Source: Dictyostelium discoideum (taxonomy: Eukaryota). From it: a stretch of 64,000 bases of DNA. The translations under genes were made by a program, and so were the position numbers. Numbering within the stretch: position 1 is the stretch's first letter; the number at the start of each line of letters is the position of its first letter. The stretch spans positions 3,552,001 through 3,616,000 of the forward strand of contig CM000153.2 of NCBI GenBank assembly GCA_000004695.1. Reading direction: 5' to 3'. Under the pieces are notes generated by a model. That model saw only the letters and a program-made list of their open reading frames with translations. It was not told the DNA's origin and searched no databases. Positions 1 to 64,000 of this stretch are shown here, piece by piece.

Positions 1-992
1 AAAAGATATAAAAATTTATTAAATCCATCTGAACTCAAACCTTCAGTTCATGCATTATTAAAATCACTTGATCCAATTTATAAGGTTACTCCAGAGGATT
101 TAAAATCTTTACCAATTTCAAATATTGATACTAGTAATGCTGTTATAATTGAAAAAGCATCAGAAATTGAAAATGGTGTTAAACTTTTATTAAATGGTAA
201 ATCTGTCGATCAAATAACTTTGGATGATGGTATTGTTTTAGGTTTTGATCTTGAATGGTCAGCTTTAGAAAGATATACAACTAAAACTAAAAAAGAAACA
301 AAAACTGCCCTCATTACATTAACAAATGGATGGTATGTATAATAATTAAAATTTTATATTATAATAAATAAACAATACTAATATTTTTAAAAATAATAAT
401 GATAATAAAAAATAATAGTGAAACTGTTTTATTTAGAGTGTGTCATACAGGTTTAGATGAAAATAGTGAATTAGGAAAATTATTAAAGAGTGGAGTTATT
501 ACAAAGACAGGTTTTGGTGCTGGTAAAGATGCAAATAAAATTTGTAAAGATTTTGGTTTTGAAGTATGTATTTTTATTATTTATTGGAGAAAAAAAAAAA
601 AAAAAAGATTATAATATATTAATGTATTATTATTTCCTCAAATGAAAATTTATAATTTTATTGAAATTGAAATTGGAATTTTTTTTTTTTTTTTTTATAA
701 TTAGGTAGATGGAATTTTTGATTTAAAATATACACCAAAGATTCTTGCATTATTCAAAAATAGAGCTGTTGAATATGTTACAGCTGGTTTATTTGGAGTA
801 AATATTAAAAGAAATTCAACTTTAATTTTATCAGCTTGGGGAACTTCACACCAATTAAAACCAAGACAAATTCATTCATCTGCATTATATACTATTTACA
901 GTCTAAAAACTTATTTCATGTTACCATCTTTAAAAGTTGATACAACTTTTATCGAAAAAGATACATTCATTCCATTTGCAAAACTTTATTAA
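1..992 (+). CDS. 3'-5' exonuclease (DnaQ-like, WRN-exo/EXD-type) domain protein, C-terminal part; 5' end lies outside the window. Exons about 1-332, 419-563 and 705-992, stop TAA 990-992.
   Basis: Frame 1 reads ...LDDGIVLGFDLEWSALERYTTKTKKETKTALITLTNG from base 1, containing the Exo I motif GFDxEW followed by a hydrophobic ALIxL segment as in WRN-exo/EXD2. A gtatgt donor at 333 and aatag acceptor at 417-418 split a codon (TG|T) and continue ETVLFRVCHTGLDENSELGKLLKSGVITKTGFGAGKDANKICKDFGFE. A gtatgt donor at 564 and ttag acceptor at 703-704 then give VDGIFDLKYTPKILALFKNRAVEYVTAGLFGVNIKRNSTLILSAWGTSHQLKPRQIHSSALYTIYSL...FAKLY*. ORF-track entry 399..614 is exon 2 read into intron 2. Confidence 0.55.
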
Positions 993-1332
993 AAAAAATA
1001 AAATAAAATAAAATTAAAAAATAAAAAATAAAAAATAAAAATAAATACAAATAAAAAGAGAAATAATTATAATTATTTTTTTTTTTTGAAAGTGTGTTGT
1101 ATTAAAAAAAAAAAAAAAAAAAAAAAGTAGTAGTGGGGTATTATTCATTTCAATTACTTTTTATTAAAAAATCAAACAATGAATAAGAAATTCAATTTTA
1201 TTTTTATTTTTATTTATTTTTATTTTTTTATTTTTATACACATTTATTTTTATTATTAAAAATCTAACGTATTAATTTATATATTTAAAAAAAAAAAAAA
1301 ACATATTTAATAATAAGATATTAAAAAAAATA

Positions 1333-2032
1333 ATGAAATTTATTATAATTTTAATTTTTATATATTTTATTAATAATATTAATGGATCTGTAATTAGGTT
1401 ATTAACATTTAATAATGATCAATGTGGTGGTGAACCATATAATATTATAACTAAAAATATATGTTCTTCTAAAGGTTGTTTTAAAATATCACCAGATAAA
1501 AAAATAATTTATGGTATGAGTTTAACATCAAATGAAAGAATAGTTTCAGGAAATAATATTGGAGAATGTATTAAATTTGATAATTCATCATCGCTAATTG
1601 AATATCAAGAAACCAATAATTTATATTCATTTGAAGGTTATTGTAATGAAATTATCACAGATTCATCAACAACTACAAATAATAATAATAATGAAAATAT
1701 TGAAGATTACAGTTGATTCATTAAAAGGTGAATATTGTGGATTTAATTCATCATCAAGCCAAGATTCAAATTATTTCTATTTTAAGAAATCATGTAATTT
1801 AGAAAATGGTATTATTACTCTATCAAATTGTAAATCATGTTTATCTGGTGACAAAAATTGTAAAATTATTCAAACAATTCAAACAAAAACTCAAACAACT
1901 TGCACATCAATTATATCATCTAAAAAATATACTTATCATAATATTTTTGATAATAATTCAAATATTTTAAATAATAATTTTAATTTTTTAACATTTTTAT
2001 TATTGTTAGTAATAATTTCTTTAATTATTTAA
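1333..2032 (+). CDS. Small secreted cysteine-containing protein with hydrophobic C-terminus (GPI-anchor-like; possibly ponticulin-like). Two ORF-track ORFs (1333..1716 and 1598..2032) joined either by a putative 76-nt intron (about 1637-1712, gttatt...acag) or by a frameshift.
   Basis: N-terminal signal peptide MKFIIILIFIYFINNINGS, then conserved Cys spacing (CGGEPY...C..KGC...C). The second frame continues VDSLKGEYCGF...CNLENGIITLSNCKSCLSGDKNCK...TCTSI and ends in a hydrophobic tail LTFLLLLVIISLII. Splicing 1636|1713 joins the two frames in phase (G|TT = Val). Confidence 0.45.
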
Positions 2033-2120
2033 TACTTTTAAAATAAAAAATAAAAATAATTCTAAAAACATTTAATTTTTTTTTTTTTTATTATTATTTA
2101 TTTATTTTTTTTTTTTTAAT

Positions 2121-2260
2121 TTACAACTCTAATTATACTAACAACGGGTTGATTAAGTACTTTTCTAATTGGACCACTTGCTGAAAAGAAAGAGAAAAAC
2201 ATTGAACAAATGAAAACTATTATAATTAATTGCCATGGTAAAGTCATTGGAATTGGTAAC
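2121..2260 (-). pseudogene. Truncated duplicate of the 3'-terminal coding segment of the FtsX-like permease gene at 2545-6120 (a gene-end fragment with no upstream exon).
   Basis: About 95% nucleotide identity to 2550-2690. On the minus strand it would encode ...GPIRKVLNQPVVSI..VV.* but the similarity stops abruptly at 2260. Confidence 0.5.
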
Positions 2261-2335
2261 AAATTAAAATTTTTCTTTTTATGGGATTTTTGGGTTTAAT
2301 AAAAAATTAAATTAATAAAAAAAAAATTAAAACTA

Positions 2336-2450
2336 AAACTCAAACGATTTGTGCATCAACTATATCATCTAAAAATATACTTATCATAATATTTTTGATA
2401 ATAATTCAAATAATTTAAATAATAATTTTAATTATTTAACATTTTAACAA
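2336..2450 (+). pseudogene. Duplicated 3' fragment of the secreted-protein gene 1333-2032, frameshifted and without a start.
   Basis: Matches 1885-2010 (codons ...TKTQTTCTSIISSKKYTYHNIFDNNSN...) with a single-base deletion in the aaaaaatat run. Confidence 0.45.
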
Positions 2451-2544
2451 ATAAAAATTTTAAATTTTAAAAATAATTATTCTAATATTTTAATTTAAAT
2501 TATTATTATTATTATTTTTTTATTTATTTATTTATTTTATTTTT

Positions 2545-4771
2545 TTAAGTTACAACTCTCATTATACTAACAACGGGTTGATTAAGTACTTTTCTAATTG
2601 GTCCAAAAGCTGAAAAGAAAGAGAAAAACATTGAACAAATGAAAACTATTATAATTAATTGCCAAGGTAAAGTCATTGGAATTGGTAACATTGTAAATAA
2701 TTGTCTTTGAAGGATCATTGTGAAACCAACAGTTGAACCAATAAACATACCCAACATTGAGGAAGCCATAACCAATACGAAAGCTTCATAGACGTAAATT
2801 CTAATCATCCAAGATTTTGGTATTCCCAATGCACATAAAACACCAATTTCTTTAGTTTGTTCTAAAATATTTGAATATACAGAAGACATTAAAGAGAAGA
2901 AAGAGATGGTCATTGCTAAAACTGTAGTAAAACTGAAAAAGTATTGAATGATCACAGAGGCCGTTGCAAAAGGTTTAATCTTTTCATAGTAATCCAACAT
3001 ATCGAAATCCTCTCTAAGATTACCAATTAAAAAGCTATTTAAACGATTCTTTATTGATTCTACAGCATCTTTATCATCAGTATTCAATTTCAAAATCACT
3101 TGATTCATTGGAATTTCACGTACTGATGAGAAGATACTACTTGCATACGAGAGATAAGTTGGAAATGATACGATTGAATCTTGATTTGTAACTGATGGGA
3201 ATTTAGAGAATTTAAAAGATGGTGCGCTATCTAACATTGCCGATGGTTTAACTAAGTGTCTAGTGGAATTAACTGATGAAGCTTCACCAGATTTAATATT
3301 TAATTGTAATAGGAATGATTGATCAATTGAAGCACCAATAACATCGGTATACAATGAACCAATGATTATCTTTTGACCACTAGTAAATGAATAGATTTGC
3401 TCGGAAAGATATTGAATATCATTCAAACTATAATCAGGATCAGGAGCGATTGAGCTTGCCTTTAAGAATCCAGGTAAAGTAGTAGCGAATAAGTTTGGAG
3501 AAATCGCATACATATTGGTGCCATCACTATAGATATGACCAATGTTTGTAATTTGAGATTGTTGATATTGTTTAGTCATAATTGAGAAAGATGAAGACTC
3601 CCAAGCGTAATCTTCAATCTCTGGTTGATATTGTGAGAGGAATTGATCGATTAACAAAGTTGACTCTGGTTGAAAGAATGGTTCACTACTTTTCACACTT
3701 AGATAACTACCATAGCTTTGTTGAACTTGATAATTCATTGATGCCTGTTGCATAGAGTATGAAACATTGACAAAGATAATGAATGCCAATGAAACTGCAT
3801 ACATGATAGCGGTCTTTCTATTTCTAAGTTTATGAGCTATTAAATTCTTTATAACCAATGATTTGATAGCACGTTTCTCCCAAAAGAAGAATAGATTAAC
3901 TACAGCCCTCTCTAGAATCTGTTCAACATTTAATGCTAAACTAACCAACCCCAATAACATTGCAATCAACAACATGAAGAACATATTTAAAAGTAGTGTC
4001 AAATTGAATGAAAGCAACGACAATGGGAACACATAATAAATTCCAAAGCCAAACACAGACAACAATGAGCCAATCAATGCAACCGATGATGAGAAACTGT
4101 TATCTTCACTACGTTCAATTGAGATTTGTACAGCGGCAGTCTTTGAATGTTTCACATCTAAAGAGTCATGTAAATTCTTACCCAATGCATTACGAATTGG
4201 AAAGATTGCCGACGCTATTGGAATTATAATACCCAATGCCGATGCTAACAATATGGCTTCACCTGTTAATTTTGGTGGAATTGGTACGCCAGTAATTGAT
4301 TTGAAAATAGCAGAAACAATGAATCCAAATACTTGAGCAATTAATAAACCTAAACCCCAAGATGGTACACTATAGGAGAATGCTTTGAATAGCATCAATT
4401 GAATAATACCATTTCTTGTTGTACCAATCATTCTCATTACACCCATTTCAAAGGTTCTAGTCTCTACATCAATCATCAACAATGAATAAATCAATAGAAT
4501 CGATAAAAACAATAGAATGAATATGATTACATTCAAAATCAAACCTAAAAATAATGCTACATATCTATTCTTTGAAAGTTCACTCATCACTGGTAATTCT
4601 GATGAAAGTTCATTAAATCCAACTTTATATAAAATTTTATTTGAAAAATCTACAATCTTTTCTAAAATTACATCTTGATTTGAATTAATATATGGTGTTA
4701 ATCTTGATGGTGGTAAATTTATAATAACTTGTTTTGAATAATCATAAAAATTAATTTTTGAAATATAACTT

Positions 4772-4810
<39 letters not shown>

Positions 4811-5996
4811 AAAAATTAATATATATATATATAATTTTTCCCCGATTTTTTTTTAAAAAAAAAAAAAAACAATATTAAATAAACTTACTTTTTTGAATTA
4901 TAATTCATTTCTGGATCAAATTGTGTAATTAAAAATGGTAAAAATGTTGAATATTCAATGATTATGGAAGAACTTTGATCGGATGGGAACTTACCTTCAG
5001 AAGAAGAGAAAGTATCAGCAACAGTTGCTGTTGCATAAATTACGGGTATGGTTGAAGAGGTGATATTGGCATGAGTCCAAATTGATGATAGAAATGATCT
5101 AGTTGGAATACGAATGAATATTGTATCACCCTTTGAAATTGATAATTTATTTGCTAAATTCTCTTGAACGTAAACTGTACCCTGTGGTGGAGCATCCAAT
5201 TTCCAATCACGACCTAATCCCATCCTCTTTTCACGTGCAGTATCAATCACAAACATCGATGCTTTACTTGCTACTGAATTACTACAAACTGATTCGAAAC
5301 AGTATGGTTCACATTGATTTGGCTCATCATGATATTTCCAAAGATTATCATTTGGATTTGTGTTACCGTTTGGACACGACTTTGCACTAACCACACTAAC
5401 AGTCCCATCGACTCTTGGTGAATGGTAACTATCATCTACTTCTTCTAATTCATATTGATTATTATTATTATTATCATCAAAATAACTTCCATTTGGTTCT
5501 TTATATGTACCAGCTAATAACTCTGATAACATTGTATAATTTAATTGATCTGATAATGTCCATGAACCAGGTGTCAACACCATATCCATTTCACCAACAC
5601 TTGCTTCTGACAAACTTAGGAATACCACTGGTGTGTTGGTGATGATGGAAACACATAGTGACACTATAAACACTACCAAGAAGCATGCGGAAAATCCTAA
5701 CAAATAGGATAACTTATTACGTAGATTGATTCTTAATGTATGTGAAAAGAAATGTTTCCAATGGTAGAGTAATGTTCTAAACCAATTCACTATCTTCACT
5801 TTTACTGTATCACCATTTATTGCATTTGATATACCCTTGAATTTACCATAAGGTTTACTTGATATTTTCTTCTTAATTTTACCATTGTCATCATAATTAT
5901 CTTTATTTTTTAAAAATGTTTGTTCTTCTGAATTTTCTATAAATTCATCAAAACTATCGCTACTACTACTACTACCATTACTTTTATTTATTTTTA

Positions 5997-6036
<40 letters not shown>

Positions 6037-6120
6037 ATCTCTTGATTTTATAAAATCATCATCTTCTTCATCATCATTATTATTTATAGATTGATATTTA
6101 TTATTCCTTTTATTTGTCAT
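2545..6120 (-). CDS. MacB/FtsX-type permease-like polytopic membrane protein with two FtsX (DUF214) modules and no ABC ATPase domain; about 1100 aa. This is a divergent member of the tandem family, called here the second-half ABC-transporter permease-like protein. Exons about 6120-4889 and 4768-2545, with an intron about 4888-4769 (gtaagt...ag) that splits a codon (AA|G).
   Basis: The ORF-track pieces 4885..6120 and 2545..4590 are on the same strand. The upstream piece ends at a GTAAGT donor and the downstream exon actually starts at 4768 (KYISKINFYDYSKQVIINLPPSRL...VMSELSK...). The first module reads RNKLSYLLGFSACFLVVFIVSLCVSIITN followed by a large extracytoplasmic domain and then LLIYSLLMIDVETRTFEMGVMRMIGTTRNGIIQLMLFKAFSYSVPSWGLGLLIAQVFGFIVSAIF, a classical FtsX TM2-4 signature. 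The second module ends EQTKEIGVLCALGIPKSWMIRIYVYEAFVLVMASSMLGMFIGSTVGF...GPIRKVLNQPVVSIMRVVT*. Confidence 0.7.
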
Positions 6121-6717
6121 TATTTTTTGGTTTCTATTTTTTTGTTTCTTTTTTTAATAGTAATATATATACATATATAAAACTATTTTTTATTGTTTAT
6201 TTTAATCTTTTTTTATTTTTTTTAGGATTTTTGAAAAAATTTAAAAAAAAAAAAAAAAAAATTTAAAGATTATGTCAGTGAAATTTTGGTGGTGTTATTT
6301 GTATTTAATTAAAAAATTTGTGTGGTATAAATTCTGGAAAAAAAAAAAAAAAAATTAAAATAAAATTTAAAAAAATAATAATAAAAAAAAAAAAAAAAAC
6401 TAATAATATAAATGGGGTATATTAATAATTGTAACACTTTCAGATATGTAAAAAGTAATAACACTGAAAAAAAAAAAAAAAAAAAAAAAAATTAGGAAAA
6501 ATAAATTGAAAACTTAAAAAAAAAAAATAAAAAATAAAAAAATAAAAAAATAAAAAAAAATCTTTTAATTTTTTTAATTGTAACCATGATCCAATAATCT
6601 CTAAATTTTTTTTTTTTTTTTTTTTTTTTTGGTATCGTTTTCTAATTATTTGTTTTAGATGACCACCTGTCATTTCCTTCAGATTGCAATCAATAATTAA
6701 AATCAGATTATTAAAAA

Positions 6718-6786
6718 AAAAAAAATAAATAATATAAAATAAAATAAAATAAAATAAAATAAAATAAAATAAAATAAAATAAAATA
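6718..6786. repeat. (AAAAT)n microsatellite, about 13 units.
   Basis: aaaataaaataaaataaaat... read directly. Confidence 0.9.
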
Positions 6787-7538
6787 AAAACATCAAAAAA
6801 TAAAACTGAAAATAATTAAAATATTTTTTATATTTTTTTTTTTTTTTTTTTTATAAAATTGATAAACAATTTAATTAACAAACAATTTTTTTTTTTTTTA
6901 TTCACTTACAATTTTATTTTTGCACACCACTTTTTCTTTTTATTTTGGCCTAAAATTATAAAAAAAATATCTTTTTTAAAAAAGATTTTTACATTTTTTT
7001 TTTTATTTTTTTTTTCTTTTTTTTCTTTTTATTTTTTTATTTTTAATTTTTTTTTTTTCAATTCATTTCATTTCCATTATTTCTTTAAACTTATTTTTTT
7101 TTTAATATAACCCTTTTTATTAAATATTTGTAAACAATGAATCAATTAGGTATGTTTTAAGACTTTTATTTTTTTATTTATTTTTATTTTTATTTTTTTT
7201 TATTATCATTATTTTCTTTAAAATATTACTAACCATAAATTTATTTCTATAGGATCCGGACCAACAAAACAAGGAGTTGCAACAAATACAGGTTCAACTG
7301 GAACTACTAAAAATAATAGCAACCTTAGTGGAAAAGGTTGGGTTCTTTAGGTTTTTTGATGATCTTTTCTTTATTGTGAAATTACTTACCATCATCAATT
7401 TTTGTTGATTGATCAAAAAAAAAAAAAAAAAAAAAAAAAGTATGCAAATTACTTTTATAAATATATTTTTAGAATATTTCAAGTTTTCTAATCAAAACAT
7501 AGTTTTTTTTTTTTTGTATTTTAGAATTAATGTATAGA

Positions 7539-7593
<55 letters not shown>

Positions 7594-7920
7594 CCAATAA
7601 ATAACAGAACATTTCTAATTCATTATTGAAAAAAATATAAAAAAAGTAATCAAATGAATATAATATAAGGTATAATTTTAATATTAGTTTTAATCTTAAA
7701 TTTTTTTTTTTTCCAATTAATATTCACAATCAAATTTATATTTAAAAAATAAAAACAGTAAATTTGGAAACAAATCAAAAGAAATAAATTTGTTTTTTGT
7801 TTTTTTTTTAAATAGTTTTATTTTAAATAATAAAAATAATAAAATAAAAAAAAAGTAATAATTAAATCTTTCAGTTCTTTTATTTTACTTTTTATTTTAC
7901 TTTTTTTTTTTTAAAAAAAA

Positions 7921-10900
7921 TTAATCTTTTAAAACTGTTATGATTGATTGTTTTAATAAATGTCTAATTGGAGAAATTACAGAAATGATTGAGACAATTA
8001 AAGATGAAATAAAGAGTATAGGAATTAATTCCCATTGAATTGAAAATGGTATAATTTGTTGATCCATCATTGATTGTTTTAATAGAATAATATAGCTAAT
8101 GAAAAGACCAATAATAATACCAATTATACAACTACCAAATGAAAGTGTAAAAGCTTCGATAATATAGATTTTATAGATTTTAAAATTTGATAAACCAATT
8201 GATCTTAGAATACCAATTTCTTTTGATTGATTTTTAATACTTGTAAACATTGATGAAATTAATGAAAATGATGATATTATTATAGAGATTACTGTTGCGA
8301 AATCAAACAATAATGAATTTAATTTATCTGAACTGTTTGATGAATCTTTATATCTAATTATATATGGACTTTCAGAGTTTTTATTAAATAAACAATTTTT
8401 TGAAATTTTATATTGTAAAGAATCGATTTTATCGTCATCTAATGATTTTGGTTTAATTAAAATTAAATTAACTGGTATATTCCTAACTGAATCAATATTA
8501 CCACCTGATAATCCGACATATGCTGGAAAAGAAGTAATTACACTTTGAGTAAGATCTTCATCCGGAATTTCAGATACACTAAATGTACCTGCAGTTTTTA
8601 AATATGCTAATGGTTTCACTATATTTCTACCCATCCAGTTGAATGTTACATTATGTTTTTGACTTCGACCTGATGAATAATCTATTCTTCTATAGTTATT
8701 AATTTCAATATAATTTGATAATATAAATTCATCTGGTCCACCTTTTTCATCAAGATACATTAATTTCTTTTGAGATTGAGTTAATATTAATTTATTCATT
8801 GAATCTTTGCTATATAAAATCGTTGATAAATCAGTCATATCACCATTTTGATTAAAATCAACATCTTTATCAGTTTTTAAATTTTTTGAAACTGATGAAA
8901 CTTGAAAATAATCTTCCATTATTTCACTGAAATAAGTTGGGCCAACTGCATGTAATGATGATTTTAATGTTACACTTCTAGCAAAATCAGAAACATATGA
9001 TTTCTTATCATCGGGTTGAGAAAATTCACTAAATTTCATTGATCTTAATGAATAACTATCTAATTCATCATTATTTTCATCATCTAATATACGATCTAAA
9101 CATAGAGTTATATTTGATAAATCTTCTCTGGTGATAAAGGAACCAGTTTCAATCTTTAAAAGTGAACCAAACGATTGTTTCTCATTAGCATTTGCAGTTT
9201 CAACTTGAATTAAATATAAACAATTAATTATAATTATTAAAGATACTGAAACACCAAACATAAACATTGTACTTTTATTCTTTTTCTTGTGAGAAATTAA
9301 ATTTTTATATAAAATTATTCTGATTATATTTTTTGCAAAAGGATCTATTAAAGTAATAATGTAAACTAATGTTTTTGAAATGATTAAATGGAAATTCATC
9401 ATTAAGAAAATTGCTGATATTAAAACTAAAATTAACAATCCAAATAATAATGCTAATAATGAACTAAAATTACCAGATAATAATAATTTTGGTAATAAAA
9501 TACAACCAACTATACCTAAAGCGCTTAATGACAAACCAATCCATGATAAATACTTTCTATATTCTGAATCAGTTGAATCTTTATCAATTGTTGTAATTTG
9601 ATGTGATGATGATATATTTGATCTACTAGTATCCAATTGCTCACCTAATGAAAAACTTAATGCTTTTCTAATTGGTAATATCAATGATACCATTGGTATT
9701 AGAAAACCAAGTAAAATTGAATAAACAATTGAATCTACTGTTAAATAATTTGAAATTTCATCTGAATTTGTAAAACGTTTTAATTGATCTATAATTATAA
9801 ATAAAAAGATTTGAGAAATTATTAAACCTAATATAATTGATGGGACTGTGAATATTATTGTTTTTGAAACTATTAGCTCGATGATGAAACTAAATTTAGC
9901 ACCTAACATTCTAAATACACCGTTATTAAATGTCATTGAATCCACATCAATCATTAATGTTGTATAAATTAAAAGAATTGATAATAAAAGGAATACAAAA
10001 ACTATTAAATTTAATAATTGACCTAAATTACTTGAAACTTCGTTACTCTTGTATAATTCAGTCATTATTGGTGTTGAAATATCAACTCTACCAACACCAA
10101 TTTTGTAAACTAATTTCGAGGCAACTTTATTTACTCTTTGTAAAGTTTTATCTAAATCTGTACCATAATACATTGGCAATCTGGGGGATGGAAATTTCAT
10201 AACTATATTTTCAACATATTCTTTTATATTTTTATTTTTCATTAAATCTACATTCCATGTTGGATTTACTTGTTCAACCATTGAATCATAGAATGAGTCA
10301 ATATCTATTAAAACTGATGGTATTATCTCACCCAATTCGAAACCTAGTTCAAATGGATTCTCTGTATTATTGAAAAATCCATTAACTTTTAATTTTGTTA
10401 TTATATATGGTGATTTTTCAATTTGAGTTGTTGAAATCATTGAATCTGTTAATAATGTTGATAATAATCTAACTGCTGGTACTATTATAAAAATTTCATC
10501 ACCAACATTTGCATGGATTGATTGAGCAAGTGATTCTATAATTAAACATGTTCCTTTTGGTTGTGATCCATAACCAAATGTTGATTTTATACCCATATCA
10601 TTCTCTTTTTTAAAATCTAGTAATTGGAAACCCATAAATACATGATTTCCTTCACCACTACATCTATTAATAAAACAAGTGCTCTCTGTGCAATTTAAAC
10701 CACTCCCATTTGAAAAGTATCTTGATTCAATATTATCTTGTACAACTTTTTCACAATAACTTACTGGATATCCATATGTATCTATAAAATTAAATCTTGG
10801 TGAATTATTTTTAAAAAAACTATTTTTATTACTAATACCACTACCACTATATAATCCATGGGTATTCTTTTCATCAGCTCCAACTCTATTATCATCTTTT

Positions 10901-11643
10901 ATTTCTCTAGTTGTATCATTTAAAATTTGATCAAATAATGTATAATTTAATCTTATAGTAAAACCTTTTTCTAAATCTATTGAAAGTTGTTGTTTTCCTG
11001 ATATTATTAAATCTATATGATTAGCATCAGAATCTGCTTTACTTAAAAATATTAATGATATATTTGATAATACTGATAAACCAGTTGCAACTAAAATTAC
11101 TACTAAAAAACATGATATAAAACCAATACTATAATTCAATTTACTCCTTTTAATACCATTTATTGAATATTTAATTATTGAAAACCATTCTCCAATAGTT
11201 GTATTAAATCCAATATTTGTTAAATTTATTTGAATCTTTTTTAAAATAAATCCAAAATATTTTAAAAATTCTAAACTTCCAAAAATTAATATTATAAAAA
11301 ATTCCAAAAAAACAAAAATTCCTTCAATTATTATTTTAAGTTTATTGAAAAAATAATTCTCTTTTTTAATATTATTATTATTATTATTATTTATATTATC
11401 ATCATAATAATAAATATTGTCACCTTGACAATCATTTTCAAGTGATCCTTTTAAAATTGATAATTCAATTGGGTCACATTCACCAACACTCTCTCTCCAT
11501 TTATTATAAAATTTTTTATTAATTAAAATTGGATCATTCTCATTCCTATTATTTATAGAACTCTTTAAAATTGAACTATTTTCATTGATGATACTATAAT
11601 CACCATCATCATTATCATTCCCACTTGATTCATAATTATACAT
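7921..11643 (-). CDS. MacB/FtsX-type double-permease-like membrane protein, paralog A; 1240 aa, apparently a single exon.
   Basis: A full-length ORF. The first module, GIKRSKLNYSIGFISCFLVVILVATGLSVLSNISLIFLSKADSDANHIDLI, follows the MacB TM1 pattern (R.K..L..LGI.IGVA.V....G......S.I.S.G.N.I.I). It is followed by a ~400 aa Cys-containing extracytoplasmic domain and the FtsX core LLIYTTLMIDVDSMTFNNGVFRMLGAKFSFIIELIVSKTIIFTVPSIILGLIISQIF. The second module has a TM, a large domain and NQSKEIGILRSIGLSNFKIYKIYIIEAFTLSFGSCIIGIIIGLFISY. Confidence 0.8.
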   Translation of the reverse strand: MYNYESSGNDNDDGDYSIINENSSILKSSINNRNENDPILINKKFYNKWRESVGECDPIELSILKGSLENDCQGDNIYYYDDNINNNNNNNIKKENYFFNKLKIIIEGIFVFLEFFIILIFGSLEFLKYFGFILKKIQINLTNIGFNTTIGEWFSIIKYSINGIKRSKLNYSIGFISCFLVVILVATGLSVLSNISLIFLSKADSDANHIDLIISGKQQLSIDLEKGFTIRLNYTLFDQILNDTTREIKDDNRVGADEKNTHGLYSGSGISNKNSFFKNNSPRFNFIDTYGYPVSYCEKVVQDNIESRYFSNGSGLNCTESTCFINRCSGEGNHVFMGFQLLDFKKENDMGIKSTFGYGSQPKGTCLIIESLAQSIHANVGDEIFIIVPAVRLLSTLLTDSMISTTQIEKSPYIITKLKVNGFFNNTENPFELGFELGEIIPSVLIDIDSFYDSMVEQVNPTWNVDLMKNKNIKEYVENIVMKFPSPRLPMYYGTDLDKTLQRVNKVASKLVYKIGVGRVDISTPIMTELYKSNEVSSNLGQLLNLIVFVFLLLSILLIYTTLMIDVDSMTFNNGVFRMLGAKFSFIIELIVSKTIIFTVPSIILGLIISQIFLFIIIDQLKRFTNSDEISNYLTVDSIVYSILLGFLIPMVSLILPIRKALSFSLGEQLDTSRSNISSSHQITTIDKDSTDSEYRKYLSWIGLSLSALGIVGCILLPKLLLSGNFSSLLALLFGLLILVLISAIFLMMNFHLIISKTLVYIITLIDPFAKNIIRIILYKNLISHKKKNKSTMFMFGVSVSLIIIINCLYLIQVETANANEKQSFGSLLKIETGSFITREDLSNITLCLDRILDDENNDELDSYSLRSMKFSEFSQPDDKKSYVSDFARSVTLKSSLHAVGPTYFSEIMEDYFQVSSVSKNLKTDKDVDFNQNGDMTDLSTILYSKDSMNKLILTQSQKKLMYLDEKGGPDEFILSNYIEINNYRRIDYSSGRSQKHNVTFNWMGRNIVKPLAYLKTAGTFSVSEIPDEDLTQSVITSFPAYVGLSGGNIDSVRNIPVNLILIKPKSLDDDKIDSLQYKISKNCLFNKNSESPYIIRYKDSSNSSDKLNSLLFDFATVISIIISSFSLISSMFTSIKNQSKEIGILRSIGLSNFKIYKIYIIEAFTLSFGSCIIGIIIGLFISYIILLKQSMMDQQIIPFSIQWELIPILFISSLIVSIISVISPIRHLLKQSIITVLKD

Positions 11644-11651
11644 TTATCTGT

Positions 11652-11685
<34 letters not shown>

Positions 11686-11709
11686 GAAAATGGTTAGCAC
11701 TTCTTTCCG

Positions 11710-11743
<34 letters not shown>

Positions 11744-12506
11744 ACTGATTATTTTTTGACTTTTTTTTAAATTCTTTTATTTTTAATTCCCTAATTTTTT
11801 TTTTTTCTTTTATTTTTTTTTTTTCTATTTTTTTTTTTTTACTTTCTGATTATATTTTTTTTTTACTTTTTTTTTTTTTTACTTTCCGATTATTTTTTTT
11901 TTTTAAAAAAAAAAATAATTTATTGGTCTTTCAATTTTTTTTAAAAAGTAAAGAAAAAAAAAAAAAAAATAAGTGTAAAATTTAAAGTTTTACAAATGAT
12001 TGCAAATGTGTCTAGAAAATAAAAAAAAGAAAAAAAAAAAAAAAACGAAAATTAGTTTTGAAATAATCTTGTTTTTTAGGGATTTTCTTGAAAACACAAA
12101 AAACTATTAATCCCGAACCTTTAAAATTTTGAAAAATTAATTATTTTTTTTTTTTTTACTTTTATAATTATTGCTCCATTTTAAATCGATATTTTTATAT
12201 TTTTAGAAAAAAAAAAAAAAAATAAAAATAAAAGAATTAATAATGTAAAGAAAAAGCCAATTATAGATCAAGAGATTTGAGGGGAATGTTTTTTTTTTTT
12301 ATTATAATCATTTTTTTTATAAATTTCCTATTTTCTTGAAAAAAAAAAACTGCAAGGCACTGTAAAGAAAATTTTTTGGTCTGAGGAATAGTGTTTTATT
12401 TTTTTAATTTGGATTTTAATTAAAAAAAAATAAAAATAAAAATAAAAAAAATAATAAAAGCCTGGAAGAATTTGGACAATCACTTTGTGGTTCCAGAAAA
12501 AACTAT

Positions 12507-12567
12507 ATCATAAATTATAAAAAAAACCTCAGAAGATACAAGGAAATTCTTTGAAGATCCAATCACT

Positions 12568-12608
<41 letters not shown>

Positions 12609-12728
12609 ATAATTATCCATAAAATACAATAAAACAAATAAAATATTTTTATTCTTAATTTTTTGAAAATCTTCAAGGAATTTCCTTGTATCTTCTCAGA
12701 GGTTCTTTTTATAATTTATAATATAGTT
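12507..12728. repeat. Inverted repeat with ~55-bp arms (about 12507-12563 and 12672-12728) separated by a ~105-bp A-rich spacer, lying 25-240 bp 3' of the stop codon of permease paralog B.
   Basis: Left arm tatcataaattataaaaaaaacctcagaagatacaaggaaattctttgaagat. Reverse complement of right arm ataaattataaaaagaacctctgagaagatacaaggaaattccttgaagat. There are 3-4 mismatches over about 50 bp. Confidence 0.75.
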
Positions 12729-12750
12729 TTTTTTTTTTTTTTTAAAGAAA

Positions 12751-15700
12751 TTAATCTTTTAAAACTGTAATAATTGGTTGTTTTAATAAATGTCTAATTG
12801 GAGAAAATACAGAAATGATTGAGACAATTAAAGATGAAATGAAGAGTATAGGAATTAATTCCCATTGAATTGAAAATGGTATAATTTGTTGATTCATAAC
12901 TGATTGTTCCAATAGAATTGTATAGCTAATGAAAAGACCAATAATAATACCAATTATACAACTACCAAATGAAAGTGTAAAAGCTTCGATAATATAGATT
13001 TTATAGATTTTAAAATTTGATAAACCAATTGATCTTAGAATACCAATTTCTTTTGATTGATTTTTAATACTTGTAAACATTGATGAAATTAATGAAAATG
13101 ATGATATAATCATTGAGAGTACAGTTGCAAAATCAAAGAATAATGAATTTAATTTATCTGAACTATTTGATGAATCTTTATATCTAATTATATATGGACT
13201 TTCAGAGTTTTTATTAAATAAACAAGTTTCTGAAATTTTATATTGTAATGAATCAATTAAATCGTCATCTAATGATTTTGGTTTTAATAAAATTACGCTA
13301 ACTGGTATATTCCTAACTGAATCAATATTACCACCTGATAATCCGACATATGCTGGAAAAGAAGTAATTACACTTTGAGTAAGATCTTCATCCGGAATTT
13401 CAGATACACTAAATGTACCTGCAGTTTTTAAATATGCTAATGGTTTCATTACATTTCGACCAATCCAATTGAAGGTTACATTTTGTTGTTGATTTTTACC
13501 AGATGGATCAATTTTTGTATAATTATTAATTTCAATATAATTTGATAAAAGAAATTCATCTGGACCACCTTTTTCATCAAGATACATTAATTTCTTTTGA
13601 GATTGAGTTAATATTAATTTATTCATTGAATCTTTACTATATAAAATCGTTGATAAATCAGTCATATCACCATTTTGATTAAAATCAACATCTTTATCAG
13701 TTTTTAAATTTTTTGAAACTGATGAAACTTGAAAATAATCTTCCATTAATTCACTGAAATAAGTTGGACCAACTGCCCATAGTGATGATTTTAAAGTTTT
13801 AGTTTTAGCAAGATCAGAAACAATTGATTTCTTATCAGGTTGAGAAAATTCACTAAATTCCATTGACCTTAATGAATAACTATCCAAACCATTATTTTCA
13901 TCATCGATTATTCGATCTAAACATTGAGTTATATTTGATAAATCTTCCCTTTTTATAAAGGTACTGGTTTCAATCTTTAAAAGTGAACCAAAGTATTGTT
14001 TATTTGAAGCATTTGAAATTTCAACTTGAACTAAAAATAAACAATTAATTATAATTATTAAAGATACTGAAACACCAAACATAAACATTGTACTTTTATT
14101 CTTTTTCTTGTGAGAAATTAAATTTTTATATAAAATTATTCTAATAATATTTTTTGCAAAAGGATCTATTAAAGTAATAAGGTAAACTAATGTTTTTGAA
14201 ATGATTAAATGGAAATTCATCATTAAGAAAATTGCTGATATTAAAACTAAAATTAACAATCCAAATAATAATGCTAATAATGAACTAAAATTACCAGATA
14301 ATAATAATTTTGGTAATAAAAAACAACCAACTATACCTAAGGCGCTTAATGATAAACCAATCAATGATACAAACTTTCTATATTCTGAATCAGTTGAATC
14401 TTTATCAATTGTTGTAATTTGATGTGATGATGATATATTTGATCTACTAGTATCCAATTGCTCACCTAATGAAAAACTTAATGCTTTTCTAATTGGTAAT
14501 ATCAATGATACCATTGGTATTAGAAAACCAAGTAAAATTGAATAAACAATTGAATCTACTGTTAAATAATTTGAAATTTCATCTGAATTTGTAAAACGTT
14601 TTAATTGATCTATAATTATAAATAAAAAGATTTGAGAAATTATTAAACCTAATATAATTGATGGGACTGTGAATATTATTGTTTTTGAAACTATTAGCTC
14701 GATGATGAAACTAAATTTAGCACCTAACATTCTAAATACACCGTTATTAAATGTCATTGAATCCACATCAATCATTAATGTTGTATAAATTAAAAGAATT
14801 GATAATAAAAGGAATACAAAAACTATTAAATTTAATAATTGACCTAAATTACTTGAAACTTCGTTACTCTTGTATAATTCAGTCATTACTGGTGTTGAAA
14901 TATCAACTCTACCAACACCAATTTTGTAAATTAATTTTGAAGTAAATTCACTAACTCTTTGTAAAGTTTTATCTAAATCTGTACCATAATACATTGATAA
15001 TCTTGGTGATGGAAATTTCATAACTATATATTCGACATATTCTTTAATATTTCTATTTTTCATTAAATCTACATTCCATGATGGATTTACTTGTTCAACC
15101 ATTGAATCATAGAATGAGTCAATATCTATTAATATCGATGGTATTGTTTCACCCAATTCGAAACCTAGTTCATATGGATTCTCTGTATTATTGAAAAATC
15201 CATTAACTTTTAATTTTGTTATTATATATGGTGATTTTTCAATTTGAGTTGTTGAAATCATTGAATCTGTTAATAATGTTGATAATAATTCCACTGCTGG
15301 TACTATTATAAAAATTTCATCACCAATCTTTAATTCTGTTGCTTTAGCCAATAATTCTACCATTAAACATGTACCCTTTGGTTGTGATCCATAACCAAAT
15401 GTTGATTTTATACCCATATCATTCTCTTTTTTAAAATCTAGTAATTGGAAACCCATATATACATGTTCTCCATCACCACCGCATCTATTAATAAAACAAG
15501 TACTCTCTGTGCAATTTAAATCACTACCATTTGAAAAGTACCTTGCTTCAATATTATTTTCAACAATGTTTTCACAATAATTTACGGGATATCCATATGT
15601 ATCTATCATATGAAATCTTGGTGAATTATTTTTAAAATTTTTTTTTTTACTTCCACCACTACTTGAACTCTGGATTATAGTTTCACTAGCTCCAGCACTA

Positions 15701-16383
15701 TTTTCACCTTTTATTTCTATATTCTCTATTTTTTCAAAATTTAAAATTGCATTATTTAAAATTTTATCAAATAATGTATAATTTAATCTTATAGTAAAAC
15801 CTTTATCTAAATCTATTGACTGATGTTGTTTTCCTGATATTATTAAATCTATATGATTAGCATCAGAATCTGCTTTACTTAAAAATATTAATGATATATT
15901 TGATAATACTGATAAACCAGTTGCAACTAAAATTACTACTAAAAAACATGATATAAAACCAATACTATAATTTAATTTACTCCTTTTAATACCATTTATT
16001 GAATATTTAATTATTGAAAACCATTCTTCAATAATTGTATTAAATCCAATATTTTTTAAATTTATTTTAATTTTTTTTAAAATTAATCCAAAAAATTTAA
16101 ATTCTTTTTTTAAAAATTCCAAAGCTCCAATAATTATTGAGGTTAATAATTTAAAAAAATATAAAATTCCTTTGATTATTATTTTAAATTTATTATTTTT
16201 TTTAAAATGATAATCGTTACTGTCACAATCTTCATCAAATGATGTTAAAATTGCATAATTTTTAGTGATGGAATTATCGTCATCATCTCCATCCTCATCT
16301 TCATTACAGTTGTCATTTTCACTTGGTCCATAAAAATTATGCATTTCTATTCTTTTTTTTATTTTAAAATTATTGGTTAGCAT
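12751..16383 (-). CDS. MacB/FtsX-type double-permease-like membrane protein, paralog B; 1210 aa. Its N-terminal ~90 residues are unrelated to those of A and C.
   Basis: Very high identity to 7921-11643 and 17277-21032 across most of its length, with identical stretches such as KSPYIITKLKVNGFFNNTENP and LLIYTTLMIDVDSMTFNNGVFRMLGAKFSF. The N-terminus MLTNNFKIKKRIEMHNFYGPSEND... is different, and the first M could be preceded by a missed 5' exon. Confidence 0.8.
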   Translation of the reverse strand: MLTNNFKIKKRIEMHNFYGPSENDNCNEDEDGDDDDNSITKNYAILTSFDEDCDSNDYHFKKNNKFKIIIKGILYFFKLLTSIIIGALEFLKKEFKFFGLILKKIKINLKNIGFNTIIEEWFSIIKYSINGIKRSKLNYSIGFISCFLVVILVATGLSVLSNISLIFLSKADSDANHIDLIISGKQHQSIDLDKGFTIRLNYTLFDKILNNAILNFEKIENIEIKGENSAGASETIIQSSSSGGSKKKNFKNNSPRFHMIDTYGYPVNYCENIVENNIEARYFSNGSDLNCTESTCFINRCGGDGEHVYMGFQLLDFKKENDMGIKSTFGYGSQPKGTCLMVELLAKATELKIGDEIFIIVPAVELLSTLLTDSMISTTQIEKSPYIITKLKVNGFFNNTENPYELGFELGETIPSILIDIDSFYDSMVEQVNPSWNVDLMKNRNIKEYVEYIVMKFPSPRLSMYYGTDLDKTLQRVSEFTSKLIYKIGVGRVDISTPVMTELYKSNEVSSNLGQLLNLIVFVFLLLSILLIYTTLMIDVDSMTFNNGVFRMLGAKFSFIIELIVSKTIIFTVPSIILGLIISQIFLFIIIDQLKRFTNSDEISNYLTVDSIVYSILLGFLIPMVSLILPIRKALSFSLGEQLDTSRSNISSSHQITTIDKDSTDSEYRKFVSLIGLSLSALGIVGCFLLPKLLLSGNFSSLLALLFGLLILVLISAIFLMMNFHLIISKTLVYLITLIDPFAKNIIRIILYKNLISHKKKNKSTMFMFGVSVSLIIIINCLFLVQVEISNASNKQYFGSLLKIETSTFIKREDLSNITQCLDRIIDDENNGLDSYSLRSMEFSEFSQPDKKSIVSDLAKTKTLKSSLWAVGPTYFSELMEDYFQVSSVSKNLKTDKDVDFNQNGDMTDLSTILYSKDSMNKLILTQSQKKLMYLDEKGGPDEFLLSNYIEINNYTKIDPSGKNQQQNVTFNWIGRNVMKPLAYLKTAGTFSVSEIPDEDLTQSVITSFPAYVGLSGGNIDSVRNIPVSVILLKPKSLDDDLIDSLQYKISETCLFNKNSESPYIIRYKDSSNSSDKLNSLFFDFATVLSMIISSFSLISSMFTSIKNQSKEIGILRSIGLSNFKIYKIYIIEAFTLSFGSCIIGIIIGLFISYTILLEQSVMNQQIIPFSIQWELIPILFISSLIVSIISVFSPIRHLLKQPIITVLKD

Positions 16384-16794
16384 TTTTTTTTTTTTCTTAT
16401 CTAAAACTTAGATGTTATTTTTATTTTTATTTTTATTTTTATTTTGAAAGAAAATAATAATTTATAAAGTCTTTTCTTTTTTTTTTTATAATTAAAAAAA
16501 GAAAATAAATACAGCTTAAATTTTCATTTTATGTTGCTGACATTGCTTCATTGTAAACCTATCTTCATTTTCAAAAAAAGAAAAGGTGGCACTTCAAATA
16601 TTTTATTTTATTATAAAGAAAAAGATAAAAAACTATTGTCTGTCTGGCTTTTTTTAAGAACTAAGAAAAGTTTTTTGAAAATTTGGTTGATCTAGCCTTT
16701 TTTTTTTTTGTTATTTTTTGGTTTTTATGATAACGATCGAGAAAAAAAAAGTTGTTTATTTTCTAAAAAAAAAAAAAAAAACCAGGTGAGTCAC

Positions 16795-16895
16795 AAGAAA
16801 ATTATGTTTGTGTGAAGGGAGTCCCTAAGAAAATAAAAGTTAAAAAAAAGAGGCGACAAACCCACCAGCGCGGCACAAAATTACTTTTCACTTTA
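16795..16895. repeat. Copy 1 of a ~90-bp dispersed repeat of unknown family (GC-richer than its surroundings).
   Basis: ...gggagtccctaagaaaataaaag..aagaggcgacaaacccaccagcgcggcacaaaattacttttcac... aligns with 57957-58075 (...ggggagtcacatggaaaataaaa..aagaggcaacaaacccaacgctgcataaaatttcttttcac...). Confidence 0.55.
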
Positions 16896-17135
16896 GTTTT
16901 TTTGAAATTTGCATTTTTTTTTGATAAAGATTCAGAAAAAAAAAAATGTTTTTAAAAAAAAAAATGAAATGAAAATAAAAAAAATATATAAAAGCCTGGT
17001 AGAATTTGTATAATCAATAAAAGAAGTTCAGTTACATATAATGAAAAAATTATTTTTAAAACTTTTTACTTTTATTTTTAATTTTATTATTATTTTGATT
17101 TTAAAAAAAAAAAATTATTATCTGATTGTCTTAGG

Positions 17136-17171
<36 letters not shown>

Positions 17172-17276
17172 ATCACCCTTGTTATGATTGATTTCGATTC
17201 GATTCGATTTGATTTAATTTGATATGATTTATTATTATATTATTACTATTTTTATTATTTTTATTTTAAAATAAAA

Positions 17277-20200
17277 TTAATCTTTTAAAACTGTAATAAT
17301 TGGTTTCTTTAATAAATGTCTAATTGGGGAAACTACAGAAATGATTGAGACAATTAAAGATGAAATGAAGAGTATAGGAATTAATTCCCATTGAATTGAA
17401 AATGGTATAATTTGTTGATTCATAACTGATTGTTCTAATAGAATTGTATAGCTAATGAAAAGACCAATAATAATACCAATTATACAACTACCAAATGAAA
17501 GTGTAAAAGCTTCAAAAATATAGATTTTATAGATTTTAAAATTTGATAGACCAATTGATCTTAGAATACCAATTTCTTTTGATTGATTTTTAATATTTGT
17601 AAACATTGATGAAATTAATGAAAATGATGATATAATCATTGAGAGTACTGTTGCAAAATCAAAGAATAATGAATTTAATTTATCTGAACTGTTTGATGAA
17701 TCTTTATATCTAATTATATAAGGACCTGTTGATTTTAGATTAGATAAACATTTTTGACTAATTTTTAATCTTAATGAATCAATTAAATCATAATCTAATG
17801 ATTTTGGTTTAATTAAAATTACACTAACTGGTATATTCCTAACCGAGTCGATATTACCACCTGATAACCCAACATATGCTGGAAATGAGGCTATTACACT
17901 TTGAGTTGCACCTTTATCTGGAATCTCAGATACACTAAATGTACCTGCAGTTTTTAAATATGCTAATGGTTTCATTAAATAACGACCCATCCAATTTAAT
18001 GTTACATTTTGTTGTTGATTTTTGCCAGATGGATCAATTTTTGTATAATTATTAATTTCAATATAATTTGATAATAAATATTCATCACTACCACCTTCTT
18101 GATCAAGATACAATAATTTCTTTTGAGATTGAGTTAATATTAATTTATTCATTGAATCTTTACTATATAAAATCGTTGATAAATCAGTCATATCACCATT
18201 TTGATTAAAATCAACATCTTTATCAGTTTTTAAATTTTCTGAAACTGATGAAACTTGAAAATAATCTTCCATTAATTCACTGAAATAAGTTGGACCAACT
18301 GCAAATAATGATGATTTTAAAATTCTAGTTCTACCAAGATCAGAAACCGTTGATTTCTTATTATCAGGTTGAGAAAACTCACTAAACTCCATTGATCTTA
18401 ATGAATAACTATCTAAACCATTATTATCATCCATTAAACCATCTAAACATTGGGTAATATGTGATAAATCTTCTCTAAGTAAAAATGTTTCTGTTTCAAT
18501 CTTTAAAAGTGAACCATAGTATTGTTTTCTAGAAGCATTTGCAGTTTCAACTTGAACTAAATATAAACAACTAATTGTAATAATTAAAGATACAGAAATA
18601 CCAAACATAAACATTGTACCTTTATTCTTTTTCTTGTGAGAAATTAAATTTTTATATAAAATTCTTCTAATAATATATTTTGCACCAGGATCGATTAAAG
18701 TAATAAGGTAAACTAATGTTTTTGAAATGATTAAATGGAAATTCATCATTAAGAAAATTGCTGATATTAAAACTAAAATTAACAATCCAAATAATAATGC
18801 TAATAATGAACTGACATCACCGGATAATAATAATTTTGGTAATAAAAAACATACCACTATACCAAAAGCACTAATTGATAAACCAATCAATGATACAGAC
18901 TTTTTAAATTCTGCATCTTTTGAACCTTTATCAATTGTTGTAATTTGATGTGATGATATTTTTGATCTACTAGTATCCAATTGTTGATTTAATGAAAAAC
19001 TTAATGCTTTTCTAATTGGTAATATCAATGATACCATTGGTATTAGAAAACCAAACAAAATTGAAAATAGAATTGAATTTACTGTTAAATACTTTGAAAT
19101 ATCTGCTGAATTTGATATACTCTTTAATTGATCTACGACTATAACTAAAAAGATTTGTGAAATTATTAAACCTAATATAATTGATGGTATTGTGAAAATT
19201 ATTGTTTTTGAAACTATTAGCTCGATGATGAAACTAAATTTAGCACCTAACATTCTAAATACACCGTTATTAAATGTCATTGAATCCACATCAATCATTA
19301 ATGTTGTATAAATTAAAAGAATTGATAATAAAAGGAATACAAAAACTATAATATTTAATAATTGACCTAAATTATTTGAAACATCTTTGCTCTTGTATAA
19401 TTCAGTCATTACTGGTGTTGAAATATCAACTCTACCAACACCAATTTTGTAAATTAATTTTGAGCAATAATCACCCACACGTTGTAAAGTTTTATCTAAA
19501 TCTGTACCATAATACATTGATAATCTTGGTGATGGAAATTTCATAACTATATATTCGACATATTCTTTTAAATTTCTATTTTTCATTAAATCTACATTCC
19601 ATGTTGGATTTACTTGTTCAACCATTGAATCATAGAATGAGTCAATATCAATTAATATAGATGGTATTGTTTCACCCAATTCAAAACCTAATTCATAACC
19701 TAATTCGTATGGATTCTCTGTATTATTGAAAAATCCATTAACTTTTAATTTTGTTATTATATATGGTGATTTTTCAATTTGAGTTGTTGAAATCATTGAA
19801 TCTGTTAATAAAGTTGATAATAATTTAACTGCTGGTACTTTTAAAAAAATTTCATCACCAATCTTTAATTCTATTCTTTTAGCCAATGATTCTATCATTA
19901 AACATGTACCCTTTGGTTGTGATCCATAACCAAATGTTGATTTTATACCCATATCATTCTCTTTTTTAAAATCTAGTAATTGGAAACCCATATATACATG
20001 TTCTCCATCACCACCACATCTATTAATAAAACAAGTACTCTCTGTGCAATTTAAATCACTACCATTTGAAAAGTACCTTGCTTCAATATTATTTTCAACA
20101 ATGTTTTCACAATAATTTACGGGATATCCAAATGCATCTATCATATGAAATCTTGGTGAATTATAATCAAAATTATTAAAACCACTACTATCACCACCAA

Positions 20201-20685
20201 TAAATAAACTATTGAAACTATTAGCTTCATTCAATTCTATTAATTTTTCAAAATTTAAAGTTGCATCATTTAAAAGTTGATCAATTAATGTATAATTTAA
20301 TCTGACATCAATAATTTCACCTAAATCTATTGATTGTTGTTTGCCTGATATTATTAAATCAATACCATAGGCATCAGAATCTGCTTTACTTAAAAATATT
20401 AATGATATATTTGATAATACTGATAAACCAGTTGCAACTAAAATTACTACTAAAAAACATGATATAAAACCAATACTATAATTCAATTTACTCCTTTTAA
20501 TACCATTTATTGAATATTTAATTATTGAAAACCATTCTTCAGTAATTTTAAAAAATCCAATATTTCTTAAAATTAATTTAATCTTTTTTAAAATTATTTT
20601 AATCCTTTTTAAAATTGATTTAAAAAATTCTAAAATTATTATTATTATTTTTATTATTATTATTTTAAATTTTTTTATATATAAA

Positions 20686-20716
<31 letters not shown>

Positions 20717-21032
20717 CATCTTCATCATTATTATTATTATTATTATCATTTGATGATTTTTTAAAATCTGATAATTCAACTTGACTATATTCACCAACAC
20801 TATCTCTCCAATTATTATAATATTTTTTGTCACTAATTAAAATTGTATCATTTTCATTATTTTCACTCCTTTTCATTGCACTTGTTAATATTGAATTATT
20901 ATTGTTGAGGTTGTTTTTATCCTCATCGTCATCATCGTCGTTATTATTATTGTTATTGTTTTCTTCATAATTATTTACACTATCTTCATTATCGTTAGCA
21001 CTTATTCCAAAATAATTATCATTTTGAACCAT
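17277..21032 (-). CDS. MacB/FtsX-type double-permease-like membrane protein, paralog C; 1251 aa.
   Basis: A full-length ORF with the same architecture and high identity to A and B. The N-terminal acidic, Asn-rich cytosolic region shares KKYYNNWRDSVGE with paralog A (KKFYNKWRESVGE). Confidence 0.8.
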
Positions 21033-21038
21033 TCCTAT

Positions 21039-21078
<40 letters not shown>

Positions 21079-22095
21079 CAAGGTTATTATTTATTTTTTT
21101 TACAACAAGGTTATTTTTTTATTTTTATTTTTTATTTTATTAAAATTTTTTTAATATTTCTTACCTATCTTTTTAATATTTTTTTTTTTTTTTTTTTACA
21201 ACAAGGTAATTTTTTTTTTTTTTTTTTTTTTTTTTTTCAAATAAATTAAAATTTAAAATGATTATTAGAATATTATTTTAAAAAAAGATATATAAAAAAA
21301 AAAAAAATTTAAAAATAAATTTCAATAAAAAATATCAAAAAAAAAAAAAAATAGAATAATTTTAAATAATTGAAAGAAAATGTGTGAAGGGGTTTTTTTT
21401 CTTTTTAATTAAATAAAAAGTTAAAAAGAAAAAAAATAAATATTAGAAAAAAAAAAAAAAAACGGTGATTGTGAGGTTTTACAAAAAAAAGCAAAACGAA
21501 AATTAAATTAAAAAAATAAAAAAAAAAATTAAAGTCGAAATTTATTTTCACATAACCTTATTTCCAGGGTTCTTTGAGAACAAATTAAAAAAAACAAATC
21601 GGCTTGTAACCCCGTAATACACTCGCACTGTTTCGGTCTAAAAATGTCAAAAAAAAAAAAAAAAAAAAAAAAATTAAAAAAATATTAAAAAAAAAAAATA
21701 TTGAAAAAAAAAATTTGTTTTGAACTTTTACACCAATTGCGTCATTTTAAATCGATTTCCAGTTATAATTTTTTTTTTTTTTAATCTTTGGAATTGTTTA
21801 TCATAAGTAATAAAAAAAAATTATGAAGAATAAATAAAAGAAAAAAGAAAAAAATTTCTAATTCATTTTTTTTTTTTTTTTTTTTATTTATTTTTAATAT
21901 GGAGCACCAAAAACGATATAAAATATAAAAAAAAGTGAATTTAACCATTCCTTTTTTTTTTTTTTAATTTTCAAAGAAATTATTTAAGATTATAATTTTT
22001 TTTTTTTTTATTTTAAATTCACAACAACTAACAAACCTTTTTTTTTCGGGGATACAATTTTTTTTTTTTTATTTACAAATTTGGTTGTTGAATTC

Positions 22096-22611
22096 CTATA
22101 AGTTATTATTACTATTAAATCCTTTTTTCTTTAAAATTAATTGTGGTGAATTTAAAATATCGATAACTTTTTGTTTGATGTTATTCATTGATTCGCTATC
22201 AATTGAGGTATTACTATTACTATTATCTATTTCATTAACACTTTTTTCAGGTGAAAATAATAATTCTGTTAATGATAAACCATTATTACCATTTTGTTGT
22301 TGTTGTTGTTGTTGTTCTGTTTCACTATTATTATCTTTGTTGTTTATTAATGTTGGTACTGAAGTTACATTAATTGCATCAATATCTAAACAATGTTGAA
22401 GGAATTCTTCCATTGACATTTTTCTTATTGAATTTGGTAAATTTAATAACTCTGATTGTAAATTCTTTTTCAATAATTCACTTAACATCTTTGATTCATT
22501 TCTTAAACTTTCAATATGTGTTTCAACTAAATTTAATTTAAAACAAAAAAAAATAAAAATAAAAAAAAAAATTAATTTATTTATTTATCAACACATTAAC
22601 AAATATTAAAG

Positions 22612-22648
<37 letters not shown>

Positions 22649-22724
22649 GATTATTATTTTTACCCTCTTTATCAAAGTGTTCCAAACCAAATTTTAATAT
22701 TTCATATGATTCATTATTTGACAT
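22096..22724 (-). CDS. Borealin-like protein, a candidate chromosomal passenger complex subunit (Nbl1/Borealin N-terminal domain); about 172 aa. Exons about 22724-22661 and 22526-22096, with a gtaaaa...tttag intron about 22660-22527.
   Basis: The ORF-track entry 22096..22488 is extended upstream in frame to the acceptor at 22527-22528. A 64-nt first exon, ATG TCA AAT AAT GAA TCA TAT GAA ATA TTA AAA TTT GGT TTG GAA CAC TTT GAT AAA GAG G|gtaaaa, joins in phase (G|TT). The product MSNNESYEILKFGLEHFDKEVETHIESLRNESKMLSELLKKNLQSELLNLPNSIRKMSMEEFLQ... aligns with human Borealin [51 protein letters not shown]. Confidence 0.6.
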
Positions 22725-22954
22725 TCTGTTTTAAATATTACACTGTGCAATGTTTTGTAATTATTTTTTTAACATTTTTAATTAACTTTGAAAAAAAAAA
22801 AAATAAAAAATAAAAAATGAAAAAAAAAAAATGAGAAAAAAAAAAAAAAAAAAAAATGAAAAAAAAGGAGGGAAATTTGCTAAGTTACTTTTTTTTTATA
22901 TTTTTATTTTTGTTAATTTAATAAGAAATGATTTTTTTTTTTTTTTTTTTGTAA

Positions 22955-22962
22955 TCCCACAA
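22955..22962 (+). promoter_or_regulatory. DUSE-like box (tCCCACAA) about 77 nt upstream of the candidate Class I RNA.
   Basis: gtaaTCCCACAAaacaa matches the Dictyostelium upstream sequence element consensus [A/T]CCCA[C/T]AA recalled from the ncRNA literature. Confidence 0.4.
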
Positions 22963-23038
22963 AACAATTTTAATTAAAAGAAAGTTAATTTAAAATTTTT
23001 TTTATTGATATATTAAAATGTGATAAATCACAATAAAA

Positions 23039-23091
23039 GTTGACCTCACAGCAATTAACTAGTTTTAAAGAAACCCCCTTGTCAACTGTAC
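23039..23091 (+). ncRNA. Candidate Class I non-coding RNA, about 50 nt.
   Basis: GTTGAC-CTCACAGCAA-ttaactagttttaaagaaaccccctt-GTCAAC-tgtac followed by a T15 run. The 5' GTTGAC and 3' GTCAAC are perfectly complementary, forming a terminal stem. Immediately 3' of the 5' stem arm, CCTCACAGCAA differs at one position from the conserved Class I 11-nt motif CCTTACAGCAA. The length lies within the 42-65 nt range. The locus is intergenic and GC-elevated. Confidence 0.45.
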
Positions 23092-23374
23092 TTTTTTTTT
23101 TTTTTTTTAATAAATAAAATTAAGAATCCTGGAAATCCAAAAAAAAAAAAAAAAAGAAAAAAAAATAATAATAATAAGCAAAAAAAACAAATAAAATAAT
23201 ATTTTTAAATTTAATTATAAATTTTATTAAAATGTTTGATTTTTAAGGTTGTAAATTTATAAACCCATTGGTGTAATTTGATAATCAAATTGTTTTTTTT
23301 TGATGATCAAACAAAACTATATCTAAAAGTACTTGGTAAATTATTAATTTGTTAATTGTTTGATGGTATTTTGT

Positions 23375-23629
23375 TTAAGAGATGGTTTTTTGTTCTTCAG
23401 TGGGTTGTTCATGTTTTGAAATTATATGAGTGTTTAATCTTTGTTTTGATGATAAAATTTTTCCACAATCTAAACAATTAAAGCCAGTTTCCACCTGTTT
23501 TGAATGTTCTAAACCACATGCTTCTTTACAAAGAATATGTTTTGTATTTAAATGTTTATCCAAATCTCTATTATTTTTACACCTTTTTCTGCAACTTGTA
23601 TGTCCACAAATATATTCTTTTTTTACCAT
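23375..23629 (-). CDS. Small C2H2-type zinc-finger protein, 84 aa, single exon.
   Basis: MVKKEYICGHTSCRKRCKNNRDLDKHLNTKHILCKEACGLEHSKQVETGFNCLDCGKILSSKQRLNTHIISKH contains two C-x2-4-C...H-x3-5-H units. Confidence 0.45.
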   Translation of the reverse strand: MVKKEYICGHTSCRKRCKNNRDLDKHLNTKHILCKEACGLEHSKQVETGFNCLDCGKILSSKQRLNTHIISKHEQPTEEQKTIS

Positions 23630-23824
23630 TTTATTAATAAAATAAATTAATAATATATTGAGGGGTTAAATCTGAAAAAAAAAAATTTGAAAAATTAGTT
23701 CAACACTTTCCACCCCCAAAAAAACTAAATTTTCTTTATTCCCTTTTAAAAAAAATATATGTTTTTCGAAATTGTTTATTTTTGATAATCAAAAATTTAA
23801 AATAAAATCTAAAAAAAACCATTT

Positions 23825-23859
<35 letters not shown>

Positions 23860-24200
23860 AGGTATTAAAAAAAAAAAAAAAAAAATATTTGATTTAATTT
23901 TTTTTTTTTTTTTTTTTTTTATACAATTTTATTTATTTAAATAATATAGATTTAGTATAGATATATATAGAACCTAAAAATTCACAATTTTGGATTTATT
24001 TTTATGATAAAAATCAATTCTTTTTTTTTTTTTTTTTTTTTTGATAAATCTTTAAATAAACTATCATTTTTTTTAAGATTTTGTGTTGAGATATTTTTTT
24101 TTTGAAAATTTTGAGTTGCTTTTTCTATTTTTTTTATTATAATTTAAATAAAAAAAAATAAAAAAAAATTAGATATTTAATAATTTTTTTGTTTAACAAA

Positions 24201-24243
<43 letters not shown>

Positions 24244-24295
24244 GGTAAAAAATGTCGTTGATATTTTTTTTTTTTTTTTTTTTTTTAAAAAAAAA

Positions 24296-25069
24296 ATGAT
24301 TAAAATATCTTTTACGTTAATACCATTATTTTTATTGTTATTACTATTTTTAAATGATTGTATTGGTTTATATATTTATATGAAACCATTTACAAATAAT
24401 AAATGTAGTGGTGAATCAGAAGGAATTGGATATATTTTTAATCAAAATGAAGATTCATGTATTATTTTATCAAACTCTACAAACCCAATAAATTCTAGTT
24501 TAGAAATCAATGTATTTGGAGAGATTGGATCATTTCAAATTTTTAATTCTTTAAATTGTAAAATCGATTCAAATGATCCAAAACCAATTTCATTTGCATT
24601 TAAAAATAATCAATGTGTTAATTTACCAACAATGTTTAATTATAATTTTAATTCAACAACAACAATAACAACAGAATCACCAATGAATTCATTTAATACT
24701 GATAATGTTAATCAATATTTTCAAATGAACTTAATTTCGTCTCTGAATGAAATTAATCAAATAATTGATCAAGTATATGGTGTAAAGAAATTTCAATATC
24801 AATTATCAAATCAATGTTCAAATTCAAACTTTCAATTAATTCAATTTTTTACAAATAATTTTAATATAACTACTGAAATTAATAATAATAATAATAATAG
24901 TAATAATACTACAATAACCTCAAGCATATTTTGTAATTCCCAAAAAGAACCAACTATTCAGCAATGTCGAAATGGTGCTGACAACCAATGTATATTTGAA
25001 TCTTTATTTTTGCCTTGTTCTGAAATAATTGAAAATGATATTAGTTACAATTTAGTACAAACTTGTTAA
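24296..25069 (+). CDS. Secreted Cys-containing Asn/Thr-rich protein of about 257 aa, with weak resemblance to the 1333-2032 product.
   Basis: The ORF-track entry 24242..25069 begins in a translated poly-T tract. The plausible start is the M of MIKISFTLIPLFLLLLLFLNDCIG (signal peptide). Its motif NNKCSGESEGIGYIFNQNEDSCIIL resembles NNDQCGGEPYNIITKNICSSKGC of the 1333 gene. Confidence 0.45.
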   Translation: MIKISFTLIPLFLLLLLFLNDCIGLYIYMKPFTNNKCSGESEGIGYIFNQNEDSCIILSNSTNPINSSLEINVFGEIGSFQIFNSLNCKIDSNDPKPISFAFKNNQCVNLPTMFNYNFNSTTTITTESPMNSFNTDNVNQYFQMNLISSLNEINQIIDQVYGVKKFQYQLSNQCSNSNFQLIQFFTNNFNITTEINNNNNNSNNTTITSSIFCNSQKEPTIQQCRNGADNQCIFESLFLPCSEIIENDISYNLVQTC

Positions 25070-25439
25070 AAAAAAATTAAAAATAAAAAATTAAATCTTC
25101 ATTTTTCCCTTTTTTAATTTTATTTTTAAAATCCCCACTTTTTTTTTTTTTTTTTTTTTGGAAAAAGATTAAAAGTCAAAAAAAAAAAAAGGAAACAATG
25201 TGTCCAAATAAAAAAATAAATTAATAAAAAATAAAATAAAAATAAAAAAATAAAAATTTGAAAAATAAAAATAAAAATAAAAAAGTTAAAAAAAAAAAAA
25301 AAAAAAAAAAAAATCAAAAAAAAAAAAAAAAAAAATCTAAGCCACCAGTCTACATAAAAAAAAAAAAAAGAAAAGAATAAAGTAATAAAAATAAAAAGTA
25401 ATAAAAGATAGGTTTATATAAATATATGGTTCTATAGAA

Positions 25440-29748
<4,309 letters not shown>

Positions 29749-30120
29749 AAATCTTAGAAAAAAAAAAAATAAAAAAAAATAAACAAAAATATTTAAAATT
29801 AAAAAATAAAAAAAAGTGATCACTTTTTTTTATTTTACTTTATTTTTATTTTTTTTTAGATTTTTTTTTTTTTTTCAATTTTTTTTTTTTTTTTTTTTTT
29901 TTTATTGATAAAGTAAGCGAGTAAAAAAAAAGAAAAAACGAAAATTTTTTCAATTTTTTTTAATTTTTTTTATTTTTTTTTTATTTTTTATTTTTTTTTT
30001 TTTTTGGAAACGAAAAAAAAACTTTTTTTTCTTATTTTTTTTTATTTTTTTTTTTTTTTTTTCATACAAATTATTTATATCATTATTTGTTTCAAATAAA
30101 TTTTAAAAGGAAAAAAAGAA

Positions 30121-31854
30121 ATGGCAACACATATTTTATTCGAAACAGCAACTGGTTTCAATATTTTCCAATTATCTGGTATGGAATCAATTGCAGAATT
30201 TACCGATCAAGTTCAAAAATCAATGCAAGATTTCAGTAAATTCAGTAAAGTTTGTAAAATGGTTGGTTCACTTCCATTTACATCAGCAGAAAATGCCTTA
30301 GAAAATATCAATTCAATCTCTGAAGGTATTTTAACTGAAAGTCTTCATGACTTTTTAAAACAAACTTTCTCAAAGAAAACTGAAGGTGTTGTTTTAGGTG
30401 TTTGTGATAATAAATTATCCGCATCAATTGGTGATGAATTAAAAATTTCATGTTTATCAAATTCACATACTTCTGTAAGTTTTTATTATTAAAAATAAAA
30501 TATTAAATATATTAAATTTAAAAAAAAAAAAATAATTAACATAAAGTATTATTATTATTATTATTATTATTATATAATTTAATAGGAAATTATTAGATGT
30601 ATTAGAAATCATATTTCTGAATTTACAAAATTAAAATCAGCAGATTTATTGAAAGCACAATTAGGTCTTGGTCATAGTTATTCAAGATCCAAAGTAAAGT
30701 TTAATGTACACAAAGTTGATAATATGATTATTCAATCAATTTGTTTATTGGAACAATTGGATAAAGATTTAAATACCTTTTTCATGAGATTAAGAGAATG
30801 GTACTCATGGCATTTCCCAGAATTATTAAAGATTATTGAGAGTCAAGTACACTTTGCAAAATTAGCAAAATTAATTCAAAATAAAAAGAATCTCACAGAG
30901 GAATCATTGGATGAAATTAAAGAGATCCTCGAAGACAATGAATCATTGGCAAAGGATGTCCTCAGTGCTGCCAAAGCATCAATGGGTGGTGATATCAGTC
31001 AAATCGATTTAGTTACCGTCATGCATTTTGCTGATCGTGTCATCTCCTTGGATGAATATCGTACCAATCTCACTCAATACTTGGCAAAGAAGATGCAAGA
31101 TATCGCTCCAAATCTTAGTGCACTCGTTGGTGATCGTATCGGTGCTAAATTGATCTCACGTGCTGGTTCTCTCACTTCTTTGGCTAAATACCCAGCTTCA
31201 ACCGTTCAAATTCTTGGTGCTGAGAAAGCTCTCTTCCGTGCCATGAAAGTTCGTGGTAAAACTCCAAAATATGGTATCATTTTCAATGCCTCTGCCGTCT
31301 CTTCTGAAACTAAAAACAAAGGTAGAATCGCTCGTTGTCTCTCCAATAAAATTTCAATTGCCACTCGTATCGATTGTTTCTCTGATAATCCAACCGCTAA
31401 ATTCGGTGTTGCCCTCAAACAACAAGTTGCCGATAGAATTAAATTTTTCAATAATGGTGTCGCTCCAAAGAGAAATTTAGATGTCATGAAAGAAGTTATC
31501 GAGGAAGTTGAAAAAGATTTCGCTGAGGAAGAAGTCAAACCAGTCGTTAAAGAATCATCAAGCAAAAAGAGAAAAGAATCTGAACCAACCGAAGAGAAAT
31601 CCTCAAAGAAATCAAAGAAAGAAGAAAAATCCTCAAAGAAATCAAAATCTGATGATGTTGAAATGAAAGAAGAGCCAGTCAAAGAAGAAAAGAAATCATC
31701 AAAGAAATCTTCATCAAAGAAAGAAGAAGAACCAGTTAAAGAAGAAAAGAAATCATCATCAAAGAAAGAAGATAAAAAAGAAAAGAAAGAATCAAAGAAA
31801 GATGAAAAAGAAGAAAAAAAATCTTCAAAAAAAGATAAAAAAGAAAAGAAATAA
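30121..31854 (+). CDS. nop56: Nucleolar protein Nop56, the box C/D snoRNP core protein. Exons 30121-30474 and 30586-31854 with a gtaagt...aatag intron.
   Basis: MATHILFETATGFNIFQL...SLPFTSAENALENINSISEGILTESLHDFL...VVLGVCDNKLSASIGDEL then, after the intron, [58 protein letters not shown]...YPASTVQILGAEKALFRAMKVRGKTPKYGIIFNASAV...KNKGRIARCLSNKISIATRIDCF. This is near-identical in pattern to human NOP56 ([60 protein letters not shown]). The lysine-rich KKE/D tail is typical. Confidence 0.92.
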
Positions 31855-31934
31855 AATAAATCAAATCATTAGTAATAATAATAATAATTCTCTTTGTCTT
31901 AACTCCTTCCATCCTATTTCCTTTTTTTGTTACA

Positions 31935-31973
<39 letters not shown>

Positions 31974-32331
31974 AAAGAAAATATAAAAAAAAAAAAAATA
32001 AAAAATAATATTAAAAAAAAATAAGTTGTACATGTGTTTTTCTTTTTATTTATTTAAACTTTGATTGCTTAATCAAAGATATAATTTTCCAAAAAAAAAA
32101 AAAAAATCCAATTTTTTATTTAATTTTATTCCTTTAATTTTTATTTATTATTTGTTTTACTATTTTTTTTTTTTTTTTGATCCCAATATTTGATATTTTT
32201 TTTTTTTTATTATTATATTCCAAGTTATTTATTTTTTTGTTTAATGTACAGTAAACTTAAGTCACATATTATCGATAATATCACACCATAAAAAAAAAAA
32301 AAAAAAAAAAAAAAACTAATATTGATTTTCC

Positions 32332-33281
<950 letters not shown>

Positions 33282-33314
33282 TATTATTTATTTTATATAT
33301 ATATATTATTATAA

Positions 33315-33352
<38 letters not shown>

Positions 33353-34012
33353 CTTTCTTCTTTATTTAAATTATACTTGATTATTTAATTTTAGTATTTA
33401 ATGATTATTAACGAAACCAACTTGTTTTTTTTTTTTTTTTGACGTTTTATATATTTATTTTTAGTATATGTGGTGTGTGAGTGTGTTTATGAAATTAATT
33501 TATATTTTTTTTTTTTTTGAAGAAATTTTAATTAAATTTTTTTATTTTTTTTTTATTTTTTTCTGAATTTTTTTATTTTTTATTTTTTTGAATTTAATTC
33601 TTTTAATTTATTGAAACATATGAAAATACAGGATATTTATATTTCCCTTTCCCAAAAAAGATTGAAATAAACAAATAAATAAAAACAACTAAGCAATTTT
33701 TTTTTTTTTAAAATAATATAAAAAATAAAAAATAAAAAATATTAAAAAAGTTTTTTAATTATTTTTATTTTTTAATTTTTTTTTTTTTTTTTTTTTTTTG
33801 TATAATTAAATCCAAAAAAAACTAAATAAAATTAGATTTACCATTATAAATTTTTATTTTTTATTTTTTTTTATTTTTTTTTATTTTTTTATTTTTTTTT
33901 AGACACAAGCCAAAATAACCTGAGTTTTAATATATTTTTTTTTTTTTTTTTTTTTTTTTTGATCAACTTTTTGTACAACCTATTTATACGCTTCTTCTCC
34001 CATTATTATATT

Positions 34013-36128
<2,116 letters not shown>

Positions 36129-36412
36129 TTTATGCTGTTCTATATATAAGGGATGATTTGGAATCTAAAGAAAAAAAAAAAAAAAATGAAAAAATTTAAT
36201 TTTTTAAAAAAAAAAAAAAAAAATTTCGCAAAAACTTAAAAAATTTAAAAAAAAAAAAAATGAACTTTTAAAACAAATAATTAAACTTTTTTTTTCTCAC
36301 TTATTTATTATTATTATTTTTTTTATTATTAATTTTTTTCTCACTTATTTATTATTATTATTTTTTTTTTTTTGGTTTTTGTTAAAAAAAAATGGGAAAT
36401 TTCCTATATTTT

Positions 36413-36455
<43 letters not shown>

Positions 36456-38064
36456 TCGATAATTTCTTATACTTGGTCTTTAATTGAATGTCAACTTATC
36501 AATTGTTGAATTAATTTTTTTTTATTTTTTTTTTATTTTTTTAATTTTTTTTATCATATCTTTTAATTATTAAATATTGTAAAATTATTAGAAAATGTCT
36601 AAACAAAAAAAAAAAAAATCTACCATCTTATTTTTACAATTTTAAAAATGAGGCAATTTTTTAAAATAATAATTTATTTTATCTATAATAACCTTTGATT
36701 TTTTGGTTTTGAACATTTTTTGTTATTTTTTTTATTTATTTTATTATATGATATATTATTTTTATTTCATTTATTTTTTTTAATTTATATAGCTTTTACC
36801 TAAAAACTTATTGAGCCTAAATAATTATTAAAGATAAAAAAAAATATTTATACAAAATATTTCATACTAAATTTTTTTTTTAATTTAATAATTTTAATTT
36901 TCTAATTTTTTTTATTTTTTTAAATTTTAATAATCCACATAAAGAATAGTTTTTATAAAAATAAAAATAAAATAAATAAATTAATTAAAAAAAACTTTCC
37001 AAACAACAAAAAAATCAGAGGCTTATTTATTTAGTAAATAAATAAATCAATTTAAAAATATTATAATAAAAAAAATTCTTATTTTTTTTTTTTTTTTTTT
37101 TTATATTTTTATTTTTATTTTTATTTTTGTTTTAGTTTTTTATTTTTAATAGATCTCTTGTAATAGATATAATGATTGTTATTTATTAATAAATATGCTT
37201 ATGATTAAAAATAATATAAAAATAGAAAAATAAAAAATAACTTCATTTACACTTTTATCTTTGCATTATTCCGTGTTAATTTTTTTTTATTTTTAGTTTG
37301 TTTTTTTTTATTTTTATTTTGATTCTTTTGGAACCGAATTATTCAAATTTAAAAATAAAAAAAAAAAAAAAAAAAAATAATAAAAAAAATCTTTTTCTCC
37401 TTTACGAAAATAATATCCAATTTTTGATATTTTTTGGTCGAAAAGGCACGAAATAAAAAATAACAAAAAAATTAAATTTTTCACTATCTTTTTTTAAAAA
37501 TAACCAGCTGGTTATGAGGATAGATTCAATGCGTTGTTTTGTAAAATATCAGTCCATTGAGGTTTTTTTTTTTTTTTTTCTTTATGCAATAAGTTTTTTT
37601 TTTTACTTTTTATTTTTCAAATAATACAAAAATAACAGTTTGCTGATTTTGAGGAATTTTTCCACCTTAACCATTTTGTTTGTGAATTAATTTTTATTTT
37701 TTATTTTTTTATTTTTTTTTTTTGTTGATGGTATTAAAATCAAAAACATAATTTTTTTTTTTCTTTTATTTTTTATTTTTTATATTTTTATTTAAAATTT
37801 TATTTTATTTTTAAAAAAATTCTTTTTATAGTTTTTTGTCTAACACACCCATTAACTAATCAACTTTTTTTTTTTATTTTTTTTAGCCTTATTTTTCTTT
37901 CCTTCTTTTTTTTTTTTTTTTTTTTTTTTTTTCACTGTAAATAACTTGTAAATAATATTGTATAAAATAATTAATTTAAAATAAAATAAAAAAAAAAAAA
38001 AAATAAAATAAAATAAAATTAAAAAAAAAGAAAATAAAATTAAAAAAAAAAGAAAGAAAGAGAA

Positions 38065-39549
38065 ATGGGTTATTCTTATGTTAAATATGATTCATTTACA
38101 ACATCTAACCCAGTAAATAAAGCGGTATTGGGATTATCTATTATAAGATTATTTATATTTTTTGTAATTTTCATATTAAATTTAAATCAAACGATTAAAG
38201 AAATTTTAATAGCAAAGAGAAAAAAAAAATTTATTTATAATGCACGTTTATTAACATATATTTCAATTACAATTTATCCATTTAGTAAGTAAATGAATAA
38301 TAATAATCTCAAAATTATTTTTATTATTAATATTTTTATTTTTTATAAAAAAATAATTAATAACATTGTTTTTATCAAATTAAAATTTTTTTAGCAAGAC
38401 TTGGAATGATTGGTGCATTTTTTTATGATAAGAACATTGATAACGGATCAATTACTGTGGCTATTAGTATTTGGGGAACTCTATTTCAGTACACAGAATG
38501 GGTAGGTTTTAAAGTTTTTTATTTTTATTTTTTTATTTTTTTTTAAAAAATAATATTAATTAACAAAAAAAATAAAATTAAATAATAATAATAAAATTAA
38601 TAAAAATAGGTTTTTATTGCTGGTTATTGGCTTAGTTTATTATATACCTTTTTTTTAAGTAAGGACATGGTGTTAGTAAATACAAAAAAAGCATGGCTAG
38701 TTTCTTATGGTATATTTGTAATTTTAGTTTTTTGGACAATTATTCAAACAGTTTTTAATTTTTATTATGTAGATTATATGGTAAATAATTTATTTTAAAA
38801 TTAATAATAATAATTATAGTTTTTTTTTTTTTTTTTTTTTTTTTTTCTTCTAACCATAATTTGTTTTTGTTTAAAAAAAAAAAAAAAAAAAAAAGAATGC
38901 AACATATGGTCCAGGTCAAATTGTTATTGTTTGTGGAATTGGTGGATTTTATTTTATAAATGGTGTTCTATTATTTAAATCAATGAAAAAATATGATCAA
39001 TCAGGAAATACTCAATTAGGAGAAAGATATAATAGAATTGTTAAAATGGTAGTTATATTATTAATTTTAGTAGTTAGCGTATTTTTAGTATACATAGTAC
39101 AATTTCCGATATTAGGATCAGAAGACCATCAAACATCAAATTATGCATTTTATTTAGTAAGTTGTTTATTAGAATTTATGCAATTACCAGTGGTTATGTA
39201 CTCTTTAGGTGGAGATTCTTTTAAACCTTATTTTAAATTCTTTAAATATGATGAAACTCTTAGCTCTAAAGGATATACAACAAGCGGTGGTGGTGCAGGT
39301 GGTGCAGGTTCTTCAGCTAATAAAAGTTGTGGTGAAATATCATTGGATGTCAATGATTCGTCGATGGTATCTAGAAATACAGAAACTACAATGACAGCAT
39401 CCACATTTAATAACACCTCAGCCTATTCACTAACATCTTCAAACATTACAAATAATACATCAACTTCAACATTTAATAATATTTCATCATCAACATTAAA
39501 CTCTTCAGCTGTTAATTTATCATTGTCCACAGAGTTAAATAAATATTAA
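38065..39549 (+). CDS. Seven-transmembrane (GPCR-like) membrane protein with a Ser/Thr/Asn-rich C-terminal tail, paralog 1. Exons about 38065-38285, 38395-38481, 38619-38779 and 38896-39549.
   Basis: MGYSYVKYDSFTTSNPVNKAVLGLSIIRLFIFFVIFILNLNQTIKEILIAKRKKKFIYNARLLTYISITIYPF|(T)RLGMIGAFFYDKNIDNGSITVAISIWGTLFQYTEW|VFIAGYWLSLLYTFFLSKDMVLVNTKKAWLVSYGIFVILVFWTIIQTVFNFYYVDYM|NATYGPGQIVIVCGIGGFYFINGVLLF...YAFYLVSCLLEFMQLPVVMYSLGGDSFKPYF... Seven hydrophobic helices. Donors are gtaagt, gtaggt and gtaaat; acceptors are tttag, aatag and aaag. Confidence 0.6.
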
Positions 39550-39604
39550 AAAAAAAAAAAAAGGGATAACAAATTTAAATTAAAAATAGATTTATTTTAA
39601 TATT

Positions 39605-40490
39605 TTAAACAGAATTTTCACTAGAATCTAAATTTGAACAACTAATATTTGGAGATTCACTGACATTACTAACATTTGATGAAGAAATATTTGAGATCAC
39701 ACTTGAATCTATTGATTTTTGAGTTTGAATGTTTTTTAATTTAATATTGTTATTATTATCATGTGCATCAGAGCTATAGTTACTATCAACAGTTGATGAA
39801 GATACACCACTATAATATTCACTCTTTGGATCTTCTGGTAATTTTTGATTATATAAAATTATATATCTTTTAAATGAATCACCACCCAATGAATACATTA
39901 CAATTGGTAATTGAGTAAATTCAATAAGTGAAGCTATTAAATAAAAAATATAATTTCCAGTTTCTTTTCCATTCCATTTTAAAATTAGTACTTGAACAAC
40001 AAACATAAATAATGCACCAAAAACTAATAATAAAAGTGCAAAAGATAAAAAAATAATTCTTTTATAACCTTTTTGAAAACTTTTAACTTTTCCTTTCTTT
40101 TTCATTTCTCTAATTAATAAAACACCATTAACAAAATAAAAAATACCAATACTAACAATTAAAATAACTTGTCCAACACCATATGTTCTATCCTAAATTT
40201 TTAAAATTTTTTAAATATTGTTTAAAATTTTTTAGTATAGATAATTATTTTTTTTTATTTTTTATGGTACAAAAAACTTACCATTAGTGGGAGATTGTAA
40301 AAATTAAAAACTGTTTGAACAATTGTCCAAATAATTAAAATAATTACAATTGACCAAGATGCAATCCAAACAATTTTAGTATTAGTTTTTACATAATCTT
40401 TGGTTAAAAAGAAAGTATATAAAAGACTCATCCAATAACAAGCAATAAAAACCTATATTTAATTTAAAAATAAAAAATAAATTTTATTAG

Positions 40491-40533
<43 letters not shown>

Positions 40534-40680
40534 CTTACCCATTCAAAATATTGAAACATAGTTGCCCAGATACTCATAACTGCCATAACTGAACCTCTAT
40601 AAATACTTTTATCATATCCCAAAAATTCACCAATCATTGCAGTTTTGACTAATTATTAAAAATTAAAAAAGAGTTTAATT

Positions 40681-40716
<36 letters not shown>

Positions 40717-40945
40717 CATACGTACTTAATGGGTAAATAGTAATACAGATATAAGTAACCAAACGTGCATTTGTAAAATAAACATTTCTTTTTCTTGCTG
40801 CAATGAATTCTCTAATTGATTGATTTAAGTTTAATAAAAAAAATAAAAAGAATATCAACATTCTAATAATGGACAAACCAAGGATTGCCTTATTAACAGG
40901 ATCAGACGTAGTAAATTCGTCCAAAACTTCATTCTTAAACACCAT
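39605..40945 (-). CDS. Seven-transmembrane (GPCR-like) membrane protein, paralog 2. Minus-strand exons about 40945-40726, 40658-40559, 40452-40282 and 40199-39605.
   Basis: MVFKNEVLDEFTTSDPVNKAILGLSIIRMLIFFLFFLLNLNQSIREFIAARKRNVYFTNARLVTYICITIYPL|(I)KTAMIGEFLGYDKSIYRGSVMAVMSIWATMFQYFEW|VFIACYWMSLLYTFFLTKDYVKTNTKIVWIASWSIVIILIIWTIVQTVFNFYNLPLM|DRTYGVGQVILIVSIGIFYFVNGVLLIREMKKKGKVK...YIFYLIASLIEFTQLPIVMYSLGGDSFKRYI... It has the same intron positions as paralog 1. Confidence 0.6.
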
Positions 40946-41583
40946 TCCTTTATTTTTACAAATTAAAAAATTTTAGAAATTTATCTCTTTTTTTCTATTT
41001 CTCTTTACTTTTTAGTGAGGTAGTTTTTGAAAATAAGTAAGACTGGAAGAATTTTTTTTGATACCCAACAAAATATAAAAAGACTTAAGGATTAAAAAAT
41101 TTATTCTAATAACCATTGTCATTGAAAGCCATATATTAATAAATTTTCAATTAAAAAAAAATGTGGAAATCTAAGATGGTTTGCTGAATAAAAAATTATG
41201 GCTTGTGGTTGGCCAATTTTTTTTTTTTTTTTATTTTTTTAATAATATCTCGGACGAATTTTGTTTTTTTTTTTTAGGACTAAATGTTAAATTAAAAAAT
41301 TGCACCAAAATGCATTCAAAAATAGATTTCGTTGTTCTTTTTTTTCTTTGGAAACTAAATTATTAGTATTAAAAAGAAAAAAAAAATAAAAAATTAATAG
41401 AAAGTCAACTTTTGCAATAACAAATCCAATTTATTTAATAATTTTTTTTTTTTTTTAAAACTTTCGCAGTTTGGTGAATGATATTTTTTATGAAAAAAAA
41501 AAAAATTATCTGCAAAGACATTGATTGTTTTTTTTTATATATTTTTTTTTTTTTTTTTCTTAACAAATATATTATTATTTTTA

Positions 41584-43429
41584 TTATAAATTTATAAGAG
41601 TGAAATAAAATAATGGTAATATTAAATTATCTATTTGAGTAGTGGATGCTTCCATTAAAGAGCAAGAGGTTGAAGTGACAATTATTTTTAAAATTGAAGA
41701 GATTGTCAAGGAGGAACCACTTGCAGAACAAAACCAATAAAGCAATAAAGAGGCAATAATAGTAAAAATGGAACCAGCTACAGTGCCTTCAATTGATTTT
41801 TGTGAACCAAACCATTTATTTCTACCATATTTTACACCGAAATAAGAAGCCATTGTATCACCAATACCAATTGTTAATATACCAGAGAATGGTGATAAGA
41901 AATGATAAGAATTTGATTGGATGCCACTACTACCAAGATGAATTAAATCCATAAAGAAAGTTAAAAACAAAGGTATTGAACAGCCTAGTAATAGATAAAT
42001 ATGGGTAGTTGTAATTAGTCCAGAATCACGGTCATCCAAGAATCTGTCCATGTAATGTCTAATTGGTAATGCTAATGGTGGTGCAAGTGAGTATTTTAAT
42101 AGTTCCAATAATATTAAAGCACTAATGGAAACTGAATAGCTTAAGACCATGAATTTATACATATCATCGTCACCTTCCAATAGTAGTGGTGGAGTAAACA
42201 TCACTATTGCCAGTATATGAAAATACTTTCTAGAGATAATCATTGGTATACTAGAATGAATGGTTGGTTGATATGAAAATATAGTGAATACCAATAATAC
42301 CATCCATAATCCAATTGTATACTTTATTCTATCACTTGATCCAATATATTCAAATACCCAAATAAATGGATTCTCACCATTCAATTGATATGATAATACT
42401 GGATAAATAATACCAACTATTATAAAAATTACTAAAAAATAAAATAAACTACTCTTTATTATTATATTCTTTATTAAATTATTATTATTATTATTATTAT
42501 TATAATCTGTCATTAATTTTCTTAAACTTTTTGCAACATTAAATAAACTATTTAAAAAAACAATAAATAATGAACCAACTATTAAACTATAAAAACAATA
42601 TAATATATTTATTCTAGAAAATTTATTAATACTATTATCATTATTATTATTATTATTATTGTTATTAATAAATAAATTATAAAAATATCTAATTGATTCT
42701 GATAATAGTATAGTAATAATTTGAGAAATAATTGAAGCTTCTCCTATTGTAAAACTATTTGGTAATTTATAGAGTAATTGTTTTGTTATTACTAAAAATA
42801 TAAAACTTAATAAAAATAAAAATAATGTTAACTTTAAATTATTAAAATTAATTTCATTGTCAAAGAATATTGTAAAAGAGATTATTAAAGTGATTAAAAA
42901 TATTATTATGAAATTTGTATATTCTTTTTTTGTTAAAGAAGGTTGGTGTGATGATGATGACGAAGGCTTCCATATTTTTGAATTTCTATATGTATTTATA
43001 TGATTAAATAAAAATAGTGGTGATATTATTGATAATGAAATTTGATATAATGATATTATTGTGAAATAGTTATTATTATTATTATTATTATTGTTATTTA
43101 ATGTTAATAAAATAACTAATAATATATTAGGTATTAATGATATTCCTAAACCTAATCCCCAATCTGATTGTTGTCTTTCTACTAATAATTTATTATCATC
43201 ATTATTATTTTTATGAGATCTTGAATGTAAATTTTTAGATGTAAAATTAAATTTAATAAAAAATTGATAACAAATGTTGATGGTGGTAGATAAAATTAAG
43301 AAACTATTTTTATAAAAATTTTCAATCAAGCTAATTTCATTGTTTTTATTAATGGTATTATATAATAATATTATTGATACTAATACTTGAAAAATGAATT
43401 CAAGTTTGCTATTATTATTATTATTTTTA

Positions 43430-43465
<36 letters not shown>

Positions 43466-43491
43466 GGGTTTCCTTTGACCTCAGAGAACAT
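41584..43491 (-). CDS. Dolichol kinase (SEC59/DOLK-like polytopic CTP-dependent kinase), 635 aa, apparently a single exon.
   Basis: A multi-pass hydrophobic protein whose C-terminus, ...GILTIGIGDTMASYFGVKYGRNKWFGSQKSIEGTVAGSIFTIIASLLLYWF, carries the dolichol kinase catalytic motif GDTMASxxGxxYGRxxW...KSxEGTxA. Poly-Asn insertions are typical of Dictyostelium. Confidence 0.65.
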
Positions 43492-43502
43492 TTTTAGTTA
43501 GC

Positions 43503-43541
<39 letters not shown>

Positions 43542-43688
43542 CTTTTTTTTATTTTTTGCGAATTTCAGTGAAAAAAAAAAAAAAAGATTGGTAATACAAA
43601 AAACCTAGCTTACGGTCTAAAAGGAAAGTGTAGGAATTAAACATAAAAAAAATAGGTAATACAAACAAAATAACATTTTTATTTTTTT

Positions 43689-43720
<32 letters not shown>

Positions 43721-44206
43721 AGAAATAATATCTTTTTTTTTATATGAAAACACATGGTTAGGATTAATATTTTTTATTTTTTTATTTTTGTTTTTTTTTT
43801 TTTTTTTTGTCCAATAAATAAAAATGGTTTAAAATTTTTTTTTTTTTTAAACAAAAAGATAAGATTTTTTGATGTGATTTCATATTTGGATTTTTTTTTT
43901 TTCCCTCAAAAAGAATGGTGTTGGACAATTTTAAATGATTTCTATTTGACAGTTTTTGTTTTTTCTTTATTATACATAAAAAAAAAAAAAAAAAAAACTT
44001 ATTTTAAAAATCTAATCTCTGATAATATTTATTTAGGTTTTTGGGATAATTTATTTTGACTCCTTTTTATTTTTAAATATGATGAATAAAATTTTTTTTT
44101 TTTTTTGTTATGTCTTTTCTTTAATATTACATTATAAAAAAAAAAAAAAAAAAAAAAAAATAAAAGAAAGTAAAATAAAATAAATAATTATAAAATTTTT
44201 GATAAA

Positions 44207-44870
44207 ATGGGATATAAAGCAATAAAATTAGATGAATTTACATCAAATGAAACAATAAATAAAGCCATATTAGGATTATCAATAATTAGGTTATTTATTT
44301 TTTTAATATTTTTTATTTTATCTCTAAACCAAACTTTAAAAGAAATTAAAATTGAAAAAGAGAAATCAAAAAAATTTTATTTAAAAAATGCTAGAATTTA
44401 TTCATATGTCACAATTACATTATTTTCTTTAAGTAATATATTTTTTTTTTTATTTAATTATTTTTAAAACTATTTATTTATTTATTTTATATTTTTTTTT
44501 TATTTTTTTATTTTTTTTAAAATTAATTTTGGGAAATAAAAAAGTGAGAATGGCAATGATTGGAGTCTTTTTTTATGATAAATCAATTTATAATGGTTCA
44601 GTATGGTCAGCTATGAGTATTTGGGGTACGTTATTTCAATACTTACTTTGGGTATCAATTGCAGGATATTGGATGTCATTATTATATTCTTTTTTTTTAA
44701 GTAAGAATGTTGTAGCTAAAAATATAAATGCTGCTTGGAATGCTACATATTTAATTGGATTAGTTTTAATAATTTGGACTATTTCACAAACTATTTGTAA
44801 TTTTTATTATGTTAAATTAATGGTAAATTTTATTATAAATTAATAAACTAAAATTAATTAATTTATTAAA

Positions 44871-44901
<31 letters not shown>

Positions 44902-45379
44902 AATTTAGAATTTAATTTATGGTCCTGTTCAAGTTGTAATTATTAGTGGTATTGGTACATTTTATATAATAAATGGTTTTATATTAGTAAGAGGTATGAA
45001 AAGTCATGAAATGAATGGTAGTAAAATTGAAAAGTTAAAAGAACAATATAAAAGGGTTATTAGATTATGTATTTTATTATTTTTATTTGTTATTTTGGCA
45101 CTTGTATTATATTTAATACAATATCAAATTTTAAAACTTGAAGACTATGATAAAGAGAATTATATATTTTATATGTTTGTTTGTTTTTTAGAATTCTCTC
45201 AACTATTAATTATTATGTATTCTTTGGGTGGTGATAGTTTTAAAAATTATTTTATATTATATTCATTCAGTCCAATTCAAACAAAAAATGTAAATTATGG
45301 AATTAGTTCAAATATCTCTACAGCATCATCAACATCTTCTTCTTCAAAAAATGAAATTGAATTAAAAGTAAATGATTAA
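44207..45379 (+). CDS. Seven-transmembrane (GPCR-like) membrane protein, paralog 3. Exons about 44207-44436, 44554-44822 and 44909-45379, one intron fewer than paralogs 1 and 2.
   Basis: MGYKAIKLDEFTSNETINKAILGLSIIRLFIFLIFFILSLNQTLKEIKIEKEKSKKFYLKNARIYSYVTITLFSL|(M)RMAMIGVFFYDKSIYNGSVWSAMSIWGTLFQYLLWVSIAGYWMSLLYSFFLSKNVVAKNINAAWNATYLIGLVLIIWTISQTICNFYYVKLM|NLIYGPVQVVIISGIGTFYIINGFILVRGMKSHE...YIFYMFVCFLEFSQLLIIMYSLGGDSFKNYF... The junction W|VFIAGYW, which is split by an intron in the other two paralogs, is continuous here. Confidence 0.6.
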
Positions 45380-45714
45380 AAAAAAAAAAAAAAAAAACAG
45401 TGTTTTAATAGTATTATCTTTTTTTAAGGTTATAAATTTTTTATTTATTTATCTTTTAATTGCCTATCAATTTTAACATAATAAAAAAAAAAAAAAAATA
45501 TATATACATAAAAAAATATAAAAAAGTAATTTTAAAATAACACTTTTTGTCAAAAATAAAATTAACATAATGCACTGTTGAGGTTGAAAATAAAAAATGA
45601 AATTAAAAAAACATTTTTTATTTTTTTATTTTTTTTATTTTTATTTTTTATTTTTTTTTTAATTTTTTTTTTTTTTTTTTTTTTTTTCATTAAACACCCA
45701 CCAACCTGATTGCC

Positions 45715-45897
45715 ATGATTAAAAATTTATTGTTTTCAAAAAATAATAAAAATACATTATTATTTTTATCATCGCCATTGTCATTAAAAAATAAATCTAT
45801 AACACCAATAATTTATAAAAATTATTTTTCAACAAAATTTATAAGCTATAAAAATGAATCACCAAAGTTAAAACCATTCTTTCCTAAAAATAATCAA

Positions 45898-45959
<62 letters not shown>

Positions 45960-48552
45960 TAATAACATTAATATAAATAATAATAATGATAGTAATAATA
46001 ATAACTCAAACCTTGAAAGTCCTTATTTTTTTTCAAAAAATGTTGATTTTACTTCCGAAATACCTGATTTTCTATCAAAAAAGTAAGTAAATTATTATTA
46101 TTATTTTTTTTTTAAAAAAAATATATATATATCTAAATATTTTTATTTTTATTATTATTATTATTATTATTAATATTATTATAGAGCTGTTAAAATAGTA
46201 ACAAATATTTTAAATTGTTCAGATATTGAATATATAAAAGAAGATATATGGTCATTACATTTATTAAAAATAAAACATTATTTAAGAATGCATTCAGTAT
46301 TTCAAAGATTATTTGAAAATATTGAAAATTCAACGAAAATGTTTGCGACAGATGAATCAAAAAAGAAAGAAGAGCTTCTTGAAGAAATAATGGATTATTT
46401 ATTTAGTAAAGATGAATTTAAAAATGATTTAGTCAATTGTTATTTTTATTCAATTGTAAATTATGATCTTGCTGGAAAGAATAAAATGGTGATTAAAATC
46501 TTTGAAAAAGTAATGAAAAAACAAAATTACAAAAAAAAGGATTTTATTACAAATGAAACCATAAAAGTTTTATTAGAATTTCGTCGTATTGATTTAGCTA
46601 TAAAAGTTTATAGATCTCGTTTTACTGAATTCGATATTGGTATAAACATGGATACCGTACTAGTATTCACAAATTATTTCGAAAAAAAACTAAAATATAA
46701 ATGGGCAAAAGTTTGGGGAAACCAAGATAGAGTAAAATATGAAGAGACCTATAATAAGAGATTAAATAAAAAAACAATTCGACCAATTAGAACTGACGCT
46801 TACCCAAGATTAGAAACGATCTATAAAGAGATTTATAGTTTCATTAATAATGAACTACCATCAACTATACCATGTGAACAACCGAATCCATTAAAAGGAC
46901 CAGACACTGATAGATATAGTGAAGAATATAAACAAGCTCAAAAAGAATTGAATATTAGTCTATTAAGAATTGATGCATTTGGTATTGTTAAAGTATTAGA
47001 CAGTTACTTTTTTAAATATGATCAGATTCCACACTTCAATACATTATTTATTTCATTTCAAGTCGTTAGTGACCATTATGGTGTTTATTGGATTGAACAA
47101 TTTAGAAATATGCCAAAATATATTTTTGATATTGTAAATTTTGGTAATGATGATAATCCACAATACCAACAAAAAAAAGAAAAACGACAACTAGAACGAC
47201 AACAACTAGAAGAACAACAACAACAAGAACAACAAGAACAACAAGAACAACAAGAACAACAAGAACCAAATGAACAAAATAATGAACAACAAATTCAAGA
47301 AAAAGAAAAAGAAAAAGAACAAGAAAAAGAAGAATTTTTAAATAATGAATTGGTACCAAATGAAAATGAATTGTTAGAAATTTTTAAAAAATTATTATCT
47401 CAACCAAAATTTGAATATCCAATTAGATTATTTAAAATGGTATCAGATTTGAAAATAGAGGTGAAATTTACAGATATGATAATTCATCAATTCTTGGGTT
47501 ATTTGAGATTTTATTATAATCAAATTAATCAACCAAGTTTAATTGAAGATTTATTTGAAAATCTTCAATATTATTCAACTACAGTTGGATATAATAATTT
47601 ATTATTAAATCATTTATTTGAAAATTTGAGAGCCATTGAAACCTCTGAAGAATATGAATCAACTTTGGATAGTTTATTAGATTTTTATTATAAAATTCCA
47701 AGAAAGGATTATGCTACCTTTGATATAATCTTGAGAATAGTTAATTTTAAAAATAGCATCTCACCTCATAGAACAAGTGCAGCCAAATTATACGGTAAAT
47801 TATTAATCAATGCTTCACTCTCGAATCAAACTGTTTTATTAAATAATAGAATCGTAAATTATCTAGTCGATTTCGTGCACGGAAACTTTGTTGAAGCTTT
47901 TATTGCTCAAGATCCAAACGTATGGAGAGATCTAGATACAGATATTGTCATTAAATATTTTAATCGTCTTCGTAGAACTGGTAAATTACAAAAAGTCTTG
48001 GAAAAGTTTAAGGAAAGAGAAATTTATTGCCCCTTTGTTGATCCAGAGTTATTCAATCTCATCTCTCATGCAAATAGAAATATTAAAGATCCTATAGTTT
48101 CAAATCTCTTATATATTCATTCTAAAAAGAATGCTGCCTTCTTTAAAAATAAACCTCAAGAAACAGTTCAACATAATGAAAAACATGATGATACAGTCCA
48201 ACAAGAAGAAGAAAAAGAAGATGATACAATTCAACATAAACAAACACATGATGATACAGTTCAACATAAAGAAAAAGATGATGATAAAGTTCAAGATGTT
48301 GATGATGATGATGTCATATTTGAATATGAAGATGATGATGCAATTCAATATGAAGAAGAAAAAGAAGAAGGTGATGATGCACTTCAATATGAAGAATATG
48401 AAACAAATCAATATAAAGGTGAAATTTTCTTTGAAAATCCTCTCGATCAATATCTTTATCAAAAAAATAGAGAACCATTTACACCTTCACAAATTGAAAC
48501 TTTAGAAAAAATTTTATCAATTAAAGATTATAACCCAGGTTCAAAACTTTAA
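45715..48552 (+). CDS. Hypothetical protein of about 840 aa with an N-terminal mitochondrial-presequence-like region, an internal (QQE)n/EKE low-complexity block and an acidic C-terminal repeat. Exons about 45715-46082 and 46185-48552.
   Basis: ORFs 45715..46086 and 46288..48552 are joined by an intron with a GTAAGT donor at 46083 and an atag acceptor at 46181-46184, in phase 2 (AA|A). The junction gives ...DFLSKK AVKIVTNILNCSDIEYIKEDIWSLHLLKIKHYLRMHSVFQRLF... Confidence 0.5.
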
Positions 48553-48763
48553 ATAAATAAATAATAAATAAATAAAATAAAATAAAATAAAATAAAATAA
48601 AATAAAATAAATAAATTATAATAATAAAATACCAAAAAAAAAAATAATATTTATTTTATAATTAATTTTATTTTGGTTTTTTTTTTTATTTTATTTTTAA
48701 TCATGGATGGATCTAATGATTTTAGTTTTATTTAAATTATTTTTTTTTTTTTTATTTATTTAT

Positions 48764-50423
48764 TTATTGGCAATAGTATTTAAGTAAAGGTTTATCAAGT
48801 GGTAAAAATTTATAGTCATGGGCTGTCATTAAAAGTTTAAGACTTTCTGGTGCCATATCATGTGTAAATGGATTGATTGTTTCACCTATTACGATATGGT
48901 TGATTGAATTTGGAAAAAGATCTTTGGATAATGGAAATTTATAAACAAGAAGTTCAAAAAACTCTAGTTCACTTGGGATTGATTCTTTAGTAAGTTTTTG
49001 GTCAATATCCTCTATTTTTAAATGACTCAATGATTCAGGATATTTAAATTTTGGATCCAGTTTCACTTTTATTAGAGATAATGAAAATATTGATTTTGGT
49101 AATTGATCATTTCCAATAACTTGAGAAACATTGCAAAGTACCAATTTATGAATACCATCAGTTGGGAAAAAGCTTGAATCAAATGGAAAATCTAAATTTT
49201 TTAAAGTTAACTCTCTGATTGAGCAATTTGATTTTGGCAAGGAAGTTTTATTAAAAATATGAGATTTGATACCATTAACAGTTAAACATCTAACATTACA
49301 AAATATATCTGGAGTAAGTTTATGGTTATAACCTCTTTCAAAATATAAATGTTGAACACTGATAGATGGCATTATATCTTTAGTAACAGCAAAATCTACC
49401 TGGCCAAAAACCATTTCCCGCACTTGTAAACCATATGAAAAGGGTGAAATTTTATGAGAGTATCCATTAAAAAACCTAACCTTTTCACCAAAGAAAATAT
49501 CTGGTACTGGATGGACAATATTACCAATTCCAACCGATCTTTCATAGTTATCAATCATCCAAGCATTCAATTTATGTTTGTACCCCCATCCAATATTTAC
49601 ACGATAATCTGTTGGTAAATCTTTAAATAGTTCTTTTGTAATTGGTTTGGAAATGTTTAGAATATTTATATCATGCTTTAGAGTACAAAATCCAAGTGGT
49701 GGAAACAATTTACTAATAACATTGAATTTGTAACCCTCACAAAAATAAATGCCTTTTGGGGAAATTGGTGGGTAAATTTTAAAAGGAGGTCTTAAACTAT
49801 TTTCATCCAAGGTGAATTTTGTTTTTATTATTAACAAAGAATCCAAATTGTCTATTATACTTTCATTTGTAATTTGATGAGAATAATTACCATCAAACAA
49901 TAAAGTTTTTATTGTGCCTTTTTCTAATAATTCTTTATTCAAAGGATAACCCATATCACCACCAACACCCAATTGATAAACGAAAGGTTGAACTATTTCC
50001 TTTGTAACTTGATTTTTATAGCCATTGAAACCCATAAATTTAATAGTATTTGGTATACTTTCACTGGTTAGTGCATAGGTAATATTAAAAAATATAGCAC
50101 CAATAACTGAACTTGGAATCATTTCTTTTTTAATATAATGTGCATAACCATCCAAAAAATAAATAAATTTAACATTTTTGTGAAAATTTATTTCATTCAA
50201 ATTTGGACTTTCACTTGATAATGCAACTCTTTCAAATGATTGTGGAACAACACCACCTTTTGTTAAATAAATAAAATCATCTTTTTCTATTAATTTTTAA
50301 AAAAATTAATATTATTAATATTTAAATCAATTTTTTTCCAAAAAATAAAAATTTAAAAACAAATCAATACAAACCTAAAAACAATTTTTCAGGAATAAAA
50401 AAATTATTATTAATCAAACTCAT
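48764..50423 (-). CDS. FNIP-repeat protein of the Dictyostelium FNIP repeat family. Minus-strand exons about 50423-50375 and 50286-48764.
   Basis: Repeated ~22-aa units with the F(N/D)GY..(H/N)Q(I/V/L) signature (KFMGFNGYKNQV, LLFDGNYSHQI, IYFCEGYKFNV, VRFFNGYSHKI, LYFERGYNHKL). The ORF-track M at 50200 is internal. The ORF continues upstream to the acceptor at 50287-50288 (...EKDDFIYLTKGGVVPQSFERVALSSESPNLNEINFH). A 49-nt first exon, ATGAGTTTGATTAATAATAATTTTTTTATTCCTGAAAAATTGTTTTTAG|gtttgt, joins in phase 1. Confidence 0.7.
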
Positions 50424-50865
50424 TTTTGAAATTATTATTCAAATAAAATGGATTTAAATTAAAAAATTAATAACAAATAATATTTAATAAAAATTAATAA
50501 TAATAATAATAATAATAATAAAAATAATAATAAAAATAATAAAAAAAAAATAAAAAAAAAAAAAAAAATTAAATAATTATAAATCAAAATTTAATAATAT
50601 AATTATTAATGGGCAATATAGATGATCATATACTAAATGGTGAGCAATTTATGATGATAATGAATAACAGTTTCCCAATGAGTAAAAATTTTAACGAGAT
50701 TTGGGGTGGATAATTTTTGTGATGTGGGCCAATAATTAATCAAATAATTTCTCATAAAATTATTAAAAATTATTCCAAATTTATTTAATAAATTTTTACC
50801 ACACCACTTTTGTATTTTTTTTTTTGTTGAATAGAAAAAAAAAAAAAAACAAATTAATAATACTT

Positions 50866-51000
50866 TTTTTTTTTTTTATGTATCGAAATATATAAATACC
50901 AAAAAAAAAAACAGTCACCACATGTGTAATTTTTTTTTTTTTTTTTTTTTTTATGTATCGAAATATATAAATACCAAAATAAAAAAACAGTCACCACATG
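50866..51000. repeat. Two-copy tandem duplication of a ~68-bp unit (T-run atgtatcgaaatatataaataccaaaa(n)acagtcaccacatgt) in the intergenic region between divergent genes.
   Basis: 50866-50930 is nearly identical to 50935-51000. Confidence 0.8.
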
Positions 51001-51408
51001 TTGTTGTTGGGCAATTATTTTATTGATATTCAAATATTGAATTAAAAATTTATTATTGCAAATAGTTTTTTTCATCTTGATAACAGATTTGGAAACTACA
51101 AACACTCGAGTTCTTTTTTCAAATTGGGGAGAAAAGAGTAAAAAAATAAAAATAAAAAAAAAATAAAAATTAAATTAAATTTGGTGAAAGTTGTTTGTAC
51201 AATCGATTGTATATTGAGATGTAAAAGCACATTTGAATAAAAAAAAAAAATAAAAAAAATAAATAAAATTAATTATTTTAATTGTTTTTATTATATGCTT
51301 CTTATATTTTTTTTTGAGTATAAAAGAGTTTTCTTTTTTTTTATTTTTTTTTTATTTTATTTTTATTTATAGAATCAATAATAATAATAAATAAGTAAAA
51401 ATAAAAAA

Positions 51409-52797
51409 ATGAAATTAATAAATCTTGTAATTTATTTTTTTCTTTTTGGAATAGTATATTCTCAACCACCACAACCACACTATGGTGTATTTGAATTATC
51501 AGCATTACGTGGTGGAGAAAATAAACTTCTGTATAGGGGTGCCAATCTAAAAGCTTTTTCTCAAACACCAGCTAGACCAGGAGTGATTGTTACTTTTTTC
51601 AGATACAATGGAGGTATTGACATTTACTATTCCCATAGGATACAAATTGTTGCAAATCTTGAAGAGTCAGCGCGTGTAATGACCCAAACTCCAAATAATA
51701 TGGCTACTAGTGGTAGAATTGTTTCATATGCTTATCAAGAGATATCTACCCAGGTTTTCAATGGACTAAATGTTGGCAATTTGAATGCTCTAATCAATGG
51801 ACCCAATTTAGTAACACCAGCTGGGCCATTTATTCCACATGGAAGGTTGATTAATGTCCTTGCACTTTTGGCGAGATGGATTAGATTAAATTTTTCAACA
51901 AATATACAAATCATTGAATTCATTGATGATCATCCAAGTTTTCCAAAACCTTCTGAAAGCTATGATAGCAATGGTGGTGGCTCTGGAGTTTCCAATGATT
52001 TAGAACTTGCTTTTTACCAAAAGAATCCAAATGGTAACTATTATCTTGAGGAAAGAAAACATATTAATGAAGAATCTGACAATCCTGCAGGATTATTGGG
52101 ATTAGTTAGTGAAGGTATTAAAGAGGCTGCCAACGGTGTTAAAGTCACTGGTGTAAATATTTGGAATAAAGCCAAAAGTATTTTCAGCCATGGTAAAGAA
52201 GCTGCCAGTAGTAAAACAAGTGCTGCCGTTGTAAAAGTTGAAAATGAAGGTAAAGCAGTTGTCAAAGCTGGTGAATCCGTTGTAAGTACTGTGAAAAATG
52301 ATGGTAAGGCAGTTGTCAATGCTGGCGAATCTGTTGTAACCTCTGTGAAAAATGAAGGTAAGGCAGTTGTCAATGCTGGTGAATCCGTTGTAACCTCTGT
52401 AAAAAATAATGGTAAGGCAGTTGTCAATGCTGGTGAATCCGTTGTAACCTCTGTGAAAAATGAAGGTAAGGCAGTTGTCAATGCTGGTGGATCTGTTGTA
52501 ACCTCTGTAAAAAATAATGGTAAGGCAGTTGTCAATGCTGGTGAAACTGTTGTTCAAACTGTGAAAAAAGAAGCCTCAGTCATTGTGAAAACTGGTGAAA
52601 CTGTTATTGATTCCACAAGAAAAGGAGGCGCTGCATTTGTTTCTGAAGGTGGTGCTGCAATTGCTGATATTGAAAAAAATGGTGCACAATTTGCAAGAGG
52701 TGTTGTAGAAATGGGTGAAGCAGCTGGTGATGTTGTTGAAGAAATGGCTGAAGTCTCAGCTGGTAGGTTAATAGTTGAAGTTCTTGAAATTGTATAA
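51409..52797 (+). CDS. Secreted protein of 462 aa. It has a signal peptide, an N-terminal ~190-aa globular domain of unknown function and a C-terminal array of about seven 20-aa tandem repeats (GKAVVNAGESVVTSVKNEGK).
   Basis: MKLINLVIYFFLFGIVYSQ signal. The repeats are encoded by a 60-bp minisatellite and are synuclein/LEA-like amphipathic Lys/Val/Gly-rich units. Confidence 0.65.
   Translation: MKLINLVIYFFLFGIVYSQPPQPHYGVFELSALRGGENKLLYRGANLKAFSQTPARPGVIVTFFRYNGGIDIYYSHRIQIVANLEESARVMTQTPNNMATSGRIVSYAYQEISTQVFNGLNVGNLNALINGPNLVTPAGPFIPHGRLINVLALLARWIRLNFSTNIQIIEFIDDHPSFPKPSESYDSNGGGSGVSNDLELAFYQKNPNGNYYLEERKHINEESDNPAGLLGLVSEGIKEAANGVKVTGVNIWNKAKSIFSHGKEAASSKTSAAVVKVENEGKAVVKAGESVVSTVKNDGKAVVNAGESVVTSVKNEGKAVVNAGESVVTSVKNNGKAVVNAGESVVTSVKNEGKAVVNAGGSVVTSVKNNGKAVVNAGETVVQTVKKEASVIVKTGETVIDSTRKGGAAFVSEGGAAIADIEKNGAQFARGVVEMGEAAGDVVEEMAEVSAGRLIVEVLEIV
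52225..52560. repeat. 60-bp coding minisatellite, about 5.5 near-identical units.
   Basis: gaaggtaaggcagttgtcaatgctggtgaatccgttgtaacctctgtgaaaaat repeated, with synonymous or near-synonymous changes (gaatcc/gaatct, aatgaa/aataat). Confidence 0.85.
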
Positions 52798-53126
52798 ATT
52801 TTTATTTATAAAAAAAAAAAAAAAAAAAAAAAAAAGTGTAAATAATAAAACTATATAAAAATTAAAAACCATTTTTTATAATTATAGTTTGATTTAATTA
52901 AATCAACTTGGTGGTTTAAGTATATTATAAAAATAGAAAAATTAAAATTATTTTTTTTTTTTTCCAAATCTTTTCATTTTCATTTTTTTTTTTTTTCATT
53001 TTTTTTTTTTTTTTTTTTTTTTTCAATTTTTATTTTATAATTAATTTCACCCACCAAACACTTCAACATATAATTATATATATATATAATATTTATTTAT
53101 AATTGTATATATATATAATAATAATA

Positions 53127-54231
53127 ATGATTAAATCAAGTGATCCATTAATTCCACCATTTAGATTTGCAATAGTTGAAGAAGGGTTATTAAGGGGATC
53201 ATATCCAACAGATAGAAATTTTCGATTTTTAAAGAGACTAAAGTTAAAGACGATTGTATCATTAACACCAAAGCCACCAACTAAATCATTTTATACATTT
53301 TGTGAAAGATATAATACCACCACGAAACATTTTACAGTTAGCAAATTTAAAGATGATGTGACATTATCAGCAGCACAAGTAGCACAATTATTGGAAATGA
53401 TGATCGAACCTAACAATTTACCAATGTATATTCATTGTTTAGATGGTGCAAATGTAACAGGTACAATATTTATGTGTTTAAGAAAACTTCAAAACTGGAA
53501 TCTTTCATCAATATTTCAAGAATTCACAAGATTCACTAGAGGTGGTACAATCGCATCTTCGGAGGCTGAATTTGTTGAAACTTTCAAGGCTGAAATCGAT
53601 GTTTGTCCACATATTCCACCTTGGTTATGGCAAGGTATTAGAATGGTTAAACATCCAACTTTAAAATTAAGATTAGTAGGTGGTGATCAACAACCTGCAC
53701 TTTTAGCTTTAAATAATAATTCCTCCTCTTCAACAACAAATCCCAATGCAACATCTACTATAACTAATCCTTCATCAATAAGTACATCATCTTTGCCAAG
53801 TTCTTCAACGAATACCCCAAATAGATCAACTGTTGATGATACTGGTAATTTATTACAAAAACTAATAGAATTAAATTTAAATAATCAAAATAGTAATGAA
53901 AGTGGTATGCAGCTTGAAAATAACGATGATAATAATAATAGTGATAATAATAATTATAATAATAATAGTAATAATAATAATAGTAATAATAATAATAGTA
54001 ATAATAATAGTGATACAATCGATTATAAAAATTTAAATAAACCATTAAAAATTAGTTCAGAAGAAAGCGAAAAAGAAAAGAATACAAATGAGTCATTCTC
54101 TTCAACAATATATACGGTATCATCAACTACAATAATTAATAATAACGATAATAATAAAAATATTGATAATAATGATGGTAATAATAGTAATGATAATGAT
54201 AATGATAATAGTAATAATAATAATAATAATG

Positions 54232-54324
<93 letters not shown>

Positions 54325-54965
54325 GTATCAATAATAATGATAGCAACGAACCAAATGATAATAATAATAATAATAACAATAATAATAATAACGATAATAA
54401 TAACGATAATAATAGTAACACAACACCTTTAATTTCATCAATAACCTCAACAAGTATTTTGAACGTCTCATCTACAACTGTACAACCAATATCACAACCA
54501 CAACCAATATCACAACCACCACAAACACAACCAATATCACAACCACAACCACAACCCCAACCCCAACCACAACAATCAAGTACGCCAAATATATCAAGTA
54601 TTTTAACACAAAGTCCAAAAGTAACATCATCACCTTTAAATTCAAGTATTATATTACCAAGTGGCAGTGGTAGTGGTGGTAGTAGTAGTAGTGGAAGTAG
54701 TATTAGTAAAGATAAAAAGAAAAAAGATGATATTAAACTTCAATTTGATTCTGGTAAATTTTTAACACAAAAGGAATCTAGATCCATTGAAGCCTTATCA
54801 CTTGAAAGAACTGTAAAAAATGTAACACCATCCAACTCCAATACTTCCACAACAACAACAACTACCACTACAACAACTACTACTTTTACTTCACAATCAC
54901 AAAATCAATCACCAAAAAATTCACACAGAGCAATCTCTTCATCACAAAATCCAAATTTAAATTAA
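53127..54965 (+). CDS. Tyrosine-phosphatase-like protein of the Y_phosphatase2 (Siw14/OCA, PFA-DSP) family. The invariant CX5R arginine appears to be missing (predicted pseudophosphatase). It has a long Asn/Ser/Gln-rich C-terminal extension.
   Basis: MIKSSDPLIPPFRFAIVEEGLLRGSYPTDRNFRFLKRLKLKTIVSLTP matches the family N-terminal signature PPxNF..V...LYRS..P...NF.FL..L.LKTI..L. The active-site region IHCLDGANVTGT has Cys and Gly but Val at the Arg position. The ORF-track start at 53103 lies in an upstream AT run. Confidence 0.6.
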
Positions 54966-55267
54966 AAAAAAAAAAAAATAAAATAAAATAAAATAATAAA
55001 AAAAAAATAAAAATAATAGTAAAAGAAAAGAGAGTAATAATAGTAATTAATATCTATAGATATTTTTCTTTTTCTTTTTTTTTTTTTATCTGATTTAATT
55101 TCTTTGAATTTTATATTTTTTTAATTAATTTTTGTGTGGTTTTTGAAAAGATATTTTTTTTTTTTTTTATTTTTTTTTTTATTTTTTTTTTTTTCCAATT
55201 TTCAACCATAAAAAAACAGTGTGCCCCTTTCTCAATAAACACACAAACACATAAAAATAAAAATAAA

Positions 55268-56449
55268 ATGGATATTGATAATGAAAAATCAAATAAAACT
55301 TATAAATTATATAAACAAGTATTTAATAATAAATTTTTATCAAATTCAATTTATAGAAATGTTTATAAATTTAATCAACAAATTACAGATTGTTATTCAC
55401 ATGGAAGATCATTGTTTAAATATTGTGTAAACTATCAAGAAGCAACACTTGATTGGATAATTTCAAATAAAAAATATTCATTATTATTTGATAAAATTAA
55501 ATCAAATCATTGTTTTAATAAAACTGAATTATCATTTGACCATTTAATAATAGTGATTAAACAAATAATGAATCTTGAAAATGATTGTAGTGCTAATAAT
55601 AATAATAATAATAATAATAGTGGTGAAAATGATAAAGAAAATAAAGAAACTAATTTAGAATTATTAAAACAATTTTTTAAAATTAATTCAAATAATTTAT
55701 TTAATATTAAATTAAATCATCCAAATTTAACATATTATAGAGATATTAATTTAATAGAATTTGCAATACATACACAATGTATTGAATTTTTAAAATTAGT
55801 TTATTATTATTCAAAAGATAATAAAATAATTTTTAAAAATAATGGTGGTGATAATGATGATGATGATTATTTAGATTTATCATTAAAAATTGGAAATTTA
55901 GAAATAATTAAATTTATTCATAAAGAAATGGGGATAACATGTTTTAAGGATAAATTAAAGGCATTACATTTTTCATTAATGTCTGAAAATAGAAATAAAG
56001 TAGTTGAATATCTATTAGATGAAATTAAATATCAACCACCAACACTTTATTCAGGTATTTTTGATAAATTCTTTGAAAACCTAATTCAACTTGAATTTAA
56101 ATTATTTAAAAGATTATATCAACTTGGTTCACCAATTTTATATCATAGTTATGCTATACCATATCTAATCAATGAAAAATTCAATGATACTTTAAATGAT
56201 TCAAAAATTAATTTTAAAAATAAATTACTTGATTTCATTCAATGTTCAATTTTCGTTTGTAGTTTAGGTTATTTTAATGATAAATTTAATAAAAATATTG
56301 ATTATAATTCATTATTATTAAAAATTGAAAAAATATTAAATTCAAATAATTTAGAAACTACATCATCTTCTTCATCATCATCATCCAGTACTATATTTTC
56401 AAAATTTAAAAATATATTTATTGATTCAACAAATAATAATAATAATAAA

Positions 56450-56480
<31 letters not shown>

Positions 56481-57916
56481 AAATTGATTATTTTATTGAA
56501 AAAGAAATAAAAAGAATATTTATTTTTGAATTTTTAGTACCATTAGATTTTATAAAAAGGGATGTACTTTGTATGAAGGTTATTGATTTTGCAAGAGAAT
56601 ATGGTGAATATAATTTGTTAACAAGTTCATTAGATAAATTTAAAAATCAAACTTCAATAGTTGATATATGTACTTCAATTTTAAAGATTGCAAATTTTAA
56701 TTCTGATTCAAAATTAATAAATTTTCTTGAAAATAATTATTTCAATCATAAAGAATTAGTATCATTTTTAAAAATTAATGACAAAGTTGATGAAGATACA
56801 TCATTAGTTTATTATATAAGTAATATTAATAATTATTATAATTTTGATAATAATAATAATAATAATACAAACATTAATAATAATAATAATAATAAATTTG
56901 AAAATTTATTTGATACAAAAAAAATTAAAATTCAAGATCAAATTCAATATTTATCAATAATTTTAAAAAATTCAATAAATTCTTTAATACCAAATAGAGT
57001 ATTATTACAACATATTTTATTAAATAATGAAATTGGAATTGTTTTTGAAAATATTGAACAAATAATGAATGTAATAAGTGGATATAATTCAAAAATATGG
57101 AATGAATTTTCAGAAATTTCAAAAAAGAATTTAAAGAGTGATAATTTTGAAATAGTAACCCCACCACTTGATAGGCTATTTAGTGCAGTTTTATTTGTTG
57201 GGAATAAAGAATTGTTTAAATTCATTTTTAGGAAATATAAAGATTATTTTAAATGGGATTCTCAAATTATTGGTATAAAAGTAGTAAGAAGTAATGATTT
57301 AGATTTCATTCAATTCCTATTTGATAATGATATTGGTAATTTAAAATTTTCAATTAATTTTTGTACAAATAGGGTATCGATTAAATATATGACTGAAACA
57401 TTGGGTCTATATTTTAGTGAGGATTTATTGGTTTCAATTTGTGAGAATCAAAATATTAATAATTGGAATTCAAATTATATTTTCAATTATATTTTAAATT
57501 TTAAAATTAATAATTTAAATCATTATCAATATGTCGTTATTCCTCAAACTATGAAAAATTATAAATATTGTAAATCAATTGAAATTAATATATGCAATGG
57601 TAGTTTATTATCAGAGAGAGTTAAAATAATTAATAATTCTACTCATTTCAATAGAGATACTATGGAAAAATGGTTTTTTGAAAATACTAGAAATATTGCA
57701 AAAATTATTGCACTTGGTAATTATTATCATTTAGTTGATTTACTCAATGAAATTGAACAATATTCAAACTCTTTTGTAGGTTGTAACCCAAAGTATATTT
57801 TTAAAAGATCTTATAATATTGCTCATGTAGGAATTGAATATAACCCAAAAATAAAAAATATTATAAAATCAATTTTAGAATCTTTAAATCAAATTTCTAA
57901 CATTCAATCCTGGTAA
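55268..57916 (+). CDS. Hypothetical Asn-rich protein of about 880 aa with possibly degenerate ankyrin-like helical repeats.
   Basis: A long uninterrupted ORF. MDIDNEKSNKTYKLYKQVF... is preceded by the aaaATG context. The ORF-track start at 55136 lies in a poly-T tract. Confidence 0.5.
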
Positions 57917-57956
57917 AATAATAATAATAATAAAAAAAAAAAAAAATCAATAAAAC

Positions 57957-58075
57957 CTAAGGGGAGTCACATGGAAAATAAAAAAATAAAATTAAAAAAA
58001 AAAAAAAGAGGCAACAAACCCAACGCTGCATAAAATTTCTTTTCACCACTTTAATGCTGAAATTTTTACATCCAA
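57957..58075. repeat. Copy 2 of the same ~90-bp dispersed repeat.
   Basis: See copy 1. The shared core is aagaggcRacaaacccaMc..gcNgcaYaaaattYcttttcac. Confidence 0.55.
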
Positions 58076-58115
58076 CCTTAATAAAACCAATAATATATAA
58101 AATGACCGCATTCTG

Positions 58116-58164
<49 letters not shown>

Positions 58165-58988
58165 ATAAAAGAGGATAGAATTTTTAAATAATTATTATTT
58201 ATTAATTAATTTATTTATTTAATTTTGTTAATCAATAAAATTGATTTTTTTTTTTATCTTTTATCTGATTAAAGTTAAAAAAATAATAATTTAAAAATTT
58301 AAATCTATCCTCTTTTATCATTTTACTGATTATAGGAAAATAATTTTATTTAAAAAAAAAAAATAATAGAATATTAAAAAAAAAAAAAAAATTATTATTT
58401 TTTTTGTCCCAGTATAATTTTTCATATGACAAATTGATTTCTTTTAAACTTTTTTTTTTTTTTCAAATAAAAGATTCGAACATGAAAATATTAAAATTAA
58501 TTTAAATTTAATTTTTATTTTTTTTTTTTTTTAATTTTTTTTTTTTTTTTTTTTTTTTTTTCATTTTATTTTAAAAGTTATAAATTAATTTATTAATTAA
58601 TAAAAAAAAAAAAAAAAAAAAAAAAAAAAGAAAAAGTAGCAATTGTATTGTATAGGCGTGTTACTTTAAATTTTATTTATTTATTTTATAATATTTTATT
58701 TTATTTTCCAACCCACACGTAAACCCACCCACCCTTCATATTTTTTTTAATTTTTTCTTTTATTTTTTCTTTGTTTTTTTTTTTTTTTTTTTGTTTTTTT
58801 TATTTTTATTGTTAATTTAATATTTATTTATAATATATTTATCTATTTATTTATTTTTTTTTTTTTAAAAAAAAAAAAAAACCACACACATATACATCAA
58901 ATAAACTATATAGGTTTAAACTTTTTATTTATTTGTATAATAATAAAATCATAATAATCATAATAATAATTAATATAATATATCAATA

Positions 58989-59146
58989 ATGACAGAGTTT
59001 GAAGCAATTGTCCATAAAGCTACAAACTCTAAAATTACAGCGCCAAAAAGAAAACATGTCAGATGTAAATATATATATTTATATATATATTTTTTTTTCT
59101 CAAAAATTTTGGTATAATCATTAAATAAAATTTACTAATAATAATA

Positions 59147-59178
<32 letters not shown>

Positions 59179-59728
59179 TAGCAATTGTTTTAGAATGTTA
59201 TAATGAAAATAGTGCAAGAACATTTTATATGGAATTATATAGAAGACCATTAGATACTAGTGATGTTGTTTGTTGGAAATCATTGATTACAATTCATAAG
59301 GTTGTACAAGAGGGACCAAAGAATGTATTAAGTGATACAATTAGTAGAGTTGGATGGTTTGAGAATTTGAGAGATCATTGGGCACGTTTTGATAATAGAG
59401 GATTTGGTAGATTGGTAGCAGACTATTGTACATTAATCATTGATAAAATACGTTTTCATCAAGCACATCCAGAATTTGATGGTGGATTATCCTTGGAGAA
59501 CTATAGCAAGAATCATAGACCCGAGTCAATTGAAGTTGACAAAGGTTTACAAACTGTAAATCGTTTAATGGATTTAACTGATGCTGTCTTTAGAATGCAT
59601 AATTCAATCGTATCAGCAACACCTTATAATGATTGTAAAACTTCTGCTTTCATTCCATTAGTTTTAGAATCTTATGCTATCTATATTTTAGTTGTACATT
59701 TTTTAACAAATTTAATTGATAGTAATGT

Positions 59729-59770
<42 letters not shown>

Positions 59771-62073
59771 ATGGTTATTAATATTTAAAATTTTAAATTT
59801 TAACAGAGGTTGATAATAAAGAAGTTATGGATTTTTCAATTAAAAGATTTTATGGTCAATATCAAACATTGAGAAACTTTTTTTTAAATGCAAGTGCAAT
59901 TACAAGTGTATCTAGTGTTATTGCAGTACCAAATTTACCACCAGATCCTCCAAAGTTTATTAGAAAAGTTAGAGAGGCACCAAAGGCCAAACCACAGGCA
60001 ATTCCACCACCAGTTGTAAAGGAACCACCAACACCACCACCTGAACAAATTCCAGTTCCAGTACCAACACCTGTATTCATTCGTCAAACGGTACCAGTGG
60101 TTTATGGCGCACCTTATGGTATGCAACAACAACAACAAGATAATAGTATGTGGGGTCAGTTTGGTTCCAATCAACCATTTGATCCAAATTTACAATTACA
60201 ACAACAACAAGCTGCATTATTACAACAACAACAGCTACAACAACAACAACTTTTACAACAACAACAGCTACAGCAACAGCTACAACAACAACAATTATTA
60301 CAACAACAACAAGCTGCTGCTTTGGCTGCCGCTCAGCAACAACAGCAACAACAGCAATCACCACCTCAAATTTCACCTCAATCATCAGCTCAATGGGTAA
60401 CATTTGGTGATGATGCACCAACAAGACAACGTTCAACTAGTACACCACCAGCTTTGGAAAAGAAAGAAGCATCAGTTGATAAACCAGCTTCACCACCAAA
60501 ATCAACAACAGCCAGTTCCAATACTGATAGTCAAGGAAAAACTAGAGTTATCACTAAAATCATTACAAAGACTGTCAACAATACACAAGAGATCAATGCT
60601 CTCAAAGCAAGAATTGAGGAATTGGAAAGATTACTTCAAGAGGAACAAGATAAAAATAAAGCACTCACATTGAAATTATCGGAACGTGAAGCTATGATTC
60701 AAGAGGTAACATCAGCAAGAAAGAGATTACAAGATATGAGTTCAACCAATGATAATTACACTGCCGAAGTGGTTAAACAAAATGAACAATTACGTGAACA
60801 ACTCATTGCCATCAGAGATTGGACTGAACGTACAAGACTTCAAAGATTAGAGAAAGAGTTTGGTTTGGCTGCTGGTTCAATTCAACAATATCTCTCACAA
60901 TTGGATAATCCAAACAATATGGGTAATCAAGAGGCAACTCATCAATTGGTTATCGAGGATTTGGTTAATCATTTACAACAAGCTCAACGTTTATCCGATC
61001 TTTGTAATCAAGAGGGTGATGATTTAGAAATGGATATTTTCTCTGCGGTCAATACAGTTTCAAACTCTTTGAAGAGTTTATTCTTTGATGCCAAGGGTTC
61101 ATCAAGATTAATTTTAGATCCAGAGTCACAAAGTAAATTTATGGATGCCGCAAGAAAAATTGGTGCTCTCACTCAAAATCTTTTCGAATCAATTCGACTC
61201 CAAGGTGGTCAATGTAATGATGATGAAGATCGTAAGAGATTGGCAAACAATTTTGCTTCCCTTAAAACTGGTATCAATAATTTGGATGCATTGGCTCAAC
61301 AAGCTGACGCTGAAAGAATTGAAGCCGAGAAGAAATATTTAGAGAATGGTTTTGATTTGGATGATGTTGCTGAACGTGAACTATTGGCTGCCGCTAAAAC
61401 CATTGAAGATGCTGCAAACTCATTATTGGCCGCAAAATCAAAGAGAGCTCCAAAGAAGGAGGGTGATTCACCAGATGTTGCTGAGGCAATCCTTGAGGCT
61501 GCTATGGCAATCACTGGTGCTACTTCCACATTGGTTGGTGCCGCCACTTTAGCACAAAGAGAACGTGTCGAAAAGGGTAGAACAAGTGATGGTGGTCCAC
61601 TCTATAGAAAGGATCCAACTTGGGCTGAAGGTTTAATCTCTGCTGCAAAATCTGTTGCCCAAGCCACTAAAGCTTTGGTAGATAATGCCAACAAGACAGC
61701 ATCTGGTCAAGAGATCCCAGGTGGTACAGAAGAAGCTCTCATTGCAACTTCGATGGCTGTAACTGCTGCAACTTCTCAATTGGTCTCTGCTTGTAAATCT
61801 AAATCTGATATCAATAGTCCTTCTCAACATAAACTTTCAAATGCTGCCAAATCCGTATCCAATGCAACCAATCTTTTAGTGGCTGCAGCCAAAGCTGTCG
61901 CTGCTAAAGTCGCCTCTGAAGAGGATATCGATTTCGATAAACTCACTGTCACTGGTTATAAAGTTAAAGAAATGGAACAACAAATGGCAATTCTCAGATT
62001 AGAAAAAGAATTAGAAGTCGCTAGAAAAGGTTTAAGTGTTATTAGAAAGAAACAATATGACGAAAATCAATAA
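58989..62073 (+). CDS. hipA: Hip1/Hip1R/Sla2 homolog with an N-terminal ANTH domain, central coiled coil and polyQ, and a C-terminal talin-like I/LWEQ (THATCH) domain. Exons about 58989-59064, 59182-~59730 and ~59808-62073.
   Basis: Exon 1, MTEFEAIVHKATNSKITAPKRKHVR|gtaaat. Exon 2, after aaatag, is (S)IVLECYNENSARTFYMELYRRPLDTSDVVCWKSLITIHKVVQEGPKNVLSDTISRVGWFENLRDHWARF... It is collinear with human HIP1R APVKEKHARRIILGTHHEKGAFTFW...SWKFCHVLHKVLRDGHPNVLHDCQRYRSNIREIGDLWGHL. Exon 3 is ...FSIKRFYGQYQTLRNFF (compare HEQFHSLRNFF)... The C-terminus YRKDPTWAEGLISAAKSVAQATKALVDNANK matches HIP1R YAKNSRWTEGLISASKAVGWGATQLVEAADK. The exact exon 2/3 junction is ambiguous, either GATA|gtaatg...acag|AG or GAT AGT AAT|gtattt...cagag|. 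Confidence 0.85.
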
Positions 62074-63363
62074 AAAAAAAAAATAAATAAATAAAAAATA
62101 AAACCAAAAACAAATTTTAGTAAATAAAAATAATAAAATAATTTAAAATTTTAATTTATTAATAAAAATTATAATAATTTTATGTTTAGGAAATAAATAT
62201 ATATAATTTTTTTTTTTTTCTAATTCTCTAAACCTTTAATTTTCTAATTTTCTAAATCTCTTAGAAAAAGATCTTCCAAGAAAATTTCATTAAATTTAAA
62301 AATGATTTACAATGGGTTTATATTTCATCATCCAATAGGAACCCGACAACTCTTGAACTATTATTTAATATTAATTAGTGATATAATGTATCAGATTCTT
62401 TGTTTAATTTTATTCCTACAAGGTTAGAAACTTGTTTATAATTCAAAACATTCCTAATAAATAATCTTGAAAAATTGAATTATTTTGTTATTGGCTTTTT
62501 TTTTTCTGCTTGTTTTTAAAAAAAATAAATTTTAAAGGGTTTTAATTTTTTTTTAATAATTTAAGTGATATTATTTTTTGGACAATAAATCTATTTATAG
62601 CCTTGATGGTAACTTTTTTAAACCGATTTTTGTCGAAAAAAAAAAAAAAAATAAAAAAAAAAAAAAATAATATTTGTTGATACAATATTAAAAAAAAAAA
62701 AAAAATAGATATTTATTGAATATTTTTTTATTTATTAAAATTTAACTATTTTCAACATCTTAGATCGAGATTTCTCCGGAAAGTAAATGGTGAATTAATT
62801 GAAATTTTTATTTTTTTTATTTTTTTTCCTTGAAAAATTATAAATAATAATAAAAATTTATTATTTAAAGTTTTTTTTTTTCTAAAAATATTAGACCAAA
62901 AATATTAGACCAAAACAAAGTCCATATAAAATAAAATAAAATAAAATAAAAAAGGTAACATGTTTAAAATTCACTGAACATCTCAAAAAATTATAAAAAA
63001 AAAAAAATTTTAATAGTAAAAAAAAAAAAAAAAAAATTAAAAAAAAATTAATTTTTTTTTTTTATTTTTCATTTTTTTATTTTTTTATTTTTTTATTTTT
63101 TTTGTTTTATTGTTTATATAAAAAAAAGAAAACAAGAGACAGAAAATTCTTTTTATTTTCATTAGTTTCTTTAAATTTTATTGGTTTTTTTTTTTTTTGT
63201 AATAATAATAATATTTTAAAAACAAAACAAAACAAAATAAAAAAAAAAAAAAAAAAAAAAGAATAAAAAAAACAAAAACACACACAAACCGATTTTTATT
63301 TATTTATTTTTTTTAAATGCACACTTTTTTTTTATTATAATATTTAATAGTAATAAACTAAAA

Positions 63364-64000
63364 ATGCAACAACAACAAAATCAAGAGGAGGAAGATTTTT
63401 GTAGGGTGTGTAGAAATGGTTCAACACCTGATAATCCATTATCATATCCATGCAAATGTAGTGGTTCCATCAAATACATTCACCAAAATTGTTTATTAGA
63501 GTGGATTCAACATTCAAAAAGTTCTTCATGTGAGCTATGTGGCCATCCCTTTAGATTTACTCCAAGTAATTTGATTATATACCTTTTTTTTTTTTTTGTT
63601 TAAAATATATATAACTAATAAACTTTATTTCTTTTTTTATTTTTTTTATTTTATTTTATATTTTTATTTAGTTTATTCACCAAATGCACCAGAATTTATA
63701 CCATCCCATGAATTATTTTATGAAGCATTAATTAGGTTTAAGTGGTATATTAAAAAGATATCAAGAATATTATATATTGTATTCTGTTGGTTATTTATTG
63801 TACCAACAGTAACATGTTGGATTTTTAATTTCTTTTTTGGTCAAAAATGGTTGGTACCTTTGGGAAGAGTGGTAATGGAGAATAGTGGATTCGGTAGTAG
63901 TCATCACACAGCAGTCACACTATTTTATGACTTTTTCATTGGCACAACTTTATTCTTTTGGATCATTTTAGCATCAATTGCCAGTTATATGATCATCGAT
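63364..64000 (+). CDS. RING-CH (RINGv) E3 ubiquitin ligase of the Doa10/TEB4/MARCH6 type, N-terminal part; the gene continues past the window end. Exons about 63364-63565 and 63672 to beyond 64000.
   Basis: CRVCRNGSTPDNPLSYPCKCSGSIKYIHQNCLLEWIQHSKSSSCELCGHPFRFTP|(I)YSPNAPEFIPSHELFYEALIRFKWYIKKISRILYIVFCWLFIVPTVTCWIFNFFFGQKW. Compare MARCH6 [66 protein letters not shown]. The gtaatt donor at 63566 and tatttag acceptor at 63665-63671 are in phase 1. Confidence 0.75.

Follow-up and report, generated by a model that had tools for sequence, protein, structure and literature searches.

In AX4-type Dictyostelium discoideum, the facing 3' ends of two convergent genes, one encoding a small Cys-rich protein on the plus strand and the other an FtsX/DUF214 permease on the minus strand, occur a second time between the genes themselves. 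This arrangement is interpreted as a genuine germ-line tandem duplication of approximately 430–450 bp, confined to AX4-type D. discoideum, with filler DNA at its junction and with gene-end relics that are decaying, a reading to which a probability of about 0.8 is assigned. The 64-kb window (the whole stretch of DNA analysed, 64,000 nucleotides) is D. discoideum of the AX4 type, and the duplication is an ordinary structural variant, a tandem duplication with junction filler. Its parts are as follows.

1333–2032, plus strand: small Cys-rich gene (AX4 DDB_G0285659), whose start resembles a signal peptide and whose tail is hydrophobic.
1886–2032, plus strand: real 3' end of this gene, together with its stop codon and the sequence for the hydrophobic C-terminal tail.
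2334–2443, plus strand: relic of that 3' end; three-frame translations show a frameshift caused by a 1-nt deletion, a stop ahead of the hydrophobic tail and a garbled tail region.
1872–2261, no strand assigned: left copy of the duplicated unit (BLAST HSP and alignment), comprising the real plus-gene 3' end, spacer and the permease 3'-end relic.
2262–2333, no strand assigned: junction filler of ~60–70 nt, A/T-rich, with two GGG motifs and no source detected.
2321–2690, no strand assigned: right copy of the duplicated unit, comprising the plus-gene 3'-end relic, spacer and the real permease 3' end.
2116–2261, minus strand: permease 3'-end relic, an ORF of 48 codons plus stop, with seven differences from the real end.
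2545–2690, minus strand: real permease 3' end, contiguous with the rest of exon 2, its C-terminus identical to those of the orthologues.
2545–6120, minus strand: FtsX/DUF214 permease gene, 1151 aa in a spliced model (exon 1 4889–6120, intron of 120 nt, exon 2 2545–4768).

Gapped BLAST of the region against the 64-kb window aligns 1872–2261 with 2321–2690 as direct tandem copies at 83 % identity over 401 columns (E 1.8e-111, 393 bits); the copies are adjacent, lie in the same orientation and are far more similar than expected by chance, and the remaining matches of the repeat region in the 64 kb are low-complexity A/T sequence, none of them scoring above 81 bits. Whole-window BLAST with dust masking misses both this repeat and the large paralogue repeats and was not used as a basis. 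With a repeat period of 429 nt on the right and 448–449 nt on the left, the result bears out the proposal of an earlier note that a ~440-bp tandem duplication of two convergent gene 3' ends had produced two gene-end fragments. In total, 33 mismatches and 17 gap openings separate the copies. The permease 3'-end blocks (2116–2261 and 2545–2690) are identical at 139 of 146 positions (95.2 %) with no indel, which matches the ~95 % previously given for 2121–2260 against 2550–2690, while the plus-gene blocks (1886–1996 and 2334–2443) agree in 102 of 112 columns (91 %), the second copy having lost 1 nt. In the A/T-rich intergenic middle (1997–2115 and 2444–2544), 81 of 130 columns are identical and 40 are gaps. 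The right edge of homology is abrupt, between 2261 and 2262 and between 2690 and 2691, as the same note had remarked; its statement that the last ~130 bp of the plus-strand gene are present twice holds for the initial ~110 nt of the terminal 147, and fails for the hydrophobic tail and the stop, which are garbled in the second copy. Poly-A/T tracts are plentiful in the spacer (2076–2117 and 2499–2547), and the repeat region as a whole is A/T-rich and repeat-prone. No tRNA or Rfam features were found in the repeat region. A retro-copy or processed pseudogene was considered and rejected, the unit spanning intergenic spacer together with parts of two opposite-strand genes and adjoining its own source.

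Among the genomes compared, the duplication is restricted to the AX4-type D. discoideum lineage. The stop codons of the two genes lie 512 nt apart in the window and in a second assembly (L005, GCA_054883475.1, a 5.58-Mb chromosome), which is 100 % identical over window positions 1–7032 and which, if reference-guided, would depend in part on the AX4 reference. The six related genomes that have both genes carry the stretch in one copy, with 88–137 nt between the stops: 105 nt in L001, 96 in L004, 98 in L002, 88 in L008, 137 in D. citrinum (L006) and 110 in D. firmibasis (L007). Window segments 2261 to 1 and 3200 to 2321 both map to one stretch of L001 (9415–9826), and L002 behaves alike; self-comparison of L001–L004, L006 and L007 returned no self-hits, and D. 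purpureum (L003), in which the plus gene is missing, has no repeat. The permease relic segment is absent in seven of seven relatives (L001, L002, L003, L004, L006, L007 and L008).

The event would not be very recent, contrary to what the earlier note had supposed, because the unique-sequence blocks of the two copies differ by 5–9 %, about as far as they are from the nearest single-copy relatives. Third-codon-position divergence from the latter is 4–8 % pairwise, the per-lineage value being of the same order as the private changes of each relic (~3–5 %). No derived sites common to both copies were found in the comparison with the relatives. Two or three informative sites would be less well accounted for by a simple duplication after the split than by an older event or by an exchange between two diverged haplotypes. 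At 1899/2347 and 1903/2351, the left unit has C, as in L001 and L004, and the right unit has T, the outgroup state; at 2236/2665, the left unit has T, again as in L001 and L004, and the right unit has A, as in L002, L008, L006 and L007.

These sites raise the possibility, which we regard as unlikely, that the units were not identical at the outset: either the duplication would predate the split from L001 and L004 and have been lost there, or an illegitimate exchange between diverged homologous chromosomes, for instance in a cross, would have joined left and right units from different haplotypes. No informative site shows the reverse grouping. On the right-hand side of the junction, in the permease gene, 98 of 1152 third positions (8.5 %) differ from L001, as against an average of ~4.3 % on the left-hand side (56/1290 over L005 1–4657, plus ~9/232 in the plus gene). 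Nevertheless, the supporting sites number just two or three, one of them ambiguous as D. purpureum has another state, and C-to-T reversions are plausible at 22 % G+C. Left of the junction the divergence is itself patchy, ranging from 1 % to 7.5 % per exon, and so does not establish that it changes precisely at the joint. For the unit to have been lost from L001 and L004, crossing over would have had to take place in its final 25 nt.

The permease has an FtsX-like C-terminal domain (PF02687; Pfam E 1.3e-24, 86.9 bits against a cut-off of 25.5, in two stretches), and its orthologues are 95–98 % identical. The annotation of GCA_054883475.1 gives the permease the same gene length and span and likewise 1151 aa; an exact look-up of the spliced 1151-aa model in the protein collection returned no entry. 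Three FtsX/DUF214 paralogues lie at 7921–21032, with 87–92 % nucleotide identity and a tandem period of ~4.7 kb. The source of the permease relic is the adjoining gene (95 % identity) and not one of these paralogues, whose C-termini differ. The ATG-initiated ORF of the relic (2116–2247, minus strand, with the ATG at 2247) corresponds exactly to a 43-aa hypothetical protein of the AX4 annotation, DDB_G0285661 (XP_638202.1, Q54MU1), which is located on a 5.45-Mb record. To find independent short-read assemblies, four proteins were looked up by exact match, namely the 43-aa ORF, the 127-aa truncated ORF, the 680-aa exon-2 ORF and the AX4 209-aa protein; none of them had an entry.

Both relics are decaying, the permease relic being altered at invariant residues and the plus-gene relic carrying a frameshift and a stop. 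In the former, four private nucleotide changes and part of a 3-nt cluster lead to F-to-S, M-to-I and T-to-N replacements at residues invariant in eight of eight real permease genes, including that of D. purpureum, while the real permease end has a single private change, which is synonymous. The relic thus has three non-synonymous codons versus one synonymous, and the real copy none versus one or two; these counts are too small for a test, and the direction of substitution in the relic would fit neutrality. The plus-gene relic has six private changes, the frameshift among them. Its parent also bears a lesion in this strain, a 14-nt deletion between 1706 and 1707 that shifts the frame and leads to a stop at 1714–1716, and DDB_G0285659 is probably a frameshifted gene that was rescued by two annotation pipelines with two different invented introns around 1645–1771.

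Judged from sequence, both relics look non-functional, and the 43-codon ORF annotated as DDB_G0285661 would be a relic and not a conserved gene, no orthologue of it being present in the seven relatives, where the segment is absent. A function for the relics, whether as a 43-aa single-helix membrane micro-protein, as an alternative permease 3' exon, as a source of antisense RNAs or as insulation of convergent transcription, is very improbable. It is true that the 48-codon frame is still open, with its ATG at 2247, that the AX4 annotation lists it as a gene, and that a spacer grown from ~100 to 512 nt would have to change where convergent transcripts overlap. However, besides their absence from all seven relatives and the replacements at residues conserved in the real genes, an open frame after 5–7 substitutions is expected by chance, and where the homology ends in the real permease CDS, direct reading finds no GT that could serve as a splice donor to the relic. 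On DDB_G0285661 and its neighbours, on the new assemblies and on the biology of DUF214 proteins in Dictyostelium, the literature searched is silent.

We propose that a single illegitimate joining or template-switch event would have linked a point in the permease 3' coding sequence (between 2261 and 2262, equivalent to 2690 and 2691) to a point in the 3' coding sequence of the small secreted-protein gene (~1830–1886), with ~60–70 nt of filler inserted at the joint. The surplus gene ends would thereby have been stranded back to back in a spacer enlarged from ~100 to 512 nt, and because both breakpoints fall within the two facing genes, each gene keeps one uninterrupted 3' end. The right breakpoint lies inside the permease CDS, at Met-Leu codons 49–48 codons before the permease stop, and the left one (~1872–1886) lies inside the plus-gene CDS, adjoining a (ATTCAAACA)2 repeat. 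The left homology limit is fuzzy, being placed at 2321 by BLAST and at 2334 by eye.

The copies are not strictly head-to-tail, since the filler (2262 to 2320/2333) separates them. It matches neither flank (p 0.15–0.5), and a seamless duplication with a decayed start was rejected in favour of filler because 2263–2333 resembles 1800–1885 no more than shuffled sequence or random window pieces do. In searches for its source, the 23-mer core of the filler, with up to three mismatches, finds only itself in the 64-kb window; among the eight fetched loci, a filler 14-mer is present in L005 only; blastn-short against the window and the fetched loci found no source; and exact scans of metagenome and prokaryote genome contigs with the filler and a conserved permease word gave 0 matches.

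As for microhomology, the 9-nt word ATTGTAAAT stands at the right breakpoint (2690–2698, plus strand) and recurs at 1827–1835, and the 8-mer ATTGTAAA, which occurs 17 times on the plus strand of the window, is found at 1857–1864, just left of the left homology limit. The probability of a shared word of at least 9 nt is 0.018 for random coding segments, in a test chosen post hoc, and the left copy of the 9-nt word lies 37–59 nt outside detectable homology. The junction (GGTAACAAATTAAAATTTTTCTTTTTATGGGATTTTTGGG) reads GGTAAC-AAATTAAAATTTTTC..., followed by the filler, and does not equal exactly one copy of the microhomology word, the filler being present. End joining or template switching primed on ATTGTAAAT microhomology may have made the joint, a mechanism that we infer, as a junction with filler in place of clean microhomology does not allow it to be read directly.

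The earlier note had instead ascribed the repeat to recent slippage or unequal exchange between poly-A/T tracts. Such tracts are substrates for slippage, and the spacer has them in abundance (at the positions given above). Even so, the homology starts at ~1872–1886 in the plus-gene CDS and ends at 2261/2690 in the permease CDS, with both limits in coding sequence and outside the tracts, the junction contains ~60–70 nt of unrelated sequence, and the unique blocks are about as diverged as nearest relatives, so that this mechanism is highly implausible. An assembly artefact, in which a single-copy locus was written twice by the assembler, is scarcely credible even in such A/T-rich and repeat-prone sequence, as artefactual duplicates in a haploid genome are near-identical, whereas these copies are just 83 % identical with unique filler between them, and as GCA_054883475.1 has the same structure at 100 % identity over 7032 nt and the S, I and N residues peculiar to the relic are found in the AX4 reference protein DDB_G0285661.

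The main consequence of a tandem duplication of this kind concerns annotation, in that DDB_G0285661 (Q54MU1) in the D. discoideum reference would be a gene fragment rather than a gene. The locus also offers a textbook case of a tandem duplication whose breakpoints fall in convergent genes and which spares both of them, and the two dated relics left behind could serve as a small yardstick of neutral evolution in an extremely A/T-rich genome. The duplication as such raises no new biological question. More far-reaching readings, namely that it uncoupled convergent transcription, that the 43-codon relic is newly expressed as a micro-protein or antisense regulator, or that the units come from two diverged haplotypes, are decidedly improbable. 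If true, uncoupling would mean real 3' ends moved from ~100 to 512 nt apart with decoy ends between them, an expressed DDB_G0285661 would be the birth of a gene from a gene fragment caught in the act, and a diverged-haplotype origin would mark an old illegitimate exchange between homologues.

Small tandem duplications produced by illegitimate or microhomology-mediated joining are known from fission yeast, and replication-based template-switch models (FoSTeS/MMBIR) have been put forward for such events. The present case resembles them in its direct adjacent copies of a few hundred bp, in breakpoints that lie in unique sequence, in the presence of ATTGTAAAT at or near both breakpoints and in the single-copy state of the relatives, and differs from them in the ~60–70 nt of filler at the junction, for which a template was not found, and in copies that are 5–9 % diverged. 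Filler or templated insertions occur in polymerase-theta-mediated end joining and in NHEJ, and the tens of extra nucleotides exactly at the novel joint are reminiscent of these; no template for them was found, however, either in the 64-kb window or among the eight loci fetched, and the enzyme is not inferable. With the local tandem amplification of FtsX/DUF214 genes, the duplication shares neighbourhood, direct orientation and gene family, whereas the paralogue repeats comprise whole genes with a period of ~4.7 kb. Truncated gene fragments at duplication breakpoints are sometimes annotated as orphan ORFs, and the permease relic conforms to this pattern as a 3' fragment with neither promoter nor 5' exons, with an open frame automatically called as the hypothetical protein DDB_G0285661 and with replacements that pile up at conserved residues. 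Unlike the usual breakpoint relics, those described here are two from one event, derived from convergent genes whose own 3' ends are both intact.

Comparison of positions 1800-2760 with the whole window by gapped BLAST gave a sole non-trivial match, between 1872-2261 and 2321-2690 (83 % over 401 columns, E 1.8e-111, 393 bits); the remaining matches were A/T low-complexity of at most 81 bits, and the repeat was also recovered by a repeat search and Smith-Waterman alignment. Similarity is lost abruptly between 2261 and 2262 and between 2690 and 2691, so that the sharp junction described in the earlier note is borne out, and its coordinates, size and identity for the repeat are correct. The units carry the 3' ends of two convergent genes, and the surplus ends are termed relics.

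Genes and relics of the locus

1333-2032, plus: small Cys-rich secreted-protein gene (plus gene; AX4 DDB_G0285659)
2116-2261, minus: permease relic
2334-2443, plus: plus-gene relic
2545-6120, minus: FtsX/DUF214 permease; exon 1 4889-6120, intron 120 nt, exon 2 2545-4768; spliced model, 1151 aa
7921-11643, minus: FtsX/DUF214 paralogue 1, 1240 aa
12751-16383, minus: FtsX/DUF214 paralogue 2, 1210 aa
17277-21032, minus: FtsX/DUF214 paralogue 3, 1251 aa

Alignment of the two units (identical columns)

1886-1996 with 2334-2443: plus-gene 3' end, 102/112, one 1-nt deletion in copy 2
1997-2115 with 2444-2544: A/T-rich spacer, 81/130, 40 gap columns
2116-2261 with 2545-2690: permease 3' end, 139/146, no indels

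Long ATT/AAT-type trinucleotide arrays at about 28550-28660 and 54216-54323, typical Dictyostelium simple repeats, form BLAST ladders against the spacer. Tandem duplication is common in the locus beyond this repeat: the three tandem paralogues (87-92 % nucleotide identity, period ~4.7 kb) make up a four-gene array with the more divergent permease. Elsewhere, internal tandem repeats at 52226-52605 within the ORF 51409-52797 (plus), with offsets of ~51-54, 108, 162 and 216 nt and 83-89 % identity, point to an ~18-residue repeat in a coding region.

With a G+C content of 22 %, the window shows long A/T runs, and its introns follow the GTAAGT...AG pattern. The permease carries an FtsX-like domain at its C-terminus (PF02687, E 1.3e-24, Pfam), and its closest relatives are Dictyostelium proteins (98 % identity to a D. 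discoideum entry, 95 % to a D. cf. discoideum entry). Since two AX4 reference proteins agree with the window, and a chromosome of GCA_054883475.1 (L005) matches positions 1-7032 with 100 % identity and no gap, including the duplicated structure, the sequence is AX4-type D. discoideum.

An assembler's false duplicate is very unlikely, as in a haploid genome it would not look so diverged, with 33 mismatches and 17 gap openings, or enclose a unique stretch. The left-copy relic ORF (2116-2247, minus, ATG-initiated, 43 aa) is exactly XP_638202.1 / Q54MU1, the "hypothetical protein DDB_G0285661" of AX4 on a 5,450,249-bp record, and this protein includes the relic-only residues S, I and N. The L005 record (5,576,411 bp) is distinct from that one; judged from these sequences, the duplication is carried by both, whichever gave the window. 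The earlier claim of a tandem duplication describes a genuine feature.

The order of a Vps54-like gene, an exonuclease gene, the plus gene, the permease and the FtsX paralogues is common to the fetched loci, D. purpureum excepted, and the distance between the facing stop codons differs among them.

Stop codon to stop codon

Window and L005, AX4-type D. discoideum: 512 nt
L001, labelled D. discoideum: 105 nt
L004, labelled D. discoideum: 96 nt
L002, D. cf. discoideum: 98 nt
L008, D. cf. discoideum: 88 nt
L006, D. citrinum: 137 nt
L007, D. firmibasis: 110 nt
L003, D. purpureum: no plus gene, no repeat

Self-comparison of all the relatives' loci but L008 gave no direct self-match, and window 2261..1 and window 3200..2321 fall on one and the same single stretch in L001, and likewise in L002. 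Because the relatives are single-copy, the duplication is derived and limited, among the genomes available, to the AX4-type lineage.

Poly-A/T slippage or unequal exchange, as previously suggested, fails, since both breakpoints lie in coding sequence, with a poly-A/T tract at neither, and filler occupies the junction. The right breakpoint separates a Met from a Leu codon in the permease CDS (49 and 48 codons ahead of the stop, respectively); on the left, homology can be traced to 1872-1886, within the plus-gene CDS and adjoining a short (ATTCAAACA)2 repeat. Had the tandem duplication been seamless, sequence from ~1814-1885 would stand at 2263-2333; no significant similarity was found between the two (p 0.15-0.5 against shuffles and random window pieces). 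The G-containing core of this stretch, TTTATGGGATTTTTGGGTTTAAT, is unique in the window and was not found in any relative's locus or in metagenome or prokaryote collections; we call the stretch filler, its source not traced in any of these. The 9-mer ATTGTAAAT at 2690-2698, whose first base coincides with the final homologous one at the right breakpoint, recurs at 1827-1835, with an 8-mer version at 1857-1864. This hints at joining primed by microhomology; a shared word of at least 9 nt occurs in 1.8 % of random coding-segment pairs, in a test picked after the word was seen.

Because the genes are convergent, with one breakpoint in each, both keep intact 3' ends (plus gene to 2032, permease to 2545), leaving the two surplus ends isolated in between. 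Derived from the adjacent gene and not the three paralogues, the permease relic retains an open 48-codon frame. Three residues identical in 8/8 real genes, D. purpureum included, are nevertheless replaced in it: M->I, T->N, and F->S through three clustered nucleotides at 2177-2179; private changes of the real permease end are synonymous only. The plus-gene relic has a frameshift and, once the frame is corrected, a stop just ahead of the hydrophobic tail, and the tail sequence itself is garbled. The real permease CDS lacks a GT donor at the homology boundary, so the permease relic does not act as an alternative final exon. An AATAAA motif follows each of the four gene ends, but at 78 % A+T this carries no information, and the functional ideas advanced for the duplicated ends are unsupported. 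The 43-aa "gene" DDB_G0285661 failed a conservation test. The 52-aa Aquimarina latercula entry WP_155839675.1, in a 90 %-identity cluster with the permease and the 43-aa relic, looks like a database clustering artefact and not biology; its sequence is unrelated.

The plus gene has lost 14 nt (TTATTGTAAAAGTG) between 1706 and 1707, which L001, L002 and L004 retain; the deletion shifts the frame to a stop at 1714-1716, bridged by different introns in DDB_G0285659 (AX4, 209 aa) and ACTFIT_005739 (GCA_054883475.1, 215 aa). The ORF is uninterrupted in relatives (233-245 aa), and in the AX4-type strain the gene is probably truncated or a pseudogene. It is also young and lineage-restricted, since its protein family has 8 database matches only, all in D. 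discoideum-group species; the gene is absent between the permease and exonuclease genes of D. purpureum (L003 9483-9637).

The copies differ at 7/146 positions in the permease end and ~9-10/111 in the plus-gene end, with relic private changes of ~3-5 %. The yardstick was third-codon-position divergence between the window and its nearest single-copy relatives, L001 and L004.

Third-position divergence from L001/L004

Permease exon 2: 8.4 %
Permease exon 1: 7-9 %
Neighbouring paralogue: 6.5 %
Plus gene and exonuclease gene: ~4 %

As these values are comparable to copy divergence, the age of the duplication is of the same order as that of the split from L001/L004, and not "recent" as first proposed. 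L001 (GCA_054859385.1) and L004 (GCA_054859355.1) show 4-8 % third-position divergence from the AX4-type sequence over window 1-12000, at a level that varies patchily between exons (1-7.5 %), far above usual within-species diversity, which suggests cryptic species or mosaic ancestry. No derived state is common to both copies relative to the relatives. The left unit sides with L001/L004 at 1899/2347 and 1903/2351, where the right unit has the outgroup state; 2236/2665 shows this pattern too, but ambiguously. Possible causes are back-mutation given the genome's A/T bias, an earlier duplication that was lost elsewhere, or exchange between two diverged haplotypes. The last two would alter only the timing and are together unlikely. 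Divergence is higher right of the junction, as haplotype exchange would have it, but left-side exon-to-exon divergence is itself patchy (1-7.5 %).

The feature is an ordinary lineage-specific structural variant, whose chief practical value lies in two gene models to correct. The earlier interpretation holds as to kind, a tandem duplication, and gives way as to mechanism, given the CDS breakpoints, and age, given the divergence. Among known systems, the repeat departs from the poly-A/T slippage model and lacks the clean signature of microhomology-mediated tandem duplication; apart from a seamless junction, it has the features that define a tandem duplication, and it resembles a small tandem duplication by illegitimate joining with junction filler.

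Follow-up and report, generated by a model that had tools for sequence, protein, structure and literature searches.

In the literature, type VII ABC systems (MacB, LolCDE, FtsEX, BceAB and YbbAP) are regarded as bacterial machines that belong to the cell envelope. MacB, of MacAB-TolC, and LolCDE are the paradigm of mechanotransmission, and both are built around a four-transmembrane (4-TM) module of the FtsX fold whose ectodomain is inserted between TM1 and TM2 and which also comprises stalk helices and a coupling helix. In case of MacB, a nucleotide-binding domain (NBD) is fused at the N-terminus and the protein acts as a homodimer together with MacA and TolC; LolC and LolE are separate single-module chains. 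Two modules are combined in a 10-TM single-chain permease in BceB, part of the BceAB system for antimicrobial-peptide sensing and resistance, whose NBD (BceA) is a separate protein, and in ADOP (TIGR03434) of Acidobacteria, ca. 800 aa long, the FtsX permease is duplicated. Further prokaryotic double-module permeases are actinobacterial proteins of ca. 840 aa and Asgard hits reported by TCDB. E. coli YbbP (YbbAP-TesA; PDB 9ge6 and 9ge7) consists of two MacB-type 4-TM modules and two linker TMs, 10 TM in all, with ectodomains at TM1-2 and TM7-8 and coupling helices at TM2-3 and TM8-9 which bind two YbbA NBDs present on separate chains (PMC12646458). PMC5985334, citing Khwaja 2005, states that type VII permeases in which two modules are fused invariably have their NBD on a polypeptide of its own.

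Eukaryotes are largely missing from this picture. In the tables of the consensus ABC classification, MacB (type VII) stands among the bacterial systems and the eukaryotic entries appear to start at type IV (PMC8386196), and eukaryotes go unmentioned in the 2025 paper on YbbAP (PMC12646458). TCDB, on the other hand, lists a 'Eukaryotic ABC3 (E-ABC3)' porter family, 3.A.1.207 (PMC7997004), for which we found no functionally characterised member in the literature searched.

Here, we describe an array of four genes (g1 to g4) of Dictyostelium discoideum AX4 whose products share the FtsX-fold module with MacB and LolCDE, but differ from MacB in having no fused NBD and from LolC and LolE in being double-module chains. 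The duplicated permease resembles ADOP, and the 10-TM single-chain layout with no NBD on the chain resembles BceB. All listed architectural features of YbbP recur, including the number and arrangement of TMs, the positions of ectodomains and coupling helices, and the lack of a fused NBD. The eukaryotic proteins exceed YbbP in length by 350-450 aa, with larger ectodomains, and differ from it in their conserved cluster of four Cys and their long, disordered N-terminus; further, g1-g4 belong to a membrane of a eukaryotic host and YbbP to a bacterium. As a genome-scan result, the locus confirms existing annotation and is not a discovery: these are already-annotated genes, presumably members of a catalogued eukaryotic family, and are already known as a kind.

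Gene models and predicted fold

The window analysed is a 64-kb stretch of AX4 DNA, and the four genes lie head-to-tail on its minus strand at 2545-21032, as a first-pass annotation had proposed. The g1 gene (DDB_G0285669, UniProt Q54MT7; 17277..21032, minus strand) and the g3 gene (DDB_G0285665, Q54MT9; 7921..11643, minus strand) are intronless single ORFs of 1251 and 1240 aa, and both products match the respective AX4 proteins exactly. The g2 gene (DDB_G0285667, Q54MT8; 12751..16383, minus strand) is a single ORF of 1210 aa; the database model has 1197 aa and starts 13 codons inside this ORF, and the product is 100% identical to the database protein P0052. Based on base composition, about 9% of random codons would be stops at ca. 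22% GC, so intact ORFs of 1200 codons are excluded as chance occurrences. UniRef names g1-g3 'ABC3 transporter permease C-terminal domain-containing protein', in keeping with TCDB 3.A.1.207, to which all four products presumably belong. No paper mentioning the gene IDs of the array was found in the literature.

The g4 gene (2545..6120, minus strand) was modelled from ORFs and splice signals as two exons encoding 1151 aa. Exon 1 (4889..6120, minus strand) encodes the N-terminal extension, TM1 and the bulk of ectodomain 1, and exon 2 (2545..4768, minus strand) encodes the end of ectodomain 1, TM2-TM6, TM7, ectodomain 2 and TM8-TM10. Between them lies an extremely AT-rich GT..AG intron of 120 nt (4769..4888, minus strand; donor GTAAGT at 4888), and splicing restores the frame. 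The spliced product is colinear with its orthologues, and the junction is in register with P0001, an independently annotated orthologue from another D. discoideum strain, to which exon 1 is 98% identical (71% to the D. purpureum orthologue). Beside g4 lies a relic tandem copy of its last 53 codons and 3' flank (1860..2280, minus strand; detected by tblastn and blastn). In tblastn, residues 1098-1150 of g4 match 2280-2122 at 85% identity; the relic DNA is 84.5% identical to g4 by blastn, with a mean column identity of 90% in the alignment.

Pfam FtsX (PF02687) was found twice in each of the four products at 90-113 bits, compared with a cut-off of 25.5 bits (E-values: g1 3.3e-30, g2 1.6e-32, g3 4e-32, g4 1.7e-25), which bears out the reading of the genes as tandem FtsX permeases in a eukaryote. 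The part of the proposed HMM check that concerned MacB_PCD gave no result, as neither this domain nor ABC_tran was matched in the four products at E<=0.1. In an hhalign comparison, the N-terminal module proved homologous to the C-terminal one (probability 95.9%, E 5.7e-9, 267 columns), each protein has about 10 hydrophobic segments, and the motifs RSKLNYSIGFISCFLVVILVATGLSVLSNISLIF, NCTESTCFINRC and LLIYTTLMIDV...GVFRMLG quoted in the first-pass annotation are present in g1-g3.

AlphaFold2 (AF2) models of the g4 orthologue P0001 (pLDDT 79, pTM 0.71) and of P0052, i.e. g2 (pLDDT 72, pTM 0.62), agree with this two-module layout. Both show 10 TM helices in a 4+2+4 arrangement and two mixed alpha/beta ectodomains, in the order disordered N-extension, TM1, ectodomain 1, TM2-4, two linker TMs, TM7, ectodomain 2, TM8-10, with short cytoplasmic helices at TM2-TM3 and TM8-TM9. 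The N-terminal extensions, which occupy the position of the MacB NBD, are acidic and Asn-rich as described before, and they are disordered and of low complexity. The ectodomains turned out smaller than the ca. 400 aa first estimated, with about 300-335 aa for the first and 240-290 aa for the second. Of the Cys-containing ectodomain originally assigned to each module, only the first holds, since the conserved four-Cys cluster is confined to it; such a cluster is what one would expect of an extracytoplasmic or lumenal location.

The best PDB matches were E. coli YbbP in both cases (P0001: 9ge7_A, E 6.8e-21; P0052: 9ge6_A, E 1.3e-17, 1118 columns), spanning the full length of the models with target-normalised TM-scores of 0.55-0.61. 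These were followed by LolE, BceB, MacB, HrtB, YtrF and FtsX; Foldseek assigned a probability of 1.00 to MacB, LolC/E, HrtB, YtrF and FtsX, and the BceB matches had E-values of 1e-10 to 5e-12. On the grounds of the FtsX domains and the combination of 4-TM module, ectodomain and coupling helix, g1-g4 are members of the FtsX/MacB-fold (type VII) superfamily. The structure predictions confirm, at the level of models, single-chain, pseudo-dimeric type VII membrane subunits with a YbbP-like fused architecture.

Membership in any of the individual bacterial families was rejected. The family profile aligned to E. coli YbbP with an hhalign probability of only 11.6% over 66 columns of the FtsX core, and there is no significant full-length sequence relationship. 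In case of MacB, ABC_tran and MacB_PCD were missing at the threshold given above and PRK10535 scored 23 bits against a cut-off of 966; for LolC/LolE, TIGR02212 and TIGR02213 gave 21-29 bits against 362-540. TIGR03434 (ADOP) was the best NCBIfam match for the g4 type, with 25-37 bits against 622. BceB-type identity does not apply, as BceB has one large ectodomain (TM7-8) and the g1-g4 models have two. Because sequence similarity to YbbP is negligible and MacB_PCD was not detected, the functional analogy to these systems is a loose one.

Origin of the family and of the array

The four genes had been taken as a set of like genes. They do share the double-FtsX architecture, but g4 contains an intron and is only 31-33% identical to g1-g3, which are 79-86% identical among themselves. 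Relatives of the g4 type comprise at least 1187 cluster representatives (50%-identity clusters) at E<=1e-30, and the best 150 family matches all have E-values below 1e-190. The taxa named are Amoebozoa, Discoba, Metamonada, Ancyromonadida and Chytridiomycota, and carriers include Heterolobosea, euglenids, diplonemids, ancyromonads and a chytrid. The g4-type family occurs across most eukaryotic supergroups which, together with the existing TCDB E-ABC3 family, speaks against the view of such permeases as a rarity in eukaryotes. The g4 clade is congruent with the dictyostelid/Physarum species tree; within a family that spans the eukaryotes, g4 is the conserved member passed on by vertical descent.

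Horizontal acquisition followed by duplication had been suggested as one possible origin. A recent transfer from bacteria, or contamination, with subsequent local duplication might be considered because the FtsX/MacB fold is overwhelmingly prokaryotic and bacteria are the food of Dictyostelium. The array, however, has a GC content of 21-30%, typical of Dictyostelium and continuous with its flanks, g4 contains a spliceosomal intron, and the orthologues track the species tree from Dictyostelia to Physarum and beyond. When 185,579 prokaryotic species genomes were scanned, neither a close relative nor a full-length double-module homologue was seen; matches reached 20-40% identity, covered only the last FtsX domain and came from ordinary single-module genes of the MacB_PCD+FtsX type that have an ATPase next to them. 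NCBIfam bacterial families scored 16-37 bits against the products, compared with cut-offs of 250-966. With no close prokaryotic relative, recent transfer is unlikely, and taking all of this together we consider it highly improbable; horizontal acquisition cannot be shown from these data.

A lineage-specific expansion was confirmed for g1-g3 only. These genes were found exclusively in D. discoideum, D. cf. discoideum and D. citrinum. D. citrinum carries the array in the same context, with one copy giving a split match, and the array is present in several D. discoideum strains. D. purpureum, Cavenderia and Naegleria each have a single g4-type gene and no array within 10 kb. In a midpoint-rooted NJ tree, g1-g3 fall at the root, a placement which we treat as long-branch attraction; their identity to dictyostelid g4 orthologues (31-33%) is slightly above that to non-dictyostelid ones (28-29%). 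Among g1-g3, dS is 0.12-0.19 and the overall dN/dS is about 0.6, with values of ca. 1 in the N-terminal extension, 0.72-0.75 in ectodomain 1, 0.35-0.43 in ectodomain 2 and 0.18-0.29 in TM8-10. The three genes are a young, fast-diverging tandem triplication limited to the D. discoideum species group. Among the matches listed, the AX4 genes of the family are these four only, and the D. discoideum complement appears to be contained in one 18-kb cluster.

The overall dN/dS is also compatible with relaxed constraint, and g1-g3 could be redundant, decaying duplicates with g4 as the only functional gene. This would fit the near-neutral N-terminal extension, the relic fragment beside g4 and the split match in one D. 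citrinum copy. Such decay is nevertheless improbable given that all three ORFs stay open over 1210-1251 codons in DNA of very high AT content, that all 35 of 35 family-invariant residues are retained, that dN/dS is low in TM8-10 and ectodomain 2, and that the array persists in D. citrinum as well as in several strains of D. discoideum.

Predicted coupling helices and the putative partner ATPase

Six-frame translation of the whole window revealed no Walker A, LSGGQ or Walker B pattern, and the ten other large ORFs tested in it contained no ABC_tran or hydrolase domain. Overlooked NBD exons were therefore not found at the locus, nor does the window contain an adjacent ybbA-type ATPase or a tesA-type GDSL hydrolase as in YbbAP-TesA. 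None of 12 homologues scanned, 7 of which were picked for their long N-terminal extensions, has a fused NBD, and no ABC gene lies within 10 kb of family genes in six eukaryotic contigs. The observation that no ATPase is fused or encoded nearby therefore stands. Its reading as a functional statement, that the proteins are 'ATPase-less', is not supported, in view of the separate NBD of fused type VII permeases and of the conservation pattern described below. Eukaryotic genes are not arranged in operons. Since the host is a eukaryote, a linked ATPase is not expected and its absence from the locus says little about function. It is more likely that the missing ATPase is encoded elsewhere than that there is none.

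Conservation was evaluated in a family alignment of 47 sequences in which columns with at least 90% conservation were scored as conserved. Conservation across the family peaks in the two predicted coupling helices, where the density of conserved columns is 0.43 and 0.36 compared with 0.02-0.03 for the ectodomains, and of the 35 invariant residues about half are found in segments that face the cytoplasm. In g2, predicted coupling helix 1 (TFNNGVFRM; 14728..14754, minus strand) is located in the TM2-TM3 cytoplasmic loop, corresponds to model helix 531-539 of P0052 and bears the invariant F and R, with the invariant G541 two residues past the helix. Predicted coupling helix 2 (SKEIGILRSI; 13027..13056, minus strand) is located in the TM8-TM9 cytoplasmic loop (model helix 1097-1106), bears the invariant K and E and is directly flanked by the invariant Q1096 and G1107. 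Both sets of coordinates were checked by translation. In P0001, the two helices span residues 518-527 and 1052-1060. That the coupling helices are most conserved points towards an unlinked ATPase partner, although the conservation could instead reflect folding or another cytoplasmic partner.

A candidate for this partner is the AbcH class, reportedly defined by Anjard and Loomis in 2002. We take AbcH.1 of D. discoideum to group with LolD/MacB-type NBDs. The AbcH proteins of D. discoideum are described in the literature as NBD-only ABC proteins.

The family might also work independently of any ATPase, in line with the decoupled role considered in the first-pass annotation, after losing its coupling to an ABC ATPase; the FtsX fold would then be a passive device for lipid handling or signalling, a receptor or a scaffold. 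The lack of an NBD in the window, in the homologues checked and next to family genes in the six contigs would agree with this, as would a disordered low-complexity extension where MacB has its NBD. We nonetheless regard ATPase independence as rather unlikely: unlinked genes mean little in eukaryotes, fused type VII permeases never carry their own NBD as far as PMC5985334 states, the coupling helices and neighbouring cytoplasmic segments are what is conserved most across eukaryotic supergroups, and D. discoideum has NBD-only ABC proteins with no assigned partner. A more specific version, in which an ancient type VII scaffold with no ABC ATPase was repurposed in eukaryotes and acts, passively or with another source of energy, as a lipid or ligand device or receptor at the surface or phagosome and the ectodomains of g1-g3 diversify against variable ligands from prey or the environment, seems quite unlikely to us as well.

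The explanation that we favour, and consider reasonably probable, is a cluster of YbbP-like permeases with an unlinked NBD partner that function by mechanotransmission. The ectodomains of g1-g4 would face the cell exterior or the lumen of endocytic or phagosomal compartments, and the two coupling helices would be the docking sites for a soluble, dimeric ABC ATPase that consists of an NBD only and whose gene lies elsewhere in the genome, with AbcH as the obvious candidate. The effect of ATP binding and hydrolysis may then reach the ectodomains through the stalk helices TM1/TM2 and TM7/TM8. In analogy to YbbAP-TesA, LolCDE, BceAB and MacB, the output could be a hydrophobic or amphipathic molecule that is extracted or expelled from the outer leaflet; alternatively, an extracellular partner may be driven. 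The rapid evolution of the g1-g3 ectodomains suggests a variable ligand, possibly prey- or environment-derived.

The locus is a reminder of a large, deeply conserved eukaryotic branch of the type VII fold which is already catalogued. As Dictyostelium is genetically tractable and its complement apparently resides in one cluster, it is a convenient organism for studying such a system, and the array could reveal the task of a mechanotransmission ABC system in cells that lack a periplasm.

Genes and domains of the array

The minus-strand genes g1 to g4 lie head to tail in a very AT-rich stretch of Dictyostelium discoideum AX4 DNA (13-30% GC, with a single 2-kb block at 40%). Large ORFs were found for g1 (17277-21032), g2 (12751-16383) and g3 (7921-11643), with proteins identical to DDB_G0285669, DDB_G0285667 and DDB_G0285665, respectively. 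The g4 gene (2545-6120) consists of two ORFs joined across a 120 nt intron (4769-4888, minus strand, GTAAGT...AG) and yields a product of 1151 aa, its splice junction being in register with P0001, the annotated orthologue (98% identical) of a different D. discoideum strain. Pfam FtsX (PF02687) was matched twice in all four products (E 1e-25 to 1e-32), and the N- and C-terminal halves are homologous to one another (hhalign probability 95.9%). None of the frames of the 64 kb contains a Walker A, signature or Walker B motif, and none of ten other large ORFs tested in the window carries an ABC_tran domain. The array of four FtsX permease genes with no ATPase gene in the window, described in the first-pass annotation, is thus confirmed, while the interpretation given there could be supported in part only.

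The neighbouring genes (24242-62073) are unrelated to the array. They comprise a CfaA/B/C-like gene (24242-25069), a gamma-secretase-activating-protein-like (GSAP-like) gene (26419-29748), a Nop56/58-like gene (30649-31854), an FNIP-repeat protein (48764-50200, minus strand), a tyrosine phosphatase (53103-54965) and a talin-like protein carrying an I/LWEQ domain (59827-62073), the last falling within the 2-kb block where the window's GC content is highest. The ORFs tested for ABC_tran included the CfaA-like, GSAP-like, Nop56/58-like, tyrosine phosphatase and talin-like ones.

Predicted fold and relation to prokaryotic permeases

Hydropathy analysis yielded about 10 strong hydrophobic segments per protein. 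The g4 type was modeled with AlphaFold2 using P0001 and a 47-sequence alignment as input (pLDDT 79, pTM 0.71). In this pseudo-symmetric model, a disordered N-terminus (residues 1-105) and an amphipathic helix precede TM1, followed by a mixed alpha/beta ectodomain 1 (about 178-470), TM2, a short cytoplasmic helix (518-527), TM3 and TM4. A disordered loop is then followed by the two linker TMs (640-706) and a pre-TM7 helix, which lead to TM7, ectodomain 2 (about 766-1006), TM8 and a second short cytoplasmic helix (1052-1060) ahead of TM9 and TM10. The model of P0052, the g2 protein, has the same layout (pLDDT 72, pTM 0.62). E. coli YbbP of the YbbAP complex was the first PDB match for both models across their full length (g4 type: 9ge7_A, E 6.8e-21, 1061 columns, target-normalised TM-score 0.61; g2: 9ge6_A, E 1.3e-17), ranking before LolE/LolC, BceB, MacB, HrtB, YtrF and FtsX, and its topology is exactly that of both models (PMC12646458).

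An extra strongly hydrophobic stretch was observed within the N-terminal extensions of g3 (aa 100-134, about 11242-11346 in the window), g2 (aa 66-91) and g1 (aa 116-148), which is absent from g4 and other homologues and modeled with low confidence (pLDDT 57-68) as a single long helix. The N-terminus of g1-g3 would be outside if this stretch spans the membrane.

Despite the YbbP architecture and the type VII (MacB/FtsX-type ABC transporter) superfamily fold common to them, the g1-g4 proteins are a family of their own. Likeness to curated bacterial families is limited to the FtsX core and far under family thresholds, with NCBIfam ADOP, LolCE, MacB and FtsX reaching 16-37 bits against cut-offs of 250-966. 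PDB sequence matches (E 1e-7 to 5e-3) covered the last 120 residues, Pfam MacB_PCD was not detected on the ectodomains and profile comparison with E. coli YbbP showed no significance outside 66 core columns. A combined pattern and tblastn scan of 185,579 prokaryotic species, one genome each, returned 16 loci, all matching the C-terminal FtsX domain only (20-40% identity); the two that were examined encode ordinary permeases of one MacB_PCD+FtsX module, next to an ABC ATPase gene. These weak matches and sub-threshold scores therefore set the family apart, and neither these comparisons nor the species scan pointed to a prokaryotic donor in the recent past.

A eukaryote-wide gene type and a lineage-restricted tandem array

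Two kinds of genes make up the array: g1-g3 share 79-86% protein identity among themselves and only 31-33% with g4. Orthologues of g4 were found in D. purpureum (71% identity), Polysphondylium (67%), Cavenderia (57%) and Physarum (47%) as well as in Arcella, Mayorella and Diplonema, and a distance tree of this clade agrees with the species tree. When 1.84 billion cluster representatives were searched exhaustively with a profile, 29,256 matched at E<=1e-3, of which 1187 reached E<=1e-30, and the E-values of the best 150 were all below 1e-190. Carriers include Paratrimastix (Metamonada), the euglenid Ploeotia, the ancyromonad Fabomonas, the Heterolobosea Willaertia and Naegleria, the chytrid Fimicolochytrium and Planoprotostelium. 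These sequences make the g4 type a eukaryote-wide family that appears to be inherited vertically. Directly downstream of intact g4 lies a relic tandem copy of about 420 bp (1860-2280, minus strand), which repeats the final 53 codons of g4 (85% identical at the aa level) and its 3' flank and overlaps the 3' end of a plus-strand ORF (1598-2032).

Searches for the g1-g3 type yielded sequences of D. discoideum strains, D. cf. discoideum and D. citrinum only. In D. citrinum, the same three-copy array again lies downstream of the CfaA-like gene, in an unchanged context. No paralogue was found within 10 kb of the single gene in D. purpureum, Cavenderia or Naegleria. The tblastn match of the middle D. 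citrinum copy (contig L024, 15053-18714) is split at 17311-17356 with overlapping coordinates, which suggests a frameshift or short intron.

DNA identity among g1-g3 is 87-92% in the coding region only, the intergenic DNA having diverged. Pairwise dS is 0.12-0.19 and dN/dS about 0.6, ranging from about 1 in the N-terminal extension through 0.72-0.75 in ectodomain 1 and 0.35-0.43 in ectodomain 2 to 0.18-0.29 in TM8-10, and all family-invariant residues are kept. We read g1-g3 as a young tandem expansion that evolves fast but is functional, probably derived from a g4-like gene since g1-g3 are slightly more identical to the orthologues of dictyostelids than to those of other taxa. That ectodomain 1 of g1-g3 evolves faster suggests a variable ligand, though this may instead reflect relaxed constraint. 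Patches resembling gene conversion were also observed among g1-g3 (7921-21032): the TM1 segment is protein-identical in all three, and dS between g2 and g3 drops to 0.013 in the TM2-TM6 block from 0.12 over the full gene.

ATPase partner and possible mode of action

Eukaryotic genes are not arranged in operons. No ABC gene was found within 10 kb of a homologue on six eukaryotic contigs and no fused ABC ATPase subunit (NBD) among 12 homologues scanned, 7 of them picked for long N-terminal extensions. NBD non-linkage is thus the family norm and no evidence either way. A Kelch-motif region ahead of the double-FtsX protein in P0009 (Heterostelium album, 1642 aa) probably represents a merged gene model, not a real fusion.

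The most conserved parts across supergroups are the two predicted coupling helices, where the density of columns conserved to at least 90% is 0.43 and 0.36, while the ectodomains reach only 0.02-0.03. Of the 35 invariant residues, about half are found in the segments facing the cytoplasm, namely these helices, a post-TM4 motif (PIRxALGxNLxDSLD) and a pre-TM7 motif (KNLxAHxxRNxKT). Such conservation would be expected if a conserved partner docks on the cytoplasmic side. The D. discoideum NBD-only ABC class AbcH is a candidate for this partner; its member AbcH.1 is presumably grouped by PANTHER with LolD/MacB-type NBDs. The literature describes PTHR24220 as an ATP-transporter family found mostly in prokaryotes. 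YbbAP provides a worked example of an ATPase absent from the permease chain: its helices between TM2-3 and TM8-9 are coupling helices that bind two YbbA ATPase subunits (PMC12646458). This example, the family-wide non-linkage and the coupling-helix conservation oppose the earlier suggestion that the missing ATPase may be functionally meaningful; the locus is no evidence for ATPase-independent function, and such use of the fold seems unlikely.

The ectodomains are presumably extracytoplasmic, which fits an N-in topology by analogy to YbbP and also the four cysteines of ectodomain 1 (C257, C283 and C288 invariant, C278 at least 90% conserved across the family; P0052 numbering). A soluble NBD dimer would dock on the two coupling helices, and its ATP-driven closure would reach the ectodomains by mechanotransmission along the TM1/2 and TM7/8 stalks. 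As a result, an amphipathic or hydrophobic molecule could be extracted or expelled from the outer leaflet, or an extracellular partner actuated.

The type VII literature, including PMC12646458 and PMC8386196, treats the fold as bacterial. We found no published mention of the array gene IDs and no published characterization of any eukaryotic member. The AX4 annotation lists the array genes as hypothetical proteins with a recognized FtsX/'ABC3 permease' domain, other dictyostelid orthologues are annotated as 'DUF214 family protein', and TCDB holds a Eukaryotic ABC3 family (E-ABC3, 3.A.1.207), for which homologues are reported from Heimdall and MK-D1 archaea (PMC7997004). Permeases of this kind have therefore been known and catalogued before, and the array does not represent a new type of system. 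The locus itself is real and tidy, and presents an uncharacterized eukaryote-wide family in a tractable organism.

Follow-up and report, generated by a model that had tools for sequence, protein, structure and literature searches.

Introduction

Tandem gene families such as the primate globin and opsin arrays are shaped by interlocus gene conversion and unequal crossing-over, a mode known as concerted evolution. The tgrB1/tgrC1 allorecognition locus, present in the same genomes as those compared here, consists of membrane-protein genes that evolve by duplication, recombination and gene conversion (PMC12745789). Here we describe three neighbouring FtsX-domain genes of Dictyostelium discoideum AX4 that very probably form an old tandem array, whose copies have since been exchanging short stretches by interlocus gene conversion. 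The triplet is an example of ordinary gene-family evolution.

Gene array

The window, i.e. the whole stretch of DNA analysed, comprises 64,000 nucleotides of AX4 chromosome 4; coordinates below refer to it, and all features described lie on the minus strand. The ORF listing contains three neighbouring open reading frames of 1240, 1210 and 1251 aa, annotated as DDB_G0285665 (A), DDB_G0285667 (B) and DDB_G0285669 (C); their starts lie 4740 and 4649 bp apart. In the direction of transcription the order is C, B, A, then a distant paralog, D. Copy C (17277-21032; exact match to XP_638206.1, with two FtsX domains) is the first gene of the array and the most conservative of the copies, with an ortholog dN/dS of 0.09-0.15. 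The middle gene, B (12751-16383), shows the highest ortholog dN/dS of the three (0.31). The ORF starts at 16383, the annotated protein at an internal methionine at 16344 (1197 aa); identity to P0004/DDB_G0285667 is 100% across 1197 aa. Copy A (7921-11643), the third gene, matches XP_638204.1 exactly.

The fourth, anciently diverged paralog D (2545-6120) adjoins the triplet on its downstream side and closes a four-gene FtsX array. It is split into two ORFs (4885-6120 and 2545-4590), which are presumably exons separated by a short intron. In a tblastn search copy A matched positions 5781-2557 with ~28% amino-acid identity, Pfam FtsX was detected twice within the 681-aa ORF of D, and an ortholog of ~1150 aa was called in loci L001-L004.

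Encoded proteins

Each of the three proteins contains two stretches matching Pfam FtsX (PF02687), scoring 105-113 bits where the gathering cut-off is 25.5. A Kyte-Doolittle scan fits one transmembrane segment (TM), a large loop and three TMs, twice over, plus linker TMs; the AlphaFold model has a mean pLDDT of 36 and was unusable. We infer from homology that A, B and C are permease-like proteins of a duplicated MacB/FtsX type; each would have about 10-11 hydrophobic segments and two large extracytoplasmic domains containing cysteines. They resemble Type VII ABC permeases (MacB/LolCE/FtsX, and the duplicated 10-TM BceB and ADOP) in their two FtsX domains, their hydropathy pattern and the sequence matches of the last three-helix bundle to YtrF, LolF, MacB, BceB and LolE. 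They differ from them in being eukaryotic, about 1200 aa long and equipped with a low-complexity N-terminal extension. Moreover, Pfam found no match to MacB_PCD (PF12704) in the ectodomains, NCBIfam scores for the MacB, LolCE, ADOP and BceB families reach 22-31 bits against cut-offs of 250-966, and the larger ORFs in the window include no ABC ATPase gene. The partner ATPase that drives mechanotransmission in Type VII transporters may be encoded elsewhere.

Uncharacterised eukaryotic proteins named 'ABC3 transporter permease C-terminal domain-containing', from Polysphondylium violaceum, Willaertia magna, Anaeramoeba ignava, Paratrimastix, Paraphysoderma and Paraphelidium, are similar in length and align over the full length, with 25-33% identity over about 1000-1100 residues. 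These are single representatives. Members of the A/B/C subgroup were detected in no clades other than discoideum and citrinum. The triplet appears to belong to an uncharacterised family present in many protists.

Divergence among the copies

The first-pass annotation of this locus described the three genes as near-identical over about 3.4 kb each. The aligned coding sequences do not bear this out: nucleotide identity is patchy and amounts to 92.4% for A-B, 89.9% for B-C and 87.3% for A-C (93.7, 92.1 and 89.4%, respectively, from codon column 190 on), and the proteins are 81-85% identical. The copies are nevertheless alignable at the DNA level, with BLASTN high-scoring pairs (HSPs) of 3.5-4.2 kb at 84-92%. 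The copies are most similar in the transmembrane/FtsX cores and least so in the ectodomains, which differ by 13-19%, and in the low-complexity N-terminus. Long common peptides, also noted in that annotation, were indeed found: SPYIITKLKVNGFFNNTENP is present in A, B and C. The identity reported for the whole first FtsX core is real for A versus B (516 bp) and does not extend to C, which shows 20 differences per 150 bp in places.

Overall dS between paralogs is about 0.10-0.18 (0.105-0.175), and their dN/dS is ~0.55, versus 0.09-0.31 between orthologs. Amino-acid differences among the paralogs remain in the N-terminus and both ectodomains. These dN/dS contrasts suggest that paralog-specific ectodomain sequence may be protected by selection or by lost homology.

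Orthologs and age of the array

Positional orthologs of A, B and C were identified in four other discoideum-clade assemblies, three of which have an identical three-copy layout and the same neighbours. Besides AX4, the clade was sampled with two diverged isolates of D. discoideum and two lineages that may be cryptic species, at one genome per lineage. The p-distances to orthologs are 3.9-8.3% for A, 4.6-9.0% for B and 3.3-5.6% for C; between the AX4 paralogs they are 7.7% (A-B), 10.4% (B-C) and 12.3% (A-C). Paralogs are therefore not closest to one another across the whole unit: orthologs are closer overall and in unconverted blocks. In a neighbour-joining tree of A CDS 2401-2700 (the block of ectodomain 2, ECD2), sequences group by position, with 96% bootstrap for the a clade and 88% for c+CIT_1. 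Flanking genes of AX4 and L004/L001 differ by about 3.5-4%, like A, B and C themselves (strain divergence 3.5-4.6%), and thus the locus is not hyper-polymorphic.

Dictyostelium citrinum has one C-type and one A/B-type copy. Together with the closer relationship of positional orthologs, this places the triplication before the lineage splits. A 'very recent triplication', as the first-pass annotation put it, is refuted by orthologs (3.3-9%) that are closer than AX4 paralogs (7.7-12.3%) and by a split of C from A/B that is common to D. citrinum. The strongest competing view, although in our judgement an unlikely one, is that C and A/B separated only after the D. discoideum/D. citrinum split, C being conservative and A/B fast at the protein level, so that CIT_1 merely looks C-like. 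It would account for CIT_1 being almost equidistant in dS from A, B and C (0.352, 0.347 and 0.325), while dN differs (0.129, 0.105 and 0.073), and for the weak support of third codon positions for C/CIT_1 orthology (14 versus 8 control sites). Because of the latter, the pre-citrinum age leans mainly on nonsynonymous sites and N-terminal architecture. Both speak against a late duplication. In quartets, 69 block-clustered sites join C with CIT_1 and A with CIT_2, versus 10 control sites. The N-termini agree by type: C and CIT_1 have MVxxDxYFxxSGNDNEDSVNN, A, B and CIT_2/3 have MYN[YF].... The c+CIT_1 grouping in ECD2 points the same way, and equal dS would also be the outcome of conversion after speciation.

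Gene conversion tracts

The longest exact repeat among the copies is a 516-bp stretch identical in A (9552-10067) and B (14373-14888), which corresponds to A CDS 1577-2092 (aa ~526-697) and covers TM2-4 of the first FtsX domain. It is the core of the most recent conversion tract. Within this run lie 40 positions at which the three-copy alignment is variable, giving P<1e-4 in a Sawyer-type test (10,000 permutations, conditioned on variable sites); the best B-C run (12 variable sites, 114-bp core) gave P=2e-4 and the A-C run (7 variable sites) P=7e-4. Judged from mismatch positions and exact blocks, low A-B divergence extends 3' over 9216-9551 (14037-14372 in B), so that the 852 bp of A CDS 1577-2428 contain 9 mismatches. 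Divergence rises abruptly at both edges, with 8 mismatches in 23 bp upstream (A CDS 1512-1534) and 18 in 89 bp downstream.

A second tract joins B (15361-15595; CDS 789-1023) and C (19896-20130, delimited by exact blocks) over 235 bp with one mismatch. In a 150-bp window around it B and C differ at 1 position, versus 8 between B and FIW_b and 6 between C and FIW_c. The three AX4 copies hardly differ in the TM1 block (10988-11191), with exact matches of A:11024-11191 to C:20371-20538 and of A:10988-11136 to B:15824-15972. Here the copies are closer to one another than each is to its L004 ortholog, and window 451-600 contains 1-2 mismatches between paralogs, versus 3-6 to orthologs.

Synonymous sites follow the same pattern. 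In the A-B tract dS is 0, versus 0.12-0.28 elsewhere; by region, A/B dS is 0.000 in FtsX1 (130 codons), 0.026 in TM1, 0.138 in ECD1 and 0.175 in ECD2. A history of old duplicates without any conversion, in which uneven purifying selection keeps the transmembrane cores and leaves the ectodomains free, appears very unlikely to us. It is in line with the distribution of the most and least similar blocks and with ortholog dN, which is lowest in the FtsX blocks. However, it leaves A/B dS at 0 over 130 codons unexplained, since the orthologs differ in FtsX1 at dS 0.035-0.084, and the permutation test, conditioning on variable sites, argues against it as well. AX4 A and B have 0 differences in 516 bp, and either one is farther from its own ortholog. 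The tree of the tract switches to grouping copies by genome in two lineages independently (AX4_A+AX4_B with 100% bootstrap, FIZ_a+FIZ_b with 98%).

Quartet sites between AX4 and L004 supporting orthology, concerted grouping and the homoplasy control number 157/30/4 for A/B, 240/20/0 for B/C and 320/13/4 for A/C. The concerted sites are clustered, and their excess over control (30 versus 4) has a one-sided binomial probability of about 3e-6; their share grows with divergence, to 63 of 154 sites against L002. Gene conversion among the copies is thus well supported by the sequence comparisons, namely mosaic identity, tract-confined synonymous homogenisation, conflicting block trees and quartet patterns, and the suggestion of 'ongoing gene conversion' in the first-pass annotation is strongly supported on these same grounds. 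Pairwise alignment and dN/dS along the gene, which it had proposed for telling conversion from constraint, revealed non-uniform divergence with synonymous sites homogenised in tracts, i.e. conversion.

The course of events may have been as follows. C-type and A/B-type copies would have been in place before D. discoideum and D. citrinum separated, and the A/B duplication, along with a deletion of ~40 codons in B, would be older than the discoideum-clade radiation. Later on, as the sequence patterns show directly, the copies exchanged short stretches via interlocus (ectopic) gene conversion. In the AX4 lineage the most recent events are the A-B tract of about 0.5-0.85 kb in the first FtsX transmembrane core, the B-C tract in ectodomain 1 (about 0.24 kb) and the homogenisation of the TM1 block in all three copies. 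Conversion holds paralog dS low (0.10-0.18), not above that of AX4 versus other strains and well under the 0.33 between C and D. citrinum.

The 5' end of B, spacers and unequal crossing-over

BLAST-detectable homology of B to A and C stops upstream of B:16194-16197. The B-specific 5' coding end (16195-16383) cannot be aligned by BLAST to either copy and lacks the KKFYNxWRxSVGE block; as noted before, KK(F/Y)YNxWR(E/D)SVGE is carried by A (11479-11517) and C (20790-20828) only. To call the first ~90 codons of B 'unrelated' to A and C goes too far: the colinear blocks M-x-N-[FY]-Y-G-P-S-E-N-D-N, ILTS and D-N-I-Y-x-Y-D-D are retained and ~40 codons including the motif are missing, though similarity at the DNA level is marginal (z 1.5-2.5). 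The B-type N-terminus is common to FIW_b, FIY_b and FIZ_b, the b orthologs of three other genomes, from lineages with dS to AX4 of up to about 0.2, and is therefore old. In sequence, the 5' end of B looks like an old internal deletion of ~40 codons, not the crossover breakpoint in the 5' coding region that had been suggested as its source. We also considered AX4 B as a chimera produced by unequal crossing-over (NAHR) and rejected this, since the b orthologs have the same 5' end, which matches that of neither A nor C.

A and C are alignable throughout the 5' coding sequence and about 280-340 bp upstream (HSP A:11980-7875/C:21314-17232, 84.2% over 4167 bp). The upstream flank of A (11644-11980) is homologous to that of C (21033-21314; z=13.8 in local alignment) and has no counterpart in B; it is probably duplicated promoter sequence. 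Downstream, homology among the copies stops 20-48 bp past the stop codons. A 29-nt patch (12454-12482, with a twin at 16988-17016), located ~290 nt downstream of the stop codons of B and C, respectively, is the remnant of a 3' flank that was duplicated, and its variants are recognisable in the orthologous spacers of L004 and L002. It is the sole clear common stretch in otherwise AT-rich, unalignable spacers. The earlier statement that the spacers share only patches was correct, though the coordinates quoted for its two strings are shifted by one base from the actual 12456 and 16990. Flanks and spacers are thus no longer similar beyond this one patch and the ~300 bp upstream of A and C.

Unequal crossing-over itself does act on the array. 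Locus L001 has a two-copy array whose first gene, FIR_p, is a fusion of the 5' ~750 nt of c to b, with the switch from c-type to b-type at CDS position about 750-800; this strain has lost a copy via the C::B fusion. In three of the five lineages of the discoideum clade, the middle copy has become a pseudogene. The L001 breakpoint lies in the 5' third of the CDS and would suit a very recent triplication, with the remaining differences, including the 5' end of B, as breakpoints of unequal crossing-over in the 5' coding sequence. Long identical stretches (516 bp in A-B) and a paralog dS (0.105-0.175) similar to that of AX4 versus other D. discoideum isolates fit it too. Nevertheless, we regard it as extremely unlikely, given the orthologs of all three copies in four genomes that cluster by position in unconverted blocks, the B-type N-terminus shared across diverged lineages, the unalignable spacers and an A-B dS that is strongly uneven (0 to 0.29 by region). 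An old array with subsequent conversion accommodates these observations.

Assembly

That the reference contains a repeat which was mis-assembled, collapsed or expanded is a negligible prospect. Tandem 4.6-kb units of about 90% identity are difficult to assemble in a genome with 22% GC, but divergence of 8-12% and distinct spacers keep these copies from being confused. Three other assemblies have the same layout, and the long-read check advised by the first-pass annotation is provided by an independent assembly (locus-tag prefix ACTFIT; Nanopore plus Illumina, as are the comparison assemblies; PMC12745789) that encodes A, B and C proteins identical to those of AX4.

Comparison with known systems

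The tgrBC locus is hyper-polymorphic, with unalignable swaps (PMC12745789); A, B and C, by contrast, diverge between strains no more than their flanking genes do, and synteny is conserved.

With arrays under concerted evolution the triplet shares same-orientation neighbours, sharp-edged converted tracts and synonymous homogenisation, as well as 'islands' of orthology, a copy-number variant with a fusion gene and one pseudogenised member. There is no difference in kind: conversion among A, B and C is partial, with orthology leading by 157 to 30 sites, and its tracts lie mostly in the transmembrane cores.

Organisation of the locus

The array really comprises four genes, all on the minus strand, in a window of ~22% G+C with asparagine-rich ORFs. 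Of the three tandem FtsX-domain genes, A (DDB_G0285665, 7921-11643) and C (DDB_G0285669, 17277-21032) were identified by exact protein look-up, which assigns the window to Dictyostelium discoideum AX4, and B (DDB_G0285667, 12751-16383) by a 100% match over 1197 aa. The fourth FtsX-domain paralog, D (2545-6120), lies 1.8 kb downstream of A as two ORFs (4885-6120 and 2545-4590), which are probably two exons; its identity to A, B and C is only ~28%, and it occupies the same position in the orthologous loci L001-L004. The annotated B protein starts at an internal Met at 16344 and the mechanical ORF 13 codons upstream (16344-16383, minus). The annotated start is probably right, because the positional orthologs of B in L004 and L002 begin there (MHNYYG and MYNYYG).

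The neighbouring genes are ordinary eukaryotic ones, encoding a GSAP-16 domain protein (26419-29748, plus strand), a Nop-domain protein (30649-31854), a Y_phosphatase2 protein (53103-54965) and, at 59827-62073 (plus strand), a talin-like I/LWEQ protein, which is responsible for the 39.5% GC peak seen at 60-62 kb. A scan of the larger ORFs in the window revealed no ABC ATPase gene. Upstream of the array, an intergenic segment (23039-23088, plus strand) matches the Rfam model of Dictyostelium Class I RNA (RF01414) with 42.3 bits against a gathering score of 41.5.

The worry that the copies might be an assembly artefact was dispelled by a second, independent assembly, probably of the AX2 laboratory strain (locus-tag prefix ACTFIT), which encodes identical A and C proteins and a B protein identical save for a gene-model gap.

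Identity among A, B and C

All the peptide and DNA strings that the first-pass annotation cites are present, both DNA strings being displaced by one base. Its description of the copies as near-identical was overstated: codon-aligned nucleotide identity is 92.4% for A-B, 89.9% for B-C and 87.3% for A-C, amino-acid identity is 81-85%, and the genes are clearly paralogs. Identity is strongly patchy, the ectodomain and N-terminal blocks being 13-30% different. A and B share an exact repeat of 516 bp (A:9552-10067 and B:14373-14888), enclosed in a sharp-edged stretch of 852 bp with nine mismatches, and a B-C tract (B:15361-15595 and C:19896-20130) contains one mismatch in 235 bp.

Age of the array

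Orthologous loci were fetched from five other assemblies, all from a 2025 Nanopore and Illumina study (PMC12745789): two diverged D. discoideum isolates (L001, L004), two possible cryptic species designated 'D. cf. discoideum' (L002, L003) and D. citrinum (L005). The layout is identical in L002, L003 and L004, with three copies plus D and the same neighbours on both sides. Positional orthologs (a, b and c) differ from their AX4 counterparts by p-distances of 3.3-9%, compared with 7.7-12.3% among the AX4 paralogs. A tree of one variable ectodomain block groups sequences by position, with an a clade at 96% and a c clade, including D. citrinum copy 1 (CIT_1), at 88%. Quartet sites for AX4 A,B against L004 a,b favour orthology over concerted evolution and the third topology, which served as control, by 157, 30 and 4; the corresponding counts are 240/20/0 for B,C and 320/13/4 for A,C. 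Orthology thus dominates site patterns, distances and trees, and the array is therefore older than the discoideum-clade radiation. In the quartet with the D. citrinum copies, C is grouped with CIT_1 and A with CIT_2 by 69 sites (control 10), and the N-terminal architectures of the AX4 and D. citrinum copies agree by type; the split of C from A/B very probably predates that of D. citrinum. The 'very recent triplication' proposed from the AX4 sequence is refuted by this orthology with other discoideum-clade loci and with D. citrinum.

A hyper-polymorphic locus of the tgr kind was considered for the ortholog difference of 3.5-4.6% between 'D. discoideum' strains and rejected: between AX4 and L001/L004 the flanking genes are 3.5-4% different, the same as A, B and C, and the description of the isolates as genetically diverged (PMC12745789) also counts against it.

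Within D. citrinum, CIT_2 and CIT_3 (L005 15053-18714 and 21944-23735) are only 5.6% apart, which points to a separate homogenisation or duplication in that lineage. Both have very long stretches of poly-Asn (>60 N) in their N-terminal regions, and CIT_2 is frameshifted; a poly-Asn expansion was also observed in the c copy of L003.

Gene conversion between the copies

The first-pass annotation had offered gene conversion as the alternative, and here it was right, as a permutation test, tree conflict, synonymous sites and quartet sites all indicate. A Sawyer-type permutation conditioned on variable sites gave, for the longest concordant runs, P<1e-4 for A-B, 2e-4 for B-C and 7e-4 for A-C. In the tree of the A-B tract, AX4 A and B form a clade at 100% and the L003 a and b copies a separate one at 98%; different lineages have therefore undergone conversion independently. 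For the A-B pair, Nei-Gojobori dS is 0.000 in the FtsX1 block, 0.026 in TM1, 0.14-0.18 in the ectodomains and 0.29 at the N-terminus; constraint alone cannot explain the FtsX1 identity, because orthologs have a dS of 0.035-0.084 there. The concerted quartet sites are clustered, exceed the control by 30:4, and their share grows with divergence (63/154 against L002). Diagnostic a-type and b-type sites, scored for the direction of the A-B conversion, show mixed, mostly a-type states, and changes private to the reference strains confound the site sets.

Over the gene body, dS is 0.105-0.175 among AX4 paralogs, 0.10-0.12 between AX4 and isolate orthologs and 0.325 between C and CIT_1; such low paralog values fit a repeated resetting of synonymous divergence by conversion. 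Paralog dN/dS (~0.55) is above that of orthologs (0.09-0.31), so amino-acid differences between the copies have been disproportionately retained. This may reflect selection on paralog-specific ectodomain sequence or loss of homology blocking conversion there.

The 5′ end of B

B ceases to show DNA homology with A and C at B:16194-16197, ~190 nt into the ORF, and A and C are alignable through the 5′ coding sequence and ~300 bp upstream. The B-type N-terminus is common to the b copies of L004 and L002 and present in shortened form in that of L003. Relative to A and C it retains a colinear M-x-N-[FY]-Y-G-P-S-E-N-D-N, the acidic run and ILTS, with a further colinear block, D-N-I-Y-x-Y-D-D, kept in the L002 b copy. 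It lacks the ~40 codons that carry KKFYNxWRxSVGE, a block which CIT_2 and CIT_3 still have. The shared N-terminus and colinear blocks therefore indicate an old internal deletion followed by divergence; this replaces the earlier reading of the B end as a breakpoint of the triplication within the 5′ coding region. The impression that the first codons of B were unrelated is understandable, because residual nucleotide similarity to A and C is marginal (z 1.5-2.5).

Unequal crossing-over and decay of the middle copy

L001 has two copies only before D. The first is c-type up to nt 750-800 and b-type thereafter (139 diagnostic sites), as expected from a misaligned exchange between C and B. This fusion copy (L001 4988-8768) and the b copies of L002 (~5400-8957) and L003 (5277-8718) contain many frameshifting indels, including 77-bp and 29-bp deletions, and the middle copy is therefore a pseudogene in three of the five discoideum-clade lineages; the a and c copies are intact in the same assemblies. 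Among the three AX4 genes, ortholog dN/dS is highest for B (0.31).

A joint scenario, in which frequent conversion homogenises the TM cores, selection keeps the ectodomains paralog-specific, and patching by its neighbours alone keeps a dispensable AX4 B intact, appears to us rather unlikely as a whole. If true, the paralog-specific ectodomains would imply three different extracellular specificities, and the locus would offer a natural example of 'gene conversion rescue' among protist-wide, ATPase-less, duplicated FtsX proteins of uncharacterised role.

Intergenic spacers

Unless low-complexity sequence was filtered, BLASTN of the spacers returned A/T-run noise only, and filtered BLAST with MAFFT alignment was used instead. 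The sole patch common to the spacers measures 29 nt and follows the stop codons of B and C at a distance of ~290 nt. No exact match to it was found in the other loci; alignment of the orthologous spacers revealed diverged versions.

The B-C spacer, otherwise ~13% GC, contains a GC-rich island (16780-16901) that is 90% conserved in L004 and matches another intergenic site of the window (57985-58046) at 80% over 65 nt. Both sites contain a CAAACCCA-like motif, which resembles the element upstream of small-RNA genes in Dictyostelium. An Rfam E-value search with the B-C spacer returned a chance match only, with no family matched.

Protein family

Each of the A, B and C proteins has two Pfam FtsX domains, and a hydropathy scan fits a low-complexity N-terminal region followed by two modules of 'TM, large loop, three TMs' plus linker helices. 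Sequence searches of solved structures matched only the C-terminal FtsX bundle (YtrF, LolF, MacB, BceB and LolE), and no specific bacterial family was matched. An exhaustive HMMER search recovered 251 representatives at E<1e-30, the best matches having 25-33% identity across most of their length; ten relatives that were looked up include proteins of Polysphondylium, Willaertia, Anaeramoeba, Paratrimastix, Paraphysoderma and Paraphelidium. Given this wide distribution, the family is widespread in eukaryotes and uncharacterised. It was visible only by exhaustive HMMER, a word-index protein search having missed even the D paralog. An AlphaFold2 model of B, built on an alignment of 15 rows, was too poor to use (mean pLDDT 36, pTM 0.26). 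Literature searches on the three gene IDs, or on Dictyostelium with FtsX, found nothing relevant.

Significance

The analysis corrects an error of dating: high identity at this locus means conversion, not youth, and paralog divergence here is unusable as a clock. DDB_G0285667 (B) is flagged as the copy under the weakest constraint and as one that is a pseudogene in related lineages. Functional work on the FtsX family in Dictyostelium must reckon with three partly redundant, recombining copies and a distant fourth. The practical value of the finding is small. The array is an ordinary old tandem gene family of a reference genome, with partial concerted evolution; phenomena of this type are textbook matter, and the present instance and the protein family in which it occurs are undescribed.

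Follow-up and report, generated by a model that had tools for sequence, protein, structure and literature searches.

Most descriptions of template-switch mutations come from primates, rodents, yeast and bacteria. Such events are typed in the four-point model (Loytynoja and Goldman, 2017), in which type 3-2-1-4 leaves an inverted repeat only (PMC5453318). Template switching can make perfect hairpin stems in a single step and seed new miRNA genes (PMC10710096). For the copied fragments, a minimum of 14 nt was applied in the first of these studies (PMC5453318), and the second gives lengths of 'up to 83 bases' (PMC10710096). In Dictyostelium discoideum itself, the closest described hairpins are those of the miRNA loci, which are intergenic, AT-rich and form a stable hairpin (Liao 2018, PMC6161686; Meier 2016, PMC4894637; Edelbroek 2024, PMC11014262); a folding energy below -0.2 kcal/mol per nt has been used as a criterion for them, and the precursors listed in a table of the first of these studies measure 105-179 nt. 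A third comparison is offered by MITEs and by thug-S of D. discoideum, short non-coding units with inverted arms at their ends.

The inverted repeat described here lies 3' of the stop codon of the D. discoideum gene DDB_G0285667, within a 64-kb window, by which we mean the whole stretch of DNA that was analyzed. We consider it most probable (roughly 80%) that the repeat is a lineage-specific inverted duplication that arose in situ, likely by a template switch. Inverted duplication of the template-switch type with formation of a hairpin is a known kind of mutation, and the locus is a new example of it. As in the four-point type 3-1-2-4 or its mirror 1-3-4-2 (PMC5453318), the left flank is followed by the reverse complement of adjacent ancestral sequence and then by the right flank, the inverted repeat surrounds a spacer that is itself inverted, at least in its Y1 and A-run parts (Table 1), and one event explains a region in which ordinary alignment fails. 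The locus differs from the described cases in its host, an amoebozoan (compare PMC5453318), and in the copied fragment, which at ~112-174 nt is longer than those quoted in PMC5453318 and PMC10710096; a literature search returned no report of template-switch events in Dictyostelium or in amoebozoans. Similarly to the hairpins and miRNA genes attributed to template switching (Monttinen, Frilander and Loytynoja, 2023, PMC10710096; Monttinen and Loytynoja, PMC8794818), it would combine a near-perfect stem made in one step, within DNA that an existing promoter already transcribes, with point mutations that accrued later.

The case is of interest as a long near-perfect hairpin that would have arisen in one mutational step in the 3' flank of a gene, with four outgroups that keep the pre-mutation state and an origin that can be retraced nearly to the single base. 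Found in an extremely AT-rich Dictyostelium genome and with a fragment of well over 100 nt, it extends the known range of template-switch mutations. It also bears on a possible source of the mostly species-specific, highly complementary miRNA hairpins of Dictyostelium, and it cautions annotators that such repeats are not to be called MITEs. The repeat probably matters little to what the permease gene does.

The inverted repeat and its setting

The window has a G+C content of 22% and contains a tandem array of FtsX-type permease genes. The middle one of its three full-length copies, paralog B, matches Pfam FtsX with E = 1.6e-32 and is 100% identical to DDB_G0285667 of D. discoideum AX4 (Table 1). 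Because the permease genes are encoded on the minus strand, the window as given displays the antisense strand of the repeat. The two arms (12497-12558 and 12669-12732; 62 and 64 nt) differ by three mismatches and one 2-nt indel. A repeat finder reported the pair in two parts free of gaps, one of 43 nt (84%) and one of 37 nt (92%), since the 2-nt indel shifts the register between the arms; a gapped comparison of the cores alone (12503-12558 against 12669-12726, 56 and 58 nt) gave 91.4% identity with three mismatches and one gap, a match with E = 2.8e-15 against the 64-kb window. Between the arms lies a spacer of 110 nt (12559-12668), composed of CCAATCACTGGT, an uninterrupted run of 36 A's and 62 nt of AT-rich DNA. 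The repeat starts 18 nt past the paralog B stop codon, or 24 nt when the A/T run common to both arms is not counted, as the six bases of the A17 run nearest the arm core (12727-12732) also belong to the repeat. On the gene-sense strand, the ATG of paralog A follows ~850 nt downstream of it.

Table 1. Positions in the 64-kb window of the parts of the inverted repeat, its flanks and the neighbouring permease genes.
Feature	Position	Strand	Description
Conserved downstream flank d	12460-12496	-	Sense strand GGAACCACAAAGTGATTGTCCAAATTCTTCCAGGC; collinearity with outgroups resumes here
Left (distal) arm	12497-12558	+	AAAAAA + CTATATCATAAATTATAAAAAAAACCTCAGAAGATACAAGGAAATTCTTTGAAGAT; reverse-complement copy of six A's + X; AX4 and ACTFIT only
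Y1, CCAATCACTGGT	12559-12570	+	Ancestral continuation of X; in AX4 joined to the distal arm only, inverted
A36 homopolymer (T36 in gene sense)	12571-12606	+	Inverted copy of the A-run after CCAATCAYTGG in outgroups
Y2, AT-rich spacer part	12607-12668	.	Homologous to outgroup 3' flank; aligns in either orientation
Right (proximal) arm, core	12669-12726	-	Ancestral X in original orientation; sense strand CTATATTATAAATTATAAAAAGAACCTCTGAGAAGATACAAGGAAATTCCTTGAAGAT
A17 run, gene sense	12727-12743	-	Between stop codon and X; outgroups have an A-run there too
FtsX-type permease paralog A	7921-11643	-	Full-length ORF, tandem array
FtsX-type permease paralog B	12751-16383	-	Stop codon 12751-12753; DDB_G0285667
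FtsX-type permease paralog C	17277-21032	-	Full-length ORF, tandem array

An earlier note on this DNA had described near-perfect inverted arms with an A-rich spacer, placed 25 bp past the stop codon of paralog B. The arms were borne out and are slightly longer than it described, and the distance was about right. The same note had called the arms unusual in AT-rich intergenic DNA, had held low complexity to be an unlikely explanation for them and had reported them absent 3' of paralogs A and C, all of which agrees with what we observe. A mixed-base 23-mer of the arms occurs at two sites in the window, one in each arm, with 0.00 matches expected from shuffles, and the other arm matches across the 64 kb are AT-only words of 11-15 nt and nothing else. 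An alignment search of the 3' flanks of paralogs A and C found nothing resembling the arm. We also scanned the window for inverted repeats from 14-mer seeds holding at least four G/C, a generic scan being dominated by pairs of A-runs and T-runs; two local inverted repeats with a mixed-base seed were found, and the other one (58163-58321) is much shorter.

The arm unit, X, holds a mini-palindrome of its own, CAAGGAAATTCCTTG, at 12677-12691 and again at 12536-12550. The core of this palindrome, GGAAATTCC, is invariant in all D. discoideum-complex 3' flanks examined while the DNA around it drifts, and to judge from this pattern it could be a conserved 3'-flank motif.

Related genomes and the origin of the repeat

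The locus was compared with those of five further D. discoideum-complex genomes and of D. citrinum, each reached via the orthologue of paralog B or its neighbours: ACTFIT (L001; GCA_054883475.1, a chromosome-level assembly), D. discoideum ACTFIW (L002) and ACTFIR (L006), D. cf. discoideum ACTFIY (L003) and ACTFIZ (L004), and D. citrinum (L005). Since a query with the whole repeat is swamped by poly-A/T matches, these loci were searched with mixed-base arm cores. Among the loci searched, only the window and ACTFIT contain both arms. ACTFIT is 99.8% identical to the window over 15.6 kb, and its arms are identical to those of AX4, with a T-run (the A36 run of Table 1) that is variable in length and 7 nt shorter. 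As this independent assembly (GCA_054883475.1) has the same repeat with identical arms, an assembly artefact is ruled out. At such identity the two carriers count as one lineage and give no independent estimate of age or frequency.

The four genomes without the repeat, ACTFIW, ACTFIR, ACTFIY and ACTFIZ (n = 4), serve as outgroups. A single copy of X is present in ACTFIW, ACTFIR and ACTFIY, and a degenerate single copy in ACTFIZ; in all four it lies directly 3' of the stop codon of the B orthologue and in the orientation of the AX4 proximal arm, and a counterpart of the distal arm was found in none of them. The proximal arm is thus native 3'-flank sequence, older than the repeat. The comparison of strains for presence or absence that the earlier note had proposed therefore separates AX4 and ACTFIT, with the repeat, from four outgroups in the ancestral state without it, and the change can be polarised. 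Gene B of ACTFIW aligns with the window at 95.1% identity; the alignment is interrupted precisely over 12455-12726 and picks up again at 12454, so that an unalignable gap coincides with the repeat region. The identities of the window to the related loci, from 95% down to 86%, suggest that the repeat-bearing lineage is nested.

The arm-core search of D. citrinum found no recognisable copy of X; in its place, the 3' flank of the D. citrinum permease (L005 9736-9935) has an (AAT)n microsatellite of more than 45 units. Simple repeats also stand just past the conserved flank in ACTFIW (L002 9860-9925) and ACTFIR (L006 7030-7105), each a (TTTTA)n tract with 10 or more units, and AX4 has a few irregular TTTTTA-type repeats at ~12415-12455.

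In all four outgroups, the sense strand reads X, then C[CT]AATCA[CT]TGG, then T or G, then an A-run (alignment A1, 4/4), the continuation being shortened to AACCACTGG in ACTFIW and ACTFIR. After GAAGAT, the proximal arm of AX4 and ACTFIT reads TTTCAAAAAATTAAG, unlike the outgroups. The distal arm of the same two genomes, taken as its reverse complement, reads ...GAAGAT-CCAATCACTGG-T-A36, as the outgroups do. An orientation test by local alignment with shuffles pointed in the same direction: the segment made of CCAATCACTGGT and the A-run matched the outgroup sense strands when inverted (p <= 0.014) and not when direct (p = 0.27-0.96), in four of four outgroups. The distal arm and its continuation originated as the reverse complement of the native flank. 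This copy takes in six A's from the A-run ahead of X, and it adjoins the conserved flank GGAACCACAAAGTGATTG...TTCCAGGC, which is common to all genomes. Moreover, both AX4 arms read AACC where every outgroup reads CAC[CT], a shared derived base that makes the two arms each other's closest relatives.

The event that we favour can be set out step by step. The ancestral sense order would have been stop codon, A-run, X (58 nt), CCAATCAYTGG-T (Y1), A-run, Y2 and flank d. In the lineage of AX4 and ACTFIT, a reverse-complement copy of the six A's, X, Y1 and the A-run, possibly with Y2, would have been placed between X and d, giving the AX4 order of X, the reverse complement of A6 + X + downstream sequence, and d. 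The copied stretch would measure ~110-175 nt and lie just after the stop codon, next to its own source. A single replication template switch and return of type 3-1-2-4 (mirror 1-3-4-2) would produce this arrangement, an inverted repeat around an inverted spacer. Two variants could lead to it as well, namely a switch of type 3-2-1-4 after which the proximal copy lost Y1 and the A-run, and break repair with fold-back priming, which would give the same product. The data favour an inverted duplication of the template-switch type, an explanation that was not among the options of the earlier note.

To compare such an event with the observed sequence, we built predicted sequences from ACTFIR, ACTFIW and ACTFIY as ref[:p1] + revcomp(ref[p3:p2]) + ref[p4:], with p1, p2 and p4 scanned. 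Aligned globally to AX4, these predictions score 270 (ACTFIR, L006), 259 (ACTFIW, L002) and 315 (ACTFIY, L003), against 103, 90 and 53, respectively, for plain linear alignment, so one switch and return fits far better than linear alignment (259-315 vs 53-103). The scoring of the scan marginally favours type 3-2-1-4, under which the proximal copy must later have been stripped of CCAATCACTGGT and the A-run by a deletion; on parsimony we favour 3-1-2-4, because no extra step would be needed. The 62-nt Y2 aligns to the outgroups in two orientations with scores of 37 and 41-43 (null 25.6 +/- 4.3), probably because the ancestral Y2 was a quasi-palindrome, an A-rich half followed by a T-rich half (p = 0.012 in ACTFIR, p = 0.83 in ACTFIW). 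Given this ambiguity of Y2, the exact switch points and the subtype are not fixed. The sequence alone fits both a replication template switch and fold-back break repair and cannot separate the two, and inspection of the junctions by eye for microhomology (TTCAAAG and CTTGAA motifs) gave nothing firm.

Folding of the hairpin and the question of function

The RNA folding that the earlier note had suggested gave a strong signal: the gene-sense RNA of the hairpin region folds at -88.1 kcal/mol (z = -11.0), and the same region as DNA at -50.5 kcal/mol (z = -7.2), with no shuffle folding as well in either case. For the segment from stop codon to conserved flank, the predicted energies are -90.4 kcal/mol in AX4 (z = -11) and -90.6 in ACTFIT (z = -13), compared with -30.7 in ACTFIW (z = -2.3), -28.1 in ACTFIR (z = -1.6) and -18.8 in ACTFIY (z = -2.0), the outgroups that were folded. 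The repeat-bearing lineage has gained predicted fold stability; in these predictions the stable structure would have arisen with the duplication, and the relatives would be without notable structure. The consequence of the event would be a potential stem of 62 bp with a loop of 110 nt.

Polarised by the outgroups, the changes since the event are A>G (AAAAAG) and A>T (CTCTG) in the proximal arm and T>C, C>T and a 2-nt deletion in the distal arm. They are independent in each arm, and none is compensatory. The arms have diverged by ~5% in substitutions, compared with a difference of ~7-8% between AX4 and ACTFIW in the flanking intergenic DNA, which suggests that the duplication is probably not very recent, an estimate from a handful of changes.

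The first AATAAA on the sense strand lies in the loop (12653-12648), 98-103 nt after the stop codon. Together with what is general in eukaryotic 3'-end formation, this position predicts cleavage ahead of the distal arm. The mature mRNA would then probably end before the T36 run and the distal arm and so contain one arm only, and the stem would form only in read-through transcripts. We regard the hairpin as probably selectively neutral, because it is absent from close relatives, shows no compensatory changes and has an AATAAA in its loop.

[quoted passage not shown] The predicted stem is very stable, at -0.31 kcal/mol per nt, and lies below the limit of -0.2 used for D. discoideum miRNA hairpins; it is on the sense strand, directly 3' of an expressed-type gene, where read-through transcription is plausible; two of the three arm base differences are G-U compatible on that strand; and new miRNA hairpins are documented to arise by template switching (PMC10710096). 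However, the hairpin is not conserved, being absent from all four outgroups, and the changes since the duplication weaken its pairing with no compensation. Its 236 nt exceed the 105-179 nt of the listed D. discoideum precursors, and its 62-bp stem and 110-nt loop are far larger than the ~35-bp stem that animal pri-miRNAs prefer. The predicted cleavage site in the loop would remove the distal arm from the mRNA. The repeat is also not in the lists of the D. discoideum miRNA studies: no 12- to 14-mer of the arms occurs in the text supplements of PMC6161686, PMC4894637 and PMC11014262, and as miRNA Table S1 of the first gives sequences in DNA letters, a match there would have shown. Similarly, Rfam gave no match at the hairpin, either for the window at gathering thresholds or for 12300-12900 with E <= 10; a Class I RNA elsewhere in the window was the one significant hit. 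A test for a conserved structured RNA was negative with respect to structure in the outgroups folded, compensatory changes and an Rfam family, and a full-text literature search with the arm sequence (as DNA and RNA, both strands) and the ids of the neighbouring genes returned no papers. Nothing in this evidence indicates a function of the hairpin.

Less likely still is the specific case in which the hairpin is transcribed by read-through and cut by DrnB into small RNAs that act on the mRNA of DDB_G0285667, the only evident target because X was found nowhere else in the sequence examined. If this were true, the locus would be a newborn small-RNA locus specific to a strain lineage, and the first amoebozoan regulatory hairpin whose birth by template switch is reconstructable base by base.

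Other accounts of the repeat and the permease array

Among the options of the earlier note was a MITE-like footprint, or a small non-autonomous element with the arms as its terminal inverted repeats; on this account, a DNA transposon would have landed 3' of paralog B. Two inverted arms of ~60 nt with a short non-coding spacer between them do resemble a MITE, and D. discoideum has small DNA-transposon-like repeats such as thug-S. We consider this origin very unlikely. No target-site duplication is present at the borders of the repeat, where the flanks read GTGGTTCCAG and a T-run with AAAG (TTTTT..AAAG), and the A6 and T6 beside the arms are inverted with respect to each other, not direct. In the four genomes that lack the repeat, the site is not empty but keeps one arm after the stop codon together with sequence homologous to the spacer, a pattern that marks an inverted duplication made in place and not an insertion. 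Further copies are lacking: the arm is absent elsewhere in the 64-kb window and was found only at the orthologous site in ~98 kb of related loci. In these respects, and in that its arm is native 3'-flank sequence, the repeat differs from MITEs and would differ from thug-S as well. An exact 18-mer scan of metagenome contigs gave 33 matches, none of which extends beyond 22 nt. The contigs are unrelated, with a G+C content of 31-55%, and the matches are due to chance and have no bearing on the MITE question.

Long palindromes are unstable and frequently deleted. With six genomes sampled, this instability could in principle have hidden a repeat that was ancestral to the D. discoideum complex and lost one arm in the other lineages. 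Such a history is as improbable as a MITE. It needs a loss in up to four outgroup lineages, unless they share a branch, and each loss must leave X joined directly to CCAATCAYTGG, that is, an inversion plus a deletion; moreover, the derived base is shared by both AX4 arms against all outgroups. A bacterial-style terminator was dropped, the organism being a eukaryote, and the recombination hotspot that the earlier note had tied to the duplications of the array was rejected because the array predates the repeat, tandem permeases being present in all D. discoideum-complex loci compared, those without the repeat included.

The second inverted repeat of the window (58163-58321) has a perfect, mixed-base 17-nt core (TGATAAAAGAGGATAGA) and arms that extend through AT-rich sequence to ~38-41 nt, with a 5-nt indel, around an AT-rich spacer of ~80 nt. 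A homologue search with the gene beside it returned no orthologues from the outgroup strains. It is intergenic, ~250 nt downstream of the ORF 55136-57916 (DDB_G0285701) and directly after a T44 run, and its RNA folds at -38.6 kcal/mol (z = -5.9). Possible readings of it are a further template-switch product and a hairpin RNA locus.

The array itself has four members, not three, as paralog A is followed downstream on the minus strand by one more FtsX-type permease copy (2545-6120), split in two ORFs. The ORF 2545-4590 encodes 681 aa and matches Pfam FtsX with E = 1.7e-25, and the ORF 4885-6120 encodes 411 aa and has no Pfam match. The copy is collinear with a gene of 1154 aa in ACTFIR, and the two ORFs probably belong to a single gene, interrupted at ~4591-4884 by an intron or a disruption. 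Both D. cf. discoideum genomes (L003 and L004) have one full-length FtsX paralog more, placed between the orthologues of B and A. The annotation of L003 and L006 splits the B orthologue into two gene models, and it may be a pseudogene or carry a frameshift. The positions concerned in these relatives are 1844-4957 and 6001-9747 in L003, 6001-9681 in L004 and 2988-7423 in L006. Beyond the array, at 23039-23088 on the plus strand, the window contains an Rfam match to Dicty_Class_I_RNA with 42.3 bits, slightly over the gathering score of 41.5.

Follow-up and report, generated by a model that had tools for sequence, protein, structure and literature searches.

A minus-strand locus of Dictyostelium discoideum is, with a probability of approximately 0.9, the Borealin gene DDB_G0285671, which would be composed of two exons joined at a donor located at 22664/22663 and would encode a product of 163 aa. 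All positions refer to the window, the 64,000-nucleotide stretch of D. discoideum DNA that was analysed. Both comparative and HMM evidence indicate that the correct donor is G/GTAAAA (a slash within a sequence marks the splice site), and the 21-residue Asn-rich insert of the AX4 reference protein is probably spurious. The identity of the gene as Borealin is already known from public annotation and from a published orthologue set; the new point is that, as judged from sequence, the splice site proposed in a preliminary description of this locus fits better than that of the reference gene model.

The locus lies in AT-rich DNA of the Dictyostelium type. Joining 22724..22664 to 22526..22096 on the minus strand yields 163 codons followed by TAG, with the frame open throughout, and the spliced product reads MSNNESYEILKFGLEHFDKEVETHIESLRNESKMLSELLKKNLQSELLNLPNSIRKMSMEEFLQHC...NSNNNL. 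The splice signals of this short model are a donor, G/GTAAAA, and an acceptor, TTTAG/TT, which form the sole GT..AG pair at that site that leaves the frame open. The preliminary description had started from a 130-aa ORF beginning at an internal Met, which is present on the minus strand at 22096..22488, while the upstream ATG at 22724 starts a short ORF. The short first exon that it had added was found to be real, with the open frame and the gtaaaa/tttag signals described, but its length is 61 nt and not 64 nt or 21 codons, and the junction that had been placed at 22661/22526 lies 3 nt away, at 22664/22526. The N-terminal residues that had been quoted are exactly present in the spliced product (...ILKFGLEHFDKEVETHIESLRNESKMLSELL...LLNLPNSIRKMSMEEFL). 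Neither the 163-aa nor the 130-aa product had an identical entry in a collection of 15 billion proteins. The features of the locus and of its neighbourhood are listed in Table 1.

Table 1. Positions of the putative Borealin gene, its predicted elements and neighbouring genes in the window
Feature	Position	Strand	Remarks
Exon 1	22664..22724	-	61 nt (20 codons + 1 base); encodes MSNNESYEILKFGLEHFDKE
Intron, phase 1	22527..22663	-	137 nt, GTAAAA...TTTAG
(AAT)11 microsatellite inside intron	22614..22646	-	
Exon 2	22096..22526	-	431 nt with TAG stop; residues 21-163
Borealin N-terminal helix coding region, PF10444	22396..22685	-	Residues 14-64; the intron splits the region after residue 20
Alternative GT donor T/GTTAAT of the AX4 model	22599..22600	-	Exon 1 then reaches 22601; adds GKNNNHNNNNNNNNNNNTFNI
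Dictyostelid motif 1, SLTELLFSPEK	22243..22275	-	Residues 105-115
Dictyostelid motif 2, IKQKVIDILNSPQLILKKK	22123..22179	-	Residues 137-155; predicted C-terminal helix pair
FtsX-like permease ORF	17277..21032	-	1251 aa; PF02687, two stretches, E=3e-30
C2H2 zinc-finger ORF	23375..23629	-	84 aa; two matches, zf-C2H2_jaz and zf-C2H2; just upstream of the Borealin gene
CfaA_B_C family gene	24242..25069	+	
1109-aa ORF	26419..29748	+	Gamma-secretase-activating protein C-terminal domain, PF14959 GSAP-16, E=1.7e-23

The preliminary description had regarded the gene as unannotated, which was not the case, since the gene is already listed as DDB_G0285671 of D. discoideum AX4 with PF10444 precomputed. 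A search of 5.8 billion proteins retrieved the entry 'hypothetical protein DDB_G0285671 [Dictyostelium discoideum AX4]' (P0002, 184 aa), together with orthologues of other D. discoideum strains, D. dimigraforme and D. citrinum. The exon-coded residues of P0002 are identical to those of the window product except for the junction codon, which encodes V21 in the window product and F in P0002, and the extra segment of P0002, GKNNNHNNNNNNNNNNNTFNI, corresponds to read-through of exon 1 in the window with an identical Asn count, so that at this locus the window is AX4 or cannot be told apart from it. Dataset EV1 of van Hooff et al. 2017 (EMBO Rep, PMC5579357) also includes the 184-aa sequence, under the name Dictyostelium_discoideum_DDIS009016_Borealin, and orthologues of Polysphondylium violaceum, D. 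purpureum and Tieghemostelium lacteum carry the UniRef name 'Borealin N-terminal domain-containing protein'. A literature search for DDB_G0285671 by name found no paper, and among the papers in the searched literature that mention both Borealin and Dictyostelium, none included an experimental study of the Dictyostelium protein.

In the window, the acceptor can be combined with three in-frame GT donors, at +37, at +61 (the donor of the preliminary description) and at +124 (T/GTTAAT, the donor of the AX4 model). PF10444 matched the short model (+61) with 45.2 bits over HMM positions 6-56 and the AX4 model (+124) with 26.6 bits over HMM positions 14-56, while the bare 130-aa ORF scored 18.5 bits over HMM positions 31-56, which is below threshold. 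The gene was also compared among six Dictyostelium genomes, comprising the window and five others (L001-L005) from three strains of the D. discoideum complex, D. dimigraforme and D. citrinum. All six have kept the +61 donor and the acceptor, the donors reading GTAAAA, GTAATA, GTAATT or GTATAT. In the DNA alignment, conservation spanned exon 1, stopped exactly at the GT and restarted at TTTAG/TTGAAACA; the orthologous introns, which range from 110 to 278 nt, could not be aligned in sequence between species, but both of their splice sites were conserved. An intron in phase 1 also interrupts the homologous codon in D. purpureum and T. lacteum, immediately behind the (D/E)-x-E of the FDxEVE motif. 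Both the conservation of the donor and the HMM scores support the short first exon as the right splice, as the preliminary description had suggested.

In the AX4 reference model, a weaker donor located 63 nt further on is used, by which the intronic (AAT)n repeat would be translated as a 21-aa Asn-rich insert in the helix. Because the repeat unit has 3 nt, the repeat stays 'in frame', so that gene predictors are tempted to call poly-Asn. The number of repeat units (alignment A5) was 11 in the window, few in the other D. discoideum strains and about 60 in D. citrinum.

In a Pfam search of the spliced product (HMMER with bias correction), the check that had been proposed in the preliminary description, Nbl1_Borealin_N (PF10444) was matched with a score well above its gathering score of 24.4 (E=7e-12), and the alignment was ungapped, with residues 14-64 placed on HMM positions 6-56 of 57. 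The PF10444 threshold was also passed by five orthologues (P0001, P0005, P0007, P0008 and P0009), and no second D. discoideum PF10444 protein was found among the matches of the protein database searches. The best sequence matches in PDB were seven distinct Borealin chains, including 2qfa_B of the CPC core structure, in which residues 10-58 of human Borealin pair with residues 13-61 of the query without gaps. The helix carries Borealin signatures, FDxEVE near its start and LPxxIRxM near its end. These results agree with the earlier proposals that the N-terminus is similar to the Survivin/INCENP-binding helix of Borealin and that a CPC subunit of the Borealin family is encoded here.

An AF2 monomer model predicted a helix over residues 3-48 (pLDDT 79-95) and, behind it, short helices at residues 52-55 and 59-66, a disordered middle and two short C-terminal helices, with a mean pLDDT of 61.8 for the whole model. 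The predicted long N-terminal helix with a short helical turn-back is as in the three-helix bundle of the CPC. A Foldseek search of this model against PDB gave 0 matches, as is expected for a lone helix in a mostly disordered model. By homology with the human CPC core, the N-terminal helix (residues ~3-66) would form a three-helix bundle together with a Survivin-type helix and the N-terminus of INCENP, and this bundle would tether Aurora kinase at centromeres and later at the spindle midzone. Published work has described DdINCENP and Aurora as behaving as passengers in Dictyostelium.

Alternative explanations were considered for both the gene model and the assignment to the Borealin family. 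According to the AX4 model (184 aa, with exon 1 extending to 22601 and a 74-nt intron), the longer transcript would be the true one or would exist beside the shorter, with the Asn-rich insert forming a genuine low-complexity loop of a kind typical of Dictyostelium. Many Dictyostelium proteins contain runs of Asn, as does the neighbouring 1251-aa ORF; the annotators of two genomes chose this model, and its T/GTTAAT donor is frame-compatible and usable in L003 as well as in the window. In the other four genomes (L001, L002, L004 and L005), however, this donor is missing or lies behind a stop that is reached by read-through of exon 1, and the D. dimigraforme intron contains poly-T, without AAT repeats, at the place of the insert, where some of the other genomes have the AAT repeat. 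The donor itself reads GTT, whereas all six orthologous introns start with GTA, and the insert breaks up the helix at a cost of approximately 19 bits of the PF10444 score and the loss of HMM positions 6-13. The AX4 model, also as the source of a minor isoform in AX4, is considered improbable on these grounds, and the short model is preferred.

With regard to the protein family, a different CPC subunit and a fortuitous match have to be weighed against Borealin. Survivin/BORI homologues of Amoebozoa were described as helix-only and lacking the phospho-histone reader (Komaki et al. 2022), and the Dictyostelium protein, which is short and has one recognisable helix and no other known domain, resembles that description; it is nevertheless very improbable that it is such a Survivin/BORI-type subunit, given that its helix is N-terminal as in Borealin, that it contains the Borealin motifs FD-x-EVE and LP-x-x-IR-x-M-x-x-x-F, and that it matches PF10444 at the score given above. 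In the comparison of Borealin with Survivin, which was made with the Survivin chains in PDB, neither the single sequence nor a profile built from three orthologues matched any of these chains at E ≤ 10, and the sole CPC chains matched were those of Borealin; the same research group had also placed the protein under Borealin in 2017. The text of Komaki et al. 2022 gave no support for regarding the Borealin and Survivin helices as paralogous. The charged and Leu-rich character of the helix, together with single-sequence PDB E-values of only about 0.03, might suggest a generic coiled-coil or low-complexity protein that matches Borealin by composition alone. Against an independent Borealin HMM, constructed from 20 non-dictyostelid Borealin N-termini of the van Hooff et al. 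2017 supplement, residues 1-70 scored 50.3 bits, while 2000 composition-preserving shuffles had a mean of 1.0, an sd of 1.7 and a maximum of 11.5. This result, the bias-corrected Pfam E-value and the ungapped, end-to-end alignment with conserved signature residues make a compositional origin hardly credible, and coiled-coil composition, which the preliminary description had named as a possible source of the similarity, was ruled out. Assignment to Borealin is preferred over both alternatives.

The C-terminal half of the protein is mostly disordered and lacks the canonical dimerisation domain, and its two short motifs are conserved only in dictyostelids. No match to PF10512, the Borealin C-terminal dimerisation domain, was found at E ≤ 10 in the 163-aa protein, while metazoan-type relatives from the same search (P0010 and P0012) have this domain. 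When the C-terminal halves of the dictyostelid proteins were compared by hhalign with 13 canonical C-domains, the probability was 0.2%, and an interpretation of the C-terminal motifs as a degenerate form of the PF10512 'GE..[ILM]S..GSPL' motif and terminal helix was rejected on this basis. Motif 1, SLxELLx[S/T]P, has an invariant [S/T]-P, which is part of SPEK in D. discoideum and of TPER in D. purpureum and represents a conserved candidate site for proline-directed (CDK-type) phosphorylation. This motif is invariant in alignment A1, and L8, L11, L12 and P15 are invariant in alignment A3, which includes Dictyostelium, Polysphondylium violaceum and Tieghemostelium. Motif 2, IKQKVIDILNSPQL, covers residues 137-155 as a predicted C-terminal helix and is conserved among dictyostelids; in this region AF2 predicted helices at residues 137-148 and 151-159, with a pLDDT of about 78 over residues 141-150. 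The Borealin entry of P. pallidum has a weaker, related tail, DIKKKMIELLNAP.

These motifs may have a role in proline-directed phosphorylation and in targeting. Since Dictyostelium Survivin is reported to be helix-only and without a phospho-histone reader, the tail motifs could be a centromere-targeting module. Targeting of the CPC in Dictyostelium was flagged as an open question by Komaki et al. 2022. It is possible, though doubtful, that in dictyostelid Borealins SLxELLx[S/T]P and the helix IKQKVIxILNSPQL replace the C-terminal dimerisation/centromere-targeting domain and could bring the CPC to centromeres.

The Dictyostelium protein shares with human Borealin/Dasra-B (CDCA8, PDB 2QFA chain B) an N-terminal helix of approximately 50 residues with FDxEVE and LPxx[IL]RxM and the PF10444 domain. 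Human Borealin, however, has 280 aa, a central region phosphorylated by Cdk1 and a C-terminal dimerisation domain (PF10512), whereas the Dictyostelium protein has 163 aa and PF10512 was undetected in it. Short Borealins are not unusual in Amoebozoa; that of Acanthamoeba castellanii (ACAS006343, 117 aa) is also short, with the PF10444 helix as its sole recognisable element. In S. cerevisiae, Nbl1 has approximately 73 aa and is helix-only. Unlike Nbl1 and the Acanthamoeba Borealin, the dictyostelid protein has about 100 more C-terminal residues, which include the two conserved motifs absent from those proteins.

Models of the orthologous genes in other dictyostelids were also inspected. The orthologue annotated in D. 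citrinum (GCA_054859325.1), P0006 with 131 aa, begins only at the internal Met and has no exon 1. This exon is present at L002 2624..2684 with an identical protein sequence, and the intron that follows has 278 nt, nearly all of them (AAT)n; the spliced product has 164 aa. In D. purpureum, P0008 (220 aa; L006 1501..2465, GL871008.1) contains an additional 5' exon encoding MKIECIITL, which looks spurious because an in-frame ATG (MSRYSTDSS...) at approximately L006 1753 gives the homologous start. The P. pallidum entry (Polysphondylium_pallidum_PPAL000986_Borealin; PMC5579357, Dataset EV1) is a 939-aa model that is Borealin-like only over its last ~120 residues, while the upstream ~820 residues, RasGEF-like by eye, look like a separate gene fused by prediction. 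Eight extra residues of this model, INIQYVVV, coincide precisely with the position of the conserved intron, a sign that the model may be mis-spliced.

The Borealin orthologues in the other strains have the same flanking genes, and the FtsX permease lies next to Borealin on the downstream side at every dictyostelid locus compared, including that of T. lacteum (L007). The 84-aa zinc-finger ORF is possibly a single exon belonging to a larger gene. No tRNA genes were found within the window.

In conclusion, the practical value of these results lies in the correction of a gene model in a model organism, because in the reference protein the helix that is expected to bind INCENP and Survivin carries a probably spurious insert. 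The correction is relevant wherever a GFP fusion or a knock-in is to be designed or the structure of the Dictyostelium CPC is to be modelled. In addition, the dictyostelid tail motifs offer a modest clue to the way in which centromeres may be found by a CPC whose Survivin is helix-only.

Follow-up and report, generated by a model that had tools for sequence, protein, structure and literature searches.

The plus strand of positions 22955-23108 in the window, that is, the whole 64,000-nucleotide stretch of Dictyostelium discoideum DNA analysed here, carries the gene for DdR-34 (r34), a D. discoideum Class I small non-coding RNA, and we hold this identification to be nearly certain. DdR-34 is one of about 40 paralogous Class I RNAs in this organism. 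The earliest description of the class is reportedly that of Aspegren et al. 2004 (NAR 32:4646).

Identity and expression of the DdR-34 gene

The family and its promoter were defined by Kjellin et al. 2021 (Genome Res 31:436; PMC7919456), whose curated FASTA file gives DdR-34 as GTTGACCTCACAGCAATTAACTAGTTTTAAAGAAACCCCCTTGTCAACTG. Comparison with this file revealed that window positions 23039-23088 are identical to the catalogued RNA over all 50 nucleotides (50/50). Supplementary Table S3 of the same work places r34/DdR-34 at DDB0232431:3575037-3575088 (+) on chromosome 4 of strain AX4, with a length of 50, a CM score of 45.1 (the cut-off applied by the authors was 25), a classifier score of 62.6, and a read coverage of 1. 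The promoter entries of the table are a DUSE TCCCACAA at a distance of 75, a TGTG box AAATGTG at a distance of 15, and an inter_dist of 60 (PMC7919456); both distances, 75 and 15, are recovered if the start coordinate of the table corresponds to window position 23037, in the conserved AA. The 50-nt sequence, the DUSE, the TGTG box, the distances, the strand, and the genome are thus the same as in the published DdR-34 of AX4, and nothing differs: it is the same locus.

The covariance model RF01414 (Dicty_Class_I_RNA) of Rfam matches 23039-23088 (+) over its entire length (model positions 1-56 of 56) with a score of 42.3 bits and an E-value of 1e-4, calculated over both strands and 4227 families. 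The match exceeds the gathering score of 41.5 by just 0.8 bits and is the sole gathering-level match within the 64 kb. An initial annotation had recognised the architecture of a Class I RNA gene at this site and suggested covariance-model and small-RNA comparisons; with a score above the gathering threshold and full identity to the RNA-seq-validated DdR-34, the candidate of that annotation is an established gene. The locus is not new: it is named, catalogued, represented in Rfam, and validated by expression. A full-text literature search for 'DdR-34' returned no mention in any main text.

Published read counts for DdR-34 are 37,396 and 38,320 at 0 h, 47,637 and 61,549 at 4 h, and 46,241 and 52,185 at 8 h (PMC7919456), so that the RNA is expressed in growing and developing cells at the level of tens of thousands of reads. 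These counts are raw, and no inference on developmental regulation is drawn from them. The read-coverage flag is 1 (validated) and no northern entry is given (PMC7919456). As computed from the published counts, DdR-34 accounts for about 0.6-0.9% of Class I reads, ranks 20 of 31, and is about 22-35-fold less abundant than DdR-21. It is unlikely that the reads originate from a paralogue, since the DdR-34 sequence is found in no other D. discoideum member.

The locus is intergenic and is flanked by a Borealin-N-like gene (-) and a gene of the CfaA_B_C family (+). An (ATT)n microsatellite occupies 22613-22662, within or beside the Borealin-N-like gene. Three tandem paralogues of an FtsX-domain (PF02687) membrane protein of about 1200 aa are encoded at 7921-11643, 12751-16383, and 17277-21032, all on the minus strand, and a fourth, distant relative (about 29% identity) at 2557-5841 (-). 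The copy at 12751-16383 corresponds to the AX4 protein DDB_G0285667, with 1197 of 1197 residues matching at 16344-12754 (-) and 92-97% identity in wild isolates; this full identity marks the window as the AX4 reference, in keeping with chromosome 4. An exact-protein look-up for the 1109-aa ORF at 26419-29748 matched no record, probably owing to introns or to a differing gene model. The FtsX array is conserved in related genomes, with some copies split in some assemblies.

When the whole window was scanned with permissive Rfam settings, no second Class I gene emerged; the additional matches were all sub-threshold and snoRNA- or miRNA-like, and we regard them as chance. Among these are two box C/D snoRNA-like matches, snoR28 at 48295-48345 (+), with 26.4 bits and E=1.5, and SNORD43 at 53737-53795 (-), with 21.1 bits and E=7.5; both fall inside long ORFs and are probably due to chance. 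No tRNA genes were found in the window.

Layout of the gene and its terminal stem

All elements of the gene lie on the plus strand. The Dictyostelium upstream sequence element (DUSE), a putative promoter element, reads TCCCACAA at 22955-22962, exactly as in Table S3, and is invariant in 5 orthologous genomes. An AT-rich spacer of 53 nt (22963-23015) separates it from the TGTG box AAATGTG (23016-23022), which also agrees with Table S3, is invariant in the orthologues, and was overlooked by the initial annotation. The distance from the end of the DUSE to the end of the TGTG box is exactly 60 nt, and the gaps before G23039 are 16 nt from the TGTG box and 76 nt from the DUSE. A DUSE match about 77 nt upstream of the RNA had thus been correctly noted; the accompanying expectation of about 60 nt between the DUSE and the RNA start does not hold for the RNA start itself, 76 nt away, but does hold for the TGTG box. 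Class I expression requires the DUSE at the correct distance, about 60 nt upstream of the start or, in Group 4 species, of a TGTG box; in D. discoideum Class I genes the 60 nt run to the TGTG box and not to the mature 5' end (PMC7919456). The DUSE distance had seemed too long because the TGTG box had been overlooked, and the promoter architecture of DdR-34 is canonical rather than deviant.

The segment between the TGTG box and the RNA, ATAAATCACAATAAAA (23023-23038), is a possible 5' leader and ends in the conserved AA (23037-23038) ahead of G23039. Features of the Class I family include an AA before an invariant G, a transcribed CUGU 3' end, and near-universal motif positions 3, 6, 9, 10, and 11 (PMC7919456); the start of DdR-34 conforms to the first of them. 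Mature DdR-34, as delimited by RF01414, sequence identity, and RNA-seq, spans 23039-23089 and has 51 nt with the terminal U of CUGU (the catalogued 50 nt being 23039-23088). This region reads GTTGAC-CTCACAGCAA-[26-nt loop]-GTCAAC-TGT, followed by AC and then T17. With 39% GC, compared to 13% and 16% in the flanks, it is the GC-raised segment of about 50 nt that had been pointed out in the AT-rich surroundings, and both its length and its composition are inside the Class I ranges of about 42-65 nt (median about 60) and 32-41% GC (PMC7919456).

The 5' arm of the terminal stem, GUUGAC (23039-23044), starts with the invariant G, and the 3' arm, GUCAAC, is located at 23081-23086; both are supported by the sequence and by family covariation. 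The 11-nt motif CCTCACAGCAA at 23044-23054 differs from the consensus CCTTACAGCAA by one mismatch, as in the entry for DdR-34 in the authors' file. The initial annotation was right about the single mismatch and misplaced the motif by setting it immediately after the 5' arm: the two overlap by one base, C23044, which is both the last base of the arm and the first C of the motif. The change affects motif position 4 and leaves the T, C, C, A, and A of positions 3, 6, 9, 10, and 11 intact. [quoted passage not shown] 2021 (PMC7919456).

The variable loop (23055-23080) has accumulated substitutions and indels among orthologues, with its ends fixed. The conserved 3' end CTGT (CUGU), at 23086-23089, is a family feature, is invariant in orthologues, and its C pairs with the 5' G. 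A T run begins 2 nt past CTGT, at the same offset in 5 genomes, and is likely a Pol III-type terminator; it extends over 23092-23108 and thus comprises 17 residues, not the 15 counted earlier. The mature RNA most likely ends at 23089, at the CUGU, rather than at 23091 as initially proposed.

The complementarity reported for GTTGAC and GTCAAC was reproduced, with canonical Watson-Crick pairing at 6 of 6 positions. In single-sequence folding, this stem is not part of the minimum free energy (MFE) structure; it lies 1.2 kcal/mol above it and has a pairing probability of about 0.29. The alternative MFE fold pairs GUUG with CAGC and the loop with the 3' arm, and the same alternative is shown for DdR-34 in the authors' fold file (PMC7919456). 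Isolated DdR-34 folds no better than shuffled sequences (z = -0.28). The probability of the terminal stem is 0.36 for wild-strain D. discoideum and 0.94 and 0.99 for the D. cf. discoideum and D. citrinum orthologues, respectively. Covariation was counted across the Class I family on ends-only constructs of 15 distinct stem/motif types: 93.3% of stem cells were paired, compared to 72.3% in shuffles, with the observed value reached in 0 of 500, and 15 double-sided stem changes were found versus 3.4 in shuffles. Controls with a slid register gave 11-44% pairing. The terminal stem is a constraint at the level of the family, although it is thermodynamically marginal in DdR-34. The folding result was not taken as a refutation, since every member of the family has a weak stem of this kind and the proper test is covariation across the family.

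Syntenic orthologues and a decayed copy

The syntenic region was taken from six other assemblies via orthologues of the flanking FtsX-domain genes. A Class I gene was found at the same place and in the same orientation in five of the six, with scores of 42-50 bits. The D. discoideum assembly GCA_054883475.1 (L004) is identical to AX4 over 205 nt, two wild D. discoideum (L003 and L005) differ from AX4 at two RNA positions, and the RNAs of D. cf. discoideum (L002) and D. citrinum (L001) are 54 and 59 nt long, respectively. Invariant in the orthologues are AATCCCACAAAA, AAATGTG, the 60-nt spacing, ATCACAAT-AAAAG, the stem arms, ACAGCAA, and CTGT(A/G)CTTTTTT. The motif and the stem, whose loss in relatives would have spoken against the initial annotation, are retained at the syntenic site in five genomes.

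The 60-nt spacing between the DUSE and the TGTG box is the same in AX4, the two wild D. discoideum, D. cf. discoideum, and D. citrinum, whereas the gap from the TGTG box to the first G drifts among orthologues and is 15, 16, or 20 nt. In each of the 5 genomes, two nucleotides separate CTGT from a run of at least six T residues. Downstream of the TGTG box and ahead of the mature 5' end, ATCACAATAAAAG has hardly changed between AX4 and D. citrinum and is better conserved than the DUSE-TGTG spacer. Judging from this pattern, the stretch could be a leader, a processing signal, or core promoter sequence.

AX4 and L004 carry substitutions at 23047 and 23060 (RNA positions 9 and 22), which change the motif from CCTTACAGCAA to CCTCACAGCAA (T-to-C) and the loop from CAAG to CTAG. 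Since wild D. discoideum, D. cf. discoideum, and D. citrinum differ from AX4 at both sites, the comparison indicates that both substitutions are derived. The one mismatch mentioned in the initial annotation is accordingly a derived change of the AX4 lineage, because T occupies motif position 4 in all genomes not of the AX4 type. No other D. discoideum Class I RNA shares the C of DdR-34 at this position.

The sixth assembly, D. cf. discoideum GCA_054859235.1 (L006), gave no Class I match even at E-values up to 10. In its syntenic spacer, a recognisable remnant of the DdR-34 orthologue is located at L006:3400-3555 (-). The promoter of this remnant has a 3-nt deletion in the DUSE, a 25-nt deletion in the spacer, and AAACGTG in place of AAATGTG; in the RNA part, the AAAAG start and the 5' arm are lost, the motif reads CCTTATAGTAA, and the 3' arm reads ATCAAG. 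From these lesions, the copy is identified as a lineage-specific pseudogene. Its loss suggests that DdR-34 is individually dispensable, and it is consistent with rapid turnover of Class I genes and redundancy among the approximately 40 paralogues; rapid turnover has been noted in the literature for D. firmibasis. Elsewhere in the L006 region, an (ATT)n-type tract of about 180 nt falls on the opposite strand when the collinear alignment is taken as reference, and is not necessarily homologous to the microsatellite at 22613-22662.

[quoted passage not shown]

Alternative readings, biogenesis and proposed function

In an AT-rich genome, short motifs may meet by chance where there is no RNA gene, and taken singly the elements of this locus are indeed at or below expectation. 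The expectation for an 11-mer with up to one mismatch is 0.54 occurrences per 64-kb window, the DUSE octamer was found 5 times versus 9.5 expected, and 49 runs of at least 15 T residues are present in the window; neither the 11-mer nor the DUSE alone rises above chance, and single-motif enrichment tests are uninformative in a window of this composition. The fold z-score of -0.28 points the same way. The combination, however, is far beyond chance: the composite CCCAYAA-N(51-55)-AAATGTG occurs once in the window and in 0 of 100 shuffles, and the covariance-model E-value is 1e-4. A relaxed regular-expression search of the window for other DUSE+TGTG or stem+motif candidates returned, besides the DdR-34 locus, one spurious match in a coding region at 4311 (-), and the remaining four DUSE octamers fall in sequence that looks coding and are followed by nothing RNA-like. 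Together with exact identity to a catalogued, expressed RNA and cross-species synteny with conserved ends and a variable loop, this leaves chance co-occurrence a vanishingly small probability; the conservation in orthologues and the RNA-seq coverage in the literature already rule it out. That the AX4 locus is a silent or decaying Class I pseudogene, with the motif change and the poorly predicted stem as signs of decay, is also very improbable. It would fit the two derived AX4 substitutions relative to wild strains, one of them within the conserved motif, the low predicted occupancy of the terminal stem, the plainly decayed state of the L006 orthologue, and the fact that several D. discoideum members with good CM scores are unexpressed (PMC7919456). 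Nevertheless, each library contains 37,396-61,549 DdR-34 reads with validated coverage, and the DUSE and the TGTG box are intact at the canonical spacing, a trait that separates expressed from silent loci (PMC7919456). Motif position 4 is outside the five near-universal positions and is also C in DfiR-5 and DpuR-29/30, and the wild-strain sequence is likewise low in stem probability (0.36), so that the low value does not come mainly from the AX4 changes.

For an expressed DdR-34 gene, the question is where transcription starts. The TGTG box may serve as a second promoter element or mark where a precursor transcript begins, and the authors leave both options (PMC7919456). If it were a proximal promoter element, transcription would start directly at G23039 without a 5' leader. 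D. discoideum Class I RNAs begin at the G in RNA-seq (PMC7919456), and conservation extends to the sequence immediately preceding the G, which one would expect of a core promoter; to such a direct start we assign an appreciable probability that stays clearly short of even. Where studied, though, the DUSE lies about 60 nt from the transcription start, and in DdR-35 and DdR-36, which are without a TGTG box, it is 58-60 nt from the mature start (PMC7919456). Moreover, an element that positions the start should keep a fixed distance to it, while the distance from the box to the G ranges from 10 to 29 nt across the Class I family (PMC7919456) and from 15 to 20 nt among the orthologues. Initiation at the TGTG box followed by removal of a 5' leader is favoured with modest confidence, because the DUSE-to-box distance is fixed at 60 nt while the box-to-G distance varies. 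A broader proposal stands just below an even chance in our estimate: that the DdR-34 locus, through its fixed 60 nt, its drifting TGTG-to-G distance, and the conserved ATCACAATAAAAG, supports a start at the TGTG box and a processed leader, and that the T-to-C motif change of AX4 and L004 and the loss in a sister lineage offer natural variants for tests of the motif.

In the mechanism proposed here, DdR-34 would be produced by DUSE-dependent transcription, probably by RNA polymerase III, ending in the T17 run. Polymerase III was suggested by the authors from the T run (PMC7919456), and this suggestion is supported because the position of the run is conserved in five genomes. With a start at the TGTG box, the precursor would carry a leader of 15-20 nt and a U-tail, and trimming of both would yield the mature G...CUGU RNA. 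The ends of the mature RNA may be closed in the 6-bp stem, with the 11-nt motif single-stranded. The spliceosomal snRNA genes, as far as the account of Hinas et al. 2006 in PMC7919456 goes, are similar in having the DUSE about 60 nt from the presumed initiation point; in that account they give RNAs whose structure and function are unlike those of DdR-34, no TGTG box is attributed to them, and the DUSE is common to Pol II and Pol III genes.

DdR-21, the prototype of RF01414, shares with DdR-34 the G start, the 6-bp GUUGAC/GUCAAC stem, the 11-nt motif, the CUG(U) end, the size and GC range, and the DUSE/TGTG-box promoter at 60 nt. Besides its lower abundance, DdR-34 differs in its length (50 versus 55 nt), in the C for T at motif position 4, and in the terminal stem not being the predicted MFE structure. 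In the literature, Class I RNAs are described as abundant and mainly cytoplasmic; DdR-21 is reported to bind Rnp1A (Cibp) directly, and its knockout to perturb early development (Avesson et al. 2011, as cited in PMC7919456). The evidence on localisation, on Rnp1A binding, and on the effect of a knockout concerns DdR-21 alone among these RNAs. An RNP1A CLIP-seq study, in its searched passages, reports 24 mRNA targets, credits ncRNA binding to Avesson et al. 2011, and makes no mention of Class I RNAs or DdR-21. By analogy with DdR-21, DdR-34 may be cytoplasmic and bound by the RRM protein Rnp1A. Action of Class I RNAs by binding Rnp1A or other proteins, or by pairing with mRNAs, is the authors' hypothesis (PMC7919456), and DdR-34 could add, redundantly with its paralogues, to the control of early multicellular development through protein sequestration or mRNA pairing.

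As a discovery, the locus has little weight, DdR-34 being published and its family being in Rfam; it serves as a positive control, in which a lineage-restricted ncRNA gene and its promoter were recognised correctly from raw sequence. Class I RNAs are of interest as abundant, developmentally regulated RNAs restricted to Dictyostelia, and the orthologue series, which covers intact, variant, and decayed states of the gene at a single syntenic position, offers modest material for work on their promoter architecture and gene turnover.

Follow-up and report, generated by a model that had tools for sequence, protein, structure and literature searches.

The plant THH1/TOM1/TOM3 proteins include TOM1, which has been classed as GPCR-like (PMC2530877; PMC11195488), showed no Gα binding in a split-ubiquitin assay (PMC2530877), and co-purifies with ARL8 (PMC3234234). 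In choanoflagellates, the RSF ("Remi-sans-famille") orphan GPCRs comprise a bare seven-transmembrane (7TM) unit with no extra domains; their structural link to THH1/TOM1/TOM3 is weak, and homologs are reported from amoebozoans (eLife 2025, PMC12716839). In the Dictyostelium cAMP receptors cAR1-4 (GPCR family 6), the 7TM core is followed by a cytoplasmic tail rich in serine. A 2023 phylogeny-wide survey of social-amoeba GPCRs used the InterPro identifiers of classes 1-6 to pick its proteins, and its text does not mention TOM1, PF06454, or IPR009457.

Here, we analyzed a 64,000-nucleotide stretch of the Dictyostelium discoideum AX4 genome (the window; contig CM000153.2, positions 3,552,001 to 3,616,000), in which three paralogous genes, P1, P2, and P3, lie in +, −, + order, all inside 7.3 kb. 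Their products share with cAR1-4 the organism, this layout of 7TM core and serine-rich tail, and membership of lineage-expanded multigene families, but lack a Dicty_CAR match. They resemble the plant THH1/TOM1/TOM3 proteins in 7TM core size, in having no accessory domains, and in being regarded as GPCR-like, and neither group has an established cellular function. The three genes were annotated before now but are uncharacterized, we found no experimental data or publication on them, and their history is one of ordinary gene-family evolution.

Gene models and paralogy

P1 (DDB_G0285685, Q54MS9) occupies positions 38065-39549 of the forward strand and encodes 383 aa in exons 38065-38284, 38395-38501, 38610-38780, and 38896-39549 (stop included); its 7TM core comprises residues ∼19-270, and its cytoplasmic tail comprises 113 aa, 48% of them S/T/N. 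P2, which is presumably DDB_G0285687, lies on the reverse strand (39605-40945; exons 40945-40726, 40648-40539, 40452-40282, and 40192-39605) and encodes 362 aa in our own model. The tail-to-tail arrangement described for P1 and P2 in the initial annotation is borne out, with a 55-bp spacer (39550-39604) between the converging stop codons. The exact 362-aa P2 sequence had no identical entry in the protein collection searched, and the AX4 reference model of P2 may therefore differ; P2 is near-identical to the D. discoideum strain protein P0009, with a few substitutions between them. P3 (DDB_G0285691, Q54MS5) occupies positions 44207-45379 of the forward strand and encodes 324 aa, including a 50-aa tail, in exons 44207-44432, 44545-44822, and 44909-45379. 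The deposited AX4 proteins DDB_G0285685 and DDB_G0285691 match our P1 and P3 models exactly, and all introns of the three genes are of the GT..AG type, with lengths of 77-115 nt.

Between P2 and P3 lies the dolichol kinase gene that had been placed there from the sequence: DDB_G0285689, a 635-aa intronless open reading frame at 41584-43491 of the reverse strand, which is outside the P1-P3 family. It matches the deposited Q54MS7, named "dolichol kinase" in UniRef, exactly, and gave a weak CTP_transf_1 match (E 5.7e-4) that did not reach our cut-off. Elsewhere in the window, we found no extra copies or relics of the P1-P3 family.

P1, P2, and P3 are 50-54% identical; pairwise BLASTP comparisons among them gave 50-51% identity with E-values of 2e-92, 1e-92, and 4e-81, far past chance, and, together with the exon chains, confirmed three paralogs in alternating orientation. 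Based on their full-length similarity, adjacency, and common intron positions and phases, P1-P3 are tandem paralogs that arose by local duplication, and the proposed accompanying inversion is supported. Some of the motif strings from which paralogy was originally read need minor correction: in P3, which reads VSIAGYWMSLLYSFFL, INKA is preceded by T instead of P, the MIG loop of P2 is longer by one residue, and the TM7 pattern should be LLEF, the LEF of the original string being one residue short. The long S/T/N tails noted at that time hold up, at 42-48% S/T/N.

Intron positions around a conserved tryptophan codon

In P1 and P2, introns 1, 2, and 3 have phases 1, 0, and 0 at the same aligned codons, in agreement with the initial annotation. 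Introns 1 (phase 1) and 3 (phase 0) are common to all three genes, and intron 2 (phase 0) is present in P1 and P2 only. The equivalent P3 site, identified by protein alignment as the W111-V112 junction (TGG GTA, 44649-44654, forward strand), is uninterrupted, with a continuous open frame and no indel in the alignment. The initial annotation had itself raised the possibility that P3 carries an intron here, in a segment misread as continuous; the segment is indeed continuous, which confirms that the intron is absent.

In D. firmibasis, P1, P2, the dolichol kinase gene, and P3 are collinear with those in D. discoideum, the P3 ortholog likewise lacks intron 2, and the P1/P2 intron 2 is identical in position and phase in the two species. 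The dolichol kinase gene, present in D. firmibasis, is missing from the syntenic D. purpureum stretch, where the family gene lacks intron 2, independently of P3, and where intron 3 is replaced by a different one located 36 nt away. Because of these two features of the D. purpureum gene, intron turnover is wider than was first described. Among the family genes compared, D. purpureum P0005 and T. lacteum P0025 lack intron 2.

The two nearest outgroup genes have introns close to the same site: P. violaceum P0020 has a phase 0 intron before the tryptophan codon, 3 nt from the P1/P2 intron 2 site, and D. purpureum P0022 has a phase 2 intron inside this codon, 1 nt from that site. Three slightly different intron positions, including that of P1/P2, thus fall within 3 nt of one conserved W codon.

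A small family confined to Dictyostelia

An exhaustive HMM search of 1.84 billion representatives returned only 45 clusters at E<1e-3, and all of the named matches among them (24/24) were dictyostelid. The family is therefore small and confined to Dictyostelia, and each genome carries at least four to seven members. A Pfam scan of P1-P3 and 26 family members matched no family, consistent with the obscure identity remarked upon in the initial annotation. Comparisons between D. discoideum and D. firmibasis orthologs gave dN/dS values of 0.15 for P1, 0.15 for P2, and 0.29 for P3 (0.25 in its 7TM core and 0.53 in its tail), which points to purifying selection on all three copies. Conserved family-wide are Arg28 (25/26), Gln42 (26/26), Arg75 (23/26), Gly91 (26/26), Trp109 and Trp116 (25/26), and an acidic residue at position 259 (26/26). 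The family signature comprises an R in TM1, a Q at the TM1 end, an R in TM2, and WxxxxxxW in TM3, followed by NGxxL in TM5 and E/DxxQxxxVM in TM7.

Predicted fold and comparison with receptor families

An AF2 model of the core of P0001, which is 97% identical to P1, contains seven long helices and a short eighth (pLDDT 83.4, pTM 0.81, from an alignment of only 26 sequences). The seven TM helices proposed earlier are borne out by this model, which predicts a GPCR-type seven-helix fold for the family. Lys and Arg residues number 12, 15, and 15 in the predicted cytoplasmic loops (1-2, 3-4, and 5-6) of P1, P2, and P3, respectively, versus 2, 6, and 6 in the N terminus plus outer loops (2-3, 4-5, and 6-7); by the positive-inside rule, the N terminus is predicted to be extracellular and the C terminus cytoplasmic. 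In Foldseek searches against the PDB, E-values were weak (best 8.5e-3), and class A receptors scored above TMEM87A, which was almost as good. As TMEM87A serves as a channel or in trafficking, G-protein signaling does not follow from a GPCR fold.

The HMM comparison with GPCR families, DUF1084, and Lung_7-TM_R that had been recommended for this locus yielded no meaningful match. Class A membership was rejected, as 7tm_1 matched none of 26 members at E<=10 and the proteins carry no DRY, NPxxY, or CWxP motif; the corresponding sites read LYTFFLSKD at the TM3 end, LVYIVQFPIL in TM6, and LEFMQLPVVMYSLGG in TM7. Similarly, 7tm_1/2/3 and Frizzled gave no Pfam match in P1-P3 or among the 26 members, and sequence identity of the family to class A receptors (CB2, GPR3/GPR6, and S1P receptors), Frizzled, and TMEM87A was 3-13%. 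The cAMP receptor family (Dicty_CAR, PF05462) was likewise rejected, with no match in any of the 26 members scanned, as was the GOST/Lung_7-TM_R group (GPR107/108 and TMEM87), whose N-terminal GOLD domain is absent and whose Pfam models gave no meaningful match; the sole GOST-type entry, WLS-like_TM in one member, was at chance level (E 2.9). Compared with the RSF proteins, P1-P3 have a TM6-TM7 loop of ∼10 residues that lacks the motif given for RSF (PMC12716839).

P1, P3, and many dictyostelid relatives carry the automatic UniRef/UniProt name "THH1/TOM1/TOM3 domain-containing protein". However, the current Pfam model PF06454 matched neither P1-P3 nor any of the 26 family members even at E<=10, and the precomputed Pfam column, which lists PF06454.18 for plant TOM3/THH1 proteins, has no entry for the family. 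An hhalign comparison of the family profile with a plant TOM3/THH1 profile, itself shallow (its sequences are 78% or more identical), gave a probability of 0.5% (E 0.11 over 38 columns), and the best cross-family HMM scores of 10-12 bits, versus 6.5-8.5 bits for shuffled controls, were taken as no similarity. At the level of sequence, the label was thus not reproduced by the Pfam scan, hhalign, or HMM searches.

Discussion

We consider it reasonably probable that P1-P3 are functional tandem paralogs of a Dictyostelia-only family with a predicted GPCR-type fold, which is the best explanation overall. For P3, its shortest tail, its highest dN/dS, particularly in the tail, its missing intron, and the shorter models of 288-289 aa in two D. 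discoideum strain annotations could instead suggest that this gene no longer works, being either in decay or the product of retrotransposition. This reading is very improbable, as the P3 open reading frame is intact, two introns are retained with good splice sites, every family-invariant residue is present, the core dN/dS indicates purifying selection, and D. firmibasis has a conserved ortholog at the same position. As to the intron itself, P3 probably lost intron 2 precisely, because P1 and P2 share it, because P3 branched first (with P1 and P2 paired) in only ∼5% of 500 bootstraps, and because the two nearest outgroup genes have introns 1-3 nt from the site; being near but not identical in position, these outgroup introns leave the polarity unproven. 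It is distinctly unlikely that P3 never had this intron and that the P1/P2 lineage, or a site prone to repeated insertion, acquired it instead. A gain would fit the three near-coincident positions around the tryptophan, which could mean repeated independent insertions at a proto-splice site, the lack of the intron in P0005 and P0025, and the weak support for the P1/P2/P3 branching order. Our trees are neighbor-joining trees whose topology varies with the distance measure, the D. purpureum plus P1 grouping being supported at 99% with BLOSUM62 distances and at 54% with Kimura distances. Nevertheless, the exact sharing of position and phase in two species, the exact P3 junction without an indel, and the rarity of a P1-P2 pairing that excludes P3 argue against a gain, which the favored topologies would require twice at the same nucleotide. 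The lineage-specific loss proposed in the initial annotation is thus likely as a loss, but it is not specific to D. discoideum, since it predates the D. discoideum/D. firmibasis split.

At the level of the protein, P1-P3 could be highly diverged true THH1/TOM1/TOM3 members (PF06454, DUF1084) and, by analogy, would then be endomembrane (vacuolar/lysosomal) seven-pass scaffolds that recruit ARL8-type GTPases and the like, rather than ligand-activated receptors. We regard this as doubtful, though worth weighing: it would accord with the UniRef names, with the ∼280-residue 7TM cores without extra domains in both families, and with the GPCR-like classification and ARL8 co-purification of TOM1, whereas neither PF06454, hhalign, nor the cross-family HMM scores link the two, and the architecture differs at both ends. 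In TOM3, TM1 is preceded by ∼45 residues and there is hardly any tail, whereas in P1-P3 only 18 residues precede TM1 and the tails are 50-113 residues long; the PDB holds no TOM1-family structure for a comparison of folds. A non-receptor job for these GPCR-fold proteins, such as that of a cargo/trafficking factor, a GOST-like ion conductor of the TMEM87A kind, or a lipid handler, is improbable. The near-equal Foldseek score of TMEM87A is set against the higher scores of class A receptors, the N terminus of just 18 residues with no GOLD or other lumenal domain, and the lack of meaningful Lung_7-TM_R or GOST-type Pfam matches. It is unlikely that P1-P3 are uncatalogued, Dictyostelia-specific true signaling receptors of GPCR fold, possibly G-protein- or arrestin-coupled, which arose or diverged beyond recognition at the social-amoeba root and were expanded in tandem; in that case, the charged R/R/E site of TM1, TM2, and TM7 could bind an anionic small-molecule cue.

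Returning to functional tandem paralogs with a predicted GPCR-type fold, we envisage a trio that would have arisen by local duplication and one inversion ahead of the D. discoideum/D. firmibasis split, from an ancestor with introns 1, 2, and 3, copy 3 later losing intron 2 precisely and all copies having been retained since by purifying selection. Each protein would have a short extracellular N terminus of ∼18 residues and seven TM helices, followed by a short helix of amphipathic character and a cytoplasmic tail that is long, of low complexity, and rich in S/T/N. We infer a putative role as receptor-like membrane sensors, in which the TM bundle would interact with a small ligand or partner and holds the unusual conserved charged set of Arg28 (TM1), Arg75 (TM2), and Glu/Asp259 (TM7), whose proximity is suggested by helix positions only. 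By analogy with the cAMP receptors, the cytoplasmic loops and phosphorylatable tail may pass on or damp the signal.

For a genome poor in introns, the locus offers a small, tidy case of intron turnover: one intron is ancient, another was probably lost at least once, a third was replaced by one 36 nt off, and three nearly coincident positions cluster at one conserved codon. Should P1-P3 prove to be receptors, the dictyostelid GPCR repertoire as published, drawn from the InterPro identifiers of classes 1-6, may be incomplete, and their lineage-restricted family would be a candidate source of orphan chemoreceptors that act in development or in the sensing of prey. As true signaling receptors, they would form a sixth family within the GPCR repertoire of dictyostelids, which is used in studies of how multicellular signaling evolved.

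Gene models and intron positions of the three paralogs

The genes P1, P2, and P3 lie in an extremely AT-rich region (GC 10-33%) and encode three similar proteins; short introns with GT..AG borders split their reading frames. We assigned their exon chains by enumerating splice combinations, followed by an exact fit. P1 (+ strand; exons 38065-38284, 38395-38501, 38610-38780, and 38896-39549) encodes 383 aa; P2 (− strand; exons 40945-40726, 40648-40539, 40452-40282, and 40192-39605) encodes 362 aa; and P3 (+ strand; exons 44207-44432, 44545-44822, and 44909-45379) encodes 324 aa. Exact-sequence look-ups identified P1 as DDB_G0285685 (Q54MS9) and P3 as DDB_G0285691 (Q54MS5). The P2 model has no letter-for-letter database match; set against the protein of a D. 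discoideum strain, it shows only a few substitutions and a length difference of two residues (NN). The reference annotation lists these genes as hypothetical proteins. The P3 ortholog is annotated at 288-289 aa in two D. discoideum strain assemblies, versus 324 aa in AX4, which is due either to differing gene models or to true variation between strains.

Over a core of ∼280 residues, the three proteins are 50-54% identical to each other (BLASTP E-values of 4e-81 to 2e-92). The paralogy and the +, −, + order proposed in the initial annotation are borne out; some of the motif strings it quoted are wrong by one residue, yet its observation stands. The C-terminal tails of P1, P2, and P3 comprise 113, 93, and 50 residues, respectively, with an S/T/N content of 42-48%. 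P1 and P2 are convergent, with stop codons only 55 bp apart (spacer 39550-39604), and their 3′ ends must therefore either overlap or terminate together within a very compact stretch. This tail-to-tail pair also has all three introns in common, after nt 220 (intron 1, phase 1), 327/330 (intron 2, phase 0), and 498/501 (intron 3, phase 0), at identical aligned codons. P3 retains introns 1 and 3, at nt 226 and 504, whereas its W|V site, where intron 2 interrupts P1 and P2, is an uninterrupted TGG GTA (44649-44654) in a gap-free stretch of the alignment, just as had been read from the sequence. The dolichol kinase reported between P2 and P3 corresponds to an intronless 635-aa ORF (41584-43491, − strand), which matches DDB_G0285689 exactly and takes its name from UniRef.

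No further family copy or relic was found elsewhere in the 64-kb window. A second tandem paralog array, of four ORFs, occupies 2548-21032 on the − strand (2548-4590, 7924-11643, 12754-16383, and 17280-21032; 681, 1240, 1210, and 1251 aa, respectively), and the C-terminal domain of FtsX-like permeases, more familiar from bacterial proteins, lies at the end of each ORF (E 1e-25 to 1e-32). Other ORFs with Pfam matches encode a gamma-secretase-activating-protein C-terminal domain (26419-29745, + strand; E 1.7e-23), FNIP repeats (48767-50200, − strand), and a Y_phosphatase2 tyrosine phosphatase (53103-54962, + strand; E 2.5e-43). The D. purpureum locus likewise has a Y_phosphatase2 gene on its downstream side, indicating that synteny reaches beyond the cluster.

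Evolution of the cluster and of its introns

The D. firmibasis locus is collinear with the window (DNA identity 65-93%), in the order P1 (+), P2 (−), dolichol kinase ortholog (−), P3 (+), and a Gad2-domain gene. All three introns are present in P1 and P2 of this species, whereas intron 2 is again missing from its P3 (P0185). The absence of intron 2 from P3 must therefore be older than the D. discoideum/D. firmibasis split; the intron loss proposed in the initial annotation is the likelier history, as discussed below, but the absence is not specific to D. discoideum. In D. purpureum, the syntenic stretch from the WD40 gene to the Gad2 gene contains a single family member, P0005, and no dolichol kinase. 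The dolichol kinase gene may have entered an existing cluster, or the duplications may have placed copies on either side of it.

Comparisons of D. discoideum and D. firmibasis orthologs gave dN/dS values of 0.15 for P1, 0.15 for P2, and 0.29 for P3 (0.25 for the P3 core), which point to constraint on all three genes, somewhat weaker on P3. The tails diverge fast, with dN/dS values of 0.17-0.53. We considered whether P3 is a pseudogene or a retrocopy; we rejected both in view of its dN/dS, the two introns that it has kept, and its conserved ortholog.

Neighbor-joining (NJ) trees recovered a clade of P1, P2, P3, and P0005 (100%), whose sister was P. violaceum P0020 (95-96%). Within this clade, the branching order is fragile: D. 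purpureum grouped with P1 at 99% with BLOSUM62 distances versus 54% with Kimura-corrected distances, while the bootstrap values were 43% for a trio without D. purpureum and 68% for P2 with P3.

The intron comparison covered ten other family genes with resolved structures, A. subglobosum P0023 being left out because its gene model is partial. Nine of these ten genes, including those of P. violaceum and T. lacteum and one of two C. fasciculata genes, have intron 1, which follows YP(F/L) of TM2 and is, given this wide distribution, ancient in the family; the first intron of D. purpureum P0022 lies 1 nt off this position, and C. fasciculata P0037 has no intron there. Intron 3 (M|N), on the other hand, occurs only in P1, P2, and P3. 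D. purpureum P0005, a member of the same clade, lacks both introns 2 and 3 but carries, 36 nt (12 codons) downstream of where intron 3 would be, an intron of 120 nt at VIVV|GIGG (7875-7996 of the locus L002, GL871120.1; verified on the DNA); this looks like a replacement rather than a simple loss.

Intron 2 is common to P1 and P2 in both D. discoideum and D. firmibasis, and missing from P3 and D. purpureum P0005. In the two nearest outgroup genes, introns lie close to its site: (i) 3 nt upstream in P. violaceum P0020 (E|W, phase 0, before the Trp), and (ii) 1 nt upstream in D. purpureum P0022 (TG|G, phase 2, inside the Trp codon). Counting the P1/P2 intron (phase 0, after the Trp), three different intron positions are thus found no more than 3 nt from a single conserved TM3 Trp codon (38499-38501 in the window; 5823-5825 and 3462-3463 in the dictyostelid loci L003 and L006). 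Sliding of an intron, repeated insertion at a hot spot, or errors in the gene models could account for this pattern. That P3 never had the intron is a history allowed by only one topology, in which P1 and P2 pair to the exclusion of P3, and this pairing received about 5% bootstrap support. We therefore regard loss of intron 2 from P3 as the likelier history, judged from sequence comparisons in which the outgroup introns are 1-3 nt off the site. At least one further independent absence of intron 2 is found in D. purpureum. Taken together, the record of duplication, inversion, and intron loss at this locus is real but commonplace.

Predicted fold and conserved residues

A first AlphaFold run, on an alignment of nine close sequences, reached a pLDDT of only 64 and was superseded by a model built with a 26-sequence family alignment (pLDDT 83.4, pTM 0.81), in which the P0001 core, 97% identical, stood in for the P1 core. 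This model shows seven long helices followed by a short eighth helix after TM7, and so the finding of other than seven helices, named beforehand as the outcome that would speak against a 7TM protein, did not arise. A Kyte-Doolittle scan at a strict threshold gave only 4-6 peaks; we judged it too crude and preferred the structural model. Lys and Arg number 12-15 in loops 1-2, 3-4, and 5-6, versus 2-6 in the N terminus and the other loops, indicating an N-out, C-in orientation. The predicted structure is thus a seven-helix GPCR-type bundle, oriented N-out/C-in, with basic cytoplasmic loops, long S/T/N-rich cytoplasmic tails, and a very small extracellular surface (an N terminus of 18 residues and outer loops of 8-11 residues).

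Residues conserved across the 26 family members (P1 numbering) comprise Arg28 (25/26) and, at the cytoplasmic end, Gln42 (26/26) in TM1; Arg75 in TM2 (23/26); Gly91 in the first outer loop (26/26); Trp109 and Trp116 in TM3 (25/26 each); Gly189 and Leu192 in TM5 (25/26 each); an acidic residue at position 259 in TM7 (26/26); and Tyr278 in the post-TM7 helix (24/26). Two arginines and one acidic residue among these, Arg28, Arg75, and acidic 259 (encoded at about 38146-38148, 38399-38401, and 39173-39175, respectively), lie inside their predicted helices, and buried charges on three helices that are neighbors in a GPCR fold are unusual. Their proximity, as suggested by the helix positions, would make them a candidate buried polar network or a charged small-molecule site.

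Family identity and distribution

Searches of P1-P3, nine close homologs, and 26 family members against Pfam at E ≤ 10 returned no meaningful family, and none of these proteins matched 7tm_1/2/3, Dicty_CAR, Frizzled, Lung_7-TM_R, or PF06454; the initial annotation's remark that the family identity is not obvious thus remains apt. Weak matches to TMEM9, FA_desaturase, TgpA_N, and EBP were scattered and confined to single members, and were treated as noise. Family profiles searched against PDB sequences gave a best E-value of 0.6. When 1.84 billion cluster representatives were searched exhaustively with a family profile, only 45 matched at E < 1e-3, and all 24 of those with a named source were dictyostelid, the species named being D. 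purpureum, D. citrinum, Polysphondylium violaceum, Acytostelium subglobosum, Cavenderia fasciculata, Tieghemostelium lacteum, and Synstelium polycarpum. Distinct members number at least seven in C. fasciculata and at least four in D. purpureum. A homolog search with the family alignment recovered 11 proteins, among them the D. firmibasis P3 ortholog, and no bridging sequences. Three dictyostelid members, P0041 (C. fasciculata, 909 aa), P0053 (1980 aa), and P0063 (928 aa), are annotated as a 7TM module fused to large N-terminal regions, one of them under the name "actin binding protein E"; they may be either products of gene-model merging or genuine multidomain receptors.

The four gene identifiers of the locus were not mentioned in a full-text literature search. 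By its own description of the selection, a 2023 survey of social-amoeba GPCRs chose proteins by the InterPro identifiers of six classical classes, and TOM1, PF06454, and IPR009457 are absent from its main text. The RSF orphan family, as described in a 2025 choanoflagellate GPCR paper (PMC12716839), has a weak structural link to TOM1 and amoebozoan homologs; however, the extra helix and the NxLQxxMNxL motif between TM6 and TM7 that define RSF there are both absent from the P1-P3 family.

The THH1/TOM1/TOM3 name and possible function

P1, P3, and many relatives carry the automatic UniProt/UniRef name "THH1/TOM1/TOM3 domain-containing protein," which would favor a TOM1-like role as an endomembrane scaffold. 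Neither the current Pfam model of PF06454 nor the precomputed Pfam columns match any labeled family protein, and the name may go back to an earlier version of the model. For comparison, we built a plant profile from genuine TOM3/THH1 proteins, all with PF06454.18, from a query 97% identical to A. thaliana TOM3. Alignment of the family profile with this plant profile by hhalign gave a probability of 0.5%, and reciprocal HMM searches gave 10-12 bits versus 6.5-8.5 bits for shuffled controls, which we judged negative; the label is thus not reproduced at the sequence level. Plant TOM3, with its long N-terminal segment and a tail that is nearly absent, also differs in architecture from the P1-P3 family. 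No TOM1-family structure was found in the PDB. We consider a TOM1-like scaffold role rather unlikely, and a trafficking or channel role like that of TMEM87A improbable. Plant TOM1 was negative in a Gα interaction test (PMC2530877).

A receptor-type role, somewhat more probable than the TOM1-like one, is possible, and we put it forward tentatively. The S/T/N-rich tails of P1-P3 resemble those of the Dictyostelium cAMP receptors, whose cytoplasmic tails are phosphorylated. Because the extracellular part is so small, a putative ligand of P1-P3 would need a binding site inside the helix bundle. In summary, the modeled fold suggests that the family consists of uncharacterized, GPCR-fold orphan 7TM proteins, and its interest would grow if it proved to be a true class of signaling receptors specific to social amoebae.
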